A stretch of DNA of 61,530 nt, filler included, from Coriobacteriales bacterium (GCA_031263105.1; 5 parts of 5 records of this genome joined end to end with filler, not necessarily neighbours in it); one strand, 5' to 3'; positions 1 through 61,530 are shown, numbered from the whole stretch's first letter. The notes: generated by a model not told the origin, from the sequence alone. Made by a program: numbers and translations.

Positions 1-123
<123 letters not shown>

Positions 124-152
124 TCCTCGATAGTGGGGTTCCCTCTCTGCGC

Positions 153-1514
153 TTATGAATGCGATTCTTGGGGTCGGGCGTACTTGTCGTGGTGGACGCG
201 GGGGGCGTCCTGACGGGGCGGGGGCGCTATGACGAGAGTGACCTCGCCTTTGAGCGGGTTGCCGTCGCCCTCGCGCTCGGCAAGCTGGCGCGCCAGGTCG
301 GGAGCGGGCGCACGCAGCACCTCCTCGTGCAGCTTGGTGAGCTCGCGGGCCAGGACGACCTCCCTCCCGGCAAAGACCTCGGCGATGGCGGCGAGAGAAG
401 CGGCGGCGCGGCGCGGCGACTCGAAGAACACGAGGGCCGCATCGAGCTGCGCCAGGCCCTCAAGGGTCTTCATGATCTGTGCCCGCTTGCGTGGCAAAAA
501 GCCGCCGAAGTAGAAGGAACGCGCCACAAAGCCGCTCGCGACCAGCGCGGTGGGGACGGCGCTCGAACCGGGCAGCACCTCAAAGGGCAGCCCTGCCTCA
601 CGCACGGCGGCGACGAGGTGTGCGCCGGGGTCGGCAATGCCGGGCATGCCTGCGTCTGAGACGAGGGCGACCCTGCTCCCCTGCCGGATGCGCTCGATGA
701 TCCCAGGGCTGCGCTGGCGGATGGTGTTCTCGTCACAGCGCTCCAGCTTTGTGCGGACGCCCAGATGGCTGAGGAGGCCGTGCGCGACACGGGTGTCCTC
801 CGCAAGGACGAGGTCTGCGGCTCTCAGCGCTTCGATGACCCGCAGCGTCAGGTCCCCCAGATTGCCTATGGGAGTAGCACATATGGAGAGGATGCCGGAA
901 GCGGAGGCCGCGCACGTGTGACAGGGGGACGTATAATCTGTCACACGGCTCTCCTCCCTCACCCGCCCGCAAGCGACGCCCTCGCGCGTGACCGGCATCC
1001 CGTCGGCGAGCACATGTCCGGGCGCGACGTCGAGCAGAGGCGTCACCACGAAGTCGCGCTCCAAGGCACGCGGATGGGGCAGCAGCAGCTCGGGGTCGGC
1101 GCTCGTCACGCCCTCGAAGTCGACGATGTCCACGTCAAGGGTGCGCGGCCCGTTCGGCACCGTGCGGACGCGTCCGAACTCGTGCTCCAGCGCCTGCAAC
1201 ACATGAAGCAGGTCATAGGGCCCAAGCGCAGGGTCTACCTCGGCCCACAGCACCGCATTGCAGAATTCCGCCTGCTCCTCGAGATAGGCGGGCTCGGAAC
1301 GATAGAGGGGGCTCAGCTCCCAGGCGAGGATGCCAGGTGTACGCCCGATCCGCTCCGCAGCCGCCACGACCGCCGCCGCCGCATCGCCCACATTGGAGCC
1401 GAGCGCCATGAGGACGCACCGGCCGAGACGCAGATCCGGCCCGGCAGGCTGCGGGCTCGGGCCCACGACCTCCATCGGCCGGGCGGCCCCCCTCGTCTCC
1501 CTGGCGTCTTTCAT
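153..1514 (-). CDS. folK/rsmI: Fused FolK (HPPK) + 16S rRNA C1402 2'-O-methyltransferase RsmI
   Basis: N-half has ALGSNVG, SPLYRSEP, GPRTLDVDIV and LPHPRALERDFV (FolK). C-half has ATPIGNLGDL, AEDTR, VSDAGMPGIADPG, FESPRR, RELTKLHEE and KGEV (RsmI). ATGA overlap with the folP stop. Confidence 0.9.
   Translation of the reverse strand: MKDARETRGAARPMEVVGPSPQPAGPDLRLGRCVLMALGSNVGDAAAAVVAAAERIGRTPGILAWELSPLYRSEPAYLEEQAEFCNAVLWAEVDPALGPYDLLHVLQALEHEFGRVRTVPNGPRTLDVDIVDFEGVTSADPELLLPHPRALERDFVVTPLLDVAPGHVLADGMPVTREGVACGRVREESRVTDYTSPCHTCAASASGILSICATPIGNLGDLTLRVIEALRAADLVLAEDTRVAHGLLSHLGVRTKLERCDENTIRQRSPGIIERIRQGSRVALVSDAGMPGIADPGAHLVAAVREAGLPFEVLPGSSAVPTALVASGFVARSFYFGGFLPRKRAQIMKTLEGLAQLDAALVFFESPRRAAASLAAIAEVFAGREVVLARELTKLHEEVLRAPAPDLARQLAEREGDGNPLKGEVTLVIAPPPRQDAPRVHHDKYARPQESHS
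915..947. repeat. 33-bp hairpin repeat (CGTGTGACAG-GGGGACGTATAAT-CTGTCACACG) in the folK/rsmI linker
   Basis: Perfect 10-bp stem; related to the units in rsmA (61434-61530). Confidence 0.65.
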
Positions 1515-2386
1515 GGGACTCGCTCCAGGGCCTCAAGGGCCTTGAGCGCCTCGACGGTGGGCGCAACGTCGTGCACCCTGAGCACGTGGGCACCGCGACG
1601 GGCGGCGTAGAGTGCCACCACGACGGAGCCGACGACGCGTTCGGACGCCTTCTCGACACCCGTCAGCTCGCCGACAAAACGCTTGCGGGAGTAGGCGGCC
1701 ATGAGCGGATAGCCGAGCGAGGCGAACACGGAGGTCTGGCGCAGCAGCTCCAGGTTGTGCCCGAAGTCCTTGCCGAAGCCCGGCCCCGGGTCGATGCAGA
1801 TGCGCTCGGAGGCGACCCCTGCCGTCTCGAGCATATGCGCCTGTGCGAGCAGATAGTCGCGCACCTCTGAGGCGACGTCCTCGTACCAGGGGTCTGCCTG
1901 CATGTCCTTGGGCTCGCCGAGCATGTGCATGACGACGAGGCCCGCATCGCAGCCCACCGCGACATCGACCATCGTCCGGTCGCGAAAGCCCGAGACGTCG
2001 TTGATGACGACGGCACCCGCCTCGACGCAGGCCTGCGCGACCGCTGCATGCCGTGTGTCGATCGAGACGGGCACGCCCTCGTCGGCAAGCTGCTCGACGA
2101 CCGGCAGGGCCCGTGCGAGCTCTTCTGCGACCGGCACCTCGTCGGAGCCGGGGCGGGTGGACTCCCCTCCCACGTCGATGAGGTCCGCCCCCTGCGCCAC
2201 AAGCAGCCGGGCATGCGCGCAGGCGGCCTGCACCGTGTTGTGGCTGCCGCCGTCCGAGAACGAGTCCGACGTCACGTTGACGATGCCCATGACAAGGGGC
2301 CTGCCGAGGTCAAGCAGGTGGTCTGCGCACTGCCAGCGCCGCGCCCTCGTCCCGCGTTCAGCCGAAAATGAGGGAGAGGGCCTCAT
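1511..2386 (-). CDS. folP: Dihydropteroate synthase
   Basis: [30 protein letters not shown] and RVHDV motifs; start chosen at ATG 2386 (uncertain). Confidence 0.93.
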
Positions 2387-2918
2387 CGCGTGTCCTTTGG
2401 GAGTCCTTGAATGCGCCGCGCACCGCAGAGGTGGTGGTGCGGGAGCCGGGCTTCTTGACACCGCGCATGGACATGCAGAGGTGCTCGGCCTCGATGACGA
2501 CTATCACGCCCTGGGGGTCGAGCTGCGAGACGATCGTGTCGGCGACCTGCGAGGTAAGGCGCTCCTGCACCTGCGGGCGGCGGGCGAACAGGTCGAGCAG
2601 CCGCGCCAGCTTGGAGAGGCCGCAGATACGGCCCTCCTTGCTAGGAATGTAACCGACATGCGCCATGCCGAAGAAGGGAACGAGATGATGCTCGCAGATG
2701 GAGTAGAACGGGATGTCCTTCACGAGCACCAGCTCGGTGTGGTTCTCGGCAAAGCTCTTCTCGAAAAGCCCTGTGGGGTCCGCGCCCAGGCCCGAGAACA
2801 CCTCCTCGTACATCTTGGCGACCCGTCGCGGCGTGTCGAGCAGGCCTTCCCGGCCCAGATCCTCCCCCACGCCTTCGAGAATCAGACGGACGCCCTGCTC
2901 TATCTTCTCGCGATCCAC
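2358..2918 (-). CDS. folE: GTP cyclohydrolase I
   Basis: [30 protein letters not shown] and HLCMSMRG motifs. Confidence 0.96.
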
Positions 2919-2927
2919 GAAAGCCCC

Positions 2928-5152
<2,225 letters not shown>

Positions 5153-5156
<4 letters not shown>

Positions 5157-5308
5157 TGATTGCTCGCTTTCTGTTGCTCCCTGCCGACAGGCCCTGCCGG
5201 GATGCCTGCAAGGGTGCCGCCTGTGGGGGTGCCTTGGGAGGTGCCTGGGGAGATGCCGGCCGCCGGGCCGTCGTCCGTCGCCGGGCCGTCCACCGAGGTG
5301 CCGCTCAT
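5153..5308 (-). CDS. Putative 51-aa Gly/Pro-rich small ORF between hpt and ftsH
   Basis: ATGA overlap with the hpt stop and GTGA overlap with the inferred ftsH start. Confidence 0.35.
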
Positions 5309-5841
5309 GAATACACCTTCGGGTCGAGTATGCCGATATAGGGAAGGTTGCGGTAACGCTCCGCATAATCGAGCCCGTAACCGACGACGAACTCGTCGGG
5401 GCAACGGAGGCCGACGTACTTGCACGTGACGTCGGTTTCCTGCTTGCCTTCCTTGAGCAGCAGGGTCGCCACCCCGACGGAAAGCGGGCCACGCGACTTG
5501 AGGTTCTTCGAGAGGTACCGGAGGGTCAGTCCGCTGTCGAGGATGTCCTCCACGATAAGGACGTGCCGCCCTTCGATGCTGCCCTCGAGGTCCTTGATGA
5601 TACGGACGATGCCCGAGCTCTTCGCCTCGGCACCGTAGCTCGACACCGCCATGAAGTCGATCTCGACGTCGCCTTCGATGGCACGCACGAGGTCCGCCAT
5701 GAACACGAAGGCGCCTTTCAGCACCGTTATCAGCAATACCTTCTCCCCCGCGAAGTCCGCGCTGATCTGCGCGCCCATACGCTTGACGCAGGCATCTATC
5801 TCCTCGGCACTGAACAGTATCTTAGTAACATCCTCATGCAT
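5305..5841 (-). CDS. hpt: Hypoxanthine phosphoribosyltransferase
   Basis: VLKGAFVFMADL, IVEDILDSGLTL and FVVGYGLDYAERYRNLPYI. Confidence 0.96.
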   Translation of the reverse strand: MHEDVTKILFSAEEIDACVKRMGAQISADFAGEKVLLITVLKGAFVFMADLVRAIEGDVEIDFMAVSSYGAEAKSSGIVRIIKDLEGSIEGRHVLIVEDILDSGLTLRYLSKNLKSRGPLSVGVATLLLKEGKQETDVTCKYVGLRCPDEFVVGYGLDYAERYRNLPYIGILDPKVYS

Positions 5842-5935
5842 CGTCCTGCTCCTTTGGTAGCTGAGATGCCTCGCTCAAGAAACCGACGCCCCACCGGTTG
5901 CCACGTCGGGACAGGGCCCGCACCAAGACCTGCGC

Positions 5936-7144
5936 TCAGGCATGCCCCGAATCGTGCATCGGGCGATGCCTCGGGTCGTGCCTTGGCTTCTCGGCAGCCG
6001 TTTTCCGACGAATGACCAGTGTACCGTAAACGTTACGTACCGTCACATCGCCGGGAATATCCGTTGCAAAACCGATATGCCGCCCTTCGGCGACGATGTT
6101 CTCGATATGCCCAAAGGTAAGGCGCGCCGCAGGCGGCATCACACGCTTGCAGGCCGTGCGCACCACACGCCTCGCAAGCACACGGTCCTCGTCCAGCAGC
6201 GCGACATCGATGCTGAGCGCACCGTCCTTTCCTTCTTCGACGAAGCGCTCCTCCAGCTCGTCGGCAAGCCCCGCAAGGAACGCGTCCTCCGCGCTCAGGA
6301 CATCGAGCGAGCGCCCCACGCTCCGCAGCAGCTGCGGGTTGCGCGTCTGTAGGAGGGGGATAAGGTCGTGCCGCACGAAGGCCCTCAGCCGTCTCGTGTC
6401 CGCATTGCTGCCGTCCTCGCGCCACAGGGCGGGGGCGGGCGGGGCGGGGGCCGCGGCGAATGGGGCGGGGGCGGGGGGCTGCGGGTCGGCACTTGGGTCT
6501 GCGGTGGCGGTGGGCTGCGGATCGACCCCCAAGTCTGCCGGAGCAGCAAGCTGCGCGTCGGCACTTGAGGCGGCGAGGCCCCGCAGGTACGCGCGCAGCT
6601 CCTCCCGGGTGCAGTCAAGCAGCGGCCGTATGACCCTGCCGTTGACAAACGGAATGGATCCGAGCCCGCTGCCGCCCCCGCCGACCACGACGCGCATGAG
6701 GAAGGTCTCCACCCGGTCGTCGCGTGTATGGGCCGTGACGATGCGGCCCTGCCTGCCGTCGCAGCCCGCCTCTCGGCACAGGCGGTCGAGCAGTTCCTCG
6801 GCGGCCCGGTAGCGCACCTGCCTCCCCACATCCTCGACGTTCCCATTGACCTGCGCGGCAGCAAGCGCCGCGACATCGACGCGCCGCACCTCGCAGGCCA
6901 GCCCCCGTTCACGGGCAAGCCCCACGACGAAGCGCTCGTCGTCGTCCGCGTCCTGCCCACGCAACATATGGTTCACATGAAGAACGGTGTAGCGCCCCTG
7001 CGGATACCCCTGCGGCACCAGCCTCGCCAGCGCCACCGAGTCAGACCCCCCGCTCACCATAAGCACGACCGGCCCCGCCTCCGACAACATCCGGTGCGCT
7101 GCAACAGTCCTGCCTATACGCTCGATAAGACCCTGTTCGTCCAT
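5936..7144 (-). CDS. tilS: tRNA(Ile)-lysidine synthase
   Basis: PP-loop VSGGSDS, AHTRDDRVET, IRPLL and WRED; canonical tilS-hpt-ftsH order. Confidence 0.93.
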   Translation of the reverse strand: MDEQGLIERIGRTVAAHRMLSEAGPVVLMVSGGSDSVALARLVPQGYPQGRYTVLHVNHMLRGQDADDDERFVVGLARERGLACEVRRVDVAALAAAQVNGNVEDVGRQVRYRAAEELLDRLCREAGCDGRQGRIVTAHTRDDRVETFLMRVVVGGGGSGLGSIPFVNGRVIRPLLDCTREELRAYLRGLAASSADAQLAAPADLGVDPQPTATADPSADPQPPAPAPFAAAPAPPAPALWREDGSNADTRRLRAFVRHDLIPLLQTRNPQLLRSVGRSLDVLSAEDAFLAGLADELEERFVEEGKDGALSIDVALLDEDRVLARRVVRTACKRVMPPAARLTFGHIENIVAEGRHIGFATDIPGDVTVRNVYGTLVIRRKTAAEKPRHDPRHRPMHDSGHA

Positions 7145-7171
7145 GCTGTCATTCTACCGCAGCGAACCGTC

Positions 7172-7445
7172 GTGTGTGTTCACACCCCCACTGCCATCCC
7201 GAGCCCCCACTGTCATTCCGAGCCCCGTCGAGGAATCTTCGGGTTACCGTTCACACCCCACCGTCATTCCGGGCCCCGTCGAGGAATCTTTGGACACGCA
7301 GTGTCCAACGGCAGGTCAGGAAGCCGTTCGACCGGCAGTCGACCGCTTGCGCGGTCGAGGATCCCTCGACGGACTCGGGATGGCAGTGGGGGCGCGGGAT
7401 GACAGTGGGGGCTCGGGTAGATGACAGCAAGGGTGTCACAGTAAC
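7172..7445. mobile_element. Composite palindromic MITE-like repeat with 8-bp TSD GAACCGTC
   Basis: CCCCACTGTCATTCCGAG arms, inverted ATGACAGTGGGG arms, ends in GTAAC; GAACCGTC at 7164-7171 and 7446-7453. Confidence 0.75.
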
Positions 7446-7573
7446 GAACCGTCTGCCGCAGGCACCGAAAAACAAAGAGACGGCTACCTGAGCAGTAGCC
7501 GTCTCCAAAATCCCAAGCACGCCCGTCACACACCTTCAACAGGAGCAGGCGCCGCAATTGAGGGAAGCGCCGA

Positions 7574-9223
<1,650 letters not shown>

Positions 9224-9514
9224 TTAGTCTTCCAGAATCGCGTAGATGTCGTCGGCGCGGAGGATGAGCACATCCTCACCGTCCACCTTCACCTCGGTGC
9301 CGCCGTACTTGCTGTAGATGACGCTGTCACCCTCTTTTACCTGCGGCTTTATCAGGTTTCCCTGATTGTCCAACTTGCCTTCCCCGACGGCGATGACCTT
9401 CCCGCGCTGCGGCTTCTCCTGTGCGTTGCTTGCGAGCACAAGGCCTGACGCGGTGGTGGTCTCGGCCTCGTCCTGCTTGACGATGACCCGGTCTCCCAAC
9501 GGTTTAAGACTCAT
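9224..9514 (-). CDS. groES: Co-chaperonin GroES
   Basis: [17 protein letters not shown] and [10 protein letters not shown]. Confidence 0.99.
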
Positions 9515-9560
9515 GTACCTGACCTCCTTCTATCGACTTTGATTAGGTCCTTACGTAGAC

Positions 9561-9587
9561 TTAGCACTCAAAGGGTCAGAGTGCTAA
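9561..9587. promoter_or_regulatory. CIRCE element (HrcA operator)
   Basis: Exact TTAGCACTC-N9-GAGTGCTAA upstream of groES. Confidence 0.97.
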
Positions 9588-9765
9588 GGGGCGGAGAAGA
9601 TGATACTGCAACGCCGCTTCTTTGCAAGGGGATATGGCCGCACGCCTCCCCCTTGTCACGTAACTGTAATCTTGATGCAGCAATCGTTTTCAGGGCTGTG
9701 CCCTCCGCACGGGGGGTGCAGGGGCGCAGGCGGGCGCGGCCTGCGGATGCCTGCGGATGCCGCTC

Positions 9766-11592
9766 TCAGGACTCGACGAGGGCGAGGAGGTCCTCCAAGG
9801 ACTTCTTGCCGAAGGAGATGCGCTCGTCGTCGATGACGACGGCAGGGACGCTCATGATGTTCCAGCGGCTCTTGAACGCGGGGAAGTGCGCCACGTCGAT
9901 CATCTCTGCGGTGACACACGGGCTGCGCAGCGCCATGAGCTGCGTGGCCGCCACCACGTCGGGACACAGGGTGCACGAGAGCGAGACGCCCACCTTGATG
10001 TCGACAGGGCGCTCAAGCGCTGCGATGCGTGTCGAAAGCGCCTCGTCGATGCCTTGGCCGGGCCCGCTCGCGTTGTAGAGCGCCAATACGAACGAGTTGA
10101 TCTCATGGCCGGCGGGGACGCCGTGGAACTGCACGCCCAGGGGACGCCCTTCTCCGTCCGCCAAGGCCATGGCAGGCATGACGTGTATCCCGAACTCCTG
10201 TTCGCGGGCAGGGTCGGCGTCCTTGCGGAGGAAGGAGACCTCGACCTTGTCCGTCAGACGCGCGAACTCGGAGAGGAAGCGGCGCATCTCCCGCTCGAGG
10301 TCGCTGCTGCCGTCGAAGAAGGCGACCAGGCCGACCTTCCGCTCGAAGCGCTCAAGGACGGGGGCAAGCTGTTCGGCGAGGTCGTCGTCGAAGAAGGCGG
10401 GGTCTGCAAAGGCCGTGGGAGCGGCGGTGCCGGGAGCGGAGGAGGATGCCGCAGCGCCAAGGGCGGCACCGGAGGCCAAGGTGGCTCCGGGGGCCACAGC
10501 GCCAGAGGCACCGGTATCGGCACCGGCACCGGCGGCCCCTGCCTCGGCGCCGATCTCGGGCAGGCCGAGCCGGGCGCGCGTCTTCTCCACATACCGCTCT
10601 GCGTTCGTCGCGGCGATGGCCCCGTCGGCGACTGCGGTCACCAGCTGACGGAGCTCCTTGGGACGCACGTCCCCTGCCGCGTAGACGCCGTCGACGGTGG
10701 TGCGCATCTGCTCGTCGGTGACGATGTAGCCGTGCTCGTCGAGCCGCAGGGCATCGGCGTACTCGCCGCTCTGCGGGAGGTATCCCACGAACACGAAGAC
10801 GCCGAAGCTCTCGCCCGAAGAAGCAACATCGTAGCGCCAGGTGCTGCCGTCCTTGTTGCTGCGGAAGACGGCGAAACGGGGGAGGTCGTCGCCGCCTACC
10901 TCGACGAGCTCCGTGTTGGGGCGCACCTCGACCTTGGGGTTCGCGGCCACCTTCTCCGCGATATGGCGCGGCACGCTGAGCTTGTCGCCACGCACGACGA
11001 GCGTGACCTTGCGGGCGAAGCGCGTGAGGAACAGCGACTCCTCGGCCGCAGCGAAGCCGCCCCCGACGACGAACACGTCCATGCCGCTGAAGAACTCGCC
11101 GTCGCAGGTGGCGCAGTACCCGATGCCCCGGCCCCGGTACTCCTCCTCGCCTTTGAACCCGAGCGTGCGGGGCACGGCGCCGGTGGCAACGACGACCGCA
11201 AGGGCCTCGTAGCAACCGTCCACCGTGCACACCCGCTTGATGGGGCCGGAGAAGTCGACGCGCTCGACGACCGCCTGGGCGAACGTGACGCCGAAGCCCT
11301 CCGCCTGCCTGCGCATGGTCTGGCTGAGCGCCTCGCCGGACACCTGGGGGACCCCGGGGTAGTTCTCGACCTCGCTGGTTATCTTGATCTGGCCGCCGGG
11401 CCGGTCGCGCTCAAGGACGAGGGTGACAAGCCGCGCCCGTCCCGCATAGATGGCGGCGCTCATGCCGGCACTGCCGGCTCCGATGACGACAAGGTCGTAG
11501 ACCCTGCCGCCGAGCACCTCTTCGGAAAGGCTACAGACGGGTCCGGACGACGCATCGTCTGGGGAGATGGCCTGTGCTGCTGTGTCGTTCAT
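9766..11592 (-). CDS. ahpF: AhpF-like protein: thioredoxin reductase domain plus C-terminal thioredoxin folds
   Basis: IGAGSAG, YCATCDG, VYAAGD, GHEINSFVLAL and CTLCP; follows ahpC. Confidence 0.85.
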   Translation of the reverse strand: MNDTAAQAISPDDASSGPVCSLSEEVLGGRVYDLVVIGAGSAGMSAAIYAGRARLVTLVLERDRPGGQIKITSEVENYPGVPQVSGEALSQTMRRQAEGFGVTFAQAVVERVDFSGPIKRVCTVDGCYEALAVVVATGAVPRTLGFKGEEEYRGRGIGYCATCDGEFFSGMDVFVVGGGFAAAEESLFLTRFARKVTLVVRGDKLSVPRHIAEKVAANPKVEVRPNTELVEVGGDDLPRFAVFRSNKDGSTWRYDVASSGESFGVFVFVGYLPQSGEYADALRLDEHGYIVTDEQMRTTVDGVYAAGDVRPKELRQLVTAVADGAIAATNAERYVEKTRARLGLPEIGAEAGAAGAGADTGASGAVAPGATLASGAALGAAASSSAPGTAAPTAFADPAFFDDDLAEQLAPVLERFERKVGLVAFFDGSSDLEREMRRFLSEFARLTDKVEVSFLRKDADPAREQEFGIHVMPAMALADGEGRPLGVQFHGVPAGHEINSFVLALYNASGPGQGIDEALSTRIAALERPVDIKVGVSLSCTLCPDVVAATQLMALRSPCVTAEMIDVAHFPAFKSRWNIMSVPAVVIDDERISFGKKSLEDLLALVES

Positions 11593-11618
11593 GGCGTTCG
11601 AGACCCGCTTCCTACGCC

Positions 11619-12182
11619 CTACAGCTTGCCGACGAGGTCGAGGCTCGGCTTGAGTGTCGCAGCGCCCGGACGCCACTTGGCGGGGCACACCTGGTCGCCG
11701 TGCTCGGCAACGAACTGGGCCGCCTGCACCTTGCGCAGAAGCTCGCTTGCCTCGCGGCCGATGCTGTTCTCGTTGACCTCGTAGCAGACGATCTTGCCCT
11801 CGGGGTTGATGACGAAACTGCCCCGCAGCGCCATGCCCTCGTCCTCGATATAGACCTCGAAGTCCTTGGCGAGCGCCGCTGTGGGGTCGCCGAGCATCGT
11901 GTACTGGATCTTCCTGATGGTCTCCGACGCATCGTGCCATGCCTTGTGCACGAAGTGGCTGTCGCACGAGACCGAGTACACCTCGCAACCGACCGCCTTG
12001 AAGGCCTCGTAGTGGTCCGCCAGGTCGCCGAGCTCCGTGGGGCACACGAAGGTGAAGTCGGCGGGGTAGAACACGAACACGCTCCAAGTGCCCAAGAGGT
12101 CGGACTTCGTGACCTCTTTGAAGTCGCCGCCTACGAACGCCTGGACCTTGAAATCGCTGATTTCTTTACCGATAAGTGACAT
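11619..12182 (-). CDS. ahpC: Alkyl hydroperoxide reductase C (2-Cys peroxiredoxin)
   Basis: FYPADFTFVCPTEL and VCPAKW; ends LDLVGKL. Confidence 0.97.
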   Translation of the reverse strand: MSLIGKEISDFKVQAFVGGDFKEVTKSDLLGTWSVFVFYPADFTFVCPTELGDLADHYEAFKAVGCEVYSVSCDSHFVHKAWHDASETIRKIQYTMLGDPTAALAKDFEVYIEDEGMALRGSFVINPEGKIVCYEVNENSIGREASELLRKVQAAQFVAEHGDQVCPAKWRPGAATLKPSLDLVGKL

Positions 12183-12338
12183 GGCCTATCCTTTCCTTTA
12201 TGTTTGACATTGATTGTCCCTCTGAGTGCCGCTGTACCGCAAACGAGTGCGGCCTGTGGTGCAAGACCCACTCTGCCGCCGACACGAACCCCTGTCAAGG
12301 GCAGCGAAGAAGACGCTACGGTTTTGTCACCATGAACG

Positions 12339-12621
12339 GTTACCGTCCACACCCCATTGCCACTGCCCGCGCCTCACTGTCATTGCCATGATAGGCTTGC
12401 CCTATCGTGGCAACAAGGCCTGTCAAGGGTTCAAGCGAAGCGTCCCTTGACAGCGCCTTATTCCGAGCGTAGCGAAGCGCAGCCGACCGCAGGCCGAGGC
12501 GCCTTCCGGTCGCAGTTGGTCGCTTCGCGTTCCATGGGCCTGTCGGCCCGTTCTCGCTGAGAACAGTCCGCCGGACTGTTCTCCGGGCGCTCGAACCCAA
12601 AGATTCCTCGCTGCGCTCGGA
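12339..12621. repeat. Left part of a composite palindromic repeat interrupted by IS200
   Basis: Starts GTTAC; CACTGTCATTGCCAT (12375-12389) is the exact inverse of 13284-13298; shares an internal cassette with 53036-53112. Confidence 0.65.
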
Positions 12622-13283
12622 GTAAGTATCCCCCGGCATAGCCGGGGGCTTTTATTAGGCCCTGGAAGGGCCAATACCGGCAGCGGCTAAAGCCGCGATG
12701 GCCCAGTGCATATCTTACCGGCTGCCCCTTAAAGGGGCCCTCGTGTCACTTTGATCTTCTGTCGTCTGTCTCCTGCCTCCTGATGTAGTCTTTTATCGTC
12801 GCCTCGTTTGTCCCGACCGTGTTTACGTAATACCCCCTTGCCCAAAAGCTCTTCTCCCTCTCACGCGTCCTGCGACACTCGGGCAGCGCATCTTGCAGCA
12901 TCAGTGCGCTTTTGCCCTTCAGATATCCCACGACACTCGAAACCGAGAGTTTTGGCGCTATCCTCATGCACAGGTGTATGTGGTCTGAGCACACCGTCCC
13001 TTCCACGATCTCTATTCCGTTCATCCTGTCCACCAATGTCTGTATGACTTCTCGTACCCTGCGTTTGTTGGCCCCATACAGGGTCTTCCTGCGATACTTC
13101 GGTATCCAGACGATGTGGTAGGCGCAGTCCCACACACTGTGTGCTAAACTCGAATCCTTCATTTGTCCTCCTGCCCTTTCGTGTGCTTATGCGATCTGAG
13201 CCATCGCAGATACATCATAGGACAGGAGAATTTCTTATGGTAAAACCGTTGCTGCAACCACAGGCCTAGCCTGTGGTTTCTTT
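12622..13283 (-). mobile_element. IS200-type insertion sequence (tnpA only)
   Basis: Lower GC; subterminal hairpins at 12630-12648 and 13256-13278; no TIR or TSD; ends inferred from restoring the host repeat. Confidence 0.8.
12746..13162 (-). CDS. tnpA: IS200/IS605-family Y1 transposase
   Basis: YHIVWIPKYRRK, DHIH (HUH), LKGKS, FWARGY and YIRRQ. Confidence 0.96.
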   Translation of the reverse strand: MKDSSLAHSVWDCAYHIVWIPKYRRKTLYGANKRRVREVIQTLVDRMNGIEIVEGTVCSDHIHLCMRIAPKLSVSSVVGYLKGKSALMLQDALPECRRTREREKSFWARGYYVNTVGTNEATIKDYIRRQETDDRRSK

Positions 13284-13545
13284 ATGGCAATGACAGTGGG
13301 GGCGGACAGCAACAGTGGGATGTGGACAGTGGGACAGTAGCCCATGGAACAGCAACAGTGGGGGGTGGGGGGTGGGGGGTGGGGGCGGGCAGACAGCGGG
13401 GGGGTGGGCGGTAGCCCATGGGCGTCAGACGCCGACACCGACGCGGCGACGAGCGACCGCGGGGGGGGGGGGGGGGGGCCGGGCGGTGTGGACGAGGGCA
13501 CCTGGCGGTCTGCGCGGGCGGGGGGGGTGGAGCCGCCGCCCGGCG

Positions 13546-13645
13546 NNNNNNNNNNNNNNNNNNNNNNNNNNNNNNNNNNNNNNNNNNNNTTAATTAATTA
13601 ANNNNNNNNNNNNNNNNNNNNNNNNNNNNNNNNNNNNNNNNNNNN
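13546..13645. other. Assembly gap/contig spacer
   Basis: N run containing TTAATTAATTAA. Confidence 0.98.
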
Positions 13646-13677
13646 GCTCGGAATGACAGTGGGGCGTGAGCTGTGAC
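13646..13677. repeat. Right arm of the MITE-like repeat at a contig start
   Basis: GCTCGGAATGACAGTGGGGCGTGAGCTGTGAC. Confidence 0.6.
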
Positions 13678-13798
13678 GGCTGAGCGCGGGCCGGGGCCGC
13701 AGGGGCAGGTTTCGTGCCCCCGCCGCGTCTGCGGCGCCACGTGATACAATCACGGTGCTTGAGAGAGAACGAGAGAGGGTCACGGGTCAAGGCACACG

Positions 13799-14941
13799 AT
13801 GAGGGAACGCGTCTGGTTCTTCTTCATACTCGAGTCCGCCATGGCGGCGCTCTGCCTCTTCTTCGGCTTCGAGGGGCAGGGTCTCACAGCGTTTTTCGCC
13901 TTCACGCTCATATGCGCCTGCCTGCTGGTGGCACGGCTGCTTGTCGAGCTGCTCGGCGCTCCCGCATGGCTGGGCTGGGCCTGTGCCGCTGCCTGCGTCG
14001 TGGCATTGTTCGCCTACGCCCCGGGTGCCTTCCTGCCGCTTGCTGTGGCCCTTGCCGTCGATGTTCTCGCCAAGGAGCTGGAGCCGCGCTTCGCGTTTGC
14101 GCTGTCGTTTGTCGTCGCGCTGCTGCTCGTGCTCGTCTTCCCCCAGACGCTCGGTGCGCTGCTCTGTGCAGGTGCGGCCCTTGCCCTGGCGTCCGTCGGT
14201 GTCGTGCTGACACGCTCCCTCGTCCGCGAGCGCAGGGACCTGGCGGCCAGGGACGGGCGGATCGCCGCATTGGAGACGAGTCTGAAGAACCAGCGCGCTG
14301 CCATCGGCGCCATCGAGCGTCAGGGGCGCCAGGCGGAGCGCAACCGCCTCGCGGCGCGCATCCACGACGGGGTGGGACATGGGATAATCGGCAGCGTGTT
14401 CATGCTCGAAGCCGCCCAACTGCAATGGGAGGGGGATCCGCAGGCCGCCCGCGCGAGCGTCGAGACGGCGACCGAGAACCTGCGGGCGAGCTTGGAGGGG
14501 GTCAGGCGGGAGCTGCGCGAGGAGCGCTCGGTCGACGAGCAGGCCAGCCTTGAGCGGATAGCTGCCAGGCTTGACGGCTTCGCGGCCGAGCATCCCGGCA
14601 TCGCTGTGGAACTGGAGGCCGACGGCGCTCTGGATGTCGTGCCGCAGCCCGTGTGGTCCTGCATCCACGAGAGCCTGCTTGAGACGCTGACGAACCTGCT
14701 CAGGCACTCCGATGCCGACCGCTTCCGCATGCGCGTCACCTGCCGCAGCCGCCTTCTCAGCGTCGAGTTCAGCGATAATGGGAGCGGTGTGCGCACAGGC
14801 GGCGCCGCGTCTGTGGAGCGCGGCATCGGGCTTGCCGCCATCGAGGAGCGCGCGCTGCTCAGCGGGGGCAGGGCCTTCTTCTCCCTGGGCTCCCAGGGCT
14901 TTGTGACTAGGCTGGTCTTCACCTTGAAGGGATGGACATGA
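13799..14941 (+). CDS. Membrane sensor histidine kinase (HisKA_3 type)
   Basis: Multi-TM N-terminus; ERNRLAARIHDGVGH, ETLTNLLRHS, DNGSG and GIGL. Confidence 0.9.
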   Translation: MRERVWFFFILESAMAALCLFFGFEGQGLTAFFAFTLICACLLVARLLVELLGAPAWLGWACAAACVVALFAYAPGAFLPLAVALAVDVLAKELEPRFAFALSFVVALLLVLVFPQTLGALLCAGAALALASVGVVLTRSLVRERRDLAARDGRIAALETSLKNQRAAIGAIERQGRQAERNRLAARIHDGVGHGIIGSVFMLEAAQLQWEGDPQAARASVETATENLRASLEGVRRELREERSVDEQASLERIAARLDGFAAEHPGIAVELEADGALDVVPQPVWSCIHESLLETLTNLLRHSDADRFRMRVTCRSRLLSVEFSDNGSGVRTGGAASVERGIGLAAIEERALLSGGRAFFSLGSQGFVTRLVFTLKGWT

Positions 14942-15561
14942 TACGGGTGGTGCTTGCAGACGACGACGCTCTGGTGCTCCAGGGCCTGACGGCCGTCATC
15001 TCCTTGTTCGAGGGCATCGAGCTCGTCGGCGCCGCATCCTCGGGCCACGAGGCGCTCGCGCTCTGCCGCGCCGAGCGGCCCGATGTCGCCGTCCTCGACA
15101 TCCGCATGCCCGGCATGGACGGCATCGAGACGGCGCGTGCGCTCATCGCCGAAGGGGCTGCGACGCCGCTTTTGCTCACCACCTTCGACGAGCCGGACCT
15201 CATCGCCCGCGCCCTTGAGGCAGGCGCCTGCGGCTATGTGCTCAAGAACAGCCCCGTGCAGCGGCTGCGCTCGGCCATCGTCGCGGTCGCCGAAGGAGGG
15301 ACCGTGTTCTCACCGGACATCCTCGACTTCATCCGCAGCAGGGTGCACCTGCAGGGCGCCGACGTGTTCTCCGCGCTCACCGAGCGCGAGCGCGAGGTCG
15401 CGGGCCTCGTCGCCGAGGGCCTTTCCAACGAGCAGATCGCCGAGCGCCTCTTCATCGCCAACGGCACGGTGCGCAACCACGTCTCGACCATCCTTGAGAA
15501 GACGGGCCTCGAGCACCGCACCCAGCTCGCTGTCCGCTATCTGGCGTCCGCCTTCTCGTAG
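14932..15561 (+). CDS. NarL/LuxR-family response regulator
   Basis: LADDD, LDIRMP, LLTTF, LTEREREV and GTVRNHVS. Confidence 0.93.
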   Translation: MDMIRVVLADDDALVLQGLTAVISLFEGIELVGAASSGHEALALCRAERPDVAVLDIRMPGMDGIETARALIAEGAATPLLLTTFDEPDLIARALEAGACGYVLKNSPVQRLRSAIVAVAEGGTVFSPDILDFIRSRVHLQGADVFSALTEREREVAGLVAEGLSNEQIAERLFIANGTVRNHVSTILEKTGLEHRTQLAVRYLASAFS

Positions 15562-15597
15562 AATTGAAGGCCGAATCTGCCATTTTGGAAGATATCG

Positions 15598-16911
15598 TTA
15601 TAATCCGCCTGCCAGCACGTCCGGGAGAAGGCTTATGGCATAAAGAGGAAGGTCGGTTATCTCGCGACCGGAGAACGGCTCCGCGAGGGACAGGCGAAGC
15701 GAGCGCGGCGGGCCGAACTTCTCCCGATAGGCCTTGAGGCTCCTTGACAGCAGATGAGTGCCCGATTTGACCTCGATGGGAATGACCGAGCCGCCCGTTT
15801 GGACGACGAAGTCCACCTCTGCCCTGCCCGAGGCATTTGCCCAATAGAAGGGGTCGAGGTCGGTCATGGCGAGCATCTGCTGCAGGACGAACTGCTCGGC
15901 AAGGGAGCCCTTGAACTCCACGAACAGGTCGCTGCCGTCGGCCAGTGTCTCGTGAGGCAGCCCGCTCATGCAGGAATAGAGGCCGATGTCGCAGCAGTAC
16001 AGCTTGAAGGCCCTCTCGTCGCGGTAGGGGTTCAGCGGCAGCCTGATGTCCGTCACCCGGTTGACCTTGTGGGCGATGTTGGTGTCCAGCATCCAGAGCA
16101 TTGCCGTCTCGTACTCGCGTGCCCGCGCGCTTTTCTCCATAAGACTGTAGGTGAACTTCCGGTTCTCCTTGCCGAGCTGGGCCGGGATGCTGTTCCAGAG
16201 CGCACGTATGCGGGGAATCTGGACGGCGGGGGCGTGCTTGGAGAAGTCGTGGTCGTAGGCGGTGAGTATGTCCTGCTGAACAGCCCTCGCCTCGTTCATG
16301 TCCCTTGTATCGAGGAAGGTCTGGACGACCTCGGGCATCCCGCCTAGGAAGAAGTAGTCTTTGAGCGCGGACACGTAGTCAAAGGCCAGAAGATGAAGAC
16401 GGCTGAAGTTCCCGATGTCCAGATGGTCGAGAAGGTCTGTGGCACCGATGGCCAGCAGGTACTCGTTGAAGCTCATGGGGTGCATATCCACAAACTGCAC
16501 CTTGCCCACAGGAAACGAGGCGCCCTCATGCAGCGCGATGCCGAGATATGAGCCGGCGCAGGCAAGGTGGTATTCGGGCGCCTGTTCGCTGAAGTGCTTG
16601 AGCGAGGCCAGCGCCGGAGGGAAGTCCTGTATCTCGTCGAAGACAATCAGTGTCTTGTCGGGGACGATCCTTGTGCCCGTGAGGCGCTCAAGGTCTTTGA
16701 CGATCCGATGCGGGTCGAGGTCCGGTTCCCAGGCCGCCTGCACACGCTTGTTGCTGTCAAAGGAGATGACGAGGGTGTCGTCGTACTGCCGTCTGCCGAA
16801 TTCCTCCAACAGCCAGGTCTTGCCCGTCTGACGGGCCCCGCGCAGCATGAGCGGCTTCCGCCTAGCCTTCTGCTTCCATGCCACGAGTTGTTTGATTGCG
16901 GCGCGTTCCAT
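15598..16911 (-). CDS. AAA-family ATP-binding protein with C-terminal DUF4143-like nuclease-fold region
   Basis: GARQTGKT, FDEIQ, GGMPE, KLYCCDIGL and EVDF...PIEVKSG. Confidence 0.85.
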   Translation of the reverse strand: MERAAIKQLVAWKQKARRKPLMLRGARQTGKTWLLEEFGRRQYDDTLVISFDSNKRVQAAWEPDLDPHRIVKDLERLTGTRIVPDKTLIVFDEIQDFPPALASLKHFSEQAPEYHLACAGSYLGIALHEGASFPVGKVQFVDMHPMSFNEYLLAIGATDLLDHLDIGNFSRLHLLAFDYVSALKDYFFLGGMPEVVQTFLDTRDMNEARAVQQDILTAYDHDFSKHAPAVQIPRIRALWNSIPAQLGKENRKFTYSLMEKSARAREYETAMLWMLDTNIAHKVNRVTDIRLPLNPYRDERAFKLYCCDIGLYSCMSGLPHETLADGSDLFVEFKGSLAEQFVLQQMLAMTDLDPFYWANASGRAEVDFVVQTGGSVIPIEVKSGTHLLSRSLKAYREKFGPPRSLRLSLAEPFSGREITDLPLYAISLLPDVLAGGL

Positions 16912-16992
16912 AGCGACCCCTTCCACGAATCCACGGGTCGGACACTGGGTCTGATAGGAAGAGGATACCTCCTCAATATGGATAGTGCAAGC

Positions 16993-17047
16993 AAAAACGT
17001 GAGAAAACTCACGAATCATGTTCTAAAAACGTGAGAAACATCACGAA
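16993..17047. promoter_or_regulatory. Tandem palindromic operator-like sites
   Basis: AAAAACGTGAGAAA repeated at 32-bp spacing; palindrome CGTGAG-N4-CTCACG. Confidence 0.5.
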
Positions 17048-17224
17048 ATGCATTTCAACTCGCATACGCGCGGCGTGCGCTTTAGACACCTGCTCGCTTC
17101 GCAACTCCTCTTTGCGGCAAGCGGTGCACGGACCACGTGCACAGACCACGGGTAAATCATCGCCTCTCCAAGGAACAGGTATGCTACACTGTTCTCCGTC
17201 GCTTTTAGCGGCAGAACCCTTTAT

Positions 17225-17299
<75 letters not shown>

Positions 17300-17653
17300 A
17301 CGTTTACGCAGGTCAGAGCGCCGTTTGCGGCTCTGGCCTGCTTTGCGTCAGGGGGAGAAAACGCCAATCTGGCACAACTTTGGTACAGGGCGCGCCCTTC
17401 CCCGTCGTATGGGCCGAAACCCCCTCATTGCGCCTCTCCATCCCGCTGATACCCAATAATTCGGTAGTGTCTTCGTGCGATTTCATCACTCGTTTAGTAA
17501 CTGGCCGTCGGCGGGCTTCAGTACTCTGTGGGTGGATGCGAAGGAACAGAGGCTGGAGTAAAACGGGAAGGCGCAGTGTTCGGGACACTGCGGCCGAACG
17601 CAGCAAGGAATGCCCTGTAGGCATGACCTGGTGCCCGTGAGGAGGAGTGTGCT

Positions 17654-18493
17654 GTGGCAATCGAGCAAGGGCCGGCCCTCGGACAGGGCGGCCACACGAC
17701 GGAGCACGCCGTATTCGCAACCGGGGCCGTGCCCGCTGCGCAGGAGGTTGCTGCGCAGGGGCAGGCCCTCGGGCCGGATGACCGTGAGGCCGCCCAAGGG
17801 CAGGCCCAGGCGCCGGACGGCCAAGCGCCCGTCCCCGACCAGGAGGCGACCTTCGAGCAGAAGGTCGACCACGTCGTCCACCTGCTGCTCTCCAACAACC
17901 TCAACCGCCCTGCCCTCTACCGCATACTCGTCGCCACGGCGACGGGGCCGGTGTCCCTTTTCGACTTGGAAGCGCTCATCCAGGAGATGCCGGAGTTCAA
18001 GGGCGCGACCCAGCCGCCTTACTTCCTTATCGAGTGGCTGGTGAAGGCCGAGGCCCTCTCCTTCACCGAGGTGGACGCCGAGGGCAGGCCCCTCACCGAC
18101 GAGCGGCGCGAGGGCAGGACCGCAGACGAGATCGACGACCTGGTAGAGGACATGCTCATCGAGGCCACCGACGTCGGCCGGGAGGTGCTCGACGCCTTCG
18201 ACCCCCGGCAGCGGCTGACGGAGCTGCTCCAGGACGTCCCGGAGCGTTACGGCAGCTATCTCGAGGTCATGGAGTTCCTCACCGAGCGGCACAGCTACGG
18301 CGAGGTCGACCGCCTTCTTCGCGGGCACCCGGTGCTGATGAGCGGCCGGGCGCCGGAGGACCGCCCCATGCAGCCGAGCGTCTTCGTGGACAAGCTGGCC
18401 GCTGCCGGCGCCATCGTCTACGACGAGGGCTGGGTCGTCACCCCCGAGGGGCGCGCGGTGCTGGAGGCCGCGAAGGGCGTGACCGCCGCCTGA
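17654..18493 (+). CDS. Hypothetical protein upstream of the molybdoenzyme operon
   Basis: GAGGAGGAG SD before GTG; GC3-rich codon usage. Confidence 0.75.
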   Translation: MAIEQGPALGQGGHTTEHAVFATGAVPAAQEVAAQGQALGPDDREAAQGQAQAPDGQAPVPDQEATFEQKVDHVVHLLLSNNLNRPALYRILVATATGPVSLFDLEALIQEMPEFKGATQPPYFLIEWLVKAEALSFTEVDAEGRPLTDERREGRTADEIDDLVEDMLIEATDVGREVLDAFDPRQRLTELLQDVPERYGSYLEVMEFLTERHSYGEVDRLLRGHPVLMSGRAPEDRPMQPSVFVDKLAAAGAIVYDEGWVVTPEGRAVLEAAKGVTAA

Positions 18494-18582
18494 GCGCACA
18501 GCGGCAACACACAGGGTCCATCGCCTGAGTTCCAAGGCGTGCACGACGGACACAGAGGTAGGGGAAGCGCCGGTTGATTCAT

Positions 18583-18701
18583 TGCGCACCATCTGGCGGC
18601 CAATTTGCCCCTGGCCTACGTTGGAGACAACAGACATTACGTCCAGTAGTGTCTGTCATCTCCGCCTTGGCCAAGGGCAAATTGACTCGCCATCTGGCGC
18701 A
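18583..18701. promoter_or_regulatory. Long imperfect inverted repeat upstream of the molybdoenzyme operon
   Basis: CAATTTGCCCCTGGCC pairs with GGCCAAGGGCAAATTG; GGAGACAACAGACATTAC pairs with GTAGTGTCTGTCATCTCC. Confidence 0.55.
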
Positions 18702-18773
18702 CAAGCAATCAATCGGCACTTCCCAAGGTACGACAAGCAAGGTACGACAAAGGTAGTGTGCAAAGGAGGAAAC

Positions 18774-21700
18774 ATGAGAGAAGCAACACTGACTCGCCGC
18801 ACGTTCGTGCACTCTGCGGCAGTCGCCGGTGCCGCCCTCGCCATGGGATCCGCCCTCTCCGGCTGCTTGCAGCAAACGGATGAGGGTGCGAAACCGGGCG
18901 AGCCAAGCGAGCCGGTCGAACGCGAACGCGCCATGTACATCTCGGTCTGCCACGGCTGCATCCAGGCATGCCCCTGCAAGGTGTACCTGGAGGACGGCGT
19001 GGTCGTCAAGATCGAGGGCCACCCCGACGCCCCCACGTCACAGGGCTCCCTGTGCCTGAAGGGGCTGAACCAGATCCACACCTGCTACAGCCCCCGCCGC
19101 GTGCTCTATCCGCTGAGGCGCACGAGCGAGCGGGGGGCGGCCAACGCCACATGGGAGCGCGTCTCCTGGGACGAGGCCATCGACCTTGCGGCATCCAAGA
19201 TAGCCGAGGCCATCGAGAAGTACGGCACCTACGCGTTCTTCTGCTCGGTCGGCGGCGGCGGCGCCTACAGCTTCATGCAGGCCATGACCACCCCTATGGC
19301 CCTGGGTTCGCCCACCGTCTTCGAGCCGGGCTGCGCACAGTGCTACCTGCCGCGCATCACCGAGGCCGCCTATATGTACGGCGGCGCCGACCAGTCCATC
19401 GCCGACTGCGCCGTGCTCGAGCCCTTCAAGGGCCTGGCACCGCTGGAGGAGGCCAAGGGCGTCACCAGCGACACCAAGGTGCTCGTGCTCTGGGCGGCCC
19501 AGCCCTCCGTCTCGCAGGTCGCCCAGTCCGGTCGCGGCATGGCCGAGCTGCGCGCACGGGGCTGCAAGACCATCGTCGTCGACCCGAACTTCTCCCCAGA
19601 CGCCGTCAAGGCGACCATACACCTGCCCGTGCGTCCGGGCTCGGATGCCGCGCTGATCCTGGCCTGGTACCGCGTCATCCTCGACGAGAAGCTCTACGAC
19701 GAGGAGTTCACCAAGTACTTCACGAACATGCCCTTCCTCATCAACCCCGACACCAAGCTGCCCTGGCTGGCGAGCGAGGTCTTCGGCGACGAGGCGCAGA
19801 CCACCCCTGCCGACACGCCCGTCTACGTCTGCGTGGACGAGGGCACCGGCCAGATCGCGGCGCTGCCCTTCGGCAAGCCTGCCGACGTGAAGGCGGTCGT
19901 GAACCCGCAGGTGCTGGCGACGGCCGAGGTCCTCGGCAAGCAGTCCCGCAGCGCTGCCCAGATCTACCGTGACGAGGCCGAGCCTTGGACGCTGGAGAAG
20001 GCCGAGGAGTTCTGCTGGGTTCCCGCCGACCGCATCCGCGATGCCATCGACCTCTACACCGGTGCCGAAGTGGCGGGCATCGCCAACGGCGTGGCGTCCG
20101 ACATGGAGGAGACCGCGTCCCAGGTGCCGGACGGCCTGATGGGCCTCGACATGATCATGGGCTACGTCAACAAGCCCGGCGCGACCCTCACGCAGAACGG
20201 CCTGCTGCCCCCAGAGGGCGAGGCCGCGCGCCCGACCATGTTCTGGAACGGCTTCGGCGGCATGTTCGGCCAGATGTACGGCATCGGCTACGAGGTCGGC
20301 GCCACCCAGGAGGCCAACGAGGCGCGCATCGCAGCCATAGAGAACGGCACGAACCCCGAGGCGCCGCCCTTCCAGAACGGCCCCACCCTGTTCGCCATGA
20401 ACCAGCTTCTGCTGGACCGCTTGGGGATGAAGAACCACCGGGGCCTCTACAACTGGTGCCACAGCCACATCCCCAGCGTCCGTGAGGCCATCGAGACCGG
20501 CGAGCCCTTCAAGCCGCGCGTCTGGTTCGACATGTCGGGCAACAAGTTCGCCGTGCTCGGAAGCGCCGGGGCCTGGTACAACGCCATCATGAACGACGGC
20601 GTGGACTTCATCATCTGCCAGTACCCGATGATCACCTCCTTCCAGGTCGAGGTCGCCGACCTCATCTTCCCGCTCGAGGAGTGGCTGGAGGCCACGGGCG
20701 GCGGCGGGCAGTTCGGCCAGCTGAACTACACGTTCCCGATCCCGGGCATCATCCACCTCGGCGAGACGGTGCCGAACTCCGTGCCTCCCAAGCGCGTCAT
20801 AGACGCGGCGTCGGTCAAGCTCAACGACAAGCTCGACACCGTCGTCTTCGGCGGGACGGGCAAGACGATGAGCGAGATGGAGCTGATGTTCCCGCTCGGT
20901 CTGGGCGTCTTGGGCGGTGCCGACAATGAAGAGGCCGAGTGGGCGGCCCAGATCGCGACCTATTCGGAGGTTCTCGGCCTTGGGGAAGGCGCCACCAAAG
21001 AGGACCTCATGGCAGCCCTCAAGGACAACCCGGATGCGTACAACGTCACCCCGCCCGACCAGTACTGGACCTACGGCCAGCACCTGGTCACGGCCGTCGA
21101 CGGCCTGCCTGCGGGATTCGCCACCGAGTCGCGCAAATGCGAGGTCTACAACACGCTCCACATCAAGCTGTCGCGGACCGGCTGGCCCTACACCTATCCG
21201 CGCGAGATCGGCCCCATCGACCCGCGCGCCGGCACCTGGGGCGGCGACTACTCGCCCATCTGCAACGTGCCCGTGCAGAAGGAGGCCCCCGAGGTCTCGA
21301 CCGGCCAGGAGTTCCTGGGCGCTTACGACCCCGAGTTCCCGCTCGCGCTGACCTCCGGTCGCGTCTACTACTTCCACCACGGCACGATGCGCCATTCCCC
21401 CTTCGCGCGCGAGCTGTATCCTGCCCCCGACGTGCGCATCAACCCCAAGACCGCAGCGGAGTACGGCATCGCGCACCGCGACTGGGTGGAGATCTCCTCC
21501 CGCCGCACCCAGGGGTCGGACTTCGTGCACGGCACGGGGCTGGAGCTGTCCTACTCCGGCGTCAAGGAGCAGAACACCAAGACGGCCGAGCCCATCCGTG
21601 GCCGCGCCTACGTCTCCGAGGTCGTCGCGCCCAACGTGCTGTGGATGGAGCGCTTCTGGAACCCCGAGTGCTACGACTCCTCGCAGGCCACCAAGACCGG

Positions 21701-21980
21701 CGGCTGGCAGGAGTGCAACGTCAACGTCATCACCAACGCGATAGACGCCAACTTCAACGAGGTGTTCGGCTCCTACACCAACCGGGGCTTCACCGTCAAC
21801 ATCAAGAAGTCCGAGAAGCCGGCGAACGTCTGGGTCGAGCCCACGGAGTTCGCGCCGTTCCTGCCCGACGTTCCGAACGAGTACGCCCCCGACGACATCG
21901 GCGTTGCCATCAGCAACAAGGACCTGCTCACCCCGATCGTCGTCTTCCCTGACGCCGCTCCTGCAGGAGGTGGTCAATAA
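18774..21980 (+). CDS. Tat-exported lipoprotein molybdopterin (bis-MGD) oxidoreductase catalytic subunit
   Basis: AAGGAGG SD; TRRTF Tat motif; LSGC lipobox; CHGCIQAC...CLKG FeS motif; PVRPGSD; C-terminal MGD-binding region. Confidence 0.92.
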   Translation: MREATLTRRTFVHSAAVAGAALAMGSALSGCLQQTDEGAKPGEPSEPVERERAMYISVCHGCIQACPCKVYLEDGVVVKIEGHPDAPTSQGSLCLKGLNQIHTCYSPRRVLYPLRRTSERGAANATWERVSWDEAIDLAASKIAEAIEKYGTYAFFCSVGGGGAYSFMQAMTTPMALGSPTVFEPGCAQCYLPRITEAAYMYGGADQSIADCAVLEPFKGLAPLEEAKGVTSDTKVLVLWAAQPSVSQVAQSGRGMAELRARGCKTIVVDPNFSPDAVKATIHLPVRPGSDAALILAWYRVILDEKLYDEEFTKYFTNMPFLINPDTKLPWLASEVFGDEAQTTPADTPVYVCVDEGTGQIAALPFGKPADVKAVVNPQVLATAEVLGKQSRSAAQIYRDEAEPWTLEKAEEFCWVPADRIRDAIDLYTGAEVAGIANGVASDMEETASQVPDGLMGLDMIMGYVNKPGATLTQNGLLPPEGEAARPTMFWNGFGGMFGQMYGIGYEVGATQEANEARIAAIENGTNPEAPPFQNGPTLFAMNQLLLDRLGMKNHRGLYNWCHSHIPSVREAIETGEPFKPRVWFDMSGNKFAVLGSAGAWYNAIMNDGVDFIICQYPMITSFQVEVADLIFPLEEWLEATGGGGQFGQLNYTFPIPGIIHLGETVPNSVPPKRVIDAASVKLNDKLDTVVFGGTGKTMSEMELMFPLGLGVLGGADNEEAEWAAQIATYSEVLGLGEGATKEDLMAALKDNPDAYNVTPPDQYWTYGQHLVTAVDGLPAGFATESRKCEVYNTLHIKLSRTGWPYTYPREIGPIDPRAGTWGGDYSPICNVPVQKEAPEVSTGQEFLGAYDPEFPLALTSGRVYYFHHGTMRHSPFARELYPAPDVRINPKTAAEYGIAHRDWVEISSRRTQGSDFVHGTGLELSYSGVKEQNTKTAEPIRGRAYVSEVVAPNVLWMERFWNPECYDSSQATKTGGWQECNVNVITNAIDANFNEVFGSYTNRGFTVNIKKSEKPANVWVEPTEFAPFLPDVPNEYAPDDIGVAISNKDLLTPIVVFPDAAPAGGGQ

Positions 21981-22642
21981 TGGCTAAGAGGACCCTGGTC
22001 ATCGACCTCGACCGTTGCTCCGGCTGCGATTCCTGCGTGGTCGCCTGCAAGTTCGAGAACAACGTCGCGCTCGGCAACTTCTGGACCACGGTCGTGCCCG
22101 TCGGTCCCGCCGGCACGCATCCCGACATCGAGATGTACTGGCTGCCCATGCAGTGCCAGCAGTGCGAGAACTCGCCCTGCGTCGCCGCCTGCAGCACCGG
22201 TGCCGCCTACCGCGACCCCGACAACAACGTCGTGCTGATCGACAAGGAGACCTGCATCGGCTGCAAGAGCTGCCTCGTCGCCTGCCCCTACAGCGACGAC
22301 GAGGGCGCCGTCCGTCCCAGCGTCCGCTGGTTCAATGCGGAGGAGAACGTCGTCGAGAAGTGCACGCTCTGCAACCACCTCACGGCGGCCAGCGACGGCA
22401 TCGAGAACACCAAGGACACGACCGACCCCGCGCATGCCGTCCCGCCCTGCGTGCACAACTGCTCCTGCAAGGCGCGCCATTACGGCGACCTGGACGACCC
22501 CGCCTCAGACGCGAGCCTGCTCATCGCGCAGGCCGAGCGCGACGGGCGCAAGGTCTGCATGGTCGAGGCCGAGGGCGTGATGCCTGCGACCCGCTACATC
22601 CTCTCCGAGGACATAGCGGCGTGGAGGGGCCTGGGCGAGTAG
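21980..22642 (+). CDS. 4Fe-4S dicluster electron-transfer subunit (DmsB/NrfC-like)
   Basis: CSGCDSC, CQQCENSPC, CIGCKSC...CPY and KCTLC; TAATG overlap. Confidence 0.92.
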   Translation: MAKRTLVIDLDRCSGCDSCVVACKFENNVALGNFWTTVVPVGPAGTHPDIEMYWLPMQCQQCENSPCVAACSTGAAYRDPDNNVVLIDKETCIGCKSCLVACPYSDDEGAVRPSVRWFNAEENVVEKCTLCNHLTAASDGIENTKDTTDPAHAVPPCVHNCSCKARHYGDLDDPASDASLLIAQAERDGRKVCMVEAEGVMPATRYILSEDIAAWRGLGE

Positions 22643-22701
22643 GCGCACTGCCTGACGGGCGACGGCCTTCCCGTAAGCCGTTAGGGGGCGGAGCGAAGAC
22701 C

Positions 22702-22727
22702 GGGGCGGAGCCAAGGCTCCGCCCCGG
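22702..22727 (+). terminator. GC-rich stem-loop (terminator or mRNA stabiliser)
   Basis: GGGGCGGAGCC-AA-GGCTCCGCCCC hairpin without a U tract; coordinates approximate. Confidence 0.4.
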
Positions 22728-22786
22728 CGCTCCGGGCGACGTGTCTGCCATACGCCCTGCCACACGAAAGGATCGAAAGGACACAC

Positions 22787-23548
22787 ATGAGCGCATCGGA
22801 CAAGACAGACGCCGCCCCGTCGGTACGGCCCGTCGAGGTTCTGACCGGCAGGGCGACGAGCTACCGGATGCTCTCACGCCTGTTCTTCAAGCCCTTGAGC
22901 GCCTCTGAGATAGACGAGCTCGCTGCAAGCGACTACGGCGCTGTGGCCCTCTCCCTTGGAGGAGAGGGCCTTCTGGCCGAAGGGTTCAACGACATGGGCC
23001 GCGCCCTGAGGCGGCGCCACACGGGCACGCGCCAACAGCTTGCGACCGACTTCACGATGTGCTTCGACGGCGTGGAGACCGCAGACGAGCAGGTCGCCGT
23101 CCCCTACGCCAGCGTGTTCCTGGGCGAGAAGGCGCTGCTCAACCAGGAGCCCCGTCACGAGGTCTACCGCTTCTACCGTTCCGAGGCCGTCAGGCTGAAG
23201 AGCGGCGTCAACCTCCCCGAGGACCACCTGAGCTTCGAGCTCGAGTTCCTCGCCATCCTCTCCGACCGCGCCGCCGAGGCGCTGGGGGAGGGCGGCGTCG
23301 ACGAGGCGGCCCGTTGCCTCAGGCAGTCGCAGGAGTTCATTCGTGGGCATGTCCTCACCTGGCTGGGCCTGTTCGCGGAGCGTGCCGAGAGGATACTCAA
23401 GACCCGTTTCTACCGGGGCGCCCTCAAGGCGGTGCGCGGTTACCTCGAACTGGACCTGGAGACGCTCGGGGACCTCTTGGAGGTGCTGGGAGACGGACCC
23501 GGAGACGGGTCTGCAGACGGGTCTGGGGACGAGCCTGGGGATGGGTGA
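22787..23548 (+). CDS. TorD/DmsD-family molybdoenzyme chaperone
   Basis: PYASVF, PEDHLSFELEFL, H..W and FY motifs. Confidence 0.92.
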   Translation: MSASDKTDAAPSVRPVEVLTGRATSYRMLSRLFFKPLSASEIDELAASDYGAVALSLGGEGLLAEGFNDMGRALRRRHTGTRQQLATDFTMCFDGVETADEQVAVPYASVFLGEKALLNQEPRHEVYRFYRSEAVRLKSGVNLPEDHLSFELEFLAILSDRAAEALGEGGVDEAARCLRQSQEFIRGHVLTWLGLFAERAERILKTRFYRGALKAVRGYLELDLETLGDLLEVLGDGPGDGSADGSGDEPGDG

Positions 23549-24341
23549 GCCGCAGCCTTCGGAGGCCCCCCAGCGCGGCGCGGTGCCGCCGACGACCCGG
23601 GCGGGCCGGGACGCAGCGCAGCCTTCGGACGCCTCCCGGCGTGCGGCGCCTCGGGGCATCTCCCGGCGCGGCCTGCTTGCCGGTGCCGCCGGTGCCGCCC
23701 TCCTGCTGGGCCTTGGCGGCGTGGCGCGGGCGACGGCGGGGGACACGGTGCCGCTCAGGCCTCCGGGCGGCCAGGGCGAGCAGCGCTTCATCGCCGCCTG
23801 CATACACTGCGACCGTTGTCGCGGCGTCTGTCCGCGCGGCGTCATCGGGACCTGTGGCATCGAGGACGGCATCGTCAACATGCGCACGCCCACGCTCGAC
23901 TTCCACGTCGCCACCGCGAAGGCCTACCGGAGGGGCGCAGCGCATGCGGACCAGGAGGCCGTCCTCGCAAAGCCCTATGAGGCCCTTCTGGATGCGGGTG
24001 GCAGCGGCTTCTGCGACTTCTGCATGCTCTGCGCGAAGAACTGCCCGACCGGGGCCTTGGCCGCCTTCGACCCCGACCGCCACTGGATAGGCGAGGCCCG
24101 TATCGTCCCGCGCTCCTGCATCGCCTTCGACAAGCTGGGCGGCTGCCGCAAGTGCGTGGACTACTGCCCCTTCGGCGCCATCAGCCTCGATGAGGGCAAG
24201 CGCCCCGTCGTGCAGCCCGAGAAGTGCAACGGCTGCGGGGTCTGCGAGAACATCTGCCCGTCCAGCACCTACCGCACCTTCAGGAGCGGCCTGCAGCGCG
24301 GCATCGAGGTCGTCGTCAACGAGCAGGGCAGGCCGCTATGA
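23541..24341 (+). CDS. NapG/MauM-like Tat-exported 4Fe-4S protein
   Basis: SRRGLL Tat motif, LRPPG, CIHCDRC...CP and CNGCGVCENICP. Confidence 0.85.
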   Translation: MGEPQPSEAPQRGAVPPTTRAGRDAAQPSDASRRAAPRGISRRGLLAGAAGAALLLGLGGVARATAGDTVPLRPPGGQGEQRFIAACIHCDRCRGVCPRGVIGTCGIEDGIVNMRTPTLDFHVATAKAYRRGAAHADQEAVLAKPYEALLDAGGSGFCDFCMLCAKNCPTGALAAFDPDRHWIGEARIVPRSCIAFDKLGGCRKCVDYCPFGAISLDEGKRPVVQPEKCNGCGVCENICPSSTYRTFRSGLQRGIEVVVNEQGRPL

Positions 24342-25243
24342 AGGCGGGCGTCGTGCGCAGGATAGTGCTGGCCGCAGCCTTCGTGTCGATAACCGCAGGC
24401 ATCGTCCTCAACACCGGCGCAGGGACGCTCTCCTCCTTCGGCTGGCAGGCGATAGCCGCAATCTGCCCGCTCGGCGTCTTGGAGGGCATCGTCGCAGGCG
24501 GGACGCTGTTCCCCCGCGCACTGGTCGTCCTCGGCGTGACGGTCGTCCTCGTCGCCCTGTTCGGCAAGGCCTTCTGCTCCTGGGTCTGCCCCGTCGCGCC
24601 CGTCAGGGCCCTCCGTCGCCTCATAGGGAGGAAGCGCAGGGAGAAGAACGGGGAGAAGGCCGCCCCTGCCGCCCTCGCTGTGGGCGCCACTCCCTCCGAC
24701 ACCTGCAAGGACTGCGGCGCCTGCGCCACAAGGCGCGCCAAGCTCGACTCGCGCCACCTTGTGCTGGGAGGCAGCCTGCTCTCGGCGGCCGTCTTCGGCT
24801 TCCCGGTGTTCTGCCTGGTCTGCCCCATCGGGCTGGTCTTCGGCAGCGTCATCCTTCTCTGGCAATGGCTCAACTTCGACAACCTCAGCCTCTCCCTGCT
24901 CATCTATCCCGCCCTGCTCGTCGTGGAGCTGCTCGTCCTGCGCAGATGGTGCGCCAGGTTCTGCCCTTTGGGCGCCCTGCTCTCCGTGCTGAGCCTGGGC
25001 AACCGCTTCTTCCGCCCCAGGGTCGATGGCACAAGGTGCCTGCGCATGCAGGGCGTCGAGTGCCAGGTCTGTTACGAGAGCTGCCCCGAAGGGCTCGACC
25101 CCCATTGCAGCGACGGCATGAACGAGTGCAGCAAATGCGGCCTGTGCAGGGACAACTGCCCGGCACACGCCATACGCATCCCGCTCTCCTCCAAGGCCTC
25201 GGCCGAGGCTTCCTCCAAGGCCCCGCCCTCCCAAGTCTGCTAA
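24338..25243 (+). CDS. NapH/MauN-like membrane 4Fe-4S protein
   Basis: TM helices, FCSWVCP, WCARFCPLG and two C-terminal FeS motifs; ATGA overlap. Confidence 0.85.
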   Translation: MKAGVVRRIVLAAAFVSITAGIVLNTGAGTLSSFGWQAIAAICPLGVLEGIVAGGTLFPRALVVLGVTVVLVALFGKAFCSWVCPVAPVRALRRLIGRKRREKNGEKAAPAALAVGATPSDTCKDCGACATRRAKLDSRHLVLGGSLLSAAVFGFPVFCLVCPIGLVFGSVILLWQWLNFDNLSLSLLIYPALLVVELLVLRRWCARFCPLGALLSVLSLGNRFFRPRVDGTRCLRMQGVECQVCYESCPEGLDPHCSDGMNECSKCGLCRDNCPAHAIRIPLSSKASAEASSKAPPSQVC

Positions 25244-25298
25244 AATGCCAATCAAGGAGAACCAAGGAGAACCAAGCGGAAACCGAAACGCGGACACG

Positions 25299-26831
25299 AT
25301 GGAAGATCGACCGAGAACCCTCAGACTTGCGCTCAGCACCGTCTGGCCGGGTCTGCGCTACCTGGGCCTGGGGGTCTGGGTCGCGTGGCTGTTCCTGATC
25401 TCGAGCGGCTCCATCTGGCTTTCCGATGTGGAGGCCGACGGCTTCTACCTTGCAAACCTGATGCTCCTCATGACCGTCAGCAGCGCCGTCGTCTGCCTTG
25501 CGGCGCCGTATGCCCAACGCATCTATGGGATGCTGCTGGCGCGCCGTCGTGTGCTGATGGGCGTCGCCTCGCTTGCGTCGCTGGGGGCATTGGGGGTCAT
25601 TGCCGCCGGGCCGTACTACCTCGGCACCTCTTTCGACACCGCCTGGATATTCTGGCCGAGCATTGTGCTGATGGGCGTCTTCTCCGGCGCCTTCTCCCTG
25701 AAATGCGGCCAGCTGTTCGGCGGGATGGAGCCGAGGCGGGTCATGCTCTATACGCTGCTGAGCGAGATGACAATGGTGGCCCTGTCCTACTTCGTGCTGG
25801 GGAACAACATCTTCTCCCCTGTGCAGGGCGGGCCGCCGCTCTCCGGGATAGCGGGCTTCGCGCTCCTTCCGCTCCTTGCGGCCTACCTCGTGTGCCTCCC
25901 GGCCGAGGGCGTCCCCGATGCGCCGGCCCCGTGCTCGCCCCTCCGCGACCTGCCGCCTGCGTTCCTGCGCTTCCTGGTCGTCATCTTCGTCTTCACCGTC
26001 GTCTCGGAGACGGTGCGCTGCTACTTCGTCTTCGTGCGCATGCCGTCCCTCACCTACCTCGACTCCATCGTGGTGCTGCTGCTGCGCACGCTGTTCGCGG
26101 TGCTGATGCTGGCCTTTGCCCTGCGTTCGCACAAGCGCCTGTACTTCAGCAGGATGTACCTGTTCTCGCTCGTCGCCATCGCGGTCGCCATGGCGCTCAT
26201 CCCTCTCCTGCAGATATACAACACGGTCCTGGGAGGCATCATCGGCTTCGCGTCGAACGTCCTGGTCCTCCTGATATGGTGCCTGCTCGCCGGGGTCACC
26301 TTCGAGAAGCGGATCCCTGCGATCGTCGTCTTCGGCTTCGGCAGGGGCGCCCTGCTCGTCGGGCAGGCCTGCGGCTGGCTGCTGGGGATATGGCTGCTGC
26401 CTCAGCTGGCGGGGACGAGATGGGAGATCGTGTGCTATGTGGGCGTGGCCATCGTGATCCTGGTCATGGTCACGCTGTTCTTCTCCGAGCGGCAGTTCGA
26501 CCGGCTGTTCGGGGAGATAGCAAAGGCGCAGATCAGCCTGGACCTCTCCTCCTCCTTCGGCAGCGGCGACCGGAAGAAGCACCGCCCATGGCACGAGGCC
26601 TGCCGCCGGGCCGGCGAGCAGGCGATGCTCAGTTCGCGCGAGCAGGAGATATTCGAGCTTCTGGTCGTCGGTCGCTCGCCGGACAACATCGCGGCGCATC
26701 TGGTGCTGTCCTTGCATACGGTGCGCACCCACATCAGGAACATCTACGGGAAGTTCGACGTCCACAACAAGGCCGAGCTCGTCTCGTATGTGGAGGCGAT
26801 CCTCAACGAGAAGGACGGAAGGAAGCAGTAG
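25299..26831 (+). CDS. Multi-TM LuxR-family transcriptional regulator
   Basis: About 12 hydrophobic segments plus LSSREQEIF...TVRTHIRNIYGK HTH. Confidence 0.9.
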   Translation: MEDRPRTLRLALSTVWPGLRYLGLGVWVAWLFLISSGSIWLSDVEADGFYLANLMLLMTVSSAVVCLAAPYAQRIYGMLLARRRVLMGVASLASLGALGVIAAGPYYLGTSFDTAWIFWPSIVLMGVFSGAFSLKCGQLFGGMEPRRVMLYTLLSEMTMVALSYFVLGNNIFSPVQGGPPLSGIAGFALLPLLAAYLVCLPAEGVPDAPAPCSPLRDLPPAFLRFLVVIFVFTVVSETVRCYFVFVRMPSLTYLDSIVVLLLRTLFAVLMLAFALRSHKRLYFSRMYLFSLVAIAVAMALIPLLQIYNTVLGGIIGFASNVLVLLIWCLLAGVTFEKRIPAIVVFGFGRGALLVGQACGWLLGIWLLPQLAGTRWEIVCYVGVAIVILVMVTLFFSERQFDRLFGEIAKAQISLDLSSSFGSGDRKKHRPWHEACRRAGEQAMLSSREQEIFELLVVGRSPDNIAAHLVLSLHTVRTHIRNIYGKFDVHNKAELVSYVEAILNEKDGRKQ

Positions 26832-26835
26832 GCGC

Positions 26836-28152
26836 ATGGCGGTGTCGGTTCTGGAACAGAGGGCAGGGGTCCTCGTCATCGGCGGGGGAGCGGCGGGGCT
26901 CATGGCCGCCATCGCCGCAGCGCGCACGGGCGCGTCCGTCGTGCTGGCCGAGAAAGGCGTGCGCGTCGGGCAGAAGATACGGGCGACCGGCAACGGGCGC
27001 TGCAACCTGAGCAACCTCGCGATTGCCGGGAAGGGGGCGGGCGGGCGCTACAACGACCCTGCCTTTGCCGCCCCTGTGATTCGGCGCTATGGCTGCGACG
27101 AGGTGCGTGCGCTGTTCGGGGGGCTCGGCCTGCTGACGGAACCCGACGCGAAGGGCTGGGTCTTCCCCGGCACGCGCCTTGCGGCCTCCGTCGTCGATGT
27201 GCTCTCCAACGAGCTTGGGCGGCTGGGCGTGGCCGTCCATACGGGGTGCGGGATAGAGGGGCTGTCCTTTACGGAGGGCGGGGCCCTCGCCTTTGCCGGT
27301 GCCGAGGGCGGCACCTGCCGTGCCGGGGGCGGTGTCGCTGCGCCTCTTGCCGCCACCGGTGCCGAGAGTGGTGCCGCTGCGCCCCTTGCCGCCGAGGGCC
27401 TTGCCGCCGAGGGCGAGGCGCTGCGCTTCGTGGCCCGCACCGTCGTCGTGGCCTGCGGTGTCGGGCCGCTGCTGCACGCCTTGGAACCCCACGTCCTGCG
27501 GGAGCCCGTCGCGGTGCTGGGGCCGCTTGCGACCGAGCGCCCCCCGCTCAAGGGCCTCGACGGGGTGCGTGCCCGCGCCGCCCTCACGCTTGCCCGCGAG
27601 GGGCGGGAGCTTTTCCGGGAGGAGGGCGAGGTCCTCTTCAGGCCCTTCGGCGTCTCCGGCATCGTCTCCTTCGACCTCAGCCGCTTCGCCGAAGAGGGGG
27701 ACGTCGTCCAGCTCGACTTCTTTCCCTCATACGACGGGCGTGAGCTGGCGTCCCTGCTCGCTGCTCGCCACCTCCAAAACCCCTCCGATTCGCTGGGCAG
27801 GCTCCTCGATGGCATGCTGCATCCCCGCCTCGCGCAGGCGGTCGCCCGGGCCGCCGCAGCGCGCCCGGACACGCCCCCCGACCGGGCTTTGCTGGAGAAG
27901 GTCGCACGCGTCATGAAGGCCTACCGCCTCCGCGTCACCGCCGGCCCCTCTCTCTCGCAGGCACAGGTCACCCGTGGCGGGCTCGCGACCGAGGGCTTCG
28001 ATGCCTCGACCCTCCGGTCGCTTCACCGTCCCTGCCTCTTCGCGGCAGGGGAGTGCCTCGACGTCGACGGCCCCTGCGGCGGCTTCAACCTCCACTGGGC
28101 CTGGGCCTCCGGCTACACCGCAGGCACGTCCGCCGGAAGCGCTGCGACATAG
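26836..28152 (+). CDS. HI0933/BaiN-family flavoprotein
   Basis: IGGGAAG, TGNGRCNLSN, AQVTRGG and GECLDVDGPCGGFNLHWAW. Confidence 0.92.
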   Translation: MAVSVLEQRAGVLVIGGGAAGLMAAIAAARTGASVVLAEKGVRVGQKIRATGNGRCNLSNLAIAGKGAGGRYNDPAFAAPVIRRYGCDEVRALFGGLGLLTEPDAKGWVFPGTRLAASVVDVLSNELGRLGVAVHTGCGIEGLSFTEGGALAFAGAEGGTCRAGGGVAAPLAATGAESGAAAPLAAEGLAAEGEALRFVARTVVVACGVGPLLHALEPHVLREPVAVLGPLATERPPLKGLDGVRARAALTLAREGRELFREEGEVLFRPFGVSGIVSFDLSRFAEEGDVVQLDFFPSYDGRELASLLAARHLQNPSDSLGRLLDGMLHPRLAQAVARAAAARPDTPPDRALLEKVARVMKAYRLRVTAGPSLSQAQVTRGGLATEGFDASTLRSLHRPCLFAAGECLDVDGPCGGFNLHWAWASGYTAGTSAGSAAT

Positions 28153-28160
28153 ACCCCAGG

Positions 28161-28400
28161 CTACCGTTCGCGCCCACTGCCTGCCGTTCGCGCCCACTGC
28201 CCGCCGTGCGCGCCCACTGCCCGCCTTTCGCGCCCACTGCCCGCTGCCCGCGCCCACTGCCCGCCGTTCGCGCCCACTGCCCGCCGTTCGCGCCCACTGC
28301 CCGCCGTTAGCGCCCACTGCCCGCCGTTCGCGCCCACTGCCCGCTGCCCGCGCCCACTGCCCGCCGTTCGCGCCCACTGCCCGCCTTTCGCGCCCACTGT
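28161..28400. repeat. 12 x 20-bp tandem repeat (CCGCCGTTCGCGCCCACTGC) running into a MITE arm
   Basis: Exact 20-bp period; the last unit continues as CCCACTGTCATTCCGAG. Confidence 0.92.
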
Positions 28401-28445
28401 CATTCCGAGCCTGCCGAGGAATCTTCGACCGCGCAAGCGGTCGAC
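28393..28445. repeat. Partial MITE-like repeat (left arm and hairpin)
   Basis: CCCACTGTCATTCCGAGCCTGCCGAGGAATCTTCGACCGCGCAAGCGGTCGA. Confidence 0.7.
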
Positions 28446-28580
28446 TGCGGGCGGATGTGCGTCGGCCCGCAGTCGGCTGCTAGGTGACAGAATCCCTACG
28501 GCGCACGGTCGCGGCCTCGCCTTTGCCGCAGATGCCCTATCATTGTCAGGACTGTTCCCGACAACTGGAGACGACCGGAA

Positions 28581-29408
28581 TTGGAACTCTTTGCGCCGTT
28601 CACGACCGCCGAAGGCTGGCTGAGCCTGCTGACGCTCATCTTCCTCGAGCTCGTGCTGGGGATCGACAACCTCGTGTTCATCGCGATAACCACCGACCGC
28701 CTCCCCGAGGACAAGAAGCACCTCGGGCGCCGCTTCGGCCTTCTCGCCGCCCTCGTCATGCGCGTCCTCCTGCTGAGCCTCGGCTTCCTTGTGATTCACC
28801 TCACCGCGACCCTGTTCACGCTGCCCTTCGACGTCCCCGGCGGCGATGCGGCCATCAACGCCAAGGACCTCATCCTGCTCCTCGGCGGCGCCTATCTCGT
28901 CTACAAGGGCGTCGCCGAGATACGGGAGAAGGTGTCTGCCGAGCAGATCGGGCGCGAGCACGGGCCCGCCGAGGCGCGGCACACGGGGCTGATCGGCATG
29001 CCGCAGGCCATCGGCACCATTGCGCTCATGGACATGATCTTCTCCCTCGACTCGGTCATAACGGCGCTCGGCATGAGCGGCGAGATCCTCGTCATGATAA
29101 TCGCCGTCATGCTCGCCGTCCTCGTCATGATCGTCTTCGCCGACCCCATCTCGGAGTTCATCAACGCGAACCCTGAGATGAAGCTGCTTGCGCTTGCCTT
29201 CATCATCGCGGTTGGGGTGAAGCTCGTGCTGGAGTCGCTCGGCATCGAGGTCCCCCTCGAAGGCACGGACATCGACGCCATGGACCTCATGCTCTACTTC
29301 GCGATGTTCTTCTCCCTCGCCATCACCTGCATCCAGATGCTCTACAACCACCGTGTCGCTAAGGCCCGCCAGGCCCACGAGGCCCCTCTTGAGAAGGACG
29401 AGCTTTAA
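28581..29408 (+). CDS. TerC-family integral membrane protein
   Basis: LELVLGIDNLVFI, DMIFSLDSVITA and FINANP; TTG start. Confidence 0.92.
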   Translation: MELFAPFTTAEGWLSLLTLIFLELVLGIDNLVFIAITTDRLPEDKKHLGRRFGLLAALVMRVLLLSLGFLVIHLTATLFTLPFDVPGGDAAINAKDLILLLGGAYLVYKGVAEIREKVSAEQIGREHGPAEARHTGLIGMPQAIGTIALMDMIFSLDSVITALGMSGEILVMIIAVMLAVLVMIVFADPISEFINANPEMKLLALAFIIAVGVKLVLESLGIEVPLEGTDIDAMDLMLYFAMFFSLAITCIQMLYNHRVAKARQAHEAPLEKDEL

Positions 29409-29549
29409 GAGAAGGCAACTATTAGAAAATAAATCCCTACTTGCAATGAGTTGATATTTACAGTCAATAAACTGTGTTTACGCAGGTCGAGTTCTTTTGG
29501 GTACCTAAAACTCGACAATTCATTACCCAAAATGGTCACTTTTTAGGGG

Positions 29550-29649
29550 NNNNNNNNNNNNNNNNNNNNNNNNNNNNNNNNNNNNNNNNNNNNTTAATTA
29601 ATTAANNNNNNNNNNNNNNNNNNNNNNNNNNNNNNNNNNNNNNNNNNNN
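29550..29649. other. Assembly gap/contig spacer
   Basis: N run containing TTAATTAATTAA. Confidence 0.98.
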
Positions 29650-29696
29650 GGGGGGAGTGCGCATGGCCAGTAACGGGGAAACGCGAGAAAGGACCT

Positions 29697-30896
29697 GTGG
29701 TGTCAGCTACGACGTATAAGGATGCAGGGGTCGATATAGCCGAGGGAGCGCGCGCGGTCGAGGCGATACGGGGGCTTGTGCGCAGCACCTACACCCCCGA
29801 GGTCATCGGCGACATCGGCGGCTTCGGCGGGCTGTTCTCGGCCAGCGCCTTCAAGGACATGGACGACCCCGTCCTCGTCTCGGGCACCGACGGCGTGGGC
29901 ACGAAGCTCGAGCTCGCCAGGCGCCTGGGCGACCATTCGTCCGTCGGCATAGACCTCGTGGCCATGTGTGTGAACGACATCGTCGTGAGCGGCGCGAGGC
30001 CCCTGTTCTTCCTTGACTACCTCGCAGTCGGCAGGCTTGAGGCATCCTTCGCACAGGAGGTCGTCGGCTCCATCGCCGAGGGCTGCAAGCAGGCGGGATG
30101 CGCCCTCGTCGGCGGCGAGATGGCCGAGCATCCCGGCACGATGCAGGAGGGGGACTACGACCTCTCCGGCTTCTGCGTCGGCGTGGTCGACCGGCCCAGG
30201 ATACGCGGCCCGCACCTCGTGCGCGAGGGCGACGTCATCTTAGGGCTCGCGTCCAGCGGCCTGCACTCCAACGGCTTCTCGCTCGTGCGCCGCGTCCTGA
30301 CCGACGCGCTCAGCGACGAGGAGCTTGCCACGCGCGTCCTGCCTGCGGCGGACGGGACGGCGACGGACGGCAGGGCCTGCAGCGGAGTCGGCGCGGTCGC
30401 TGCGAGTGGGATCTGCGGCGGCGGCGCGGCGGCCGCTGCGCCCGGCAGCCCTCCCTCGGCCGACGGGGCAGGCGGGACGGCCCCCGCCCTGCTCGGCCCC
30501 GCACTTCTCGCCCCTACACGCATCTACGTGCGCCCCCTGCTCGACGCCCTCGATGCGGGGCTGCCCATCCATGCGGCGGCGCACATCACCGGCGGCGGCA
30601 TCACGGAGAACCTCGCCCGCGTCCTGCCCGCAGGCCTCGATGCCTGCCTCACGCTGGGAACCTGGGAGGTGCCTGCGGTCATCCAGGCGGTAGGCGAGGC
30701 CTCCGGGCTCGATGTCCACGAGCTGCTTGGGACCTTCAACATGGGCATCGGCATGGCGCTCGTCTGTGCGCCGGAGGGCGTAGGCCCGCTCACCCGCCAC
30801 TTCCTTGCGCAGGGGAGGGTGTTTCGTATCGGCGAGGTAACCGCTGCGGCGAGCCCCGTGACAGAGGGTAGGGTCGTCTATAGGATGAAGTCCTAA
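29697..30896 (+). CDS. purM: Phosphoribosylformylglycinamidine cyclo-ligase (AIR synthetase)
   Basis: YKDAGVDI, TDGVGTK, GGEMAEHPG, SSGLHSNGFS, HITGGG and TFNMGIG. Confidence 0.96.
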   Translation: MVSATTYKDAGVDIAEGARAVEAIRGLVRSTYTPEVIGDIGGFGGLFSASAFKDMDDPVLVSGTDGVGTKLELARRLGDHSSVGIDLVAMCVNDIVVSGARPLFFLDYLAVGRLEASFAQEVVGSIAEGCKQAGCALVGGEMAEHPGTMQEGDYDLSGFCVGVVDRPRIRGPHLVREGDVILGLASSGLHSNGFSLVRRVLTDALSDEELATRVLPAADGTATDGRACSGVGAVAASGICGGGAAAAAPGSPPSADGAGGTAPALLGPALLAPTRIYVRPLLDALDAGLPIHAAAHITGGGITENLARVLPAGLDACLTLGTWEVPAVIQAVGEASGLDVHELLGTFNMGIGMALVCAPEGVGPLTRHFLAQGRVFRIGEVTAAASPVTEGRVVYRMKS

Positions 30897-30951
30897 GGCC
30901 AGGCCCTCGGAATGGGGCCCTTGCGATAAGGACGGAGGCGAGGAGACGCTC

Positions 30952-31560
30952 ATGATACGGCTCGGTGTGCTCATATCCGGCTCAGGGACCAACCTGCAGG
31001 CCATCATCGACGCCGTTGCGGAAGGCAGGCTCGATGCCGAGGTCGCGCTCGTCTGCTCCAGCAGGCCCGACGCCTATGGGCTTCGGCGCGCGCAGGCGGC
31101 GGGCATCCCCACCAGGGGCCTCTCCCGCGAGGTCTACGCCGACCCGCTCGCCGCCGACCGCATCATCGTCGAGGAGATGCGCGCCGCCGGGGTCGAGTAC
31201 GTCGTCATGGCCGGCTACATGAGAATGGTCACCGCCCCCCTGCTCGCCGCCTTCCCCGACCGCGTCGTCAACATCCACCCTGCGCTGCTGCCGTCCTTCC
31301 CTGGGGCGCATGGCATCGCCGACGCCTTCAATGCGGGCGTGAAGGTGACCGGCGTGACGGTGCACTTCGCCAACGAGCGCTACGACGAGGGCCCCATCAT
31401 CGCGCAGCAGGCGCTTGCCATCGAGGAGGACGACAGCCCAGAAAGCCTTGAGGAACGCATCCATGCCATCGAGCACGTCCTGTATCCGCAGGCCTTGCAG
31501 TACATCGCGCAGGGCCGGGTGCGCATCGACGAGAACCGCAGGGTGAGGATCGCGAAGTGA
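30952..31560 (+). CDS. purN: Phosphoribosylglycinamide formyltransferase
   Basis: ISGSGTNLQA, AGYMR, NIHPALLPSF and DEGPII. Confidence 0.97.
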   Translation: MIRLGVLISGSGTNLQAIIDAVAEGRLDAEVALVCSSRPDAYGLRRAQAAGIPTRGLSREVYADPLAADRIIVEEMRAAGVEYVVMAGYMRMVTAPLLAAFPDRVVNIHPALLPSFPGAHGIADAFNAGVKVTGVTVHFANERYDEGPIIAQQALAIEEDDSPESLEERIHAIEHVLYPQALQYIAQGRVRIDENRRVRIAK

Positions 31561-31567
31561 GGATCGC

Positions 31568-32572
31568 ATGAGCAAGCCTGGGACCGAGGGCACAGCGCCC
31601 GCGCAGGGGCCGGACGGCGCAGGGGCCGCGCAGGGGCCGAGCGCCGCGCCGCCGGGGCCGTCGCCCGCGTCCGAGCCGCCGCCGGGCACAGCGTCCGCGT
31701 CCGAGCCGCAGCCGGGCACAGCGTCCGCGTCCGAGCCGCCGCCGGGCACGCCGCCCGACCAGCCAAAGCCGCACGTCTCCACCGCCGACAAGATCAAGTT
31801 CGGCGGGCTCGTCGTGTTCTTCCTCCTCATCATCGCCCTCAGCGTCCTCGTCGTGCGCTATATCGGCACCCTGGGCACCGAGTCGGTGGCGACCGAGCTC
31901 GAGCGGGCGATCAGGGAGGCCGGAATCTTCGGCATACTCATCTGCCTGGGGGTGCAGTTCCTCCAGGTCGTGGTCGCGTTCATCCCCGGCGAGGTGGTGC
32001 AGGTCGCCATCGGCTACGTCTACGGCACCGTCGGGGGCGGCCTTATCACGCTTGCGGGGGCGCTGGTCTCGAGCGTCTTCGTGTTCTACCTCGTGCGCAG
32101 GCTCGGTGCGCCCTTCGTCCAGGCGATGGTGGGCAACAAGGACTCGGGCCGCATGCGCTTCCTTCACAACAGCAAGAACCTCAACTCGCTCGTGTTCATC
32201 CTCTACCTCATCCCGGGGCTTCCCAAGGACCTCATCACCTATGCCGTCCCGCTCACAGAGATACGCCCCCGCGAGTTCTTCGTGCTCTCCACCCTCGCGC
32301 GCGCACCGGCGATCTTCGCCTCGACCTTCGTGGCAGCCGCCTTCAAGAACGGCGACTTCGTCGGCATGATCGTCGTCGCAGCCATCTTCGGCGGCCTGGG
32401 GATCCTCGGCATCGTCTTCAACCAAAAGATCATGGCCTTCGTGGACAAAGTGACGGCTCGCCCTTCTCGCCACCATAAGGATGGGGCTGGGAATGGGGAT
32501 GAGGTCAAACATGGGGACAAGACCGGGGATGCCGTGACCCCCGAGACCCCCCGAGAGCCACGGGAGCCATAG
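31568..32572 (+). CDS. TVP38/DedA (SNARE-associated) membrane protein with N-terminal repeats
   Basis: QVVVAFIPGE and LIPGLPKD motifs; ASEPPPGTAS-type repeats. Confidence 0.85.
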   Translation: MSKPGTEGTAPAQGPDGAGAAQGPSAAPPGPSPASEPPPGTASASEPQPGTASASEPPPGTPPDQPKPHVSTADKIKFGGLVVFFLLIIALSVLVVRYIGTLGTESVATELERAIREAGIFGILICLGVQFLQVVVAFIPGEVVQVAIGYVYGTVGGGLITLAGALVSSVFVFYLVRRLGAPFVQAMVGNKDSGRMRFLHNSKNLNSLVFILYLIPGLPKDLITYAVPLTEIRPREFFVLSTLARAPAIFASTFVAAAFKNGDFVGMIVVAAIFGGLGILGIVFNQKIMAFVDKVTARPSRHHKDGAGNGDEVKHGDKTGDAVTPETPREPREP

Positions 32573-32762
32573 CCACAGTTCACTTTCCACTGTCATTCCG
32601 AGCGCAGCGAAGCGAAGCCGAGGAATCCTTGGGCGCGCCAGCGCCCAACCGGGCCAGTCGGGCACTGCGTGCCCAAGGATTCTCACGCTGCGCGCCCTTG
32701 CGGGCGCTCCGCTCAGAATGACAGTGGGGGTGTGAACTGTAACCAACTGTAACCACTGTAAC
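32572..32762. repeat. MITE-like palindromic repeat with duplicated right end
   Basis: CACTGTCATTCCGAG...CAGAATGACAGTGGGGGTGTGAACTGTAAC followed by two more ACTGTAAC copies. Confidence 0.75.
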
Positions 32763-32870
32763 CACGAGCGCCGCAGCGCTGAGGGAGGTCGCGAATAAGG
32801 GGGTTCTCAAGGACGATTTTGAGCTACACTATAGCTCTACCAATTCAGCTTTCGGATTCAAGGACAGGGC

Positions 32871-33935
32871 ATGACGCTTTCCATAGGTATCGTGGGGTTA
32901 CCGAACGTGGGCAAGTCCACGCTGTTCACTGCGCTGACGCGCAGGGGCGGGCTGGCGGCGAACTATCCCTTTGCGACCATCGAGCCCAATGTGGGCATCG
33001 TGGAGGTGCCCGACGCACGGCTGCAACGGCTTGCGGACATCGTCCATCCGGGGCGCATCGTGCCGGCGACCGTGGAGTTCGTCGATATCGCGGGCCTGGT
33101 GAAGGGGGCCAACGAAGGGGAGGGGCTCGGCAACCAGTTCTTGGCGAACATCCGCGAGACCGACGCGATAGTCGAGGTCGTGCGCTACTTCTCCGACCAT
33201 GACGTCGTGCACGTCGAGGGCACGGCCGACCCTGGGCGGGACAGCGAGACCATCAAAACGGAGCTGGTGCTCGCCGACCTTGCCACCCTCGAACGTGCGC
33301 TGCCGCGCCTGGAGAAGGATGCCCGGCGCGACAGGGCGCTTGCCGCCAAGCTCGACGTCGCCCGGCGCCTGGAGGAGTGGATGGATGCGGGCAGGCGCGC
33401 ACGCAGCTTCGAGGCGAGCGACGAGGAGAAGCGGCTGCTCGCCGACCTGCACCTCCTCACGATGAAGCCGCTCCTGTACGTCGCGAACGTCGACGAGGAT
33501 GCAGCAGCGGGGGAGCCTGCGCCTCTGGACGGCGCCGCTCCTCTCCCCATAAGCGCACAGGTCGAGTCCGAGATCGCCGAGATGGACGCGAAGGAGGCCA
33601 CAGAGTACCTTGCGATGCTCGGCTTGGAGCAGTCGGGGCTCGAGCGGCTGGTCACGGCTGCCTACCGGCTCCTCGGCCTGCAGTCGTTCTTCACGGCGGG
33701 CGAGATGGAGGTCAAGGCGTGGACCGTCCCCATCGGCGCCAGGGCACCGCAGGCGGCCGGCGTCATCCATACCGATTTCGAGCGCGGCTTCATCAAGGCG
33801 GAGACCGCGTCCTACGAGGACTATGTCGAGTACGGCGGCGAGGCGGGATGCCGCGCTGCGGGCAAGCTGAGGCAGGAAGGGAGGGAGTACCTCGTGCGTG
33901 ACGGAGACGTCATGCACTTCAAGTTCAACGTGTGA
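32871..33935 (+). CDS. ychF: Ribosome-binding ATPase YchF
   Basis: GLPNVGKST, ANYPFATIEPN, DIAGLVKGA, GLGNQFL and HTDFERGFIKAE. Confidence 0.97.
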   Translation: MTLSIGIVGLPNVGKSTLFTALTRRGGLAANYPFATIEPNVGIVEVPDARLQRLADIVHPGRIVPATVEFVDIAGLVKGANEGEGLGNQFLANIRETDAIVEVVRYFSDHDVVHVEGTADPGRDSETIKTELVLADLATLERALPRLEKDARRDRALAAKLDVARRLEEWMDAGRRARSFEASDEEKRLLADLHLLTMKPLLYVANVDEDAAAGEPAPLDGAAPLPISAQVESEIAEMDAKEATEYLAMLGLEQSGLERLVTAAYRLLGLQSFFTAGEMEVKAWTVPIGARAPQAAGVIHTDFERGFIKAETASYEDYVEYGGEAGCRAAGKLRQEGREYLVRDGDVMHFKFNV

Positions 33936-34131
33936 CGTTTTGCGCATGGCGGCGGCATGACGGTGAGGTCGTGCCCTCGGCGCCCGGCGCGCGACGGACG
34001 GATGGACTGACGGGACCATGCTGGCTGGGAGTGCTGGCATGAAGTGACGGAGCACGCACATCGTAAGCGCATCGCAGGGCTTGGGGCCTCGTGTCGCAGG
34101 CCTTGCGGTGTGCGAGGGGACAAGGACGTCG

Positions 34132-35007
34132 ATGAATCTGAGAGAGTGGCGGCAGCGGTGCCGCGCGTTGAGGGGCACGCCGGGATTCGGTGCCCTGCTG
34201 GGGAAGTACCTCGTGTCGATTTCTGTGACGGCCGCCCTGGTCGTGTGCGCCGTCCTGCTGAAGGCGGACGGGCCAGGGCCCTTCTTCCAAGGAGACCGGC
34301 CGGCCGCAGGCCTCTTGGTCCGGCAGACCGGCGGCCTGCTGACGGATGCGGAGGAGGACGCGTCCGAGGCGTACCTGACGGCCCAGAACATCGCGAATGC
34401 CGGTTGGCGGGTCGTGGACGGCAGGCGCCAGTATTACTTCACGGACGGCAGCCAGGCCATCGGCACCGTCCGTATCGACGGAGCGGACGTGACCTTCGAC
34501 GAGCAGGGCACCTGGCTCTCCTCCCGCTTGGACGTGCCCTATATCTCCCAGCTGCCCGACATGCCCTTCGGCTGCGAGGCGGTCTCCGTCACGATGATGC
34601 TCAACTATGCGGGCATCGAGACGAGCAAGGAGGACGTGGTCGCGCTCCTCCCCTATGCGGGCGACCCCAACCTGGGCTTCACGGGCAGCGTCTACTATCA
34701 GGGCTTCTCCCTCGGCGGCATCATCTGGCCGCCCGCCCTGCTCGACCTCGTGAGGGCCTATGGGCAGGATGCCGTCGATCTGACGGGCGCGTCCTGGGAG
34801 GAGGTGTGCGCCTTCATCGACGAGGGCCGCCCGGTCTGCGTCTGGTTCAGGACTGCGGCGCTCGACCACACGGTGCTGCTCACAGGCTACAGCGACGCCA
34901 CGGTCTGGGTGAACGACCCCTTGGCAGACAAGGACACCGCCCTCGACTCCGAGACCTTCCTCAGCTACTGGTCCCAAAACGACTACCGCGCCCTCTCGTA
35001 TCTGTGA
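34132..35007 (+). CDS. Membrane-anchored C39-like cysteine peptidase
   Basis: TM anchor, GWRVVDGRRQYYF cell-wall-binding-like repeat, YISQ..GCE, HTVLLTGY and NDP. Confidence 0.75.
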   Translation: MNLREWRQRCRALRGTPGFGALLGKYLVSISVTAALVVCAVLLKADGPGPFFQGDRPAAGLLVRQTGGLLTDAEEDASEAYLTAQNIANAGWRVVDGRRQYYFTDGSQAIGTVRIDGADVTFDEQGTWLSSRLDVPYISQLPDMPFGCEAVSVTMMLNYAGIETSKEDVVALLPYAGDPNLGFTGSVYYQGFSLGGIIWPPALLDLVRAYGQDAVDLTGASWEEVCAFIDEGRPVCVWFRTAALDHTVLLTGYSDATVWVNDPLADKDTALDSETFLSYWSQNDYRALSYL

Positions 35008-35033
35008 CGGGGGCAGGGGCAAGGACAGGGAAA

Positions 35034-35120
35034 CGGGACGTCGAGGGCGCCGTCCCCTACGAGGGGTGCGGCAACACCGGTCTCGTCAGATGGCGGGACG
35101 TCGAGGGCGCCGTCCCCTAC
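35034..35120 (-). repeat. Two GTAG-type REP units (GTAGGGGACGGCGCCCTCGACGTCCCG)
   Basis: Identical 27-mers at 35034-35060 and 35094-35120. Confidence 0.8.
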
Positions 35121-35163
35121 GGGCGTCGCAGGCGCGGTGTGGCGGCGTGGCCGCACCCGACCG

Positions 35164-35345
35164 GTTACTGACAATGTGTTCACACCCTCCATGGAACCCC
35201 ACTGTCATTCCGAGCCCCGCCGAGGAATCTTTGGACACGCAGTGTCCAACGGCAGGCCAGGGGGCCCTTCGGCCTGCGGTCGGCCGCTTGCGCGGTCGAA
35301 GATCCCTCGACAGGCTCGGGATGACAGTGGGGTGTGCGCAGTAAC
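35164..35345. repeat. MITE-like palindromic repeat (GTTAC...GTAAC), no TSD seen
   Basis: Same arms and internal cassettes as 7243-7445. Confidence 0.8.
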
Positions 35346-35373
35346 GACGCCTCTGTCGGCGTCCCTGCCGCCG

Positions 35374-35470
35374 AAGATTCCTCGGCTGCGGGGCTTCGCC
35401 CCAGAGTTTACCCTGAGTGCCCTGAGCGCCCTGAGCGCCCTGAGCGCAGCCGAAGGGCTCGGAATGACAG
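35374..35470. repeat. Right-arm fragment of the repeat family with 9-bp CTGAGCGCC repeats
   Basis: AAGATTCCTCGG...GCTCGGAATGACAG. Confidence 0.6.
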
Positions 35471-35493
35471 AATAGTGCTATCATAGTCAGGTT

Positions 35494-36570
35494 ATGCGTG
35501 AACGCCTCCAACAGATCGTCGATGCGTATACCGAGCTTGAGGCACGGCTCGGTGACCCTGCCGTGCTCGCGAACCAGAAGGAGTACGCGCGCCTGGCAAA
35601 GGAGCACTCCTCGCTTGCGGAGCTTGCGCGTCAGGCGCGTGCCTATGTCGCAGCAAGCGACGGTCTGCTCGCCGCGCGGGAGATGCTGCGCCTTGAGAGC
35701 GACCCGGAGATGCGCGAGCTTGCCCAGCAGGAGGCCGTCGAGCTCACCGACAGGCTGGGGCGGCTGGAGGACGACATCAAGGTCATGCTGATACCCAGCG
35801 ACCCCAACGACGAGAAGGACATCATCGTCGAGATACGCGCGGGGGCGGGCGGCGACGAGGCCGCCCTGTTCGCCGGCGACCTGTACCGCATGTACACGCG
35901 CTTCGCCGACGAGAAGGGCTGGAAGGTCGAGCAGCTCGACTCCTCGGTGTCCGAGGCGGGCGGCTTCAAGGAGGTCGAGTTCAAGGTCACGGGCAGCAAG
36001 GTCTACTCCGTCATGAAGTTCGAGAGCGGGGTGCACCGCGTCCAGCGCGTGCCGAAGACCGAGAGCCAGGGGCGCATCCACACCTCGACGGCGACCGTCG
36101 CGGTGCTGCCCGAGGCCGACGAGGTGGAGGTCGAGATCAACGCGAACGACCTGCGCATCGACGTGTACCGCGCCGGAGGCCCGGGCGGCCAGTGCGTCAA
36201 CACCACCGACTCGGCCGTGCGCATCACCCATCTGCCGACCGGCCTTGTGGTGCAGTCGCAGGACCAGAAGTCGCAGTTGCAGAACAAGGAGGCCGCCCTG
36301 CAGGTGTTGCGTGCGCGCCTCTACGACAAGATGCTCGCCCAGCAGCAGGCCGAGATGGGGGAGCAGCGCCGCTCCCAGATAGGCAGTGGGGACAGGAGCG
36401 AGAAGATCCGTACCTACAACGGCCCCCAGGACCGCGTGACCGACCACCGCATAGGCTACAACGGCACCTACAACGGGGTGCTTCTGGGAGCAGGCGGCGC
36501 GGGGCTTTCCGAGTTCACGACCGCGCTTATCGCCGCCGACAGGGCGTCCCGGCTCGAACAGGCGATCTGA
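35494..36570 (+). CDS. prfA: Peptide chain release factor 1
   Basis: [12 protein letters not shown] (PxT) and GGQ; adjacent to prmC. Confidence 0.97.
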
Positions 36571-36577
36571 GGCCTTC

Positions 36578-37633
36578 GTGTGGACCGTCCGGGCCACTCT
36601 TGAATGGACGCAGGCCCACTTCGAGGCAAAGGACGTTCCGTCTCCCCGGCTCTCAGCGCAATGGCTGCTCTGTGCCGCGACAGGGCTGACGCGCCTCGAA
36701 CTCTACACCAACTACGACCTGCCGCTTGCAGGTGCGCAGCTCGAGGTCCTGCGTGCGGGCATCAAGCGCCGCATCGCCGGCGAGCCGCTCCAGTACATCC
36801 TCGGCAAGGCGCCCTTCCGCCGCCTTGAGCTTGCGGTGCGCCCCGGCGTCCTGATACCGCGCCCCGAGACCGAGGTGCTGGTGGACGTGGTGCTCGACGA
36901 GCTGCGGGCCCGGGGCGGCGGCGGGCCGAGCGAGCTGCGGGCTCGGGGCGGCGGCGGGGCTTGCGTAGATGGGGAGAACAGCGGGCAGGACGGGGACAGC
37001 GTGCGCAGCGCGGTGGGTGAGGCGCGGTGCGTCCCGGCGGCGGACGAGCCGCAGGAACGACGGCCCCCTGCCACGTCTTCTGCGCCTGAGCCCGCCGTGC
37101 TCGAGCTCGGCACCGGCAGCGGCTGCATCGCGCTCTCGCTCCTGCACGAATGCCCCAACGTGTGCGTGATCGCCACGGACATCGACCCTGCGGCCCTCGG
37201 GCTTGCGCATGAGAACGCCCAAGCCCTCGGCCTCGACGCGGACGGAAGGCTCACCCTGCTCGAAGACGATCTCGCGGCATCGCTCCTCGCCGACGAGGCG
37301 CGTCACGGCAGCTTCGACGTGGTGGTCTCGAACCCTCCCTATATCCCCACCGCCGCCCTCGACGACCTGCCCGCCGAGGTGGCTGACCACGAGCCCAGAC
37401 GCGCCCTCGACGGAGGCGCCGACGGCCTTGTGTGCTTTCGCCGCATCGTCGCAGAGGCAGCGCTCCTCCTCGCCCCCGGCGGCCTCCTCGCCTGCGAGCT
37501 TCACGAGACGACCCTCGACGACGCAGCAGCCCTCTGCCAAGGCCAAGGCTACACAGACGCAACCATCCTCCCCGACCTCACCGGCAGCCCCCGCATCATC
37601 ACCGCACGTGCGCCCGCAGGTTTGGTATCATAA
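36578..37633 (+). CDS. prmC: Release factor glutamine methyltransferase
   Basis: EPLQYILG, VLIPRPETE, LGTGSGCI, SNPPY and ALDGG. Confidence 0.95.
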   Translation: MWTVRATLEWTQAHFEAKDVPSPRLSAQWLLCAATGLTRLELYTNYDLPLAGAQLEVLRAGIKRRIAGEPLQYILGKAPFRRLELAVRPGVLIPRPETEVLVDVVLDELRARGGGGPSELRARGGGGACVDGENSGQDGDSVRSAVGEARCVPAADEPQERRPPATSSAPEPAVLELGTGSGCIALSLLHECPNVCVIATDIDPAALGLAHENAQALGLDADGRLTLLEDDLAASLLADEARHGSFDVVVSNPPYIPTAALDDLPAEVADHEPRRALDGGADGLVCFRRIVAEAALLLAPGGLLACELHETTLDDAAALCQGQGYTDATILPDLTGSPRIITARAPAGLVS

Positions 37634-37640
37634 CAGCTGT

Positions 37641-37716
37641 GGGTCGTTAGCTCAGTTGGCAGAGCAGAGGACTTTTAATCCTAAGGTCCAGGGTTCGATC
37701 CCCTGACGACCCACCA
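37641..37716 (+). tRNA. tRNA-Lys(TTT)
   Basis: Cloverleaf, anticodon loop CTTTTAA, GGTTCGATCCC, CCA end. Confidence 0.95.
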
Positions 37717-37755
37717 GAGGCGCCCGCCTACCAATCGAAAACCATGGGACGAGCG

Positions 37756-38062
37756 ATGAACGGACAGACGTACACTATAGATGAGCTTGCAGGCCTCGTT
37801 ACTCCTATTGCCGAGGAGTACGGAGTGGAGCGCGTCTTCCTGTTCGGTTCATATGCCCGTGGCTCCCAAAATGCCGATAGCGACATTGACTTCCGAATTT
37901 GATGGCGGAGAGATTAGAACTTTGTTCAAGTTGGCAGAGTTTTATGAGGACTTGAAAGAGCGCATTGCTGCTCCGATAGACGTCTTGACCACCGAATCGC
38001 TTGAAGATGACTTCCTGTCACGCATTAGAGACGAGGAGCTGTTACTGTATGCAGCTCACTAG
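37756..38062 (+). pseudogene. Minimal nucleotidyltransferase (MNT antitoxin), frameshifted
   Basis: MNGQTYTIDEL...LFGSYARG..ADSDIDFRI, TGA at 37900; +1 frame continues DGGEIRTLF...IDVLT...LLYAAH. Confidence 0.8.
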
Positions 38063-38269
38063 CCGCGACAAAGTTACACGTCACACCCCACTGTCATTCC
38101 GAGCCTGTCGAGGAATCCTCGGCCGCGCCAGCGGCCGACCGCAGGTCGAAGGGCCCCCTGGCCTGCCGTTGGACACTGCGTGTCCAAAGATTCCTCGGCG
38201 GAGCTCGGAATGACAGTGGGGGTGTGACCAGTAACGCGACAAAGCTATTTTGGAAAAGATAGTCGAGTA
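38049..38269 (+). pseudogene. Probable HEPN/DUF86 toxin 5' end interrupted by a MITE (truncated by gap)
   Basis: Removing 38073-38243 gives MQLTSRDKAILEKIVE..., overlapping the MNT 3' end. Confidence 0.6.
38073..38235. mobile_element. 163-bp MITE-like element with 8-bp TSD GCGACAAA
   Basis: GTTACACGTCACACCCC...GGGGTGTGACCAGTAAC; TSD at 38065-38072 and 38236-38243. Confidence 0.85.
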
Positions 38270-38369
38270 NNNNNNNNNNNNNNNNNNNNNNNNNNNNNNN
38301 NNNNNNNNNNNNNTTAATTAATTAANNNNNNNNNNNNNNNNNNNNNNNNNNNNNNNNNNNNNNNNNNNN
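38270..38369. other. Assembly gap/contig spacer
   Basis: N run containing TTAATTAATTAA. Confidence 0.98.
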
Positions 38370-38443
<74 letters not shown>

Positions 38444-38466
38444 AGCCCGTGCCCTGGTCGCTCCGC

Positions 38467-39024
38467 TCAGTCGGCCTTCGAGTAGTAGACCGGCTCGCCC
38501 GCGCAGGCCTTGCAGTAGGGGAGTCCTTCGCGCATCACCTCGCGGCTGTCGTGGACCTTCTCCCCGCAGGTCGTGCAGACATAGGTCTTCGTGGGCTTGC
38601 CGGGCAGGTCGCCCGGGCCGAGGTGGACGCTCACCTTCTCGACGATGAGCAGGTCGTCGTCGCTTATCGCCTCGTAGAATGCGACCTTGTCGGTCACGTC
38701 GTCTGTGGGAGAGATGTTCGCGGTATGGATGCGTATCGCCTCGCCGGTCTCGACGCTGTAGAAGGTCGCCGCCATCTTGCCGTAGTCCATCCACTTCAGC
38801 CGACGTTTGCCCAGCGTCAGGTGGGTGACCGAGGCGATGGCGTCCGCCAGGCAGCGGTCGGCCTCGACAAAGGCGATGAGGTCGGGCTTCCCATCGGAGT
38901 CATACGCCCCAAAATAGTCCAAGGCGTAACGCGCGATGCGGGTGCCGATGATCTGCCCGCCGCAGAGATGCCCATGAAAGGCAATCGCGTCGTTCAGGTC
39001 CTCTCTGAAGCTCCGTCTTTCCAT
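38467..39024 (-). CDS. FmdE-family protein with C-terminal zinc finger
   Basis: FHGHLCGG, RCLADAI, DYGKMAATF and CTTCGE...CKAC. Confidence 0.88.
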   Translation of the reverse strand: MERRSFREDLNDAIAFHGHLCGGQIIGTRIARYALDYFGAYDSDGKPDLIAFVEADRCLADAIASVTHLTLGKRRLKWMDYGKMAATFYSVETGEAIRIHTANISPTDDVTDKVAFYEAISDDDLLIVEKVSVHLGPGDLPGKPTKTYVCTTCGEKVHDSREVMREGLPYCKACAGEPVYYSKAD

Positions 39025-39115
39025 GCTGTGTTGCCTCGCTCTCCCAATCGTCGGTGTAAAGGCGTACCGGATACAGCACCATCATAGCGGTTTGCGCACA
39101 ATCGCACGCGGGGTG

Positions 39116-39248
39116 CAGGGGGACGGTTCTTTTGGGCAGGACGAGGGGACGGCCCCTGTGTCCCGTAGGGCATGAGGCGGCCTCGTAGGGGACGGCGCCC
39201 CCGACGTCCCGCACTCCACAGGACGAGGGGACGGCCCCCTGTGTCCTG
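39116..39248. repeat. Cluster of GGGGACGG hairpin repeats and one GTAG REP (39185-39211)
   Basis: CAGGACGAGGGGACGGCCCC(C)TGTGTCC twice; GTAGGGGACGGCGCCCCCGACGTCCCG. Confidence 0.65.
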
Positions 39249-39302
39249 TTCCCTGCTGCGCCCTGCTGCCCTGCGCCTCGGATGCGCAAGACCCCCTGCA
39301 AT

Positions 39303-39311
39303 TGCTATAAT
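39303..39311 (+). promoter_or_regulatory. Extended -10 promoter of tRNA-Pro
   Basis: TGCTATAAT ending 8 bp before the tRNA; similar TGCTA..T boxes at 35476 (prfA) and 57066 (metG). Confidence 0.6.
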
Positions 39312-39319
39312 CCTCATGT

Positions 39320-39396
39320 CGGGGTGTGGCGCAGCCCGGTAGCGCGCTACGTTTGGGACGTAGATGCCGCAGGTTCGAATCCTGTCACCCCGACCA
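39320..39396 (+). tRNA. tRNA-Pro(TGG)
   Basis: Anticodon arm CTACG-TTTGGGA-CGTAG, GGTTCGAATCC, CCA end. Confidence 0.96.
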
Positions 39397-39597
39397 GCTA
39401 AGCCAGCTTACTAGCAAGCACGTTCGCCTGACTGCTTTGAGGTGACAGGATTCGAAGCCTGACAAGGGGCGAGGCGTTAAGCAAACGTGCCAGTGGCACG
39501 TTTGCAGCCGAGCGTCCGAAGCGAGCAGCGCGAGCGAGGACACCAGACGCTAGGAGCGAAGCGACGACGCGGCTGTTCGAATCCTGTCACCCCGACC
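39397..39597 (+). mobile_element. Small tRNA-linked element ending in a duplicate of the tRNA-Pro 3' end
   Basis: 23-bp direct copy at 39575-39597, 16-bp inverted copy at 39441-39456, hairpin at 39481-39505. Confidence 0.55.
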
Positions 39598-39603
39598 CAA
39601 TTT

Positions 39604-40302
39604 CTACCCCTCGCTGAACTTGTAGCCGACGCGCCAGACGGTGAGGAGGTACTTCGGTTGTGAGGGGTTGTCCTCGATCTTCTCCCGTATCCTTCTGATG
39701 AAGACCGTCACGCTGTTGAGGTCGCCCAAGGTGCTGTCGCCCCAGATGTGCTCGAGGATCTGCTCGCGCGTGAAGACCTTGCCCGGCTCGGAGGCCATGA
39801 AGCTGACGATCTCGAACTCCTTGGAGGAGAGGTTCAGAGGGGCCCCTGCCTTCCGTATCTCGTAGCGGTCGTGGAAGATCTCCAGGTCGCCGGTCGTGCT
39901 TGAGCCTTTGAGCTGGGACTCCTTGTTGAACGCGATGTCGTTCTTGTGGCGCCGGATGTGCGCGTCTATGCGCAGCAGCAGCTCCTCGGAGCTGAAGGGC
40001 TTCACCACGTAGTCGTCGCCGCCGGCCTTGAACCCGATGCTCTTGTCGACGATGTCCCCCTTGGCCGAGAGGAAGATTATGGGGATGTTCCGCCCGTCGT
40101 CCCGTATGCGCCTGCACAGGTCGAAGCCGTTCAGGCCCGGCATCATGACGTCGAGGATGAGGAGGTCGGGCCTCTCGGCCTTGATCGCGTCGAGCGCGTC
40201 GAGGGAGTGCGAGACGTAGTGGAACTCGTAGCCCTCCTGGACGACGATGTCCTCGATGACCGACCGGATGCCCAGGTCGTCGTCCACCAGCATGATCTTC
40301 AT
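39604..40302 (-). CDS. OmpR-family response regulator
   Basis: LVDDD, LDVMMP, DDYVVKPF and IREKIE...VGYKF. Confidence 0.95.
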   Translation of the reverse strand: MKIMLVDDDLGIRSVIEDIVVQEGYEFHYVSHSLDALDAIKAERPDLLILDVMMPGLNGFDLCRRIRDDGRNIPIIFLSAKGDIVDKSIGFKAGGDDYVVKPFSSEELLLRIDAHIRRHKNDIAFNKESQLKGSSTTGDLEIFHDRYEIRKAGAPLNLSSKEFEIVSFMASEPGKVFTREQILEHIWGDSTLGDLNSVTVFIRRIREKIEDNPSQPKYLLTVWRVGYKFSEG

Positions 40303-41972
40303 TGCCTGAACTCCCTTCGTGTGCGGTACTCCCGCGGGAGCGTGACCGAGAAGGCGCTGCCCTGGCCTATCGTGCTGGAAAGGGAGACCTCCCCGCCGTG
40401 CATCTCGGTGTACTCCTTGACCAGGGAGAGCCCAAGGCCCGCCCCGCCGTGCTTTTGCGAGGCAGGGGAGTCGCCTCGGGCGAAGCGCTCGAAGATCGCC
40501 TCCTGGTCCTCGGCGGAGATGCCGATCCCGGAGTCCTCGACGTCGATCCTGACCGTCTCGTGGACGGCATCGTAGGAGACGCGGACCTGGACCTCGTCGC
40601 CCTCCTCGGTGAACTTGAGCGCATTGCCGATCAGGTTCTCGATCATGCTGCGGAGCTTGTCGGGGTCGGCCTCGAGCAGGGGCACCTCGGAGTCTATGTG
40701 GATGGCCAGGGCGACCTTGCCGTTGTCGGCGATGGGGCGCATCATGTCCTCGACGGCGGCCACCACGTCGCCCAGGTCGACCGTCTCTATCGAGAACTCG
40801 GCCTTGCCGGCATCGAGACGGGCGGTCTCAAGGAAGTTGTTGATCTTGCCGAGGAGGACCTGGCTGCTCGTGTTCAGCTCCCTGAGGAGGCGGTCGGTGC
40901 GCGGCGAGCTCAGCTCCTCGGTCTTTTGCAGCTGCGCCACGAAGGCGATGATCGCGGTCAGGGGCGTCCTGAGCTCGTGGCTGACGATCGAGAGGAAGTC
41001 GGACTTGAAGCGGTTCTCCTCGACGAGGCGCTGGTTGACCTTCTGCAGGATGTCGGACTGTTGCTCGAGGAGCAGGTTCGCGTTGCTGAGGGCCTCGGTC
41101 CTGCTCTCGACCTGGTTCTCGAGCGTGTCGTAGACGGCCTTCAGCTGCTCGGACATATGGACGAAGTCCGAGGCGAGGTCGTATATCTCGTCCTTGGAGC
41201 GGAAGCCGTCTATCGCCCCGTCCCACCTCCCTTGGGCAATCTCCCCTGCGGCGGTCTGCAGCTTTGCCAGGGGCCGCGTGACCCAGCGCGTCAGGAGGAT
41301 GTAGATGACGCCCACACAGGCGATCAGGATGAGGGCGGCCAGAAGGGTCTCCCGGACGATGTAGGTGTTCATGTTCTCCTTGAGCACCTTGGTCGGCATG
41401 GTGATGCTCACGGTGCCGTACAGGTCGCCCGTCCTCATCCCCTCCTTCGCGTAGCCCAGGATGTCGGTCTCGCCTCTGTGTCCGCCGTGGCATTCCAGAC
41501 AGGAGTCGTCCACGCGCATGGGGGCGATGTAGCGGAACACGTCGCTTCCCTTGTACTGTGCGAACCCCAGGAACTCGGCCAGGTCCGTGTCCTGCTCAAA
41601 CGCATCGAAGGCGGCGACCTCGTGGGCGTCGGCCATGTTGAGGGGGTTGCGGGGGCTAGGGCTTGCGAAGCGGATGACGTAGTCGGTCCTGCGGTTGAAG
41701 ATGTTCCCGATGCTCATGCCCACCAACGAGCAATGGAGGCGCTTGAACTCGTACTTGCCCTCGGAGTCGTAGTTGATCAGGTCCTGGTTGTTGGAGACGA
41801 ACTCCCATGCCGACATCATCTCCTCGTTGAGGATGTAGGCCTTCTCGACCAGTTCCGCAGTCATCCGTTGCTGCTGGGCGTTGATGTTCCACGCAAGGTT
41901 GACGCCCAGGGCGCCGATGACTATGGCGATAAGGGCGAGTGCGATCTTTTGACGCAGGCCGAATCCCCGCAT
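40299..41972 (-). CDS. Sensor histidine kinase with extracytoplasmic heme c (DUF3365-like) domain and HAMP
   Basis: CLECH (CxxCH) between two TMs; SHELRTPL, NALKFT, DSGIG and GAGLGL. Confidence 0.9.
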   Translation of the reverse strand: MRGFGLRQKIALALIAIVIGALGVNLAWNINAQQQRMTAELVEKAYILNEEMMSAWEFVSNNQDLINYDSEGKYEFKRLHCSLVGMSIGNIFNRRTDYVIRFASPSPRNPLNMADAHEVAAFDAFEQDTDLAEFLGFAQYKGSDVFRYIAPMRVDDSCLECHGGHRGETDILGYAKEGMRTGDLYGTVSITMPTKVLKENMNTYIVRETLLAALILIACVGVIYILLTRWVTRPLAKLQTAAGEIAQGRWDGAIDGFRSKDEIYDLASDFVHMSEQLKAVYDTLENQVESRTEALSNANLLLEQQSDILQKVNQRLVEENRFKSDFLSIVSHELRTPLTAIIAFVAQLQKTEELSSPRTDRLLRELNTSSQVLLGKINNFLETARLDAGKAEFSIETVDLGDVVAAVEDMMRPIADNGKVALAIHIDSEVPLLEADPDKLRSMIENLIGNALKFTEEGDEVQVRVSYDAVHETVRIDVEDSGIGISAEDQEAIFERFARGDSPASQKHGGAGLGLSLVKEYTEMHGGEVSLSSTIGQGSAFSVTLPREYRTRREFRQ

Positions 41973-42000
41973 TGTCCTTCTTTCCCGTCAGGCGGCACCG

Positions 42001-42080
42001 TGGCGTGGTCCGACATGGTCCGGCGTGGTCCGGCGTGGGCCGGCGTGGGCCGACATGGTCCAACATGGTTCGGCGTGGGC
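42001..42080. repeat. 8 x 10-bp tandem repeat (CGGCGTGGTC/CGACATGGTC variants)
   Basis: Exact 10-bp period in the divergent intergenic region. Confidence 0.85.
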
Positions 42081-42321
42081 CAGGCACCGCATTTCTTCCT
42101 GAGCCACATGATACCACGTGTTCGCGTCGGCACGTGGATTTCGAAGCCATGACCTGCGCGTTCTTGTTCTCCCTGCAAGAGCTGGCCTGTAAGAATTGTG
42201 CAAGGATCACGCAAGGAAATTACAACAACAGACGAATACCAATGACAGGGGGCGTTTGCTAGAATGCTTCTCGATCAAGCCGAAGAAGAGGAGCAGAAGG
42301 AACAAGAGAAGGAGGGTCCGT

Positions 42322-44979
42322 ATGTCCCAAGGTATGTCCCAGCGTATGTCCCAGGACAAGGGAGCATCAGGGCATCGACTGATGAGCCGCAAGGGCTTTT
42401 TGGCGATGCTCGGCGTATCGGCGGCGACGCTCGCGGTCAGCGGCTGTCAGCCAAAGGAGCTCGAGCCTATCACGGAGGAACAGGTACAGGAGATCGACTT
42501 CGACAACGGAACCTGGGTGACGGCCGCCTGTTGGCAGACCTGCCACTGCGGCTGCGTCAACAAGGCCCTCGTCGTGGACGGCATCCCCGTCCAACAGAAG
42601 ACCGACGACAACCATCCCGACTCGCCCGACTTCCCCCAGCAGCGCAGCTGCATCAAGGGGCGTTCGCTCCGCCAGTTCGTCATGGGCGCCGACCGCCTGA
42701 AGTACCCCATGAAGCGCAAGAGCTGGAGCCCCGGCGGCGGCGAGGGCGTCAACGCCCATCTCAGGGGCCGCGACGAGTGGGAGCGCATCAGCTGGGAGGA
42801 GGCGCTCGACTACACGGCCAACGAGTTCCTGCGCATCAGGGACACCTACGGCAACCTGGCGATCGCCTCCCGTATCTTGGACCAGATCCCCTACCTCAAC
42901 GCGTTCGGCGGCTACATCACGGTCTGGGGCCAGCAGTCCAACGGCGGGAACGTGCCTCCCTATACGGCCATGCGGGGCAACTCCTATTCGGACAAGACCC
43001 CGGGCGACCGCATCTCGCTGCGCAAGGCGAAGCTCATAGTGCTCTGGGGCTACAACCCCATCTACAGCGCGGGCGGCAGCAACACCAACTACGTCCGCCA
43101 CGCCAAGGACGCCGGCGCGAAGATCATCGCCGTCGATCCCTGGTTCTCGCCCTCGGCTCAGGCCCTGGCCGACGAGTGGGTGCCGGTGCGCCCGGGCACG
43201 GACACCGCGCTCCTTGCGGCCATCGCGTACCACATGATCGAGAACGACCTGCAGGACCAGGAGTTCCTCGACGCCTACACGGTCGGCTTCGATGCCGACC
43301 ACATGCCGGAAGGCGAGGAGGGGCAGGAGAACTTCAAGGACTACATTCTCGGGGCCTACGACGGCACGCCCAAGACGCCCGAGTGGGCGTCCGCGATCTG
43401 CGGGACGGCCCCGAGCGTCATACGCGACCTGGCGGAGCAGATGGCCACGACCAAGCCCATGACGCTCAGGGCCGGGCAGGCGCCCGAGCGCGTCTACAAC
43501 GGCGTCGAGTTCACGCAGATGTACCTGACGGTCGGCTGGATGACCGGCAACGTGGGCAAGCCGGGCGCCGAGGTGGAGGCGGCGGACGGGTCGTCCGGGG
43601 TGCAGGGCGGGCCCTCGGTCGTCTCCCTCGGCCCGACCCTCATGAAGAACTCCAAGAACCCCGTCTGCACGACCCCTCGCGGCGGCGGCACACTGGACGA
43701 CGGCAGCTTCGACCCGAGCATCTACCATGGCATCGCCTATGCCGAGTTCTGGACGGCCATCCTCGACGGCGTGCACACCGACTTCCAGAACGGGGAGAAC
43801 CAGGTGGACATCCGGTGCCTCGTGAAGTTCGGGCGCTGCAGCCAGATCAACCAGAACCTCGGCCTGTCCAAGGCCGTCGAGGCGCTGCGCAAGCCCGACC
43901 AGATAGAGTTCAACGTCACGTCAGAGTTCTTTATGACGCCGGACTGTCAGTACTCCGACATCGTGCTGCCCTGTGCGACCCCGTGGGAGTACGAGGGCGG
44001 CCATATCGCGGCCATCAACAAGGAGACCATCGTGATGGCCTCGAAGGTCATCGAGCCGGTCTACGAGTCGATGCCCAACTGGTGGATAAACAAGGAGCTG
44101 TGCCTGCGCACCGGCATCGACCCCTTGGAGCTGGGGCCCGAGGATCCCGAGCTCGACCCCGTCACACGGCTGGCCGAGTCGACGGTGAAGGACGACGACG
44201 GCGAGAAGGTGAACCTCGCAGAGGTGACCGCCGAAGACATCGCCGAGTTCGGGCTTGCGACCGAGCCGCATGAGGGCAGGGTGCCTCTCAAGAAGCTCAT
44301 CGAGGACGGCGGCTATCAGGTCGAGCGCAAGGACGGCGACCGCTTCATGTACACGGCCCTCAGCGAGTACATCGACGACCCGGCGGCGAACCCGCTCGAG
44401 ACCAGGTCGGGCAAGCTCGAGATCTTCTGCCGGGACCTCGAGGAGCGCATCGCGAACTACAACACGACGACCGTCGCGCCCATCGCCAAGTACGTGCCGG
44501 CCCTGGAGGGCTACGAGGACAGCTTTTCCGACTGGGAGGGCAAGGTCAAGGGCGAGTACCCCTATCAGCTGCTCGGGATACACATCCTCCGGCAGGCGCA
44601 CTCCTCCTTCGGCAACGTCAAGTCCATCGCGGAGGTGTTCGCCAACGACCTTATCCTCAACGAGGCCGATGCGGGGGACATCGGTGTCGTCACCGGCGAC
44701 ACGGTTCTGTTGAGCAACCCCCACGGCAAGGGGGTGCGCAGAGTGCAGGTCGCCTCCCGCGTCATGCCCGGGGTCGCGATCATCGGCCAGGGCAACTGGA
44801 TCGAGCTCGACGACGAGACGGGGATCGACATGGGCTGCAACATAAACTCCCTGACCGGGCCCCATCTGGTGTCGTCGGGCCTCTCGCCCTACAACACGGT
44901 GCTGGTGAAGATCGAGAAGTGGGACGGTGCTCCCCTGGAGCCCGACTATCTCCGTCCGCAAGTCATCATGAACGTGTAA
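42322..44979 (+). CDS. DMSO-reductase-family (DmsA-like) Tat lipoprotein molybdoenzyme
   Basis: AAGGAGG SD; SRKGFL signal; VSGC lipobox; CWQTCHCGC...CIKG; RLKYPMKR, PVRPGTD and SGKLEI. Confidence 0.92.
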   Translation: MSQGMSQRMSQDKGASGHRLMSRKGFLAMLGVSAATLAVSGCQPKELEPITEEQVQEIDFDNGTWVTAACWQTCHCGCVNKALVVDGIPVQQKTDDNHPDSPDFPQQRSCIKGRSLRQFVMGADRLKYPMKRKSWSPGGGEGVNAHLRGRDEWERISWEEALDYTANEFLRIRDTYGNLAIASRILDQIPYLNAFGGYITVWGQQSNGGNVPPYTAMRGNSYSDKTPGDRISLRKAKLIVLWGYNPIYSAGGSNTNYVRHAKDAGAKIIAVDPWFSPSAQALADEWVPVRPGTDTALLAAIAYHMIENDLQDQEFLDAYTVGFDADHMPEGEEGQENFKDYILGAYDGTPKTPEWASAICGTAPSVIRDLAEQMATTKPMTLRAGQAPERVYNGVEFTQMYLTVGWMTGNVGKPGAEVEAADGSSGVQGGPSVVSLGPTLMKNSKNPVCTTPRGGGTLDDGSFDPSIYHGIAYAEFWTAILDGVHTDFQNGENQVDIRCLVKFGRCSQINQNLGLSKAVEALRKPDQIEFNVTSEFFMTPDCQYSDIVLPCATPWEYEGGHIAAINKETIVMASKVIEPVYESMPNWWINKELCLRTGIDPLELGPEDPELDPVTRLAESTVKDDDGEKVNLAEVTAEDIAEFGLATEPHEGRVPLKKLIEDGGYQVERKDGDRFMYTALSEYIDDPAANPLETRSGKLEIFCRDLEERIANYNTTTVAPIAKYVPALEGYEDSFSDWEGKVKGEYPYQLLGIHILRQAHSSFGNVKSIAEVFANDLILNEADAGDIGVVTGDTVLLSNPHGKGVRRVQVASRVMPGVAIIGQGNWIELDDETGIDMGCNINSLTGPHLVSSGLSPYNTVLVKIEKWDGAPLEPDYLRPQVIMNV

Positions 44980-44994
44980 GGGAGCGAGGATACC

Positions 44995-45615
44995 ATGACC
45001 GCACAATACGGCTTCTATATCGACGTCGACCGCTGCACCGCCTGCAAGACCTGCATCGCCGCCTGCAAGGACAAGAACGACACCTTCGTCGGCCTCAAGT
45101 ACCGGCGCGTGATCGACTGCGAGGGCGGCAGCTGGACACAGAGCGAAGGGGTCCAGGTCCCCGACGGCGTGTTCGTCTACAGCGTCTCCTACTCCTGCAA
45201 CCACTGCGCGATGCCGGCCTGTCTGGCCGCCTGCCCGACGAACGCCATCAGCAAGCGTGACGACGGCATCGTGGTCATCGACAAGGACAACTGCATCGGC
45301 TGCGGCTCCTGCAAGGCCGCCTGCCCCTACGACACCCCCCGCCTGAACACCGAGGCGCAGGTGATGGGCAAGTGCGACTTCTGCGTCGACCGCCTTGAGC
45401 GTGGGGAGAACCCCGCGTGCGTGGACGCATGCCTGATGCGCTGCATCGAGCACGGGGAGCTTGCCGACCTCCAGGCGAAGTACGGCTCACAGGCCGACCT
45501 CGAGCCTCTGGCCTCGTCGGGCACGACGACCCCCTCGCTGGTCATAGGGCTTCCGAGGACGAACCCGGGCAACGCCCCGGTCAGGGTCGTCAGCCCTCCG
45601 GAGGAGCTGCTCTGA
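44995..45615 (+). CDS. DmsB-like 4Fe-4S subunit
   Basis: CTACKTC, CNHCAMPAC, CIGCGSC...CPY and KCDFC. Confidence 0.93.
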   Translation: MTAQYGFYIDVDRCTACKTCIAACKDKNDTFVGLKYRRVIDCEGGSWTQSEGVQVPDGVFVYSVSYSCNHCAMPACLAACPTNAISKRDDGIVVIDKDNCIGCGSCKAACPYDTPRLNTEAQVMGKCDFCVDRLERGENPACVDACLMRCIEHGELADLQAKYGSQADLEPLASSGTTTPSLVIGLPRTNPGNAPVRVVSPPEELL

Positions 45616-45621
45616 CGTGCA

Positions 45622-45684
45622 CGGCCGCCACGCCGACGCGGCCGCCACGCCGGCGCGGCCGCCACGCCGACGCGGCCGCCACGC
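45622..45684. repeat. 17-bp tandem repeat (CGGCCGCCACGCCGACG), about 3.7 copies
   Basis: Direct reading of the sequence. Confidence 0.8.
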
Positions 45685-45713
45685 TTCTGTGCACGCCCCA
45701 CTGTCATTCCGAG

Positions 45714-45876
45714 GTTTCTGTTCACCCTTCCACTGTCATTCCGAGCTTGTCGAGGAATCTTCGACCGCGTCAGCGGTCGACAGTAGGTCGAAGGGGTCTC
45801 AGATCTGCTGTTGGTCGCTTCGCGACCAAAGATCCCTCGGCGGGCTCGGGATGACAGTGGGGGTGTGAACAGAAAC
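45714..45876. mobile_element. 163-bp MITE-like element nested in an older copy, 8-bp TSD ATTCCGAG
   Basis: Perfect 12-bp TIR GTTTCTGTTCAC/GTGAACAGAAAC; TSD at 45706-45713 and 45877-45884. Confidence 0.85.
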
Positions 45877-45989
45877 ATTCCGAGCGCAGCCGAGGAATCT
45901 TTGTGCGGTTGCGGAGGCGACACCAGACGGCCTCATCGCTATACTGCGGTGAGGCCGTTTATGGCGTTCATGAGAAAGGTGGTCATACA

Positions 45990-46703
45990 ATGGGAGGAAG
46001 CGATGCGCTTGTCGTCACCTTTGCCAACCGGTGCTACCAGTACCAGCTTCTGAGGCTGATCTTCGGCAGTGAGCCCAACCGGGAGCTGATCTCGATCGCC
46101 GCGAGCGAGCCCACCCGGCTGTCGTTGGCCTTTTCTGCCGAGGCGGGCCAGGCGCAGACGGACGTGGCGGCCTCCCCGCAAGCTCCCTCCCTCTCCTTCC
46201 TGAACGACCTTGAGACACGGCTCGCGGCAGACCCTGATGGCGTCATAGACGGGCTGCGGGACGAGTACACGAGGCTCCTCTTGGGCCCGGAGGCCCTGCC
46301 TGCTCCTCCGTGGGAGTCCGTCTACCGCACAAAGGACCGCGTCCTGTTCGCCCCCGAGACCTTGGAGGTGCGCCGCGTCTATGTCGAGCACGGCTTTCTG
46401 CCGAAGGGCTACCCCCACGAGGCGGACGACCATCTGGCGCTGGAACTCGACTTCATGTACCATCTCGCCGAGCAGGCGCAGGCCTCCTACCAGGAAGGCG
46501 ACCTTGCAAAGACGCGCACGTCGCTCGCGGCCCAGCAAGCCTTCCTCAAAGACCATCTCCTCCGTTGGATAGACCGCTTCGCCACCGACATCCAGCAGGC
46601 CGGCGCACAGCGCTTCTACCCCCAGATGGCCCTGACCGCCGCCCGCCTCCTCCACGAGGACGCCGCCACCCTCGCCTGGCTGCTTGAGGGGCTTGAGGGC
46701 TGA
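45990..46703 (+). CDS. TorD/DmsD-family chaperone
   Basis: PPWESVY, EADDHLALELDFM and HLLRW. Confidence 0.92.
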   Translation: MGGSDALVVTFANRCYQYQLLRLIFGSEPNRELISIAASEPTRLSLAFSAEAGQAQTDVAASPQAPSLSFLNDLETRLAADPDGVIDGLRDEYTRLLLGPEALPAPPWESVYRTKDRVLFAPETLEVRRVYVEHGFLPKGYPHEADDHLALELDFMYHLAEQAQASYQEGDLAKTRTSLAAQQAFLKDHLLRWIDRFATDIQQAGAQRFYPQMALTAARLLHEDAATLAWLLEGLEG

Positions 46704-46793
46704 GGCTAAGCGCCCGGATTATGTGCCCCGCTGCGTAGGACAGGGGCACCAAGAAACCCCTATTTTCGCTGCCGCGTTTCTGTCTCGTCCTTT

Positions 46794-47047
46794 GTTATAG
46801 TCCACACCCCACTGTCATCCCGATTCACACCCCACTGTCATCCCGATTCACACCCCACTGTCATCCCGATTCACACCCCACTGTCATCCCGATTCACACC
46901 CCACTGTCATCCCGAGCCTGTCGAGGGATCCTCGACCGCGCAAGCGGTCGACCGCAGGTCGAAGGGCCCCCTGGCCTGCCGTTGGACACTGCGTGTCCAA
47001 AGATTCCTCGGCGGAGCTCGGAATGACAGTGGGGTGTGAACCGTAAC
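46794..47047. mobile_element. MITE-like element with tandemly repeated left end (23-bp period) and near-perfect 8-bp TSD
   Basis: CACACCCCACTGTCATCCCGA x5; flanks CGTCCTTT (46786-46793) and CGCCCTTT (47048-47055). Confidence 0.8.
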
Positions 47048-47168
47048 CGCCCTTTCTGCCATCTGGCGCACAAGCTGCGCACAAGCAACTAATCGGCACT
47101 TCCCTAGTTCACCTAGTTCATATGGTAGTATCATGATAATATGGAATCAACATCTGTCAGGAGTTGTC

Positions 47169-47426
47169 ATGTTGACTAAGGAGAGCACGAAAAGCAGCTC
47201 GTTCTCGTCTGCCGAGTCATTCGATGAGAATGCCCCGGGGTTCATCGCAAACATAATGGCCAGAGTGGAGTCCGCACGCAATCCAGGGAAACGTATCTCA
47301 TTGGATGAACTGTTCGTCATTGTAGCCGACAAGCGCAAGGTGCTCTTGACAGGTTCTATTTTGAGTGCGGAGACGGGTTGCGATCCGTCGAGAAGTTCAA
47401 TGGCTGCTATTCGAGTTCCAACCTAA
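47169..47426 (+). CDS. Small hypothetical protein (possible antitoxin-like remnant)
   Basis: AGGAG SD before ATG; lower GC; no recognisable motif. Confidence 0.3.
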   Translation: MLTKESTKSSSFSSAESFDENAPGFIANIMARVESARNPGKRISLDELFVIVADKRKVLLTGSILSAETGCDPSRSSMAAIRVPT

Positions 47427-47569
47427 GGGGAAAGGTTCCGTGCCGAACGCCTTGGGATGTCCACAGAGGACATCTGTGCTATGCTTCCAACGGTACGAGT
47501 AAGTAAAAGCAAGTAAAAATGGGGAAAGGCAAGTAAAAACCGTGAAAGCAAGTGAAAGGGCGGACGGCA

Positions 47570-48679
47570 ATGCCTGCGACTGAGACGAACAACCCGTTTA
47601 CTCCGACGTTCGGCAGCATACCGCCGCAGTTGGCGGGGCGGCAACAGATGATACGCGACATCCTCGGCGGTTTGGACAACGCACCCGGCGACCCTAACCG
47701 CACGACGATCTTCACCGGGGCAAGAGGCACCGGCAAGACGGTTCTTCTCGCGAAGCTGGCCGAGGAGGCATCCGCGCAGGGCTGGGTGAGCGCAAACGTG
47801 ACGGCACGAGAGGGCCTTCTTGAGGAGGTTCTCATGCAGGTCAAAGACAACGCCTCGGACTTCCTTGCCGCAAATGCCCCGAGCAGGATAACCGGCGTGG
47901 AGATTGCGGGCTTCGGCATCTCTCGTTCGGTCACAGAAGAGCCTGAGCGCACATGGCGCTCAAGGCTCACCGCTTTGGTCAAGGACCTCAACGAGCAGGG
48001 CGTCGGCCTGCTGATCACCGTCGACGAGGTCGACGCGCAGTGTGCGCCGTTGCGTGACCTGGTGGACACCTATCAGCATCTTGTGAGAGAGCGTCGCGAC
48101 GTCGCCTTGGTTATGGCAGGGCTGCCCAATAACATCTCGCAACTGCTGCAGGATAAGAAGATATCGTTTCTCAGGAGGGCGTTCCAGCACCGTCTGGACG
48201 CAGTGCCGAACGACGAGGTCGCCTTTGCCCTGCGCAAGACCATCGAGACATCCGGGCGCAGCATCGGATCCGAGGCGCTGGGGCTCGCCGCCGAGAGCAC
48301 GCAGGGATTCCCGTTCATGATCCAGCTCGTCGGCTACAACATATGGCGCCAAAACCCCCAACGCAAGGCGATCTCGCTTGAGGACACAAAAAACGGCATC
48401 GAACTTGCAGGAAGCGACATGCGGCGCATGATATTCGAAAGCACGATACACGACCTGTCCGAACAGGACATACGTTTCCTCGTCACATTGGCGAGAATCA
48501 ACGGCGAGAGCGACACGGCCCAGATCGCCGCCGCATGGGGCAGGGACGTGAACTACACCAGCAAGTACCGCAGGCGCCTGCTTGAACAAGGGATCATCGG
48601 CGAGCGCATGTTCGGCAAGATCGACTTCGACATCCCTCTGCTCAGTGAGTATATCCTCGAGCGGTTCTCAGAGTTTTAA
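47570..48679 (+). CDS. AAA/P-loop ATP-binding protein with probable C-terminal winged helix
   Basis: NPFTPTFG..P..LAGR, GARGTGKT, ITVDEV, GFPFMIQLVG and YRRRL. Confidence 0.85.
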   Translation: MPATETNNPFTPTFGSIPPQLAGRQQMIRDILGGLDNAPGDPNRTTIFTGARGTGKTVLLAKLAEEASAQGWVSANVTAREGLLEEVLMQVKDNASDFLAANAPSRITGVEIAGFGISRSVTEEPERTWRSRLTALVKDLNEQGVGLLITVDEVDAQCAPLRDLVDTYQHLVRERRDVALVMAGLPNNISQLLQDKKISFLRRAFQHRLDAVPNDEVAFALRKTIETSGRSIGSEALGLAAESTQGFPFMIQLVGYNIWRQNPQRKAISLEDTKNGIELAGSDMRRMIFESTIHDLSEQDIRFLVTLARINGESDTAQIAAAWGRDVNYTSKYRRRLLEQGIIGERMFGKIDFDIPLLSEYILERFSEF

Positions 48680-48836
48680 GGCGGCGCACTGTCCGGGCGT
48701 TGGCGAACTGCTGGCAGTCGGCAGTCGGCTGCAGGCGCGGCCCGTCCAAGCGGGGCTGAGTGACAGAGAGCAAGGGCTGCTGCTGCCTCACGAACTCCAA
48801 GGGGACAGCAGCCCCTCTTCATCTGCCAGGCGTCCC

Positions 48837-49499
48837 TCAGCGGCTCGGCTCCCGTTTGTTGCCGCCGCGCGATACCGTTGACGACTGCTCCGCAAGCAGC
48901 GTCTCGCTCAAGCCGAGATAGCGTGTCGCGGTGTCCAGGCCGAGCTCTGCCCTGAGCGCCTCTGCGTCGGCGTCTGCCAGGATGCGGGAGATGTCGCTTT
49001 CCGGGTCGTTCGTGTCCCCGAATATGCGTGCCTGCGTTATACAGGTTCCGACGCAGGCGGGGAGCATCCCTTGGCTGGCCCGATGGAAGCAGTAGGTGCA
49101 CTTCCCTGCGCGTCCCGCTTCGGCATCGAGGTATCGCGCCCCATAGGGGCAGGCCTGCACGCAGCTGCCGCATCCGATGCACTCCTGCCTGTCTATCACC
49201 ACGGCGCCGCCCTCCTCGACGAAGGTCGCGCCCGTCGGGCAGACGGTGATGCAGGGCGCGTCGGCGCAGTGGTTGCAGAGCTTGGGGACGTTCGCCCGCG
49301 TCGTCTTCGGGTACTCCCCGCTGTCCCAGCTCTCGACCCAGGTATTGAAGCAGGTCACAGGGACCGCGTTCTCGATCTTGCAGGCCACCGCGCAGGCGCT
49401 GCATCCGACGCACAGCGAGAGGTCGATGAGCATCCCGTAACGCTTTTGGCCGCTGTCGGTCTGTCCGGCAGCGGCTATGGCCGTGTCTGTGTCTGTCAT
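48837..49499 (-). CDS. TtrB-like 4Fe-4S subunit
   Basis: CVGCSAC, CNHCADAPC, CIGCGSC...CPY and KCTYC. Confidence 0.9.
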   Translation of the reverse strand: MTDTDTAIAAAGQTDSGQKRYGMLIDLSLCVGCSACAVACKIENAVPVTCFNTWVESWDSGEYPKTTRANVPKLCNHCADAPCITVCPTGATFVEEGGAVVIDRQECIGCGSCVQACPYGARYLDAEAGRAGKCTYCFHRASQGMLPACVGTCITQARIFGDTNDPESDISRILADADAEALRAELGLDTATRYLGLSETLLAEQSSTVSRGGNKREPSR

Positions 49500-49512
49500 G
49501 GTCTCCTCGCCT

Positions 49513-52500
49513 TCACTTCGTGATCCTATAGGCCCCGCCGTTGCGTCCCGGGGAGCCTGCTTCGGGGTCCGACAGGGGAAAGATGCCCGGGACGGTCGGG
49601 TCGAGCATCGTGCAGAGGTTGATGCCTGCACCGATTGCAGCATCCCCGGGAAGGCTCTCGCCGGAGATCTCGATGTCCTGCGCACCGTAGGCCCGATGCC
49701 CGTACCCGTAGGCAACGCCCACGGTTCCTCGGGCAATGCCTGCCCGGACCAGCACCGGTGCCTCCATCACGTCTCCAGACGGGTTGGACAAGTGTGCGAT
49801 GTCGCCGTCAGAAAGCCCGAACCGCTCTGCATCGTCGGTGTTGACCTCCAGATAGTTGGTCTCGCTCAGGTCGCGCATGAGAGGGCTGTTCGCCAGCATC
49901 GAGACCGACCGGAAGCGAGGCTTGTAGTTCGTGGCGGCAAGGGGCCACTCCTCTTTCGTGTACCGTTCGGCGATGGGGGAGAGGTCCGCGAACGTCTCCG
50001 GCCGCCACACGAGCGTCCCGGAGGCCGTCGCCCCCGACAAGGAGTTGCTGTTCGTCGCGCGGCCCTCGTTATAGAGCAGGGTCATGAGCTCGTACCCGTA
50101 GGCGCTCGCCTCGCCCTTGAAGGCGTCTTCCGCCGGCCAGAAGCGCCCGCCGCGCGAGAGCACGTTGAGGACCTTGGGCCACTCCTCCTCCGTGACGGCT
50201 GCTTTCCACTGCTCGGGCAGCCCGTCGAGCCTCTGCACATCGAGATCGCTCTCTGCTATGTCGGCAACCGGCGCGGTGTCCCATGCCAGGTTCGCGACCC
50301 CCTTCAGGAACATGTCGGCGGCATCCTTGAAGGGATAGGCGCTTCCATCGACCGACTTCAGCGCGTTTTCTCCAAAGCCCGGCAGTGCGCATGCCTGCGC
50401 CACATCGCACACAAAGGCCTCGAAGCTGGCATGGCGCCCATCCGGGAGCACCTCCGTCAACGGCTCGACGACGGGCCAACGGACCGTGTTGCCACGGTTG
50501 AGCAGATGCCCCTCCGAGGTCACGATGCCAAAGCTCTCATAGGGAGTGGTGTCAGGGACGAAGTAGTCCGCGAGGCTCGCGTGCTCGCCCATGACCACGT
50601 CGCAGGCTATGGACAGGGGCACGCAGCCCGGGTCCTTCAGGCGGTCGATGACGCTCTCCCTCATCGCGCCCGAGGTGCCCTGCAGGACGTTCGTCATCCA
50701 GGAGAGCATGATCTTCGCCGAATAGGGGTACTGGTTCACCACGGATATCAGGGCCTGCGAATCCGATATCTTCGCAAGGGGGAACCAGGGCAGAAGCGGC
50801 GCGGTGTCCTCTCCGCTCTCTTTCTTGCGCTGGTATTCGGAGGTCTTCTCGTAGGACACCCCTGTCCTTGAGATGGGCAGCGCCGACACCTTCGGCACGC
50901 CGTCGATGTCGTCCAGAAGGTAGCGGTCGCCGTTGACGGTCGTTTTCGCGGAGGCTCGCCAAGGAACCGTGCCCCCCTTCATGAGGTCGCTGCCGATGAA
51001 GGCGGCGAGTATCGAATTGAGGTTGGCGGCATCCACGCCGTTCACCGCCGAGCTCGGCGCCAGGCCATAGACCGAGGCCCTGGTGCCGTGCGAGGTGAAC
51101 TCCTGTGCGATGCGGGCGATCTCCTCTGAGGGCACCTCGCATAGCGCGGCGAGCTCATCGATGCTGCGTTCGAAGGCGGAGTCCTTCAGGAAGAGGAAGG
51201 CGCTGCGCACGGCAACGCCGTTGACGCTTCCCTCGTACTCGAGCTGCGCGCGCGTGCTCTGTCGATGCAGGGCAGGCTGACCGCTTGACGCGTCGATGAC
51301 GACGAAATGCTCCTCCGGTTTGGCGGGATCCTCCGCCTCCGGTGCGCTGAGCCCTGCGTCCTCGGGGCGCATGAGCCTCCGGTGGTTCGGATGTCCGGGG
51401 TCGGTGACGACCAGATGGGTCGCATTGCAGAACGAGGCGTAGCCTCCCTCGCATGCGGCCCGGTAGTTCGGAAACGACATGAAGTCCTTGTTGTGGGCGT
51501 CGTTCTCCAGCATCCAGCGGATAAGGCCGAGGGCGAAGGCGGTGTTGGTCGCCGTTTTGATGGGGAGCCAACGGGCCTGCTTCTGGGTCGGGGTGACGAC
51601 CCCGTTACAGAGAACGGGATCGAGGATGTCCATCGAGAGCGAGCCGTCGGCAAGCCGTGAGGAGCAATGCCGCGCGATGGCCTGCATGGTCTTCCCGCTT
51701 GCACCGGGGAAGCCGCCCAGGCACAGCACGTACTCGGCATGGTCGAAGTCGTTGCGGACGTCCTGGGCGCCCTTCATGAAGGCGAGTATGTCCTTTGCGC
51801 CGCCGCACGTGGAGCCATGGTTGAACCAGTTGACCGAGCCGAAGCAGGTGGCGAAGCGTCGAGCGACAAAGGCCCGCCCGTCACCGCGGCCTCCGAAGAC
51901 CACCAGTTGGTTCGACTTGGGCCCGAGTTCCGGTGCGGTGGGGTCCAAGGGGGCCTCGGTGTCCCGTAAGGCCCGAAACCCCTCGATGGGCCGCTCTTCT
52001 CCTATGTGCTCGAACAGCTTCCCCCCTTCCACCACCTCGTCTATCAGCTGCTCCCAACTGATGGCCTCCCATTTTCCTTCGCCACGGGCACCGGCACGTT
52101 TGAGCGGCGTCGTGATTCTTCCCGGTTGCGCGTATGCGTCAAGGGTGCCGTTGCCGCGCCCGCAGACCGTGGCACGGACCTGGTTGCCCCGTATCTGGCC
52201 CATCATCCGATAGGCCTCATCGAGAGGCTCGTCGAACGCCAGCGGGGGATATGCACAGCAGGGGCTGTACGGGTTCCCGCCGACGCTCATGATGGTACCC
52301 GTCGCCCTGTCGATGTGGACGCGGTTCCCACACGTGCTGTAACAGCCGAGACACGCGCTGTACCGGACGATCACCTCGGGGTTGACGGTCACCTCTCCTG
52401 TCGCTTGGTCGACATGCGCCTCGACCTTGTGCCCTCCGTAGCGCTGCTCGGGTCGTTGCTCGGGCGGAGATGCCTCCGTGGGGTCGTCCCGTTCACGTGG

Positions 52501-52686
52501 CCCGCAGGCGGCGAGACTGCCTGTGGCAGCCAGGGCCGCGCCCGCGCCCGCCGCCTTGACGAACGAGCGCCTGCTGACGGGGTGCCGTGCCTCTGTGCGG
52601 CGGCTTCCGTTCCGGGAAGCCGACTGCCGTGCCCCGGCATCGTTTCCGATAGAGGGGCGCGCCTTTCCCTTTCCTCTCCTTCTCAT
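49513..52686 (-). CDS. Tetrathionate-reductase-A-like Tat lipoprotein molybdoenzyme
   Basis: SRRSFVK Tat motif; LAAC lipobox; CLGCYSTCG...GNPYSP...CGRG; HGSTCG; RGGRF and YGYGH. Confidence 0.88.
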   Translation of the reverse strand: MRRRGKGKARPSIGNDAGARQSASRNGSRRTEARHPVSRRSFVKAAGAGAALAATGSLAACGPRERDDPTEASPPEQRPEQRYGGHKVEAHVDQATGEVTVNPEVIVRYSACLGCYSTCGNRVHIDRATGTIMSVGGNPYSPCCAYPPLAFDEPLDEAYRMMGQIRGNQVRATVCGRGNGTLDAYAQPGRITTPLKRAGARGEGKWEAISWEQLIDEVVEGGKLFEHIGEERPIEGFRALRDTEAPLDPTAPELGPKSNQLVVFGGRGDGRAFVARRFATCFGSVNWFNHGSTCGGAKDILAFMKGAQDVRNDFDHAEYVLCLGGFPGASGKTMQAIARHCSSRLADGSLSMDILDPVLCNGVVTPTQKQARWLPIKTATNTAFALGLIRWMLENDAHNKDFMSFPNYRAACEGGYASFCNATHLVVTDPGHPNHRRLMRPEDAGLSAPEAEDPAKPEEHFVVIDASSGQPALHRQSTRAQLEYEGSVNGVAVRSAFLFLKDSAFERSIDELAALCEVPSEEIARIAQEFTSHGTRASVYGLAPSSAVNGVDAANLNSILAAFIGSDLMKGGTVPWRASAKTTVNGDRYLLDDIDGVPKVSALPISRTGVSYEKTSEYQRKKESGEDTAPLLPWFPLAKISDSQALISVVNQYPYSAKIMLSWMTNVLQGTSGAMRESVIDRLKDPGCVPLSIACDVVMGEHASLADYFVPDTTPYESFGIVTSEGHLLNRGNTVRWPVVEPLTEVLPDGRHASFEAFVCDVAQACALPGFGENALKSVDGSAYPFKDAADMFLKGVANLAWDTAPVADIAESDLDVQRLDGLPEQWKAAVTEEEWPKVLNVLSRGGRFWPAEDAFKGEASAYGYELMTLLYNEGRATNSNSLSGATASGTLVWRPETFADLSPIAERYTKEEWPLAATNYKPRFRSVSMLANSPLMRDLSETNYLEVNTDDAERFGLSDGDIAHLSNPSGDVMEAPVLVRAGIARGTVGVAYGYGHRAYGAQDIEISGESLPGDAAIGAGINLCTMLDPTVPGIFPLSDPEAGSPGRNGGAYRITK

Positions 52687-52929
52687 GCCTGACTCCTTCT
52701 CTGCTCTGACCGATGTGCCGCCCTTGTATGCAAGGGCATCTCAGCATAGGCGACGAGAGGCGGGGGCAGTGTCGCATGAAGGAGAGGATTTCTGGAGGCA
52801 GTTCTGACAGGCCGGTCGGCCATGTCGCCAAAAACTGATGACAGGGCCCCCTCTGGCAGTGCGCACGAAGGTTTTTGGCTATAATCTGGGGAATAATCTC
52901 AGGGAGTTTGTCGGAGAGGGCAGGGACAG

Positions 52930-54663
52930 TTGCAGGTTACACCCCACTGTCATTCTGAGCGGGGCGCCCGCAAGGGCGCGCAGCGTGAGAATCCTTGGAC
53001 GCGCAGCGTCCGACTGGCCCGATTGGGCGCCGGTGCGTTCCGTGGGCCTGTCGGCCCGTCCTCGCTGAAAACGCGATGCGTTTTCCGGGCGCTCGGACCC
53101 AAAGATTCCTCGGCTCCGCCTCGGAATGACAGTGGGTTCTCCTATACTGCAGGGCTTGCCCTGTTCATGGCATGGGTCAACTGCGCCTTCTTTTCGTGTC
53201 TGTTGACCCAGGAATACCCGATCGAGAACGCCGCAGAGTGGTTCTGGGGGTTCTCCATGCTTGCCACAGCCGCAACCTGCGGGTTTCTTTGTCTGCGCCT
53301 GAAGAGAGCACACAGGCAAAAGGCCTTGCCGGATTCCGCCGGTGATTCCGGGTGGAAGCGTGCCTTTGCAGGGGCGGTAACAGCGGCAATGGGAACGGTC
53401 GTCGTCTGTCTTTTCTCGTATCCGTCATGGCCTGCCCTCCTTCTCATAGGCGGCTGCTTGGCGGGCTTCGGCTTCGTGCTGCTCTTGTCGCAGTGGGAGG
53501 AGGCCCTCTCCGGCTTCGATGCCTTTGTGATAGAGTCGATGATTCCGACGGCCTTCGTCCTTTCCGTCCCTGTCTATGCCCCCCTCATACTGTTCAAGGG
53601 CACCTTCGCGGTCGTCGTCACGATGCTGCTCCCCCTGCTCTCGCTCTTCTTCCTGCTCCGGGGCGACTCCGAGCAGAGAGGCCCTTCCCAGAAAGGCCAG
53701 GGGCCTCCTCTGTTGCCCTTCATGGGCCAAGGAGGTCGCAGCGCCGCCTCCGGGACGTTCCCGACGACGCTGCGGCAGTTCCCCGGCATGTGGGAGACAG
53801 GAGTCGTGTTGCTCGCCTTCTGGTTCTGCTTCGGTCTGTTCAGGGTGTATGTCGCGCCCTGCTATCCCAGCGGCGGCTTCCCCCATTACCTGGTCGCCTT
53901 TACGGTCGCCCTGTTTCTTGCCCTTGCGCTGTTGGTGCTGAGCCTGTTCCGGGAGCGCTCGATCAACATCTCGGTGGCGTACAAATGGGCGCTCCCTTTC
54001 ATGTGCCTGGGTTACGCGCTGTTGCTGCTGTTGGGAGAACAGCGGAAGGAGATACCCTATACCGTCGTGTTCTTCTGTCTGCTGAACCTGCAGCTCTTCG
54101 TGTTCGTCTCCGTCGCCAAATACGCAGGCCGCAACAACGTCGATGCCCGTTTCGTCCTTGCCGTCCTCTTCGGCCTGATAGGGGCGGGCGCCTTTCTGGG
54201 AACGCTTCTCGGCTTTGCGGGCCGTGCCCTGTTTCCAGACCAGGTGTTGACGACTGCGATGCCGCTGCTTGTCACCGTCCTCGTGAGCGTGGTCATGGCC
54301 TTGGGCCGCAGGTCCGAGCGTTTCCATGCTCTCAGGGCGCCTGTGCCGAGGAAGGCCGTGTACACCGATGCCGCCCTTGGTGGGAACGGCGGGAGGGCCC
54401 AAGTCAAGAATTGGACGCAGATCCACGACCTGGTTGTCTGTGCGCAGGCGGCAGTGGTTGCCGAGCGCTACTCGTTGTCGGAACGTGAGTGCGAGATACT
54501 CCGCTTCCTTATTTCTGGATACAGCCGTTCCTCCATACGGGACGAACTGGTGATTTCGCTCAACACGGTCAATACCCACGTGAGACGTATCTACACGAAA
54601 CTGGACATCCACTCCCACCAGGAGCTGATCGGGATCGTCAGGGAGATGCAGCCAAAGGGCTAG
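52930..54663 (+). CDS. Multi-TM LuxR-family regulator (start uncertain; repeat in frame at the N-terminus)
   Basis: Hydrophobic segments plus LSERECEIL...TVNTHVRRIYTKL; divergent from the ttrA-like gene. Confidence 0.88.
   Translation: MQVTPHCHSERGARKGAQRENPWTRSVRLARLGAGAFRGPVGPSSLKTRCVFRALGPKDSSAPPRNDSGFSYTAGLALFMAWVNCAFFSCLLTQEYPIENAAEWFWGFSMLATAATCGFLCLRLKRAHRQKALPDSAGDSGWKRAFAGAVTAAMGTVVVCLFSYPSWPALLLIGGCLAGFGFVLLLSQWEEALSGFDAFVIESMIPTAFVLSVPVYAPLILFKGTFAVVVTMLLPLLSLFFLLRGDSEQRGPSQKGQGPPLLPFMGQGGRSAASGTFPTTLRQFPGMWETGVVLLAFWFCFGLFRVYVAPCYPSGGFPHYLVAFTVALFLALALLVLSLFRERSINISVAYKWALPFMCLGYALLLLLGEQRKEIPYTVVFFCLLNLQLFVFVSVAKYAGRNNVDARFVLAVLFGLIGAGAFLGTLLGFAGRALFPDQVLTTAMPLLVTVLVSVVMALGRRSERFHALRAPVPRKAVYTDAALGGNGGRAQVKNWTQIHDLVVCAQAAVVAERYSLSERECEILRFLISGYSRSSIRDELVISLNTVNTHVRRIYTKLDIHSHQELIGIVREMQPKG
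52936..53136. repeat. 201-bp MITE-family repeat in frame within the LuxR ORF
   Basis: GTTACACCCCACTGTCATTCTGAG...CGGAATGACAGTGGG. Confidence 0.8.
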
Positions 54664-54689
54664 GCGGCCTGTTGTCATGGGGCAGGGAG

Positions 54690-54875
54690 GTTACAGTTCA
54701 CGCCCCACTGTCATTCTGAGCGGAGGCGCTGCCTCTGGCAGCGCCGCAGCCGAGGAATCCTTGGTCGCGAAGCGACCAATCGCAGCTAGGAGGCGCTTCG
54801 ACCTGCGGTCGGCTGCTTCGCAGCCGAGGATTCCTCGGCAGGCTCGGAATGACAGTGGGATATGGACTCAGTAAC
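54690..54875. repeat. MITE-like palindromic repeat (GTTAC...GTAAC), no TSD seen
   Basis: CCCCACTGTCATTCTGAG...CGGAATGACAGTGGG arms. Confidence 0.8.
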
Positions 54876-55038
54876 GACAATCGGCCACGCGAGCGGCCCG
54901 TCTGCGCGGGACGGGGGTGACAGGGCGAACAGAGATGGGGGGCACCCTGGCACCGTCGGCCCCGCAGCAGCGGGTGTGAAGGGGGGCGCACGGTGCCGTG
55001 CACGTCAGAGGCGGCAGGGCACCGTGCGCGAGGAGGGG

Positions 55039-55365
55039 TCAGTACAGGAGGAACACCGGGTAGCCCACCAGGTAGATGAGGACCCTGAACAGCAGGGAGG
55101 TCGTGACGGTCACCAGAAGGGCGATGCCGGTCAAGGCACCGGAAACGTCGGAAGCGCCGGGTGCCCCGGCGATGCCGGTTGCCTCGGAAGCGCCGGCGAT
55201 ACCGCCGCCGGCAGTCCCCGCTGCCCCGGCGACGCCGGCAGCCCCGACCTTCCGCTTTGCGGCGATGGCGCAGGACAGCGCCACGAGGGCGCACACGACA
55301 GAGCCCCAGAACGCGAGGGCGCCGTCGCCTGCGAGGATGTAGGCCGCGAGGCTGTCGGAGGAAAT
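55039..55365 (-). pseudogene. C-terminal fragment of a DmsC/NrfD-like membrane anchor
   Basis: Hydrophobic ALAFWGSVV... and LLFRVLIYLVGYPVFLLY*; no start of its own. Confidence 0.5.
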
Positions 55366-55371
55366 CCAAAC

Positions 55372-56331
55372 TTTTGGATTTCCTTGGCCTGCCACCAGCC
55401 ATGCTCCTGGAATGCGGCGATGTACTCGTCCCAGGTCCGGTACTTCGGCGTGACCTCGTCGAAGCGCGTGCCGTGACGGGTGACGGTGGGCCGGCCGTCT
55501 TCGACCTGCCAGGTGGAATACGTCAGCTCGTCGTCGCTGATCAGCTTGATGGCGTCCGCCAGCTGCCACTCGATGTCGGGCCATTCGTTGCCCGGCTCGT
55601 TCGTCCAAGGCACTCCCATACGCTCGAAGAGCGCCATGACGATCTCCGGGTCGTAGGTGGCCTCCGCAGGCGGCTGGACGCACTTGACCGTCGCGCCCAT
55701 CGCCCCCGCCGAGCCCTGGGAGGCACGGGGGGAGTTCAACTCGATCCAGTGCGCGACGGGCAGGATGATGTCGGCCGCGTCGGTGGGGGGTGTGCCAGAG
55801 GTTGAGGTCGACGAAGAAGTCGAGGGAGCACAGGGCATCCCAGGCCCTTGCCGCGTTGGTCTGGCTCATGAAGTTGCCTGACTCGTTCCAGAGGGCGCGC
55901 ACGGGGTAAGGGTCGCTGTCGAGGACGGCGTCCCACAGCGACGAGCCGTCGCACCAGTACTGCCACCAGCTGATCAGCGGGAACCTCTCGATGCCCAGCT
56001 GCTTGACGTTGATCTCCGCAGGCGGCGTGGAGGCGCCCGGCGCCCAGGCGCTGAAGCCCTGCAGGTCGCCGTCTATGGGGACGATGGTCGGCCCGCGATG
56101 GCCTCCCGGCGTGTCCATGTTGCCCGTGATGCCCACGAGGTTGTCGAGCGCACGGCAGTTCTGGATGGCGTTGCAGGCGTGCTCGACGGCCAGCATGTAC
56201 TGGATGCCGCCGTTGCCGTAGCCGGTCTTCGGGTCGAGGCGCGTGGCGTAGACGGTGGCTGCGGCCTCGATCTCCGCAGCGGGAATGCCGGTGATCTCCT
56301 CGGCGGTCTGCGGGTCGAACTCGGCCGCACG
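55372..56331 (-). pseudogene. Internal fragment of a molybdopterin oxidoreductase, frameshifted
   Basis: AEEITGIPA..ITGNMDTPGG..DPYPVRA..LDFFV..WHTP, frameshift at the G-run 55785-55790, then ADIILPVAHWIE; both termini missing. Confidence 0.8.
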
Positions 56332-56366
56332 CTAAGCCCGTCGGACGACGCATCGGAAGGGAATGC

Positions 56367-56633
56367 ATGAGGGCTGTGCGGACGGAGCATCTGAGAGAGT
56401 TCGTGGTGCTGGCAGAGCGCGGGAGCTTCACGGGCGCGGCGCACGAGCTGCATCTGACGCAGTCGGCCCTGAGCAAGCACATCGCCGCGCTCGAGCGCGA
56501 GTTCGACGTGGAGCTGTTCGTGCGCGACCGCGCAGGGGTCAGGCTGACCAAGGCGGGCGACGCGCTTCTCGAGAGGGCCCTGCAGATCGACCTCCTCCTC
56601 GCCCAGACCCGCAGGACGTTGCGCAACGAATAG
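56367..56633 (+). pseudogene. LysR-family HTH only (truncated regulator)
   Basis: LREFVVLAERGSFTGAAHELHLTQSALSKHIAALE..LFVR..LTKAG; stops at 88 aa. Confidence 0.75.
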
Positions 56634-56670
56634 GCACCCGAGCAATTGCCGTTCACAGGATGCCCAATTC

Positions 56671-56772
56671 CCCTGTCACAGGTCACACCCCCACTGTCAC
56701 AGGTCACCCCCCCCCCCCCCCCCCTGTCACAGGTCACACCCCCACTGTCATTCCGAGCCCCGCCGAGGAATC
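56671..56772. repeat. Tandemly repeated left end of a MITE-like element at a contig end
   Basis: CTGTCACAGGTCACACCCC repeats, then CACTGTCATTCCGAGCCCCGCCGAGGAATC. Confidence 0.7.
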
Positions 56773-56872
56773 NNNNNNNNNNNNNNNNNNNNNNNNNNNN
56801 NNNNNNNNNNNNNNNNTTAATTAATTAANNNNNNNNNNNNNNNNNNNNNNNNNNNNNNNNNNNNNNNNNNNN
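56773..56872. other. Assembly gap/contig spacer
   Basis: N run containing TTAATTAATTAA. Confidence 0.98.
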
Positions 56873-56984
56873 GTGTCCAAAGATTCCTCGGCGGGGCTCG
56901 GAATGACAGTGGGGGCTCGGAATGACAGTGGGGGCTCGGAATGACAGTGGGGGCTCGGGATGACAGTGGGGTGTGTGCAGTAAC
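56873..56984. repeat. Right half of a MITE-like element with 4 x 19-bp arm, ending GTAAC
   Basis: GGGCTCGG(A/G)ATGACAGTGG x4. Confidence 0.8.
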
Positions 56985-57118
56985 CCGCGCACCGCTACCG
57001 TCCTCCTCCGCCCCCTCGGCCGCCCCTTTGCCAGTGGGGTGTCTCTGTAACGGCAGGCCGCCAACTGCTACAATCTCAGTAAGCACTTATGAGCAGGCAG
57101 CAGAAGGAGAACAACTCT

Positions 57119-58777
57119 ATGGCAGAGACCGGGGCATCGTCCTACTACCTCACGACCCCCATCTATTACGTCAACGGGCTGCCGCATCTGGGCACGGCCT
57201 ACACCACCATCGTCTCTGACGCGCTCGCGCGCTTCGAGCGGATGGACGGGCGCGACACCTGGTTCCTCACGGGGCTCGACGAGCACGGCCAGAAGGTCGC
57301 CCAGGCGGCCCAGGCGGCGGGCGTCACGCCGCAGGAGTGGGTGGACGGCATCGCGCCCCAGTTCGTCGATGCCTGGCAGGCGCTCGACATCTCCAACGAC
57401 GACTTCATCCGCACCACCGAGCAGCGCCATGTCCAAGGCGTGCAGCGGTTCTTCGAGGAGATGCGCGCGAACGGCTACATCTACCAAGACACCTACGAGG
57501 GCTTCTACTGCCTGCCGGACGAGACCTTCTTCACCGACGAGCAGCTTGCGGAGTTCGCCGAGTCCGCTGCGGCCGAGGGCAGGCCCCATGCCGCCGAGGA
57601 CGGCGCAAAGCTCTGCCCGGACTGCGGGCGCCCCTTGAGCTTCATCCAGGAGGACAACCTGTTCTTCCGCCTCTCCGCCTTCCAGGACCGCCTGCTCGCC
57701 TATTACGAGGAGAACCCCGATTTCATCTGCCCGCCCATCCGCAGAAACGAGGTCGTGAGCTTCGTGAAGGGCGGGCTCAAGGACCTCTCGGTCTCGCGGA
57801 CGGCCTTCGACTGGGGCGTGCCCATACCCTTCGCGCCCGGCCACGTGAGCTACGTGTGGGTCGATGCGCTCATCAACTACATCACGGCGGTCGGCTACGG
57901 CTCGGACGACCCTGCGAAGCAGGCGGAGTTCGCGAGGCGCTGGCCCTGTCAGGTGCATTTCGTCGGCAAGGACATCATCCGCTTCCACTGCGTCATATGG
58001 CCGGCGATGCTCATGGCCGCCGGCATCGAGCCTCCCCGCAAGGTGTTCGCGCACGGCTTCCTCCTCACCAAGGGCGAGAAGATGAGCAAGTCGCGGGGCA
58101 ACGCGACCTCGCCGCTGGAGCTCGCGAGGATATTCAGCGTCGACGGCTACCGCTACTACTTCCTCACCGACGTGCAGCTCGGCGCGGACGGCGCCATCTC
58201 GCTCGAACGCATGGTGCAGGTCTACAACGCCGACCTGGCGAACAGCTGGGGCAACCTCTGCTCGCGCGCCTTCAACATGACCTCCAAGTACACGGGCGGC
58301 GTGGTCCCCGATCTGTGGGAGAAGACCGTCACGGCCCTCACCCGCGAGAGGGGCAACCCCTTGGCCGAGCTCGCCGAGGGCCTCTACGAGCGCTATGCCC
58401 GCGCCATGAACGCCATCGACTACTCGGGGGCGCTGGCCGCCGTCATGGAGCTGTGCGACCGCGCGAACCTCTACGTCGAGGAGAGCGCCCCGTGGAACCT
58501 CGCCAAGGCGGCTGCCGCCGAGGCCGGGGGGGCGGACGCCGCCGACCGTCTCGCCTTCGTGCTCTACAACCTCCTCGAATCCATCCGCATCATGGCGCTG
58601 TGCTTCGCGCCCGTGATGCCTGCCAGCTCTGCGGAGGTCTTTCGCCGTCTGGGCCTGGGCGAGGTGTCCTGCGTCGACGACCTTGAAGGGGCCCTGCGAT
58701 GGGGCGGCCTGCCCGCAGGCAACCGCGTCACCGTCGGCGAGCCGCTGTTCCCGCGCCTGAAAGAGGACGAACTCTAG
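57119..58777 (+). CDS. metG: Methionyl-tRNA synthetase (short form)
   Basis: TTPIYYVNG.PHLG, TGLDEHGQK, YVWVDAL, GKDIIRFH and KMSKS; AAGGAG SD. Confidence 0.97.
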   Translation: MAETGASSYYLTTPIYYVNGLPHLGTAYTTIVSDALARFERMDGRDTWFLTGLDEHGQKVAQAAQAAGVTPQEWVDGIAPQFVDAWQALDISNDDFIRTTEQRHVQGVQRFFEEMRANGYIYQDTYEGFYCLPDETFFTDEQLAEFAESAAAEGRPHAAEDGAKLCPDCGRPLSFIQEDNLFFRLSAFQDRLLAYYEENPDFICPPIRRNEVVSFVKGGLKDLSVSRTAFDWGVPIPFAPGHVSYVWVDALINYITAVGYGSDDPAKQAEFARRWPCQVHFVGKDIIRFHCVIWPAMLMAAGIEPPRKVFAHGFLLTKGEKMSKSRGNATSPLELARIFSVDGYRYYFLTDVQLGADGAISLERMVQVYNADLANSWGNLCSRAFNMTSKYTGGVVPDLWEKTVTALTRERGNPLAELAEGLYERYARAMNAIDYSGALAAVMELCDRANLYVEESAPWNLAKAAAAEAGGADAADRLAFVLYNLLESIRIMALCFAPVMPASSAEVFRRLGLGEVSCVDDLEGALRWGGLPAGNRVTVGEPLFPRLKEDEL

Positions 58778-58784
58778 GGAGACG

Positions 58785-59954
58785 ATGATTACCATGCGCA
58801 CCACTTCCGCCGCGTCTACCGGCGTCGCCAACCAGCAGGACGAGCCGCAGGTCCACTGGGACGCCCGCTTCCGCACCGCCAAGGGGCGCGAGGTCGCGCC
58901 ACCCGCACTGGACGTGCCGGTGGCGGACACGCACGCCCATCTCGACATGCTCCACCATCCTGCGCTGGCGCTGGCCCGCTGCGCCGCTTCCGGCGTGGAC
59001 TTCGTCGTGACCGTCGTCGATCCCACGGAGGACCCGGGGTACACCTATAGGGGCCTCGGCGAGTGGGAGCACGAGGCGCGCGGCCTCCTCGACGGCTGGG
59101 GCGTCCGTGCGCCGGTCCCGCACGTGCGCGTCATCGTCGGCTGCCATCCACACAATGCGTCCAAGTTCACCCGCGAGGTCGAGCAGAGGCTCATCGCCTG
59201 TGCGGGAAGTCCGCACACCGCGGGGATAGGGGAGATAGGCCTCGACTACCACTACGACCTGAGTCCCCGCGCAGTGCAGCGGGAGGCCTTCAAGCGCCAG
59301 ATCGCGCTCGCCAACGAGATGGTGCTGCCCGTGGCCCTGCATCTGCGCGAGGCGCACGACGACGGCCTCGCCATCCTCCAAGAGGAGGGGATGCCGGTCG
59401 CAGGCACGCTGCTGCACTGCTTCAACCTCGGCTTCGAGGTGCTCGCGCCCTTCCTCAAGCTCGGCTGTCACGTCGCCTATGGGGGGCCTTTGACCTTCAA
59501 GAAGTGTGACGAGGTGCGCGATGCCGCACGCCGCACGCCGCTCGAGCGCATCGTGACGGAGACGGACGCGCCGTTCATGGCGCCGGAGCCGCTGCGGGGC
59601 ACCGTCTGCGGCCCGGAGGACACGGTGTTCACGGCGGCCCGCCTCGCCGAGGCCTTCGGCCTGGAGGGGCGCGAGGCGACGAAAATGCTCACGCGCGTCT
59701 ATGAGAATGCCCACAGCTTCTTCGACCGAGACACGAGCTCCTGGCAGGACAACCCCAAGGCGATCCGCCGCTTGGCGACCAAGGCGACCGGCGTGGCGGG
59801 CGCGGCGGGCGCGACCGCAGCTGCGGCGGCGGTCGCAGGGGGCGCGTGCGCAACACCCGTAGGGGGCGGCGTCCCCGACGCCCCGTCCCTTGGCGCGACG
59901 GCGGTACCGGGCGCGGCGATCGCGGGCGCGCCCGCCCCTGACGGCGAGGAGTGA
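58785..59954 (+). CDS. tatD: TatD-family hydrolase with Ala-rich C-terminal tail
   Basis: DTHAHL, GCHPH, GEIGLDY, HLREA, LHCF and ETDAPF. Confidence 0.92.
   Translation: MITMRTTSAASTGVANQQDEPQVHWDARFRTAKGREVAPPALDVPVADTHAHLDMLHHPALALARCAASGVDFVVTVVDPTEDPGYTYRGLGEWEHEARGLLDGWGVRAPVPHVRVIVGCHPHNASKFTREVEQRLIACAGSPHTAGIGEIGLDYHYDLSPRAVQREAFKRQIALANEMVLPVALHLREAHDDGLAILQEEGMPVAGTLLHCFNLGFEVLAPFLKLGCHVAYGGPLTFKKCDEVRDAARRTPLERIVTETDAPFMAPEPLRGTVCGPEDTVFTAARLAEAFGLEGREATKMLTRVYENAHSFFDRDTSSWQDNPKAIRRLATKATGVAGAAGATAAAAAVAGGACATPVGGGVPDAPSLGATAVPGAAIAGAPAPDGEE
59859..59885 (+). repeat. GTAG-type REP unit inside the tatD coding tail
   Basis: GTAGGGGGCGGCGTCCCCGACGCCCCG. Confidence 0.65.
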
Positions 59955-59957
59955 CGC

Positions 59958-61022
59958 ATGGCACACAAGAAACCAACGAAGAAGGACGACAGGCCCGACA
60001 TCCTGTTCGTCTCCGGCTCGCCGCGCGACGGCAGCTGCGTGGCGCTCATCGACCTCATCGAGCACGGGGCGCAGCAGGCGGGGGCAAAGACCCAGCGCTT
60101 CCTGCTCTCGAAGAAGCGCATCGACCCCTGCGACGGCTGCGGCAGCTGCAGCAGGACCGGCAACTGCATACGCGCCACCAAGACGCAGGGCGACCGCTTC
60201 ACGGACGACTACCTCGAGCTCAAGGCCGTGCTGGAGCGCGTCGATGCGCTCGCCGTCGTCGCGCCGCTGTACTTCGCCGGGCCGCCCGCCCAGCTCAAGG
60301 CGCTCTACGACCGGATGCAGCCCTATTGGGCACAGCGCTACCTCCTCGGCCGTCCCGCGTCCGAGAAGCGCCCCGCCCAGCTCTTCATCGTCGGGGGCGG
60401 CGGGGACGCCCACGGCCACGCCCCGCTCGTCGGCTCGACGAAGAGCGCGCTTGCGGTCGCGGGCTTCAACCTTGAGAAGGTCAACAACTTCATCGGCTTC
60501 GTGCCGCCCAAAGAGGTGCCGGCCTTCCCTCGTGAGGAGGAGTTCGAGCGCTACAGCAACGCCCATCTCGCCCAGCTCAGGCGCACCATTGCCCGTCAGG
60601 AGGACTTCGCGCAGCGCGCGCTCGATGCCGGAGGGGCCTTTGCCCGCTTCATCGTGAAGAAGAAGCAGGCCAACGACCTCGCCGAGCAGCTTGCCAAGGT
60701 GGAGGCCGAGCTCGAGGTCCTGCGCAAGGTCGGGGATGCGGAGAAGTCCGAGCAGGGCGCGTCTGCCCCCGCCCCTCCGCCCGCCTTGGGAGGCGCGTCC
60801 CGGGCAGCCATGCCGAACGACCCCAAGGCCGACCTTCAGGCCGAGATCGACCTCGAGTACCGTAACCTCATCTCCCGCACCCCCCGGGGCGGCACCGACG
60901 GAGCGAATGCGGAGGCAGACACGGACGCCGCCCCCGCCGACACCCCGGACGCAGGTGCCGCCGCAGACGCCGCCGACGGCCCGGGCGCCGCCCCCGCCGA
61001 CGGGCCGGGTGAGACTGCGTGA
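59958..61022 (+). CDS. Iron-sulfur flavoprotein / NADPH-dependent FMN reductase family protein
   Basis: SGSPR, CDGCGSC...C and APLYFAG.PAQLKALYDR. Confidence 0.82.
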   Translation: MAHKKPTKKDDRPDILFVSGSPRDGSCVALIDLIEHGAQQAGAKTQRFLLSKKRIDPCDGCGSCSRTGNCIRATKTQGDRFTDDYLELKAVLERVDALAVVAPLYFAGPPAQLKALYDRMQPYWAQRYLLGRPASEKRPAQLFIVGGGGDAHGHAPLVGSTKSALAVAGFNLEKVNNFIGFVPPKEVPAFPREEEFERYSNAHLAQLRRTIARQEDFAQRALDAGGAFARFIVKKKQANDLAEQLAKVEAELEVLRKVGDAEKSEQGASAPAPPPALGGASRAAMPNDPKADLQAEIDLEYRNLISRTPRGGTDGANAEADTDAAPADTPDAGAAADAADGPGAAPADGPGETA

Positions 61023-61530
61023 CACGCCATTCCCCGCTCGCCTCGCCGAAGGCAACGATCGAGCGGCTTGCGGAGCAGGGGATCGGCACGCGGAAGTCGC
61101 TCGGGCAGCACTTCCTCGTCGATGACGGCGTGCTCGGGCGCATCCTGCGCCTGGCGGCCGTCGAGGACGGCGAGCACATCCTCGAGGTCGGCCCGGGCAT
61201 CGGCACGCTCACCAGTGCCCTCCTGGAACGCGGCGCGACCGTGACCGCCATCGAGAAGGACGCCAGGCTGCTCCCCGCACTGGCGGACATCGCCTCCCAG
61301 TATCCCGGTCGTCTCGCCATCCTGCACGCCGATGCCCTCGATTGGCTTGCGGGCGCGGGCGTGCGCGCGGGCGCTGGCGGTTGTCAGGGGGACGTGCACC
61401 TTGGTGACAGCGGGGACGGCACGGTTGGTGACAGTGACAGCGGGGACGGTACTGTTCTGTCACGGCCTGCGCATGCGTGTGACAGCGGGGACGGTACTGT
61501 TCTGTCACGGCCTGCGCATGCGTGTGACAG
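61019..61530 (+). CDS. rsmA: 16S rRNA adenine dimethyltransferase RsmA/KsgA (partial, runs off the window)
   Basis: My translation from GTG 61019 (GTGA overlap): KSLGQHFLVD, LEVGPGIGTLT, AIEKD and DAL. Confidence 0.92.
   Translation, partial: MTRHSPLASPKATIERLAEQGIGTRKSLGQHFLVDDGVLGRILRLAAVEDGEHILEVGPGIGTLTSALLERGATVTAIEKDARLLPALADIASQYPGRLAILHADALDWLAGAGVRAGAGGCQGDVHLGDSGDGTVGDSDSGDGTVLSRPAHACDSGDGTVLSRPAHACD
61384..61530. repeat. GTGACAG-CGGGGACGG...CTGTCAC hairpin repeats (45-bp period) in frame in rsmA
   Basis: Encode DSGDGTVLSRPAHAC twice, preceded by shorter DSGDGT units. Confidence 0.8.

Follow-up and report, generated by a model that had tools for sequence, protein, structure and literature searches.

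Bacterial MITEs are represented by such families as Correia/NEMIS in Neisseria, RUP in Streptococcus pneumoniae, and Nezha in cyanobacteria. How the TIRs of a transposon stay alike is a question that has been poorly studied for the IS66 family of insertion sequences, whose ISBst12 group includes the closest described counterpart of the elements considered here, ISDge4. This IS has the TIRs GTGACTACTCAGCA/GTAACTGCTCAGCA, an 8-bp direct repeat, and copy-and-paste behavior; it is active and transposes with TIRs that are not identical, and the chemistry of IS66-family transposition is still little characterized (PMC12898284).

The locus described here is a MITE nested in a member of its own family in a termite-gut bacterium (Coriobacteriales bacterium, GCA_031263105.1), whose MAG, G000, comprises 2.9 Mb in 250 contigs with 64.5% G+C and is 86% complete. 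The window, by which we mean the whole stretch of 61,530 nucleotides that was analyzed, consists of five MAG contigs (C168, C170, C171, C172, and C178) joined with linkers. Contig C172 (window 38370-56772) carries the nested locus, which lies in the spacer that separates a DmsB-like from a NarJ/TorD-type gene, both downstream of a molybdopterin oxidoreductase gene (the ORF preceding the DmsB-like gene, 927 aa; PF00384, E 3.5e-35). The features of the window are as follows.

13546-13645, 29550-29649, 38270-38369, and 56773-56872: linkers, N/TTAATTAATTAA
44995-45615, plus strand: upstream gene, 4Fe-4S dicluster subunit (DmsB-like) in a molybdopterin oxidoreductase operon; ORF, Pfam Fer4_11, E 2.7e-25
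45619-45686, no strand: 17-bp tandem repeat of ~4 units abutting the outer arm terminus; three overlapping 32-nt copies at 17-nt spacing, 91-100% identity
45686-45713, plus strand: 5' part of the outer (putatively older) solo arm, with degenerate terminus GCTTCTGTGCACGCCCC and core CACTGTCATTCCGAG (core at 45699-45713); nhmmer arm match C172:7314, model positions 5-31
45706-45713, no strand: TSD copy 1, ATTCCGAG, which doubles as the 5' half of the local hairpin stem in the outer arm; 0 mismatches to copy 2
45714-45876, plus strand: inner (putatively younger) complete 163-bp MITE with GTTTC...GAAAC termini
45714-45725, plus strand: left TIR, GTTTCTGTTCAC, with T at position 4 where the family has A
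45865-45876, minus strand: right TIR, reverse complement GTTTCTGTTCAC
45877-45884, no strand: TSD copy 2, ATTCCGAG
45885-45905, plus strand: 3' part of the outer solo arm, CGCAGCCGAGGAATCTTTG, with the loop and the remaining (3') half of the split hairpin; fused to 45686-45713, it yields the intact 28-mer
45990-46703, plus strand: downstream gene, NarJ/TorD-type chaperone (Nitrate_red_del); ORF, Pfam PF02613, E 2.7e-31
46794-47047, plus strand: neighboring family copy of 254 bp (C172:8425-8678), its left arm with 23-bp tandem arm-unit copies
46810-46916, 56897-56968, and 7189-7222: runs of tandem arm units

The anatomy of the locus agrees with the preliminary description, which had reported a 163-bp insert at 45714-45876 with identical flanks, GTTTC...GAAAC ends forming a perfect 12-bp pair, and an arm that is restored when the insert is removed. 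The inner MITE (C172:7345-7507) reads GTTTCTGTTCAC at its left end and GTGAACAGAAAC at its right, with the terminal pair 12/12 complementary on direct reading, and is bracketed by an exact 8-bp duplication of ATTCCGAG at 45706-45713 and 45877-45884. A repeat search extends its arms to 56 nt at 80% complementarity; the two arms differ at 4/32 aligned positions (13, 15, 16, and 27), directly inside the matched 12-mer. Folded as single-stranded DNA, the element is predicted to form a terminal stem, paired arms, and three internal hairpins (-59.8 kcal/mol, z = -12.07). Its best other copy in the genome is 87-89% identical. The host of this insertion is a solo arm of the same family. Excision in silico, with one ATTCCGAG kept, yields a spanning 28-mer that is found uninterrupted elsewhere in the genome, 10 times exactly and 190 times at up to three mismatches, compared with 0 matches for 20 shuffled control probes, so that a genuine family arm is restored, of the type ...CATTCCGAG-CGCAGC-CGAGGAATCTTTG. 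This outer host is a left arm only, comprising a degenerate terminus, the core, the hairpin loop CGCAGC, and then CGAGGAATCTTTG, with no facing right arm downstream. Position 4 of the outer arm may also be T (GCTTC), either a coincidence at ~1% frequency or an ambiguity of alignment.

The same spacer holds a separate hairpin at 45927-45958, with 13-nt arms that are 92% complementary and a 6-nt loop, followed by TTTAT and lying ~30 nt upstream of the chaperone gene start. A terminator-like or regulatory role within the operon spacer is possible. An Rfam scan of 45000-46600 returned only a chance miRNA match (E 0.77, far below gathering).

Apparent nesting of this kind might arise if a short-read assembly were joined wrongly at a high-copy repeat, or it might be one of the tandem arrays of arm units. 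The MAG comprises 250 contigs that often end in MITE repeats, and tandem arm units of 18-23 bp are frequent in the family. We compared the locus with Logan contigs of run X1, which is probably the source sample and so does not give independent support. One contig covers 45655-45759 and bridges the left junction, and another covers 45843-46150 and bridges the right, each with 0 differences and each reaching unique flank. No single X1 contig spans the whole nested structure, which leaves some room for an artefact, but no joint skipping the insert was found in that run either. Runs X2 and X3, which gave only repeat-internal pieces and nothing, respectively, are uninformative on absence. The exact 8-bp TSD, the family termini placed precisely at both junctions, and the precise restoration of the outer arm on excision all speak against a mis-join, and the 32-nt spacing and full TIR do not fit arrays of 18-23-nt arm units. 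Mis-assembly, which the preliminary description had named among the things that would undo its account, is thus unlikely, and we give an artefactual or array origin very little credence. Several contig ends lie inside copies of the family, indicating that the MITE family fragments the assembly.

The family to which both elements belong is large and dense. Arm cores (CACTGTCATTCCGAG, up to two mismatches) number 32 in the window, against 0.16 expected, and 1268 in the genome, on 215/250 contigs and in 511 clusters, 180 of which are simple two-arm elements. The ~511 loci of this 2.9-Mb MAG account for 3.73% of the genome and, on a crude definition of the non-coding fraction, for ~18.8% of that. 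With the terminal 31 nt used as a profile, 1427 arm matches were obtained, 763 with the terminal part, and the pairing of facing termini defined 165 full elements with a modal length of 162-163 bp. Flanking 8-mers with 0-1 mismatch accompany 88/165 of these, compared with 0/164 controls taken 12 nt further out than the element flanks. The termini read GTTAC(T/A)G(T)TCACACCCC, with consensus GTTACTGTTCACACCCC at both ends, and the boundaries of the inner MITE and its ATTCCGAG repeat fit the family termini and 8-bp TSD exactly. This is a true MITE family, that is, a non-autonomous DDE transposon with 8-bp TSDs: TIRs stand at the exact ends of the elements (12/12 here; 101/165 pairs are GTTAC/GTTAC), the TSDs are fixed in length and diverse in sequence (60% GC), and the many dispersed copies are too small for a transposase. 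The exact 25-nt pattern of terminus plus core had 0 matches in public genomes, and searches of literature text with arm substrings returned only unrelated primer or miRNA matches, so the family is not in print under those strings in the literature searched.

Pairing within the element is kept across the family. Among 51 aligned copies, drawn from the 60 elements of 155-170 bp after six of uncertain orientation and three others had been left out, 91.7% of cells are paired, compared with 29-42% when partners are slid, and 24 pairs have two-sided changes; the reference structure was taken from one of the 51 sequences, which favors the pairing score. Each arm has a local hairpin, ATYCC-GAG-loop-CGAGG-RAT, and A-type and B-type arms stay distinct in sequence across the family. 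Genome-wide, the arm hairpin (in the window at 45738-45759 and 45833-45854) is CATTCCGAG...GAGGAAT in 337 cases, CATCCCGAG...GAGGGAT in 188, and unpaired in 13 (n = 538); because each form belongs to one of the two arm types, the number of two-sided changes is inflated by kinship. About a quarter of the 511 clusters have head-to-tail units of 18-23 nt in their arms; each unit comprises the core, in some cases along with part of the TIR, and the runs reach ~9 units.

The hairpin core also occurs on its own. The pattern CACTGTCATTCCGAG-N4-14-GAGGAATC (in the window, e.g., 45731-45759) is found exactly at no fewer than 97 loci (L031-L127) in public MAG and isolate genomes of many phyla, including Dehalococcoidia, Terriglobia, Bacteroides, Rhizobiaceae, Saccharibacteria, Verrucomicrobia, Planctomycetota, Ruminococcus, Luteimonas, Hymenobacter, and others. 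Among the loci listed, the loop is mostly CGAAGC or CGCAGC, the upstream sequence is variable, and the MITE TIR is absent; in some Dehalococcoidia, the core recurs at periods of ~150 or 172 bp (L090 and L110).

To what extent does the family target itself, as had been proposed for this locus? The empty sites of the 88 clean insertions were rebuilt and scanned with the arm profile. Four insertions lie inside another copy's arm (C172:7345, C180:2424, C101:6478, and C8:4948) and a fifth, C230:32163, abuts a truncated terminus; all five are at different target octamers. If insertion were random genome-wide, 3.3 nested cases would be expected among the 88, and 16.5 if it were confined to crude non-coding DNA. 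Neither an excess of nesting nor a hotspot is apparent among these insertions, although the count is a lower bound, as nested copies are harder to detect and assemble. Self-targeting therefore finds no support, nesting being no commoner than chance. As part of our overall explanation, and with the same fairly good confidence, we regard the landing in an own-family copy as a chance consequence of the abundance of the family, at ~3.7% of the genome and about one-fifth of non-coding DNA. Of the five insertions that are nested or abut a terminus, three or four are in the outer ~20 nt of the host, the TIR region, which with n = 5 is no more than a hint of a possible weak preference for resident ends.

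The matching changes at the two ends of the inner MITE raise the second question, since the preliminary description had suggested that one end was templated from the other or that end pairing matters more than exact sequence. The covariation that it had proposed looking for across copies is present. Matched left/right variants total 175 among the pairs, compared with 91 on average and 118 at most after shuffling of the partners, and terminal 12-mers are identical in 45/165 pairs (shuffle mean 9.9, maximum 22), namely, 34/88 elements with intact TSDs and 11/77 with decayed TSDs. Positions 4, 6-9, and 17-19 account for all of the excess, and matched variants are seen only at positions 4, 6-9, 11, 13-20, 23, 25, 27, and 31. 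At positions 1-3, 5, 10, and 12, there are 0 matched and 69 one-sided variants family-wide, and the often-variable positions 14 and 27 show no excess (27 vs 24.5 expected and 22 vs 23.4). For the terminal pentamers, 64 of the 165 pairs have a variant, which is matched in 5 (four GTTGC/GTTGC and one GTTTC/GTTTC, the inner MITE) and unmatched in 59.

A possible source of such matching is a copying of one terminus to the other in the folded element, by template switching in the quasi-palindrome or by mismatch repair of a hairpin or cruciform, with matched variants arising repeatedly. Quasi-palindrome template-switch correction, a mutational process that perfects an imperfect inverted repeat by copying one arm, is known for short, close arms. 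The element does fold to one long hairpin with its termini paired, the matched variants and identical 12-mers exceed their shuffled maxima, and rare variants occur on both ends of single elements, e.g., GTTACAGTCCAC, GTTACTGTGCAC, and GTTTCTGTTCAC. In G000, A or T at position 4 is found with T or C at position 8 in every combination, in each case on both ends. Local copying should not, however, spare the six conserved positions or positions 14 and 27; it should leave matched variants at all paired terminal positions, including those that disable mobility, and such a pattern was not found in the family. This position-specific split, with tolerated positions matched and critical positions one-sided, argues against in-place copying of ends. 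The 4/32 differences between the arms of the inner MITE, right next to its matched 12-mer, and the distinct sequences kept by A-type and B-type arms weigh in the same direction. The idea that one end of the inner MITE was templated from the other thus finds no backing, and copying between ends as the general source of the matching seems to us improbable. Our reading is instead that variants at transposase-tolerated positions were propagated by source copies, so that they appear in several copies and often at both ends, whereas variants at critical positions represent post-insertion decay and are one-sided. In favor of inheritance, identical terminal 12-mers are more frequent where the TSD is intact than where it has decayed, and the ACG-type terminus is tied to a body marker, with CATTCCGAG in the A-arm of 10/10 ACG rows.

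The GTTTC terminus is rare in this genome, with 6 GTTTC compared to 447 GTTAC among the 763 terminal arms. A second GTTTC...GAAAC element at C49:4705-4926 has a degenerate left end, by eye a seventh GTTTC arm, and no clean TSD (5 of 8); the ends of C214:6412-6515 are GTTAC/GTTTC, and two other GTTTC arms have a partner that is off-contig or replaced by a homopolymer run. From the pentamer frequencies, A-to-T changes that arose independently at position 4 of the left and of the right end are expected in ~0.01 of the 165 pairs, and hence the matched T/T state was inherited or produced by some coupling. The two T/T copies also differ symmetrically at position 8, with TGTTCAC at both ends of one and TGCTCA at both ends of the other.

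A related genome places the T/T state in a wider context. In G009, of the same bacterial family but another genus, GTTTCNGTTCACNCC occurs 44 times and the GTTAC type GTTACNGTTCACNCC 12 times, with 0 matches for backwards-read control patterns. From 40 stretches, 29 end pairs were obtained, 22 T/T, 6 A/A, and 1 mixed (Fisher p 1.5e-5, though the copies are kin), making 28/29 matched at position 4; the ends beyond these pairs have no recognizable partner within the stretch fetched. The mixed element, ATTAC/GTTTC, has a perfect TSD. Only the last 32 nt of the inner MITE match G009, at 88-91%, with the terminus and a related core common to both. As the body of the inner MITE is of the G000 type, its T/T state is not simply that of an imported family. 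The inner MITE is thus a local-type body with T/T ends, and T at position 4 of both ends is an established lineage state in the bacterial family rather than a peculiarity of this locus.

In G009, a GTTTC...GAAAC pair 1333 bp apart on C12 was considered as an IS but has no TSD (5 mismatches) and a 260-aa ORF; it was read as two ends around other DNA and is counted among the 22 T/T pairs. Some MITE copies of this genome (L150, L179, L183, and L184) contain a second palindromic unit of ~30 nt, GGGGACGCTGTCCACAGCGTCCCC-like, nested singly or multiply, and the same kind of unit is also found around the 260-aa ORF bracketed by these GTTTC ends.

End state and element body are decoupled in G009. The six A/A elements share no diagnostic internal column, and constraining them to one clade costs 31 lnL units (AU p 1.9e-5). 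The test excluded the terminal 5 nt, and only the AU test was used, as the element tree is almost unresolved (1/22 inner branches well supported). This decoupling is what copying between ends would produce, yet it could equally come from ectopic gene conversion of interiors that does not reach the outermost bases, which would be spared because homology ends there, and this is the explanation that we prefer. Alternatively, it is possible that both ends switch together repeatedly. More generally, the termini may change state together again and again whatever the body, with A/A becoming T/T at position 4 and T/T becoming C/C at position 8, either through a symmetrizing step in the fold-back life cycle that corrects one end against the other or through co-resident transposase specificities, each in need of its own terminus at both ends. 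We hold this to be doubtful, if somewhat less so than copying between ends; were it true, the nested copy would be one visible product of a symmetrizing or specificity process.

The termini point to the source of mobility. In a relative from the same bacterial family, G020, a 2302-bp IS has GTTACAGGTCACACC at both ends, with flanks CAAAACGG/TAAAACGG. Its 575-aa product matches DDE_Tnp_IS66 (E 8.5e-20) and DUF6444, and also zf-IS66, though below cut-off. The terminus variant GTTACAGGTCACACC is also present among the G000 MITEs, and it is only in this relative that an autonomous element with the same ends was found. DDE_Tnp_IS66 (PF03050) has matches in 5/34 genomes of the bacterial family, above cut-off in 4, and 0 in G000, a genome that is 86% complete and breaks at repeats. 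In G000, the best tblastn match to the G020 transposase has E 0.39, and of 59 end pairs 600-4000 bp apart, none has a TSD with fewer than three mismatches, as sought for an IS-sized element. The family shares the 8-bp TSD and the GTAA/GTAAC-type termini of IS66/ISBst12, with no DDE_Tnp_IS66 transposase detected in the assembled part of G000. A transposase in G056, 42% identical to that of G020, has one visible end, GCTACTGTTCACACGG, of the GCTAC type. Distant relatives in 9/401 genomes of the phylum have GTAACTGTTCAGG at both ends (L198 and L201) or GTAACTACTCAGCG with a perfect 8-bp TSD (L200). The termini of L198, L200, L201, and L204 are of the GTAAC type, while the MITE family and the G020 IS have GTTAC, position 3 being T vs A, and in every related IS for which both ends were found, the two share one pentamer, GTTAC or GTAAC. 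The searches turned up no autonomous IS ending in GTTTC, and metagenome scans for the transposase, with a single protein and with a 2-row alignment, gave 91 and 211 pattern matches, none confirmed as a relative.

Two other candidates were rejected. IS6/IS26 was considered as the mobilizing family for its 8-bp TSD and CTGTT-containing terminus, and DDE_Tnp_IS240 (PF13610) is found in 0/34 genomes of the bacterial family, including G000. A classical three-ORF IS66 in G043 has GTAAGCGTC ends, unlike those of the MITE. This element (G043:C78, L190) encodes proteins of 106, 118, and 530 aa between GTAAGCGTC termini 2484 bp apart and is distinct from the single-ORF, GTTAC-ended type.

Matched ends might also be maintained by selection, either because the termini must pair in a single-stranded or synaptic intermediate or because there are two variants of the transposase, each requiring that an element carry the terminus specific to it at both ends. 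The terminal helix covaries at four pairs (pair 4, AU 46, UA 1, and GC 1; pair 6, UA 19, AU 13, and CG 1; pair 7, GC 36 and CG 9; pair 8, UA 26 and GC 13), and both the 28/29 match at position 4 in G009 and the identical pentamers of each two-ended IS would be expected under such a requirement. Unlike-ended combinations of 12-mers nevertheless recur at several loci, one 5 times and four others 3 times each, including AGTTCAC/TGTTCAC (5), ACGTCAC/TGTTCAC (3), and AGTTCAC/TGCTCAC (3). Pair 6 is unpaired in 14/47 scored cells, the mixed G009 element has a perfect TSD, a second transposase type was not found in the genomes searched, and ISDge4 transposes with non-identical TIRs (PMC12898284). Of the suggestion that pairing outweighs exact sequence, then, the covariation itself stands, at positions 4, 6-9, and 17-19. 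The primacy of pairing is at best partly borne out, as unlike-ended lineages have multiplied too, most variant pentamers (59/64) are unmatched, and the ISDge4 TIRs differ from each other. Selection for alike ends thus strikes us as an improbable main cause, on a par with copying between ends.

Our preferred explanation combines two successive transpositions, IS66-type mobilization in trans, inherited T/T ends, and chance nesting, and we consider it, as a whole, likely. A family member that is now a solo left arm would have sat in the spacer between the DmsB-like and NarJ/TorD-like genes, and a complete 163-bp copy would then have inserted into the 5' half of its local hairpin, duplicating ATTCCGAG. 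The MITE was presumably mobilized in trans by a single-ORF IS66-family (ISBst12-type) DDE transposase, which would recognize ~12-17-nt termini of the form GT(T/A)(A/T)C-NG-NTCAC and make 8-bp staggered target cuts. The matched GTTTC/GAAAC ends would have been inherited from a source copy that already carried T at position 4 of both ends, rather than created at the locus, with this T/T source being a minor sub-lineage in G000 and a major one in the related genus (G009).

The nested insertion in itself only dates two transposition events, showing that the family was active after the first copy had decayed. More can be learned from the family as a whole: its hundreds of copies, whose ends and TSDs are defined, reveal the changes that an ISBst12-type end tolerates, namely, those at positions 4 and 6-9, and not those at positions 1-3, 5, 10, and 12. 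The sharing of variants between left and right ends is far above chance, and if a mechanism other than descent is responsible, this would bear on how the TIRs of transposons stay alike.

Compared with ISBst12-group IS66 elements such as ISDge4, the family has in common the 8-bp TSD and termini of the form GT(A/T)AC-TG-(C/T)TCA, the MITE GTTACTGCTCAC agreeing with ISDge4 GTAACTGCTCAG at 10/12 positions (PMC12898284). It differs in having T rather than A at position 3, with T also at position 4 of the inner copy, and, from the group generally, in lacking a transposase, in its length of 163 bp, and in a near-palindromic body of hairpin modules unrelated to the IS interior.

In its general character, the family is like other bacterial MITEs, which are short, non-coding, high-copy, and intergenic, have TIRs and TSDs, fold strongly, and occasionally insert into one another. 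It is unlike them in its IS parent and TSD length, its unusual density (~511 loci in 2.9 Mb), and its tandem 18-23-nt arm units. The local arm hairpin, the conservation of its pairing, and the occurrence of the hairpin motif alone, without the TIR, in many phyla recall the REP/BIME and dRS3/NIME hairpin repeats, but the hairpins here lie inside a TIR-bounded, TSD-making element. Quasi-palindrome correction would have the same outcome as templating of one end from the other, and the position-specific pattern seen here speaks against its being the principal origin of the matching. Set beside these systems, the nested MITE is best read as real but ordinary, with matching ends that mark a rare sub-lineage rather than a special copying trick.
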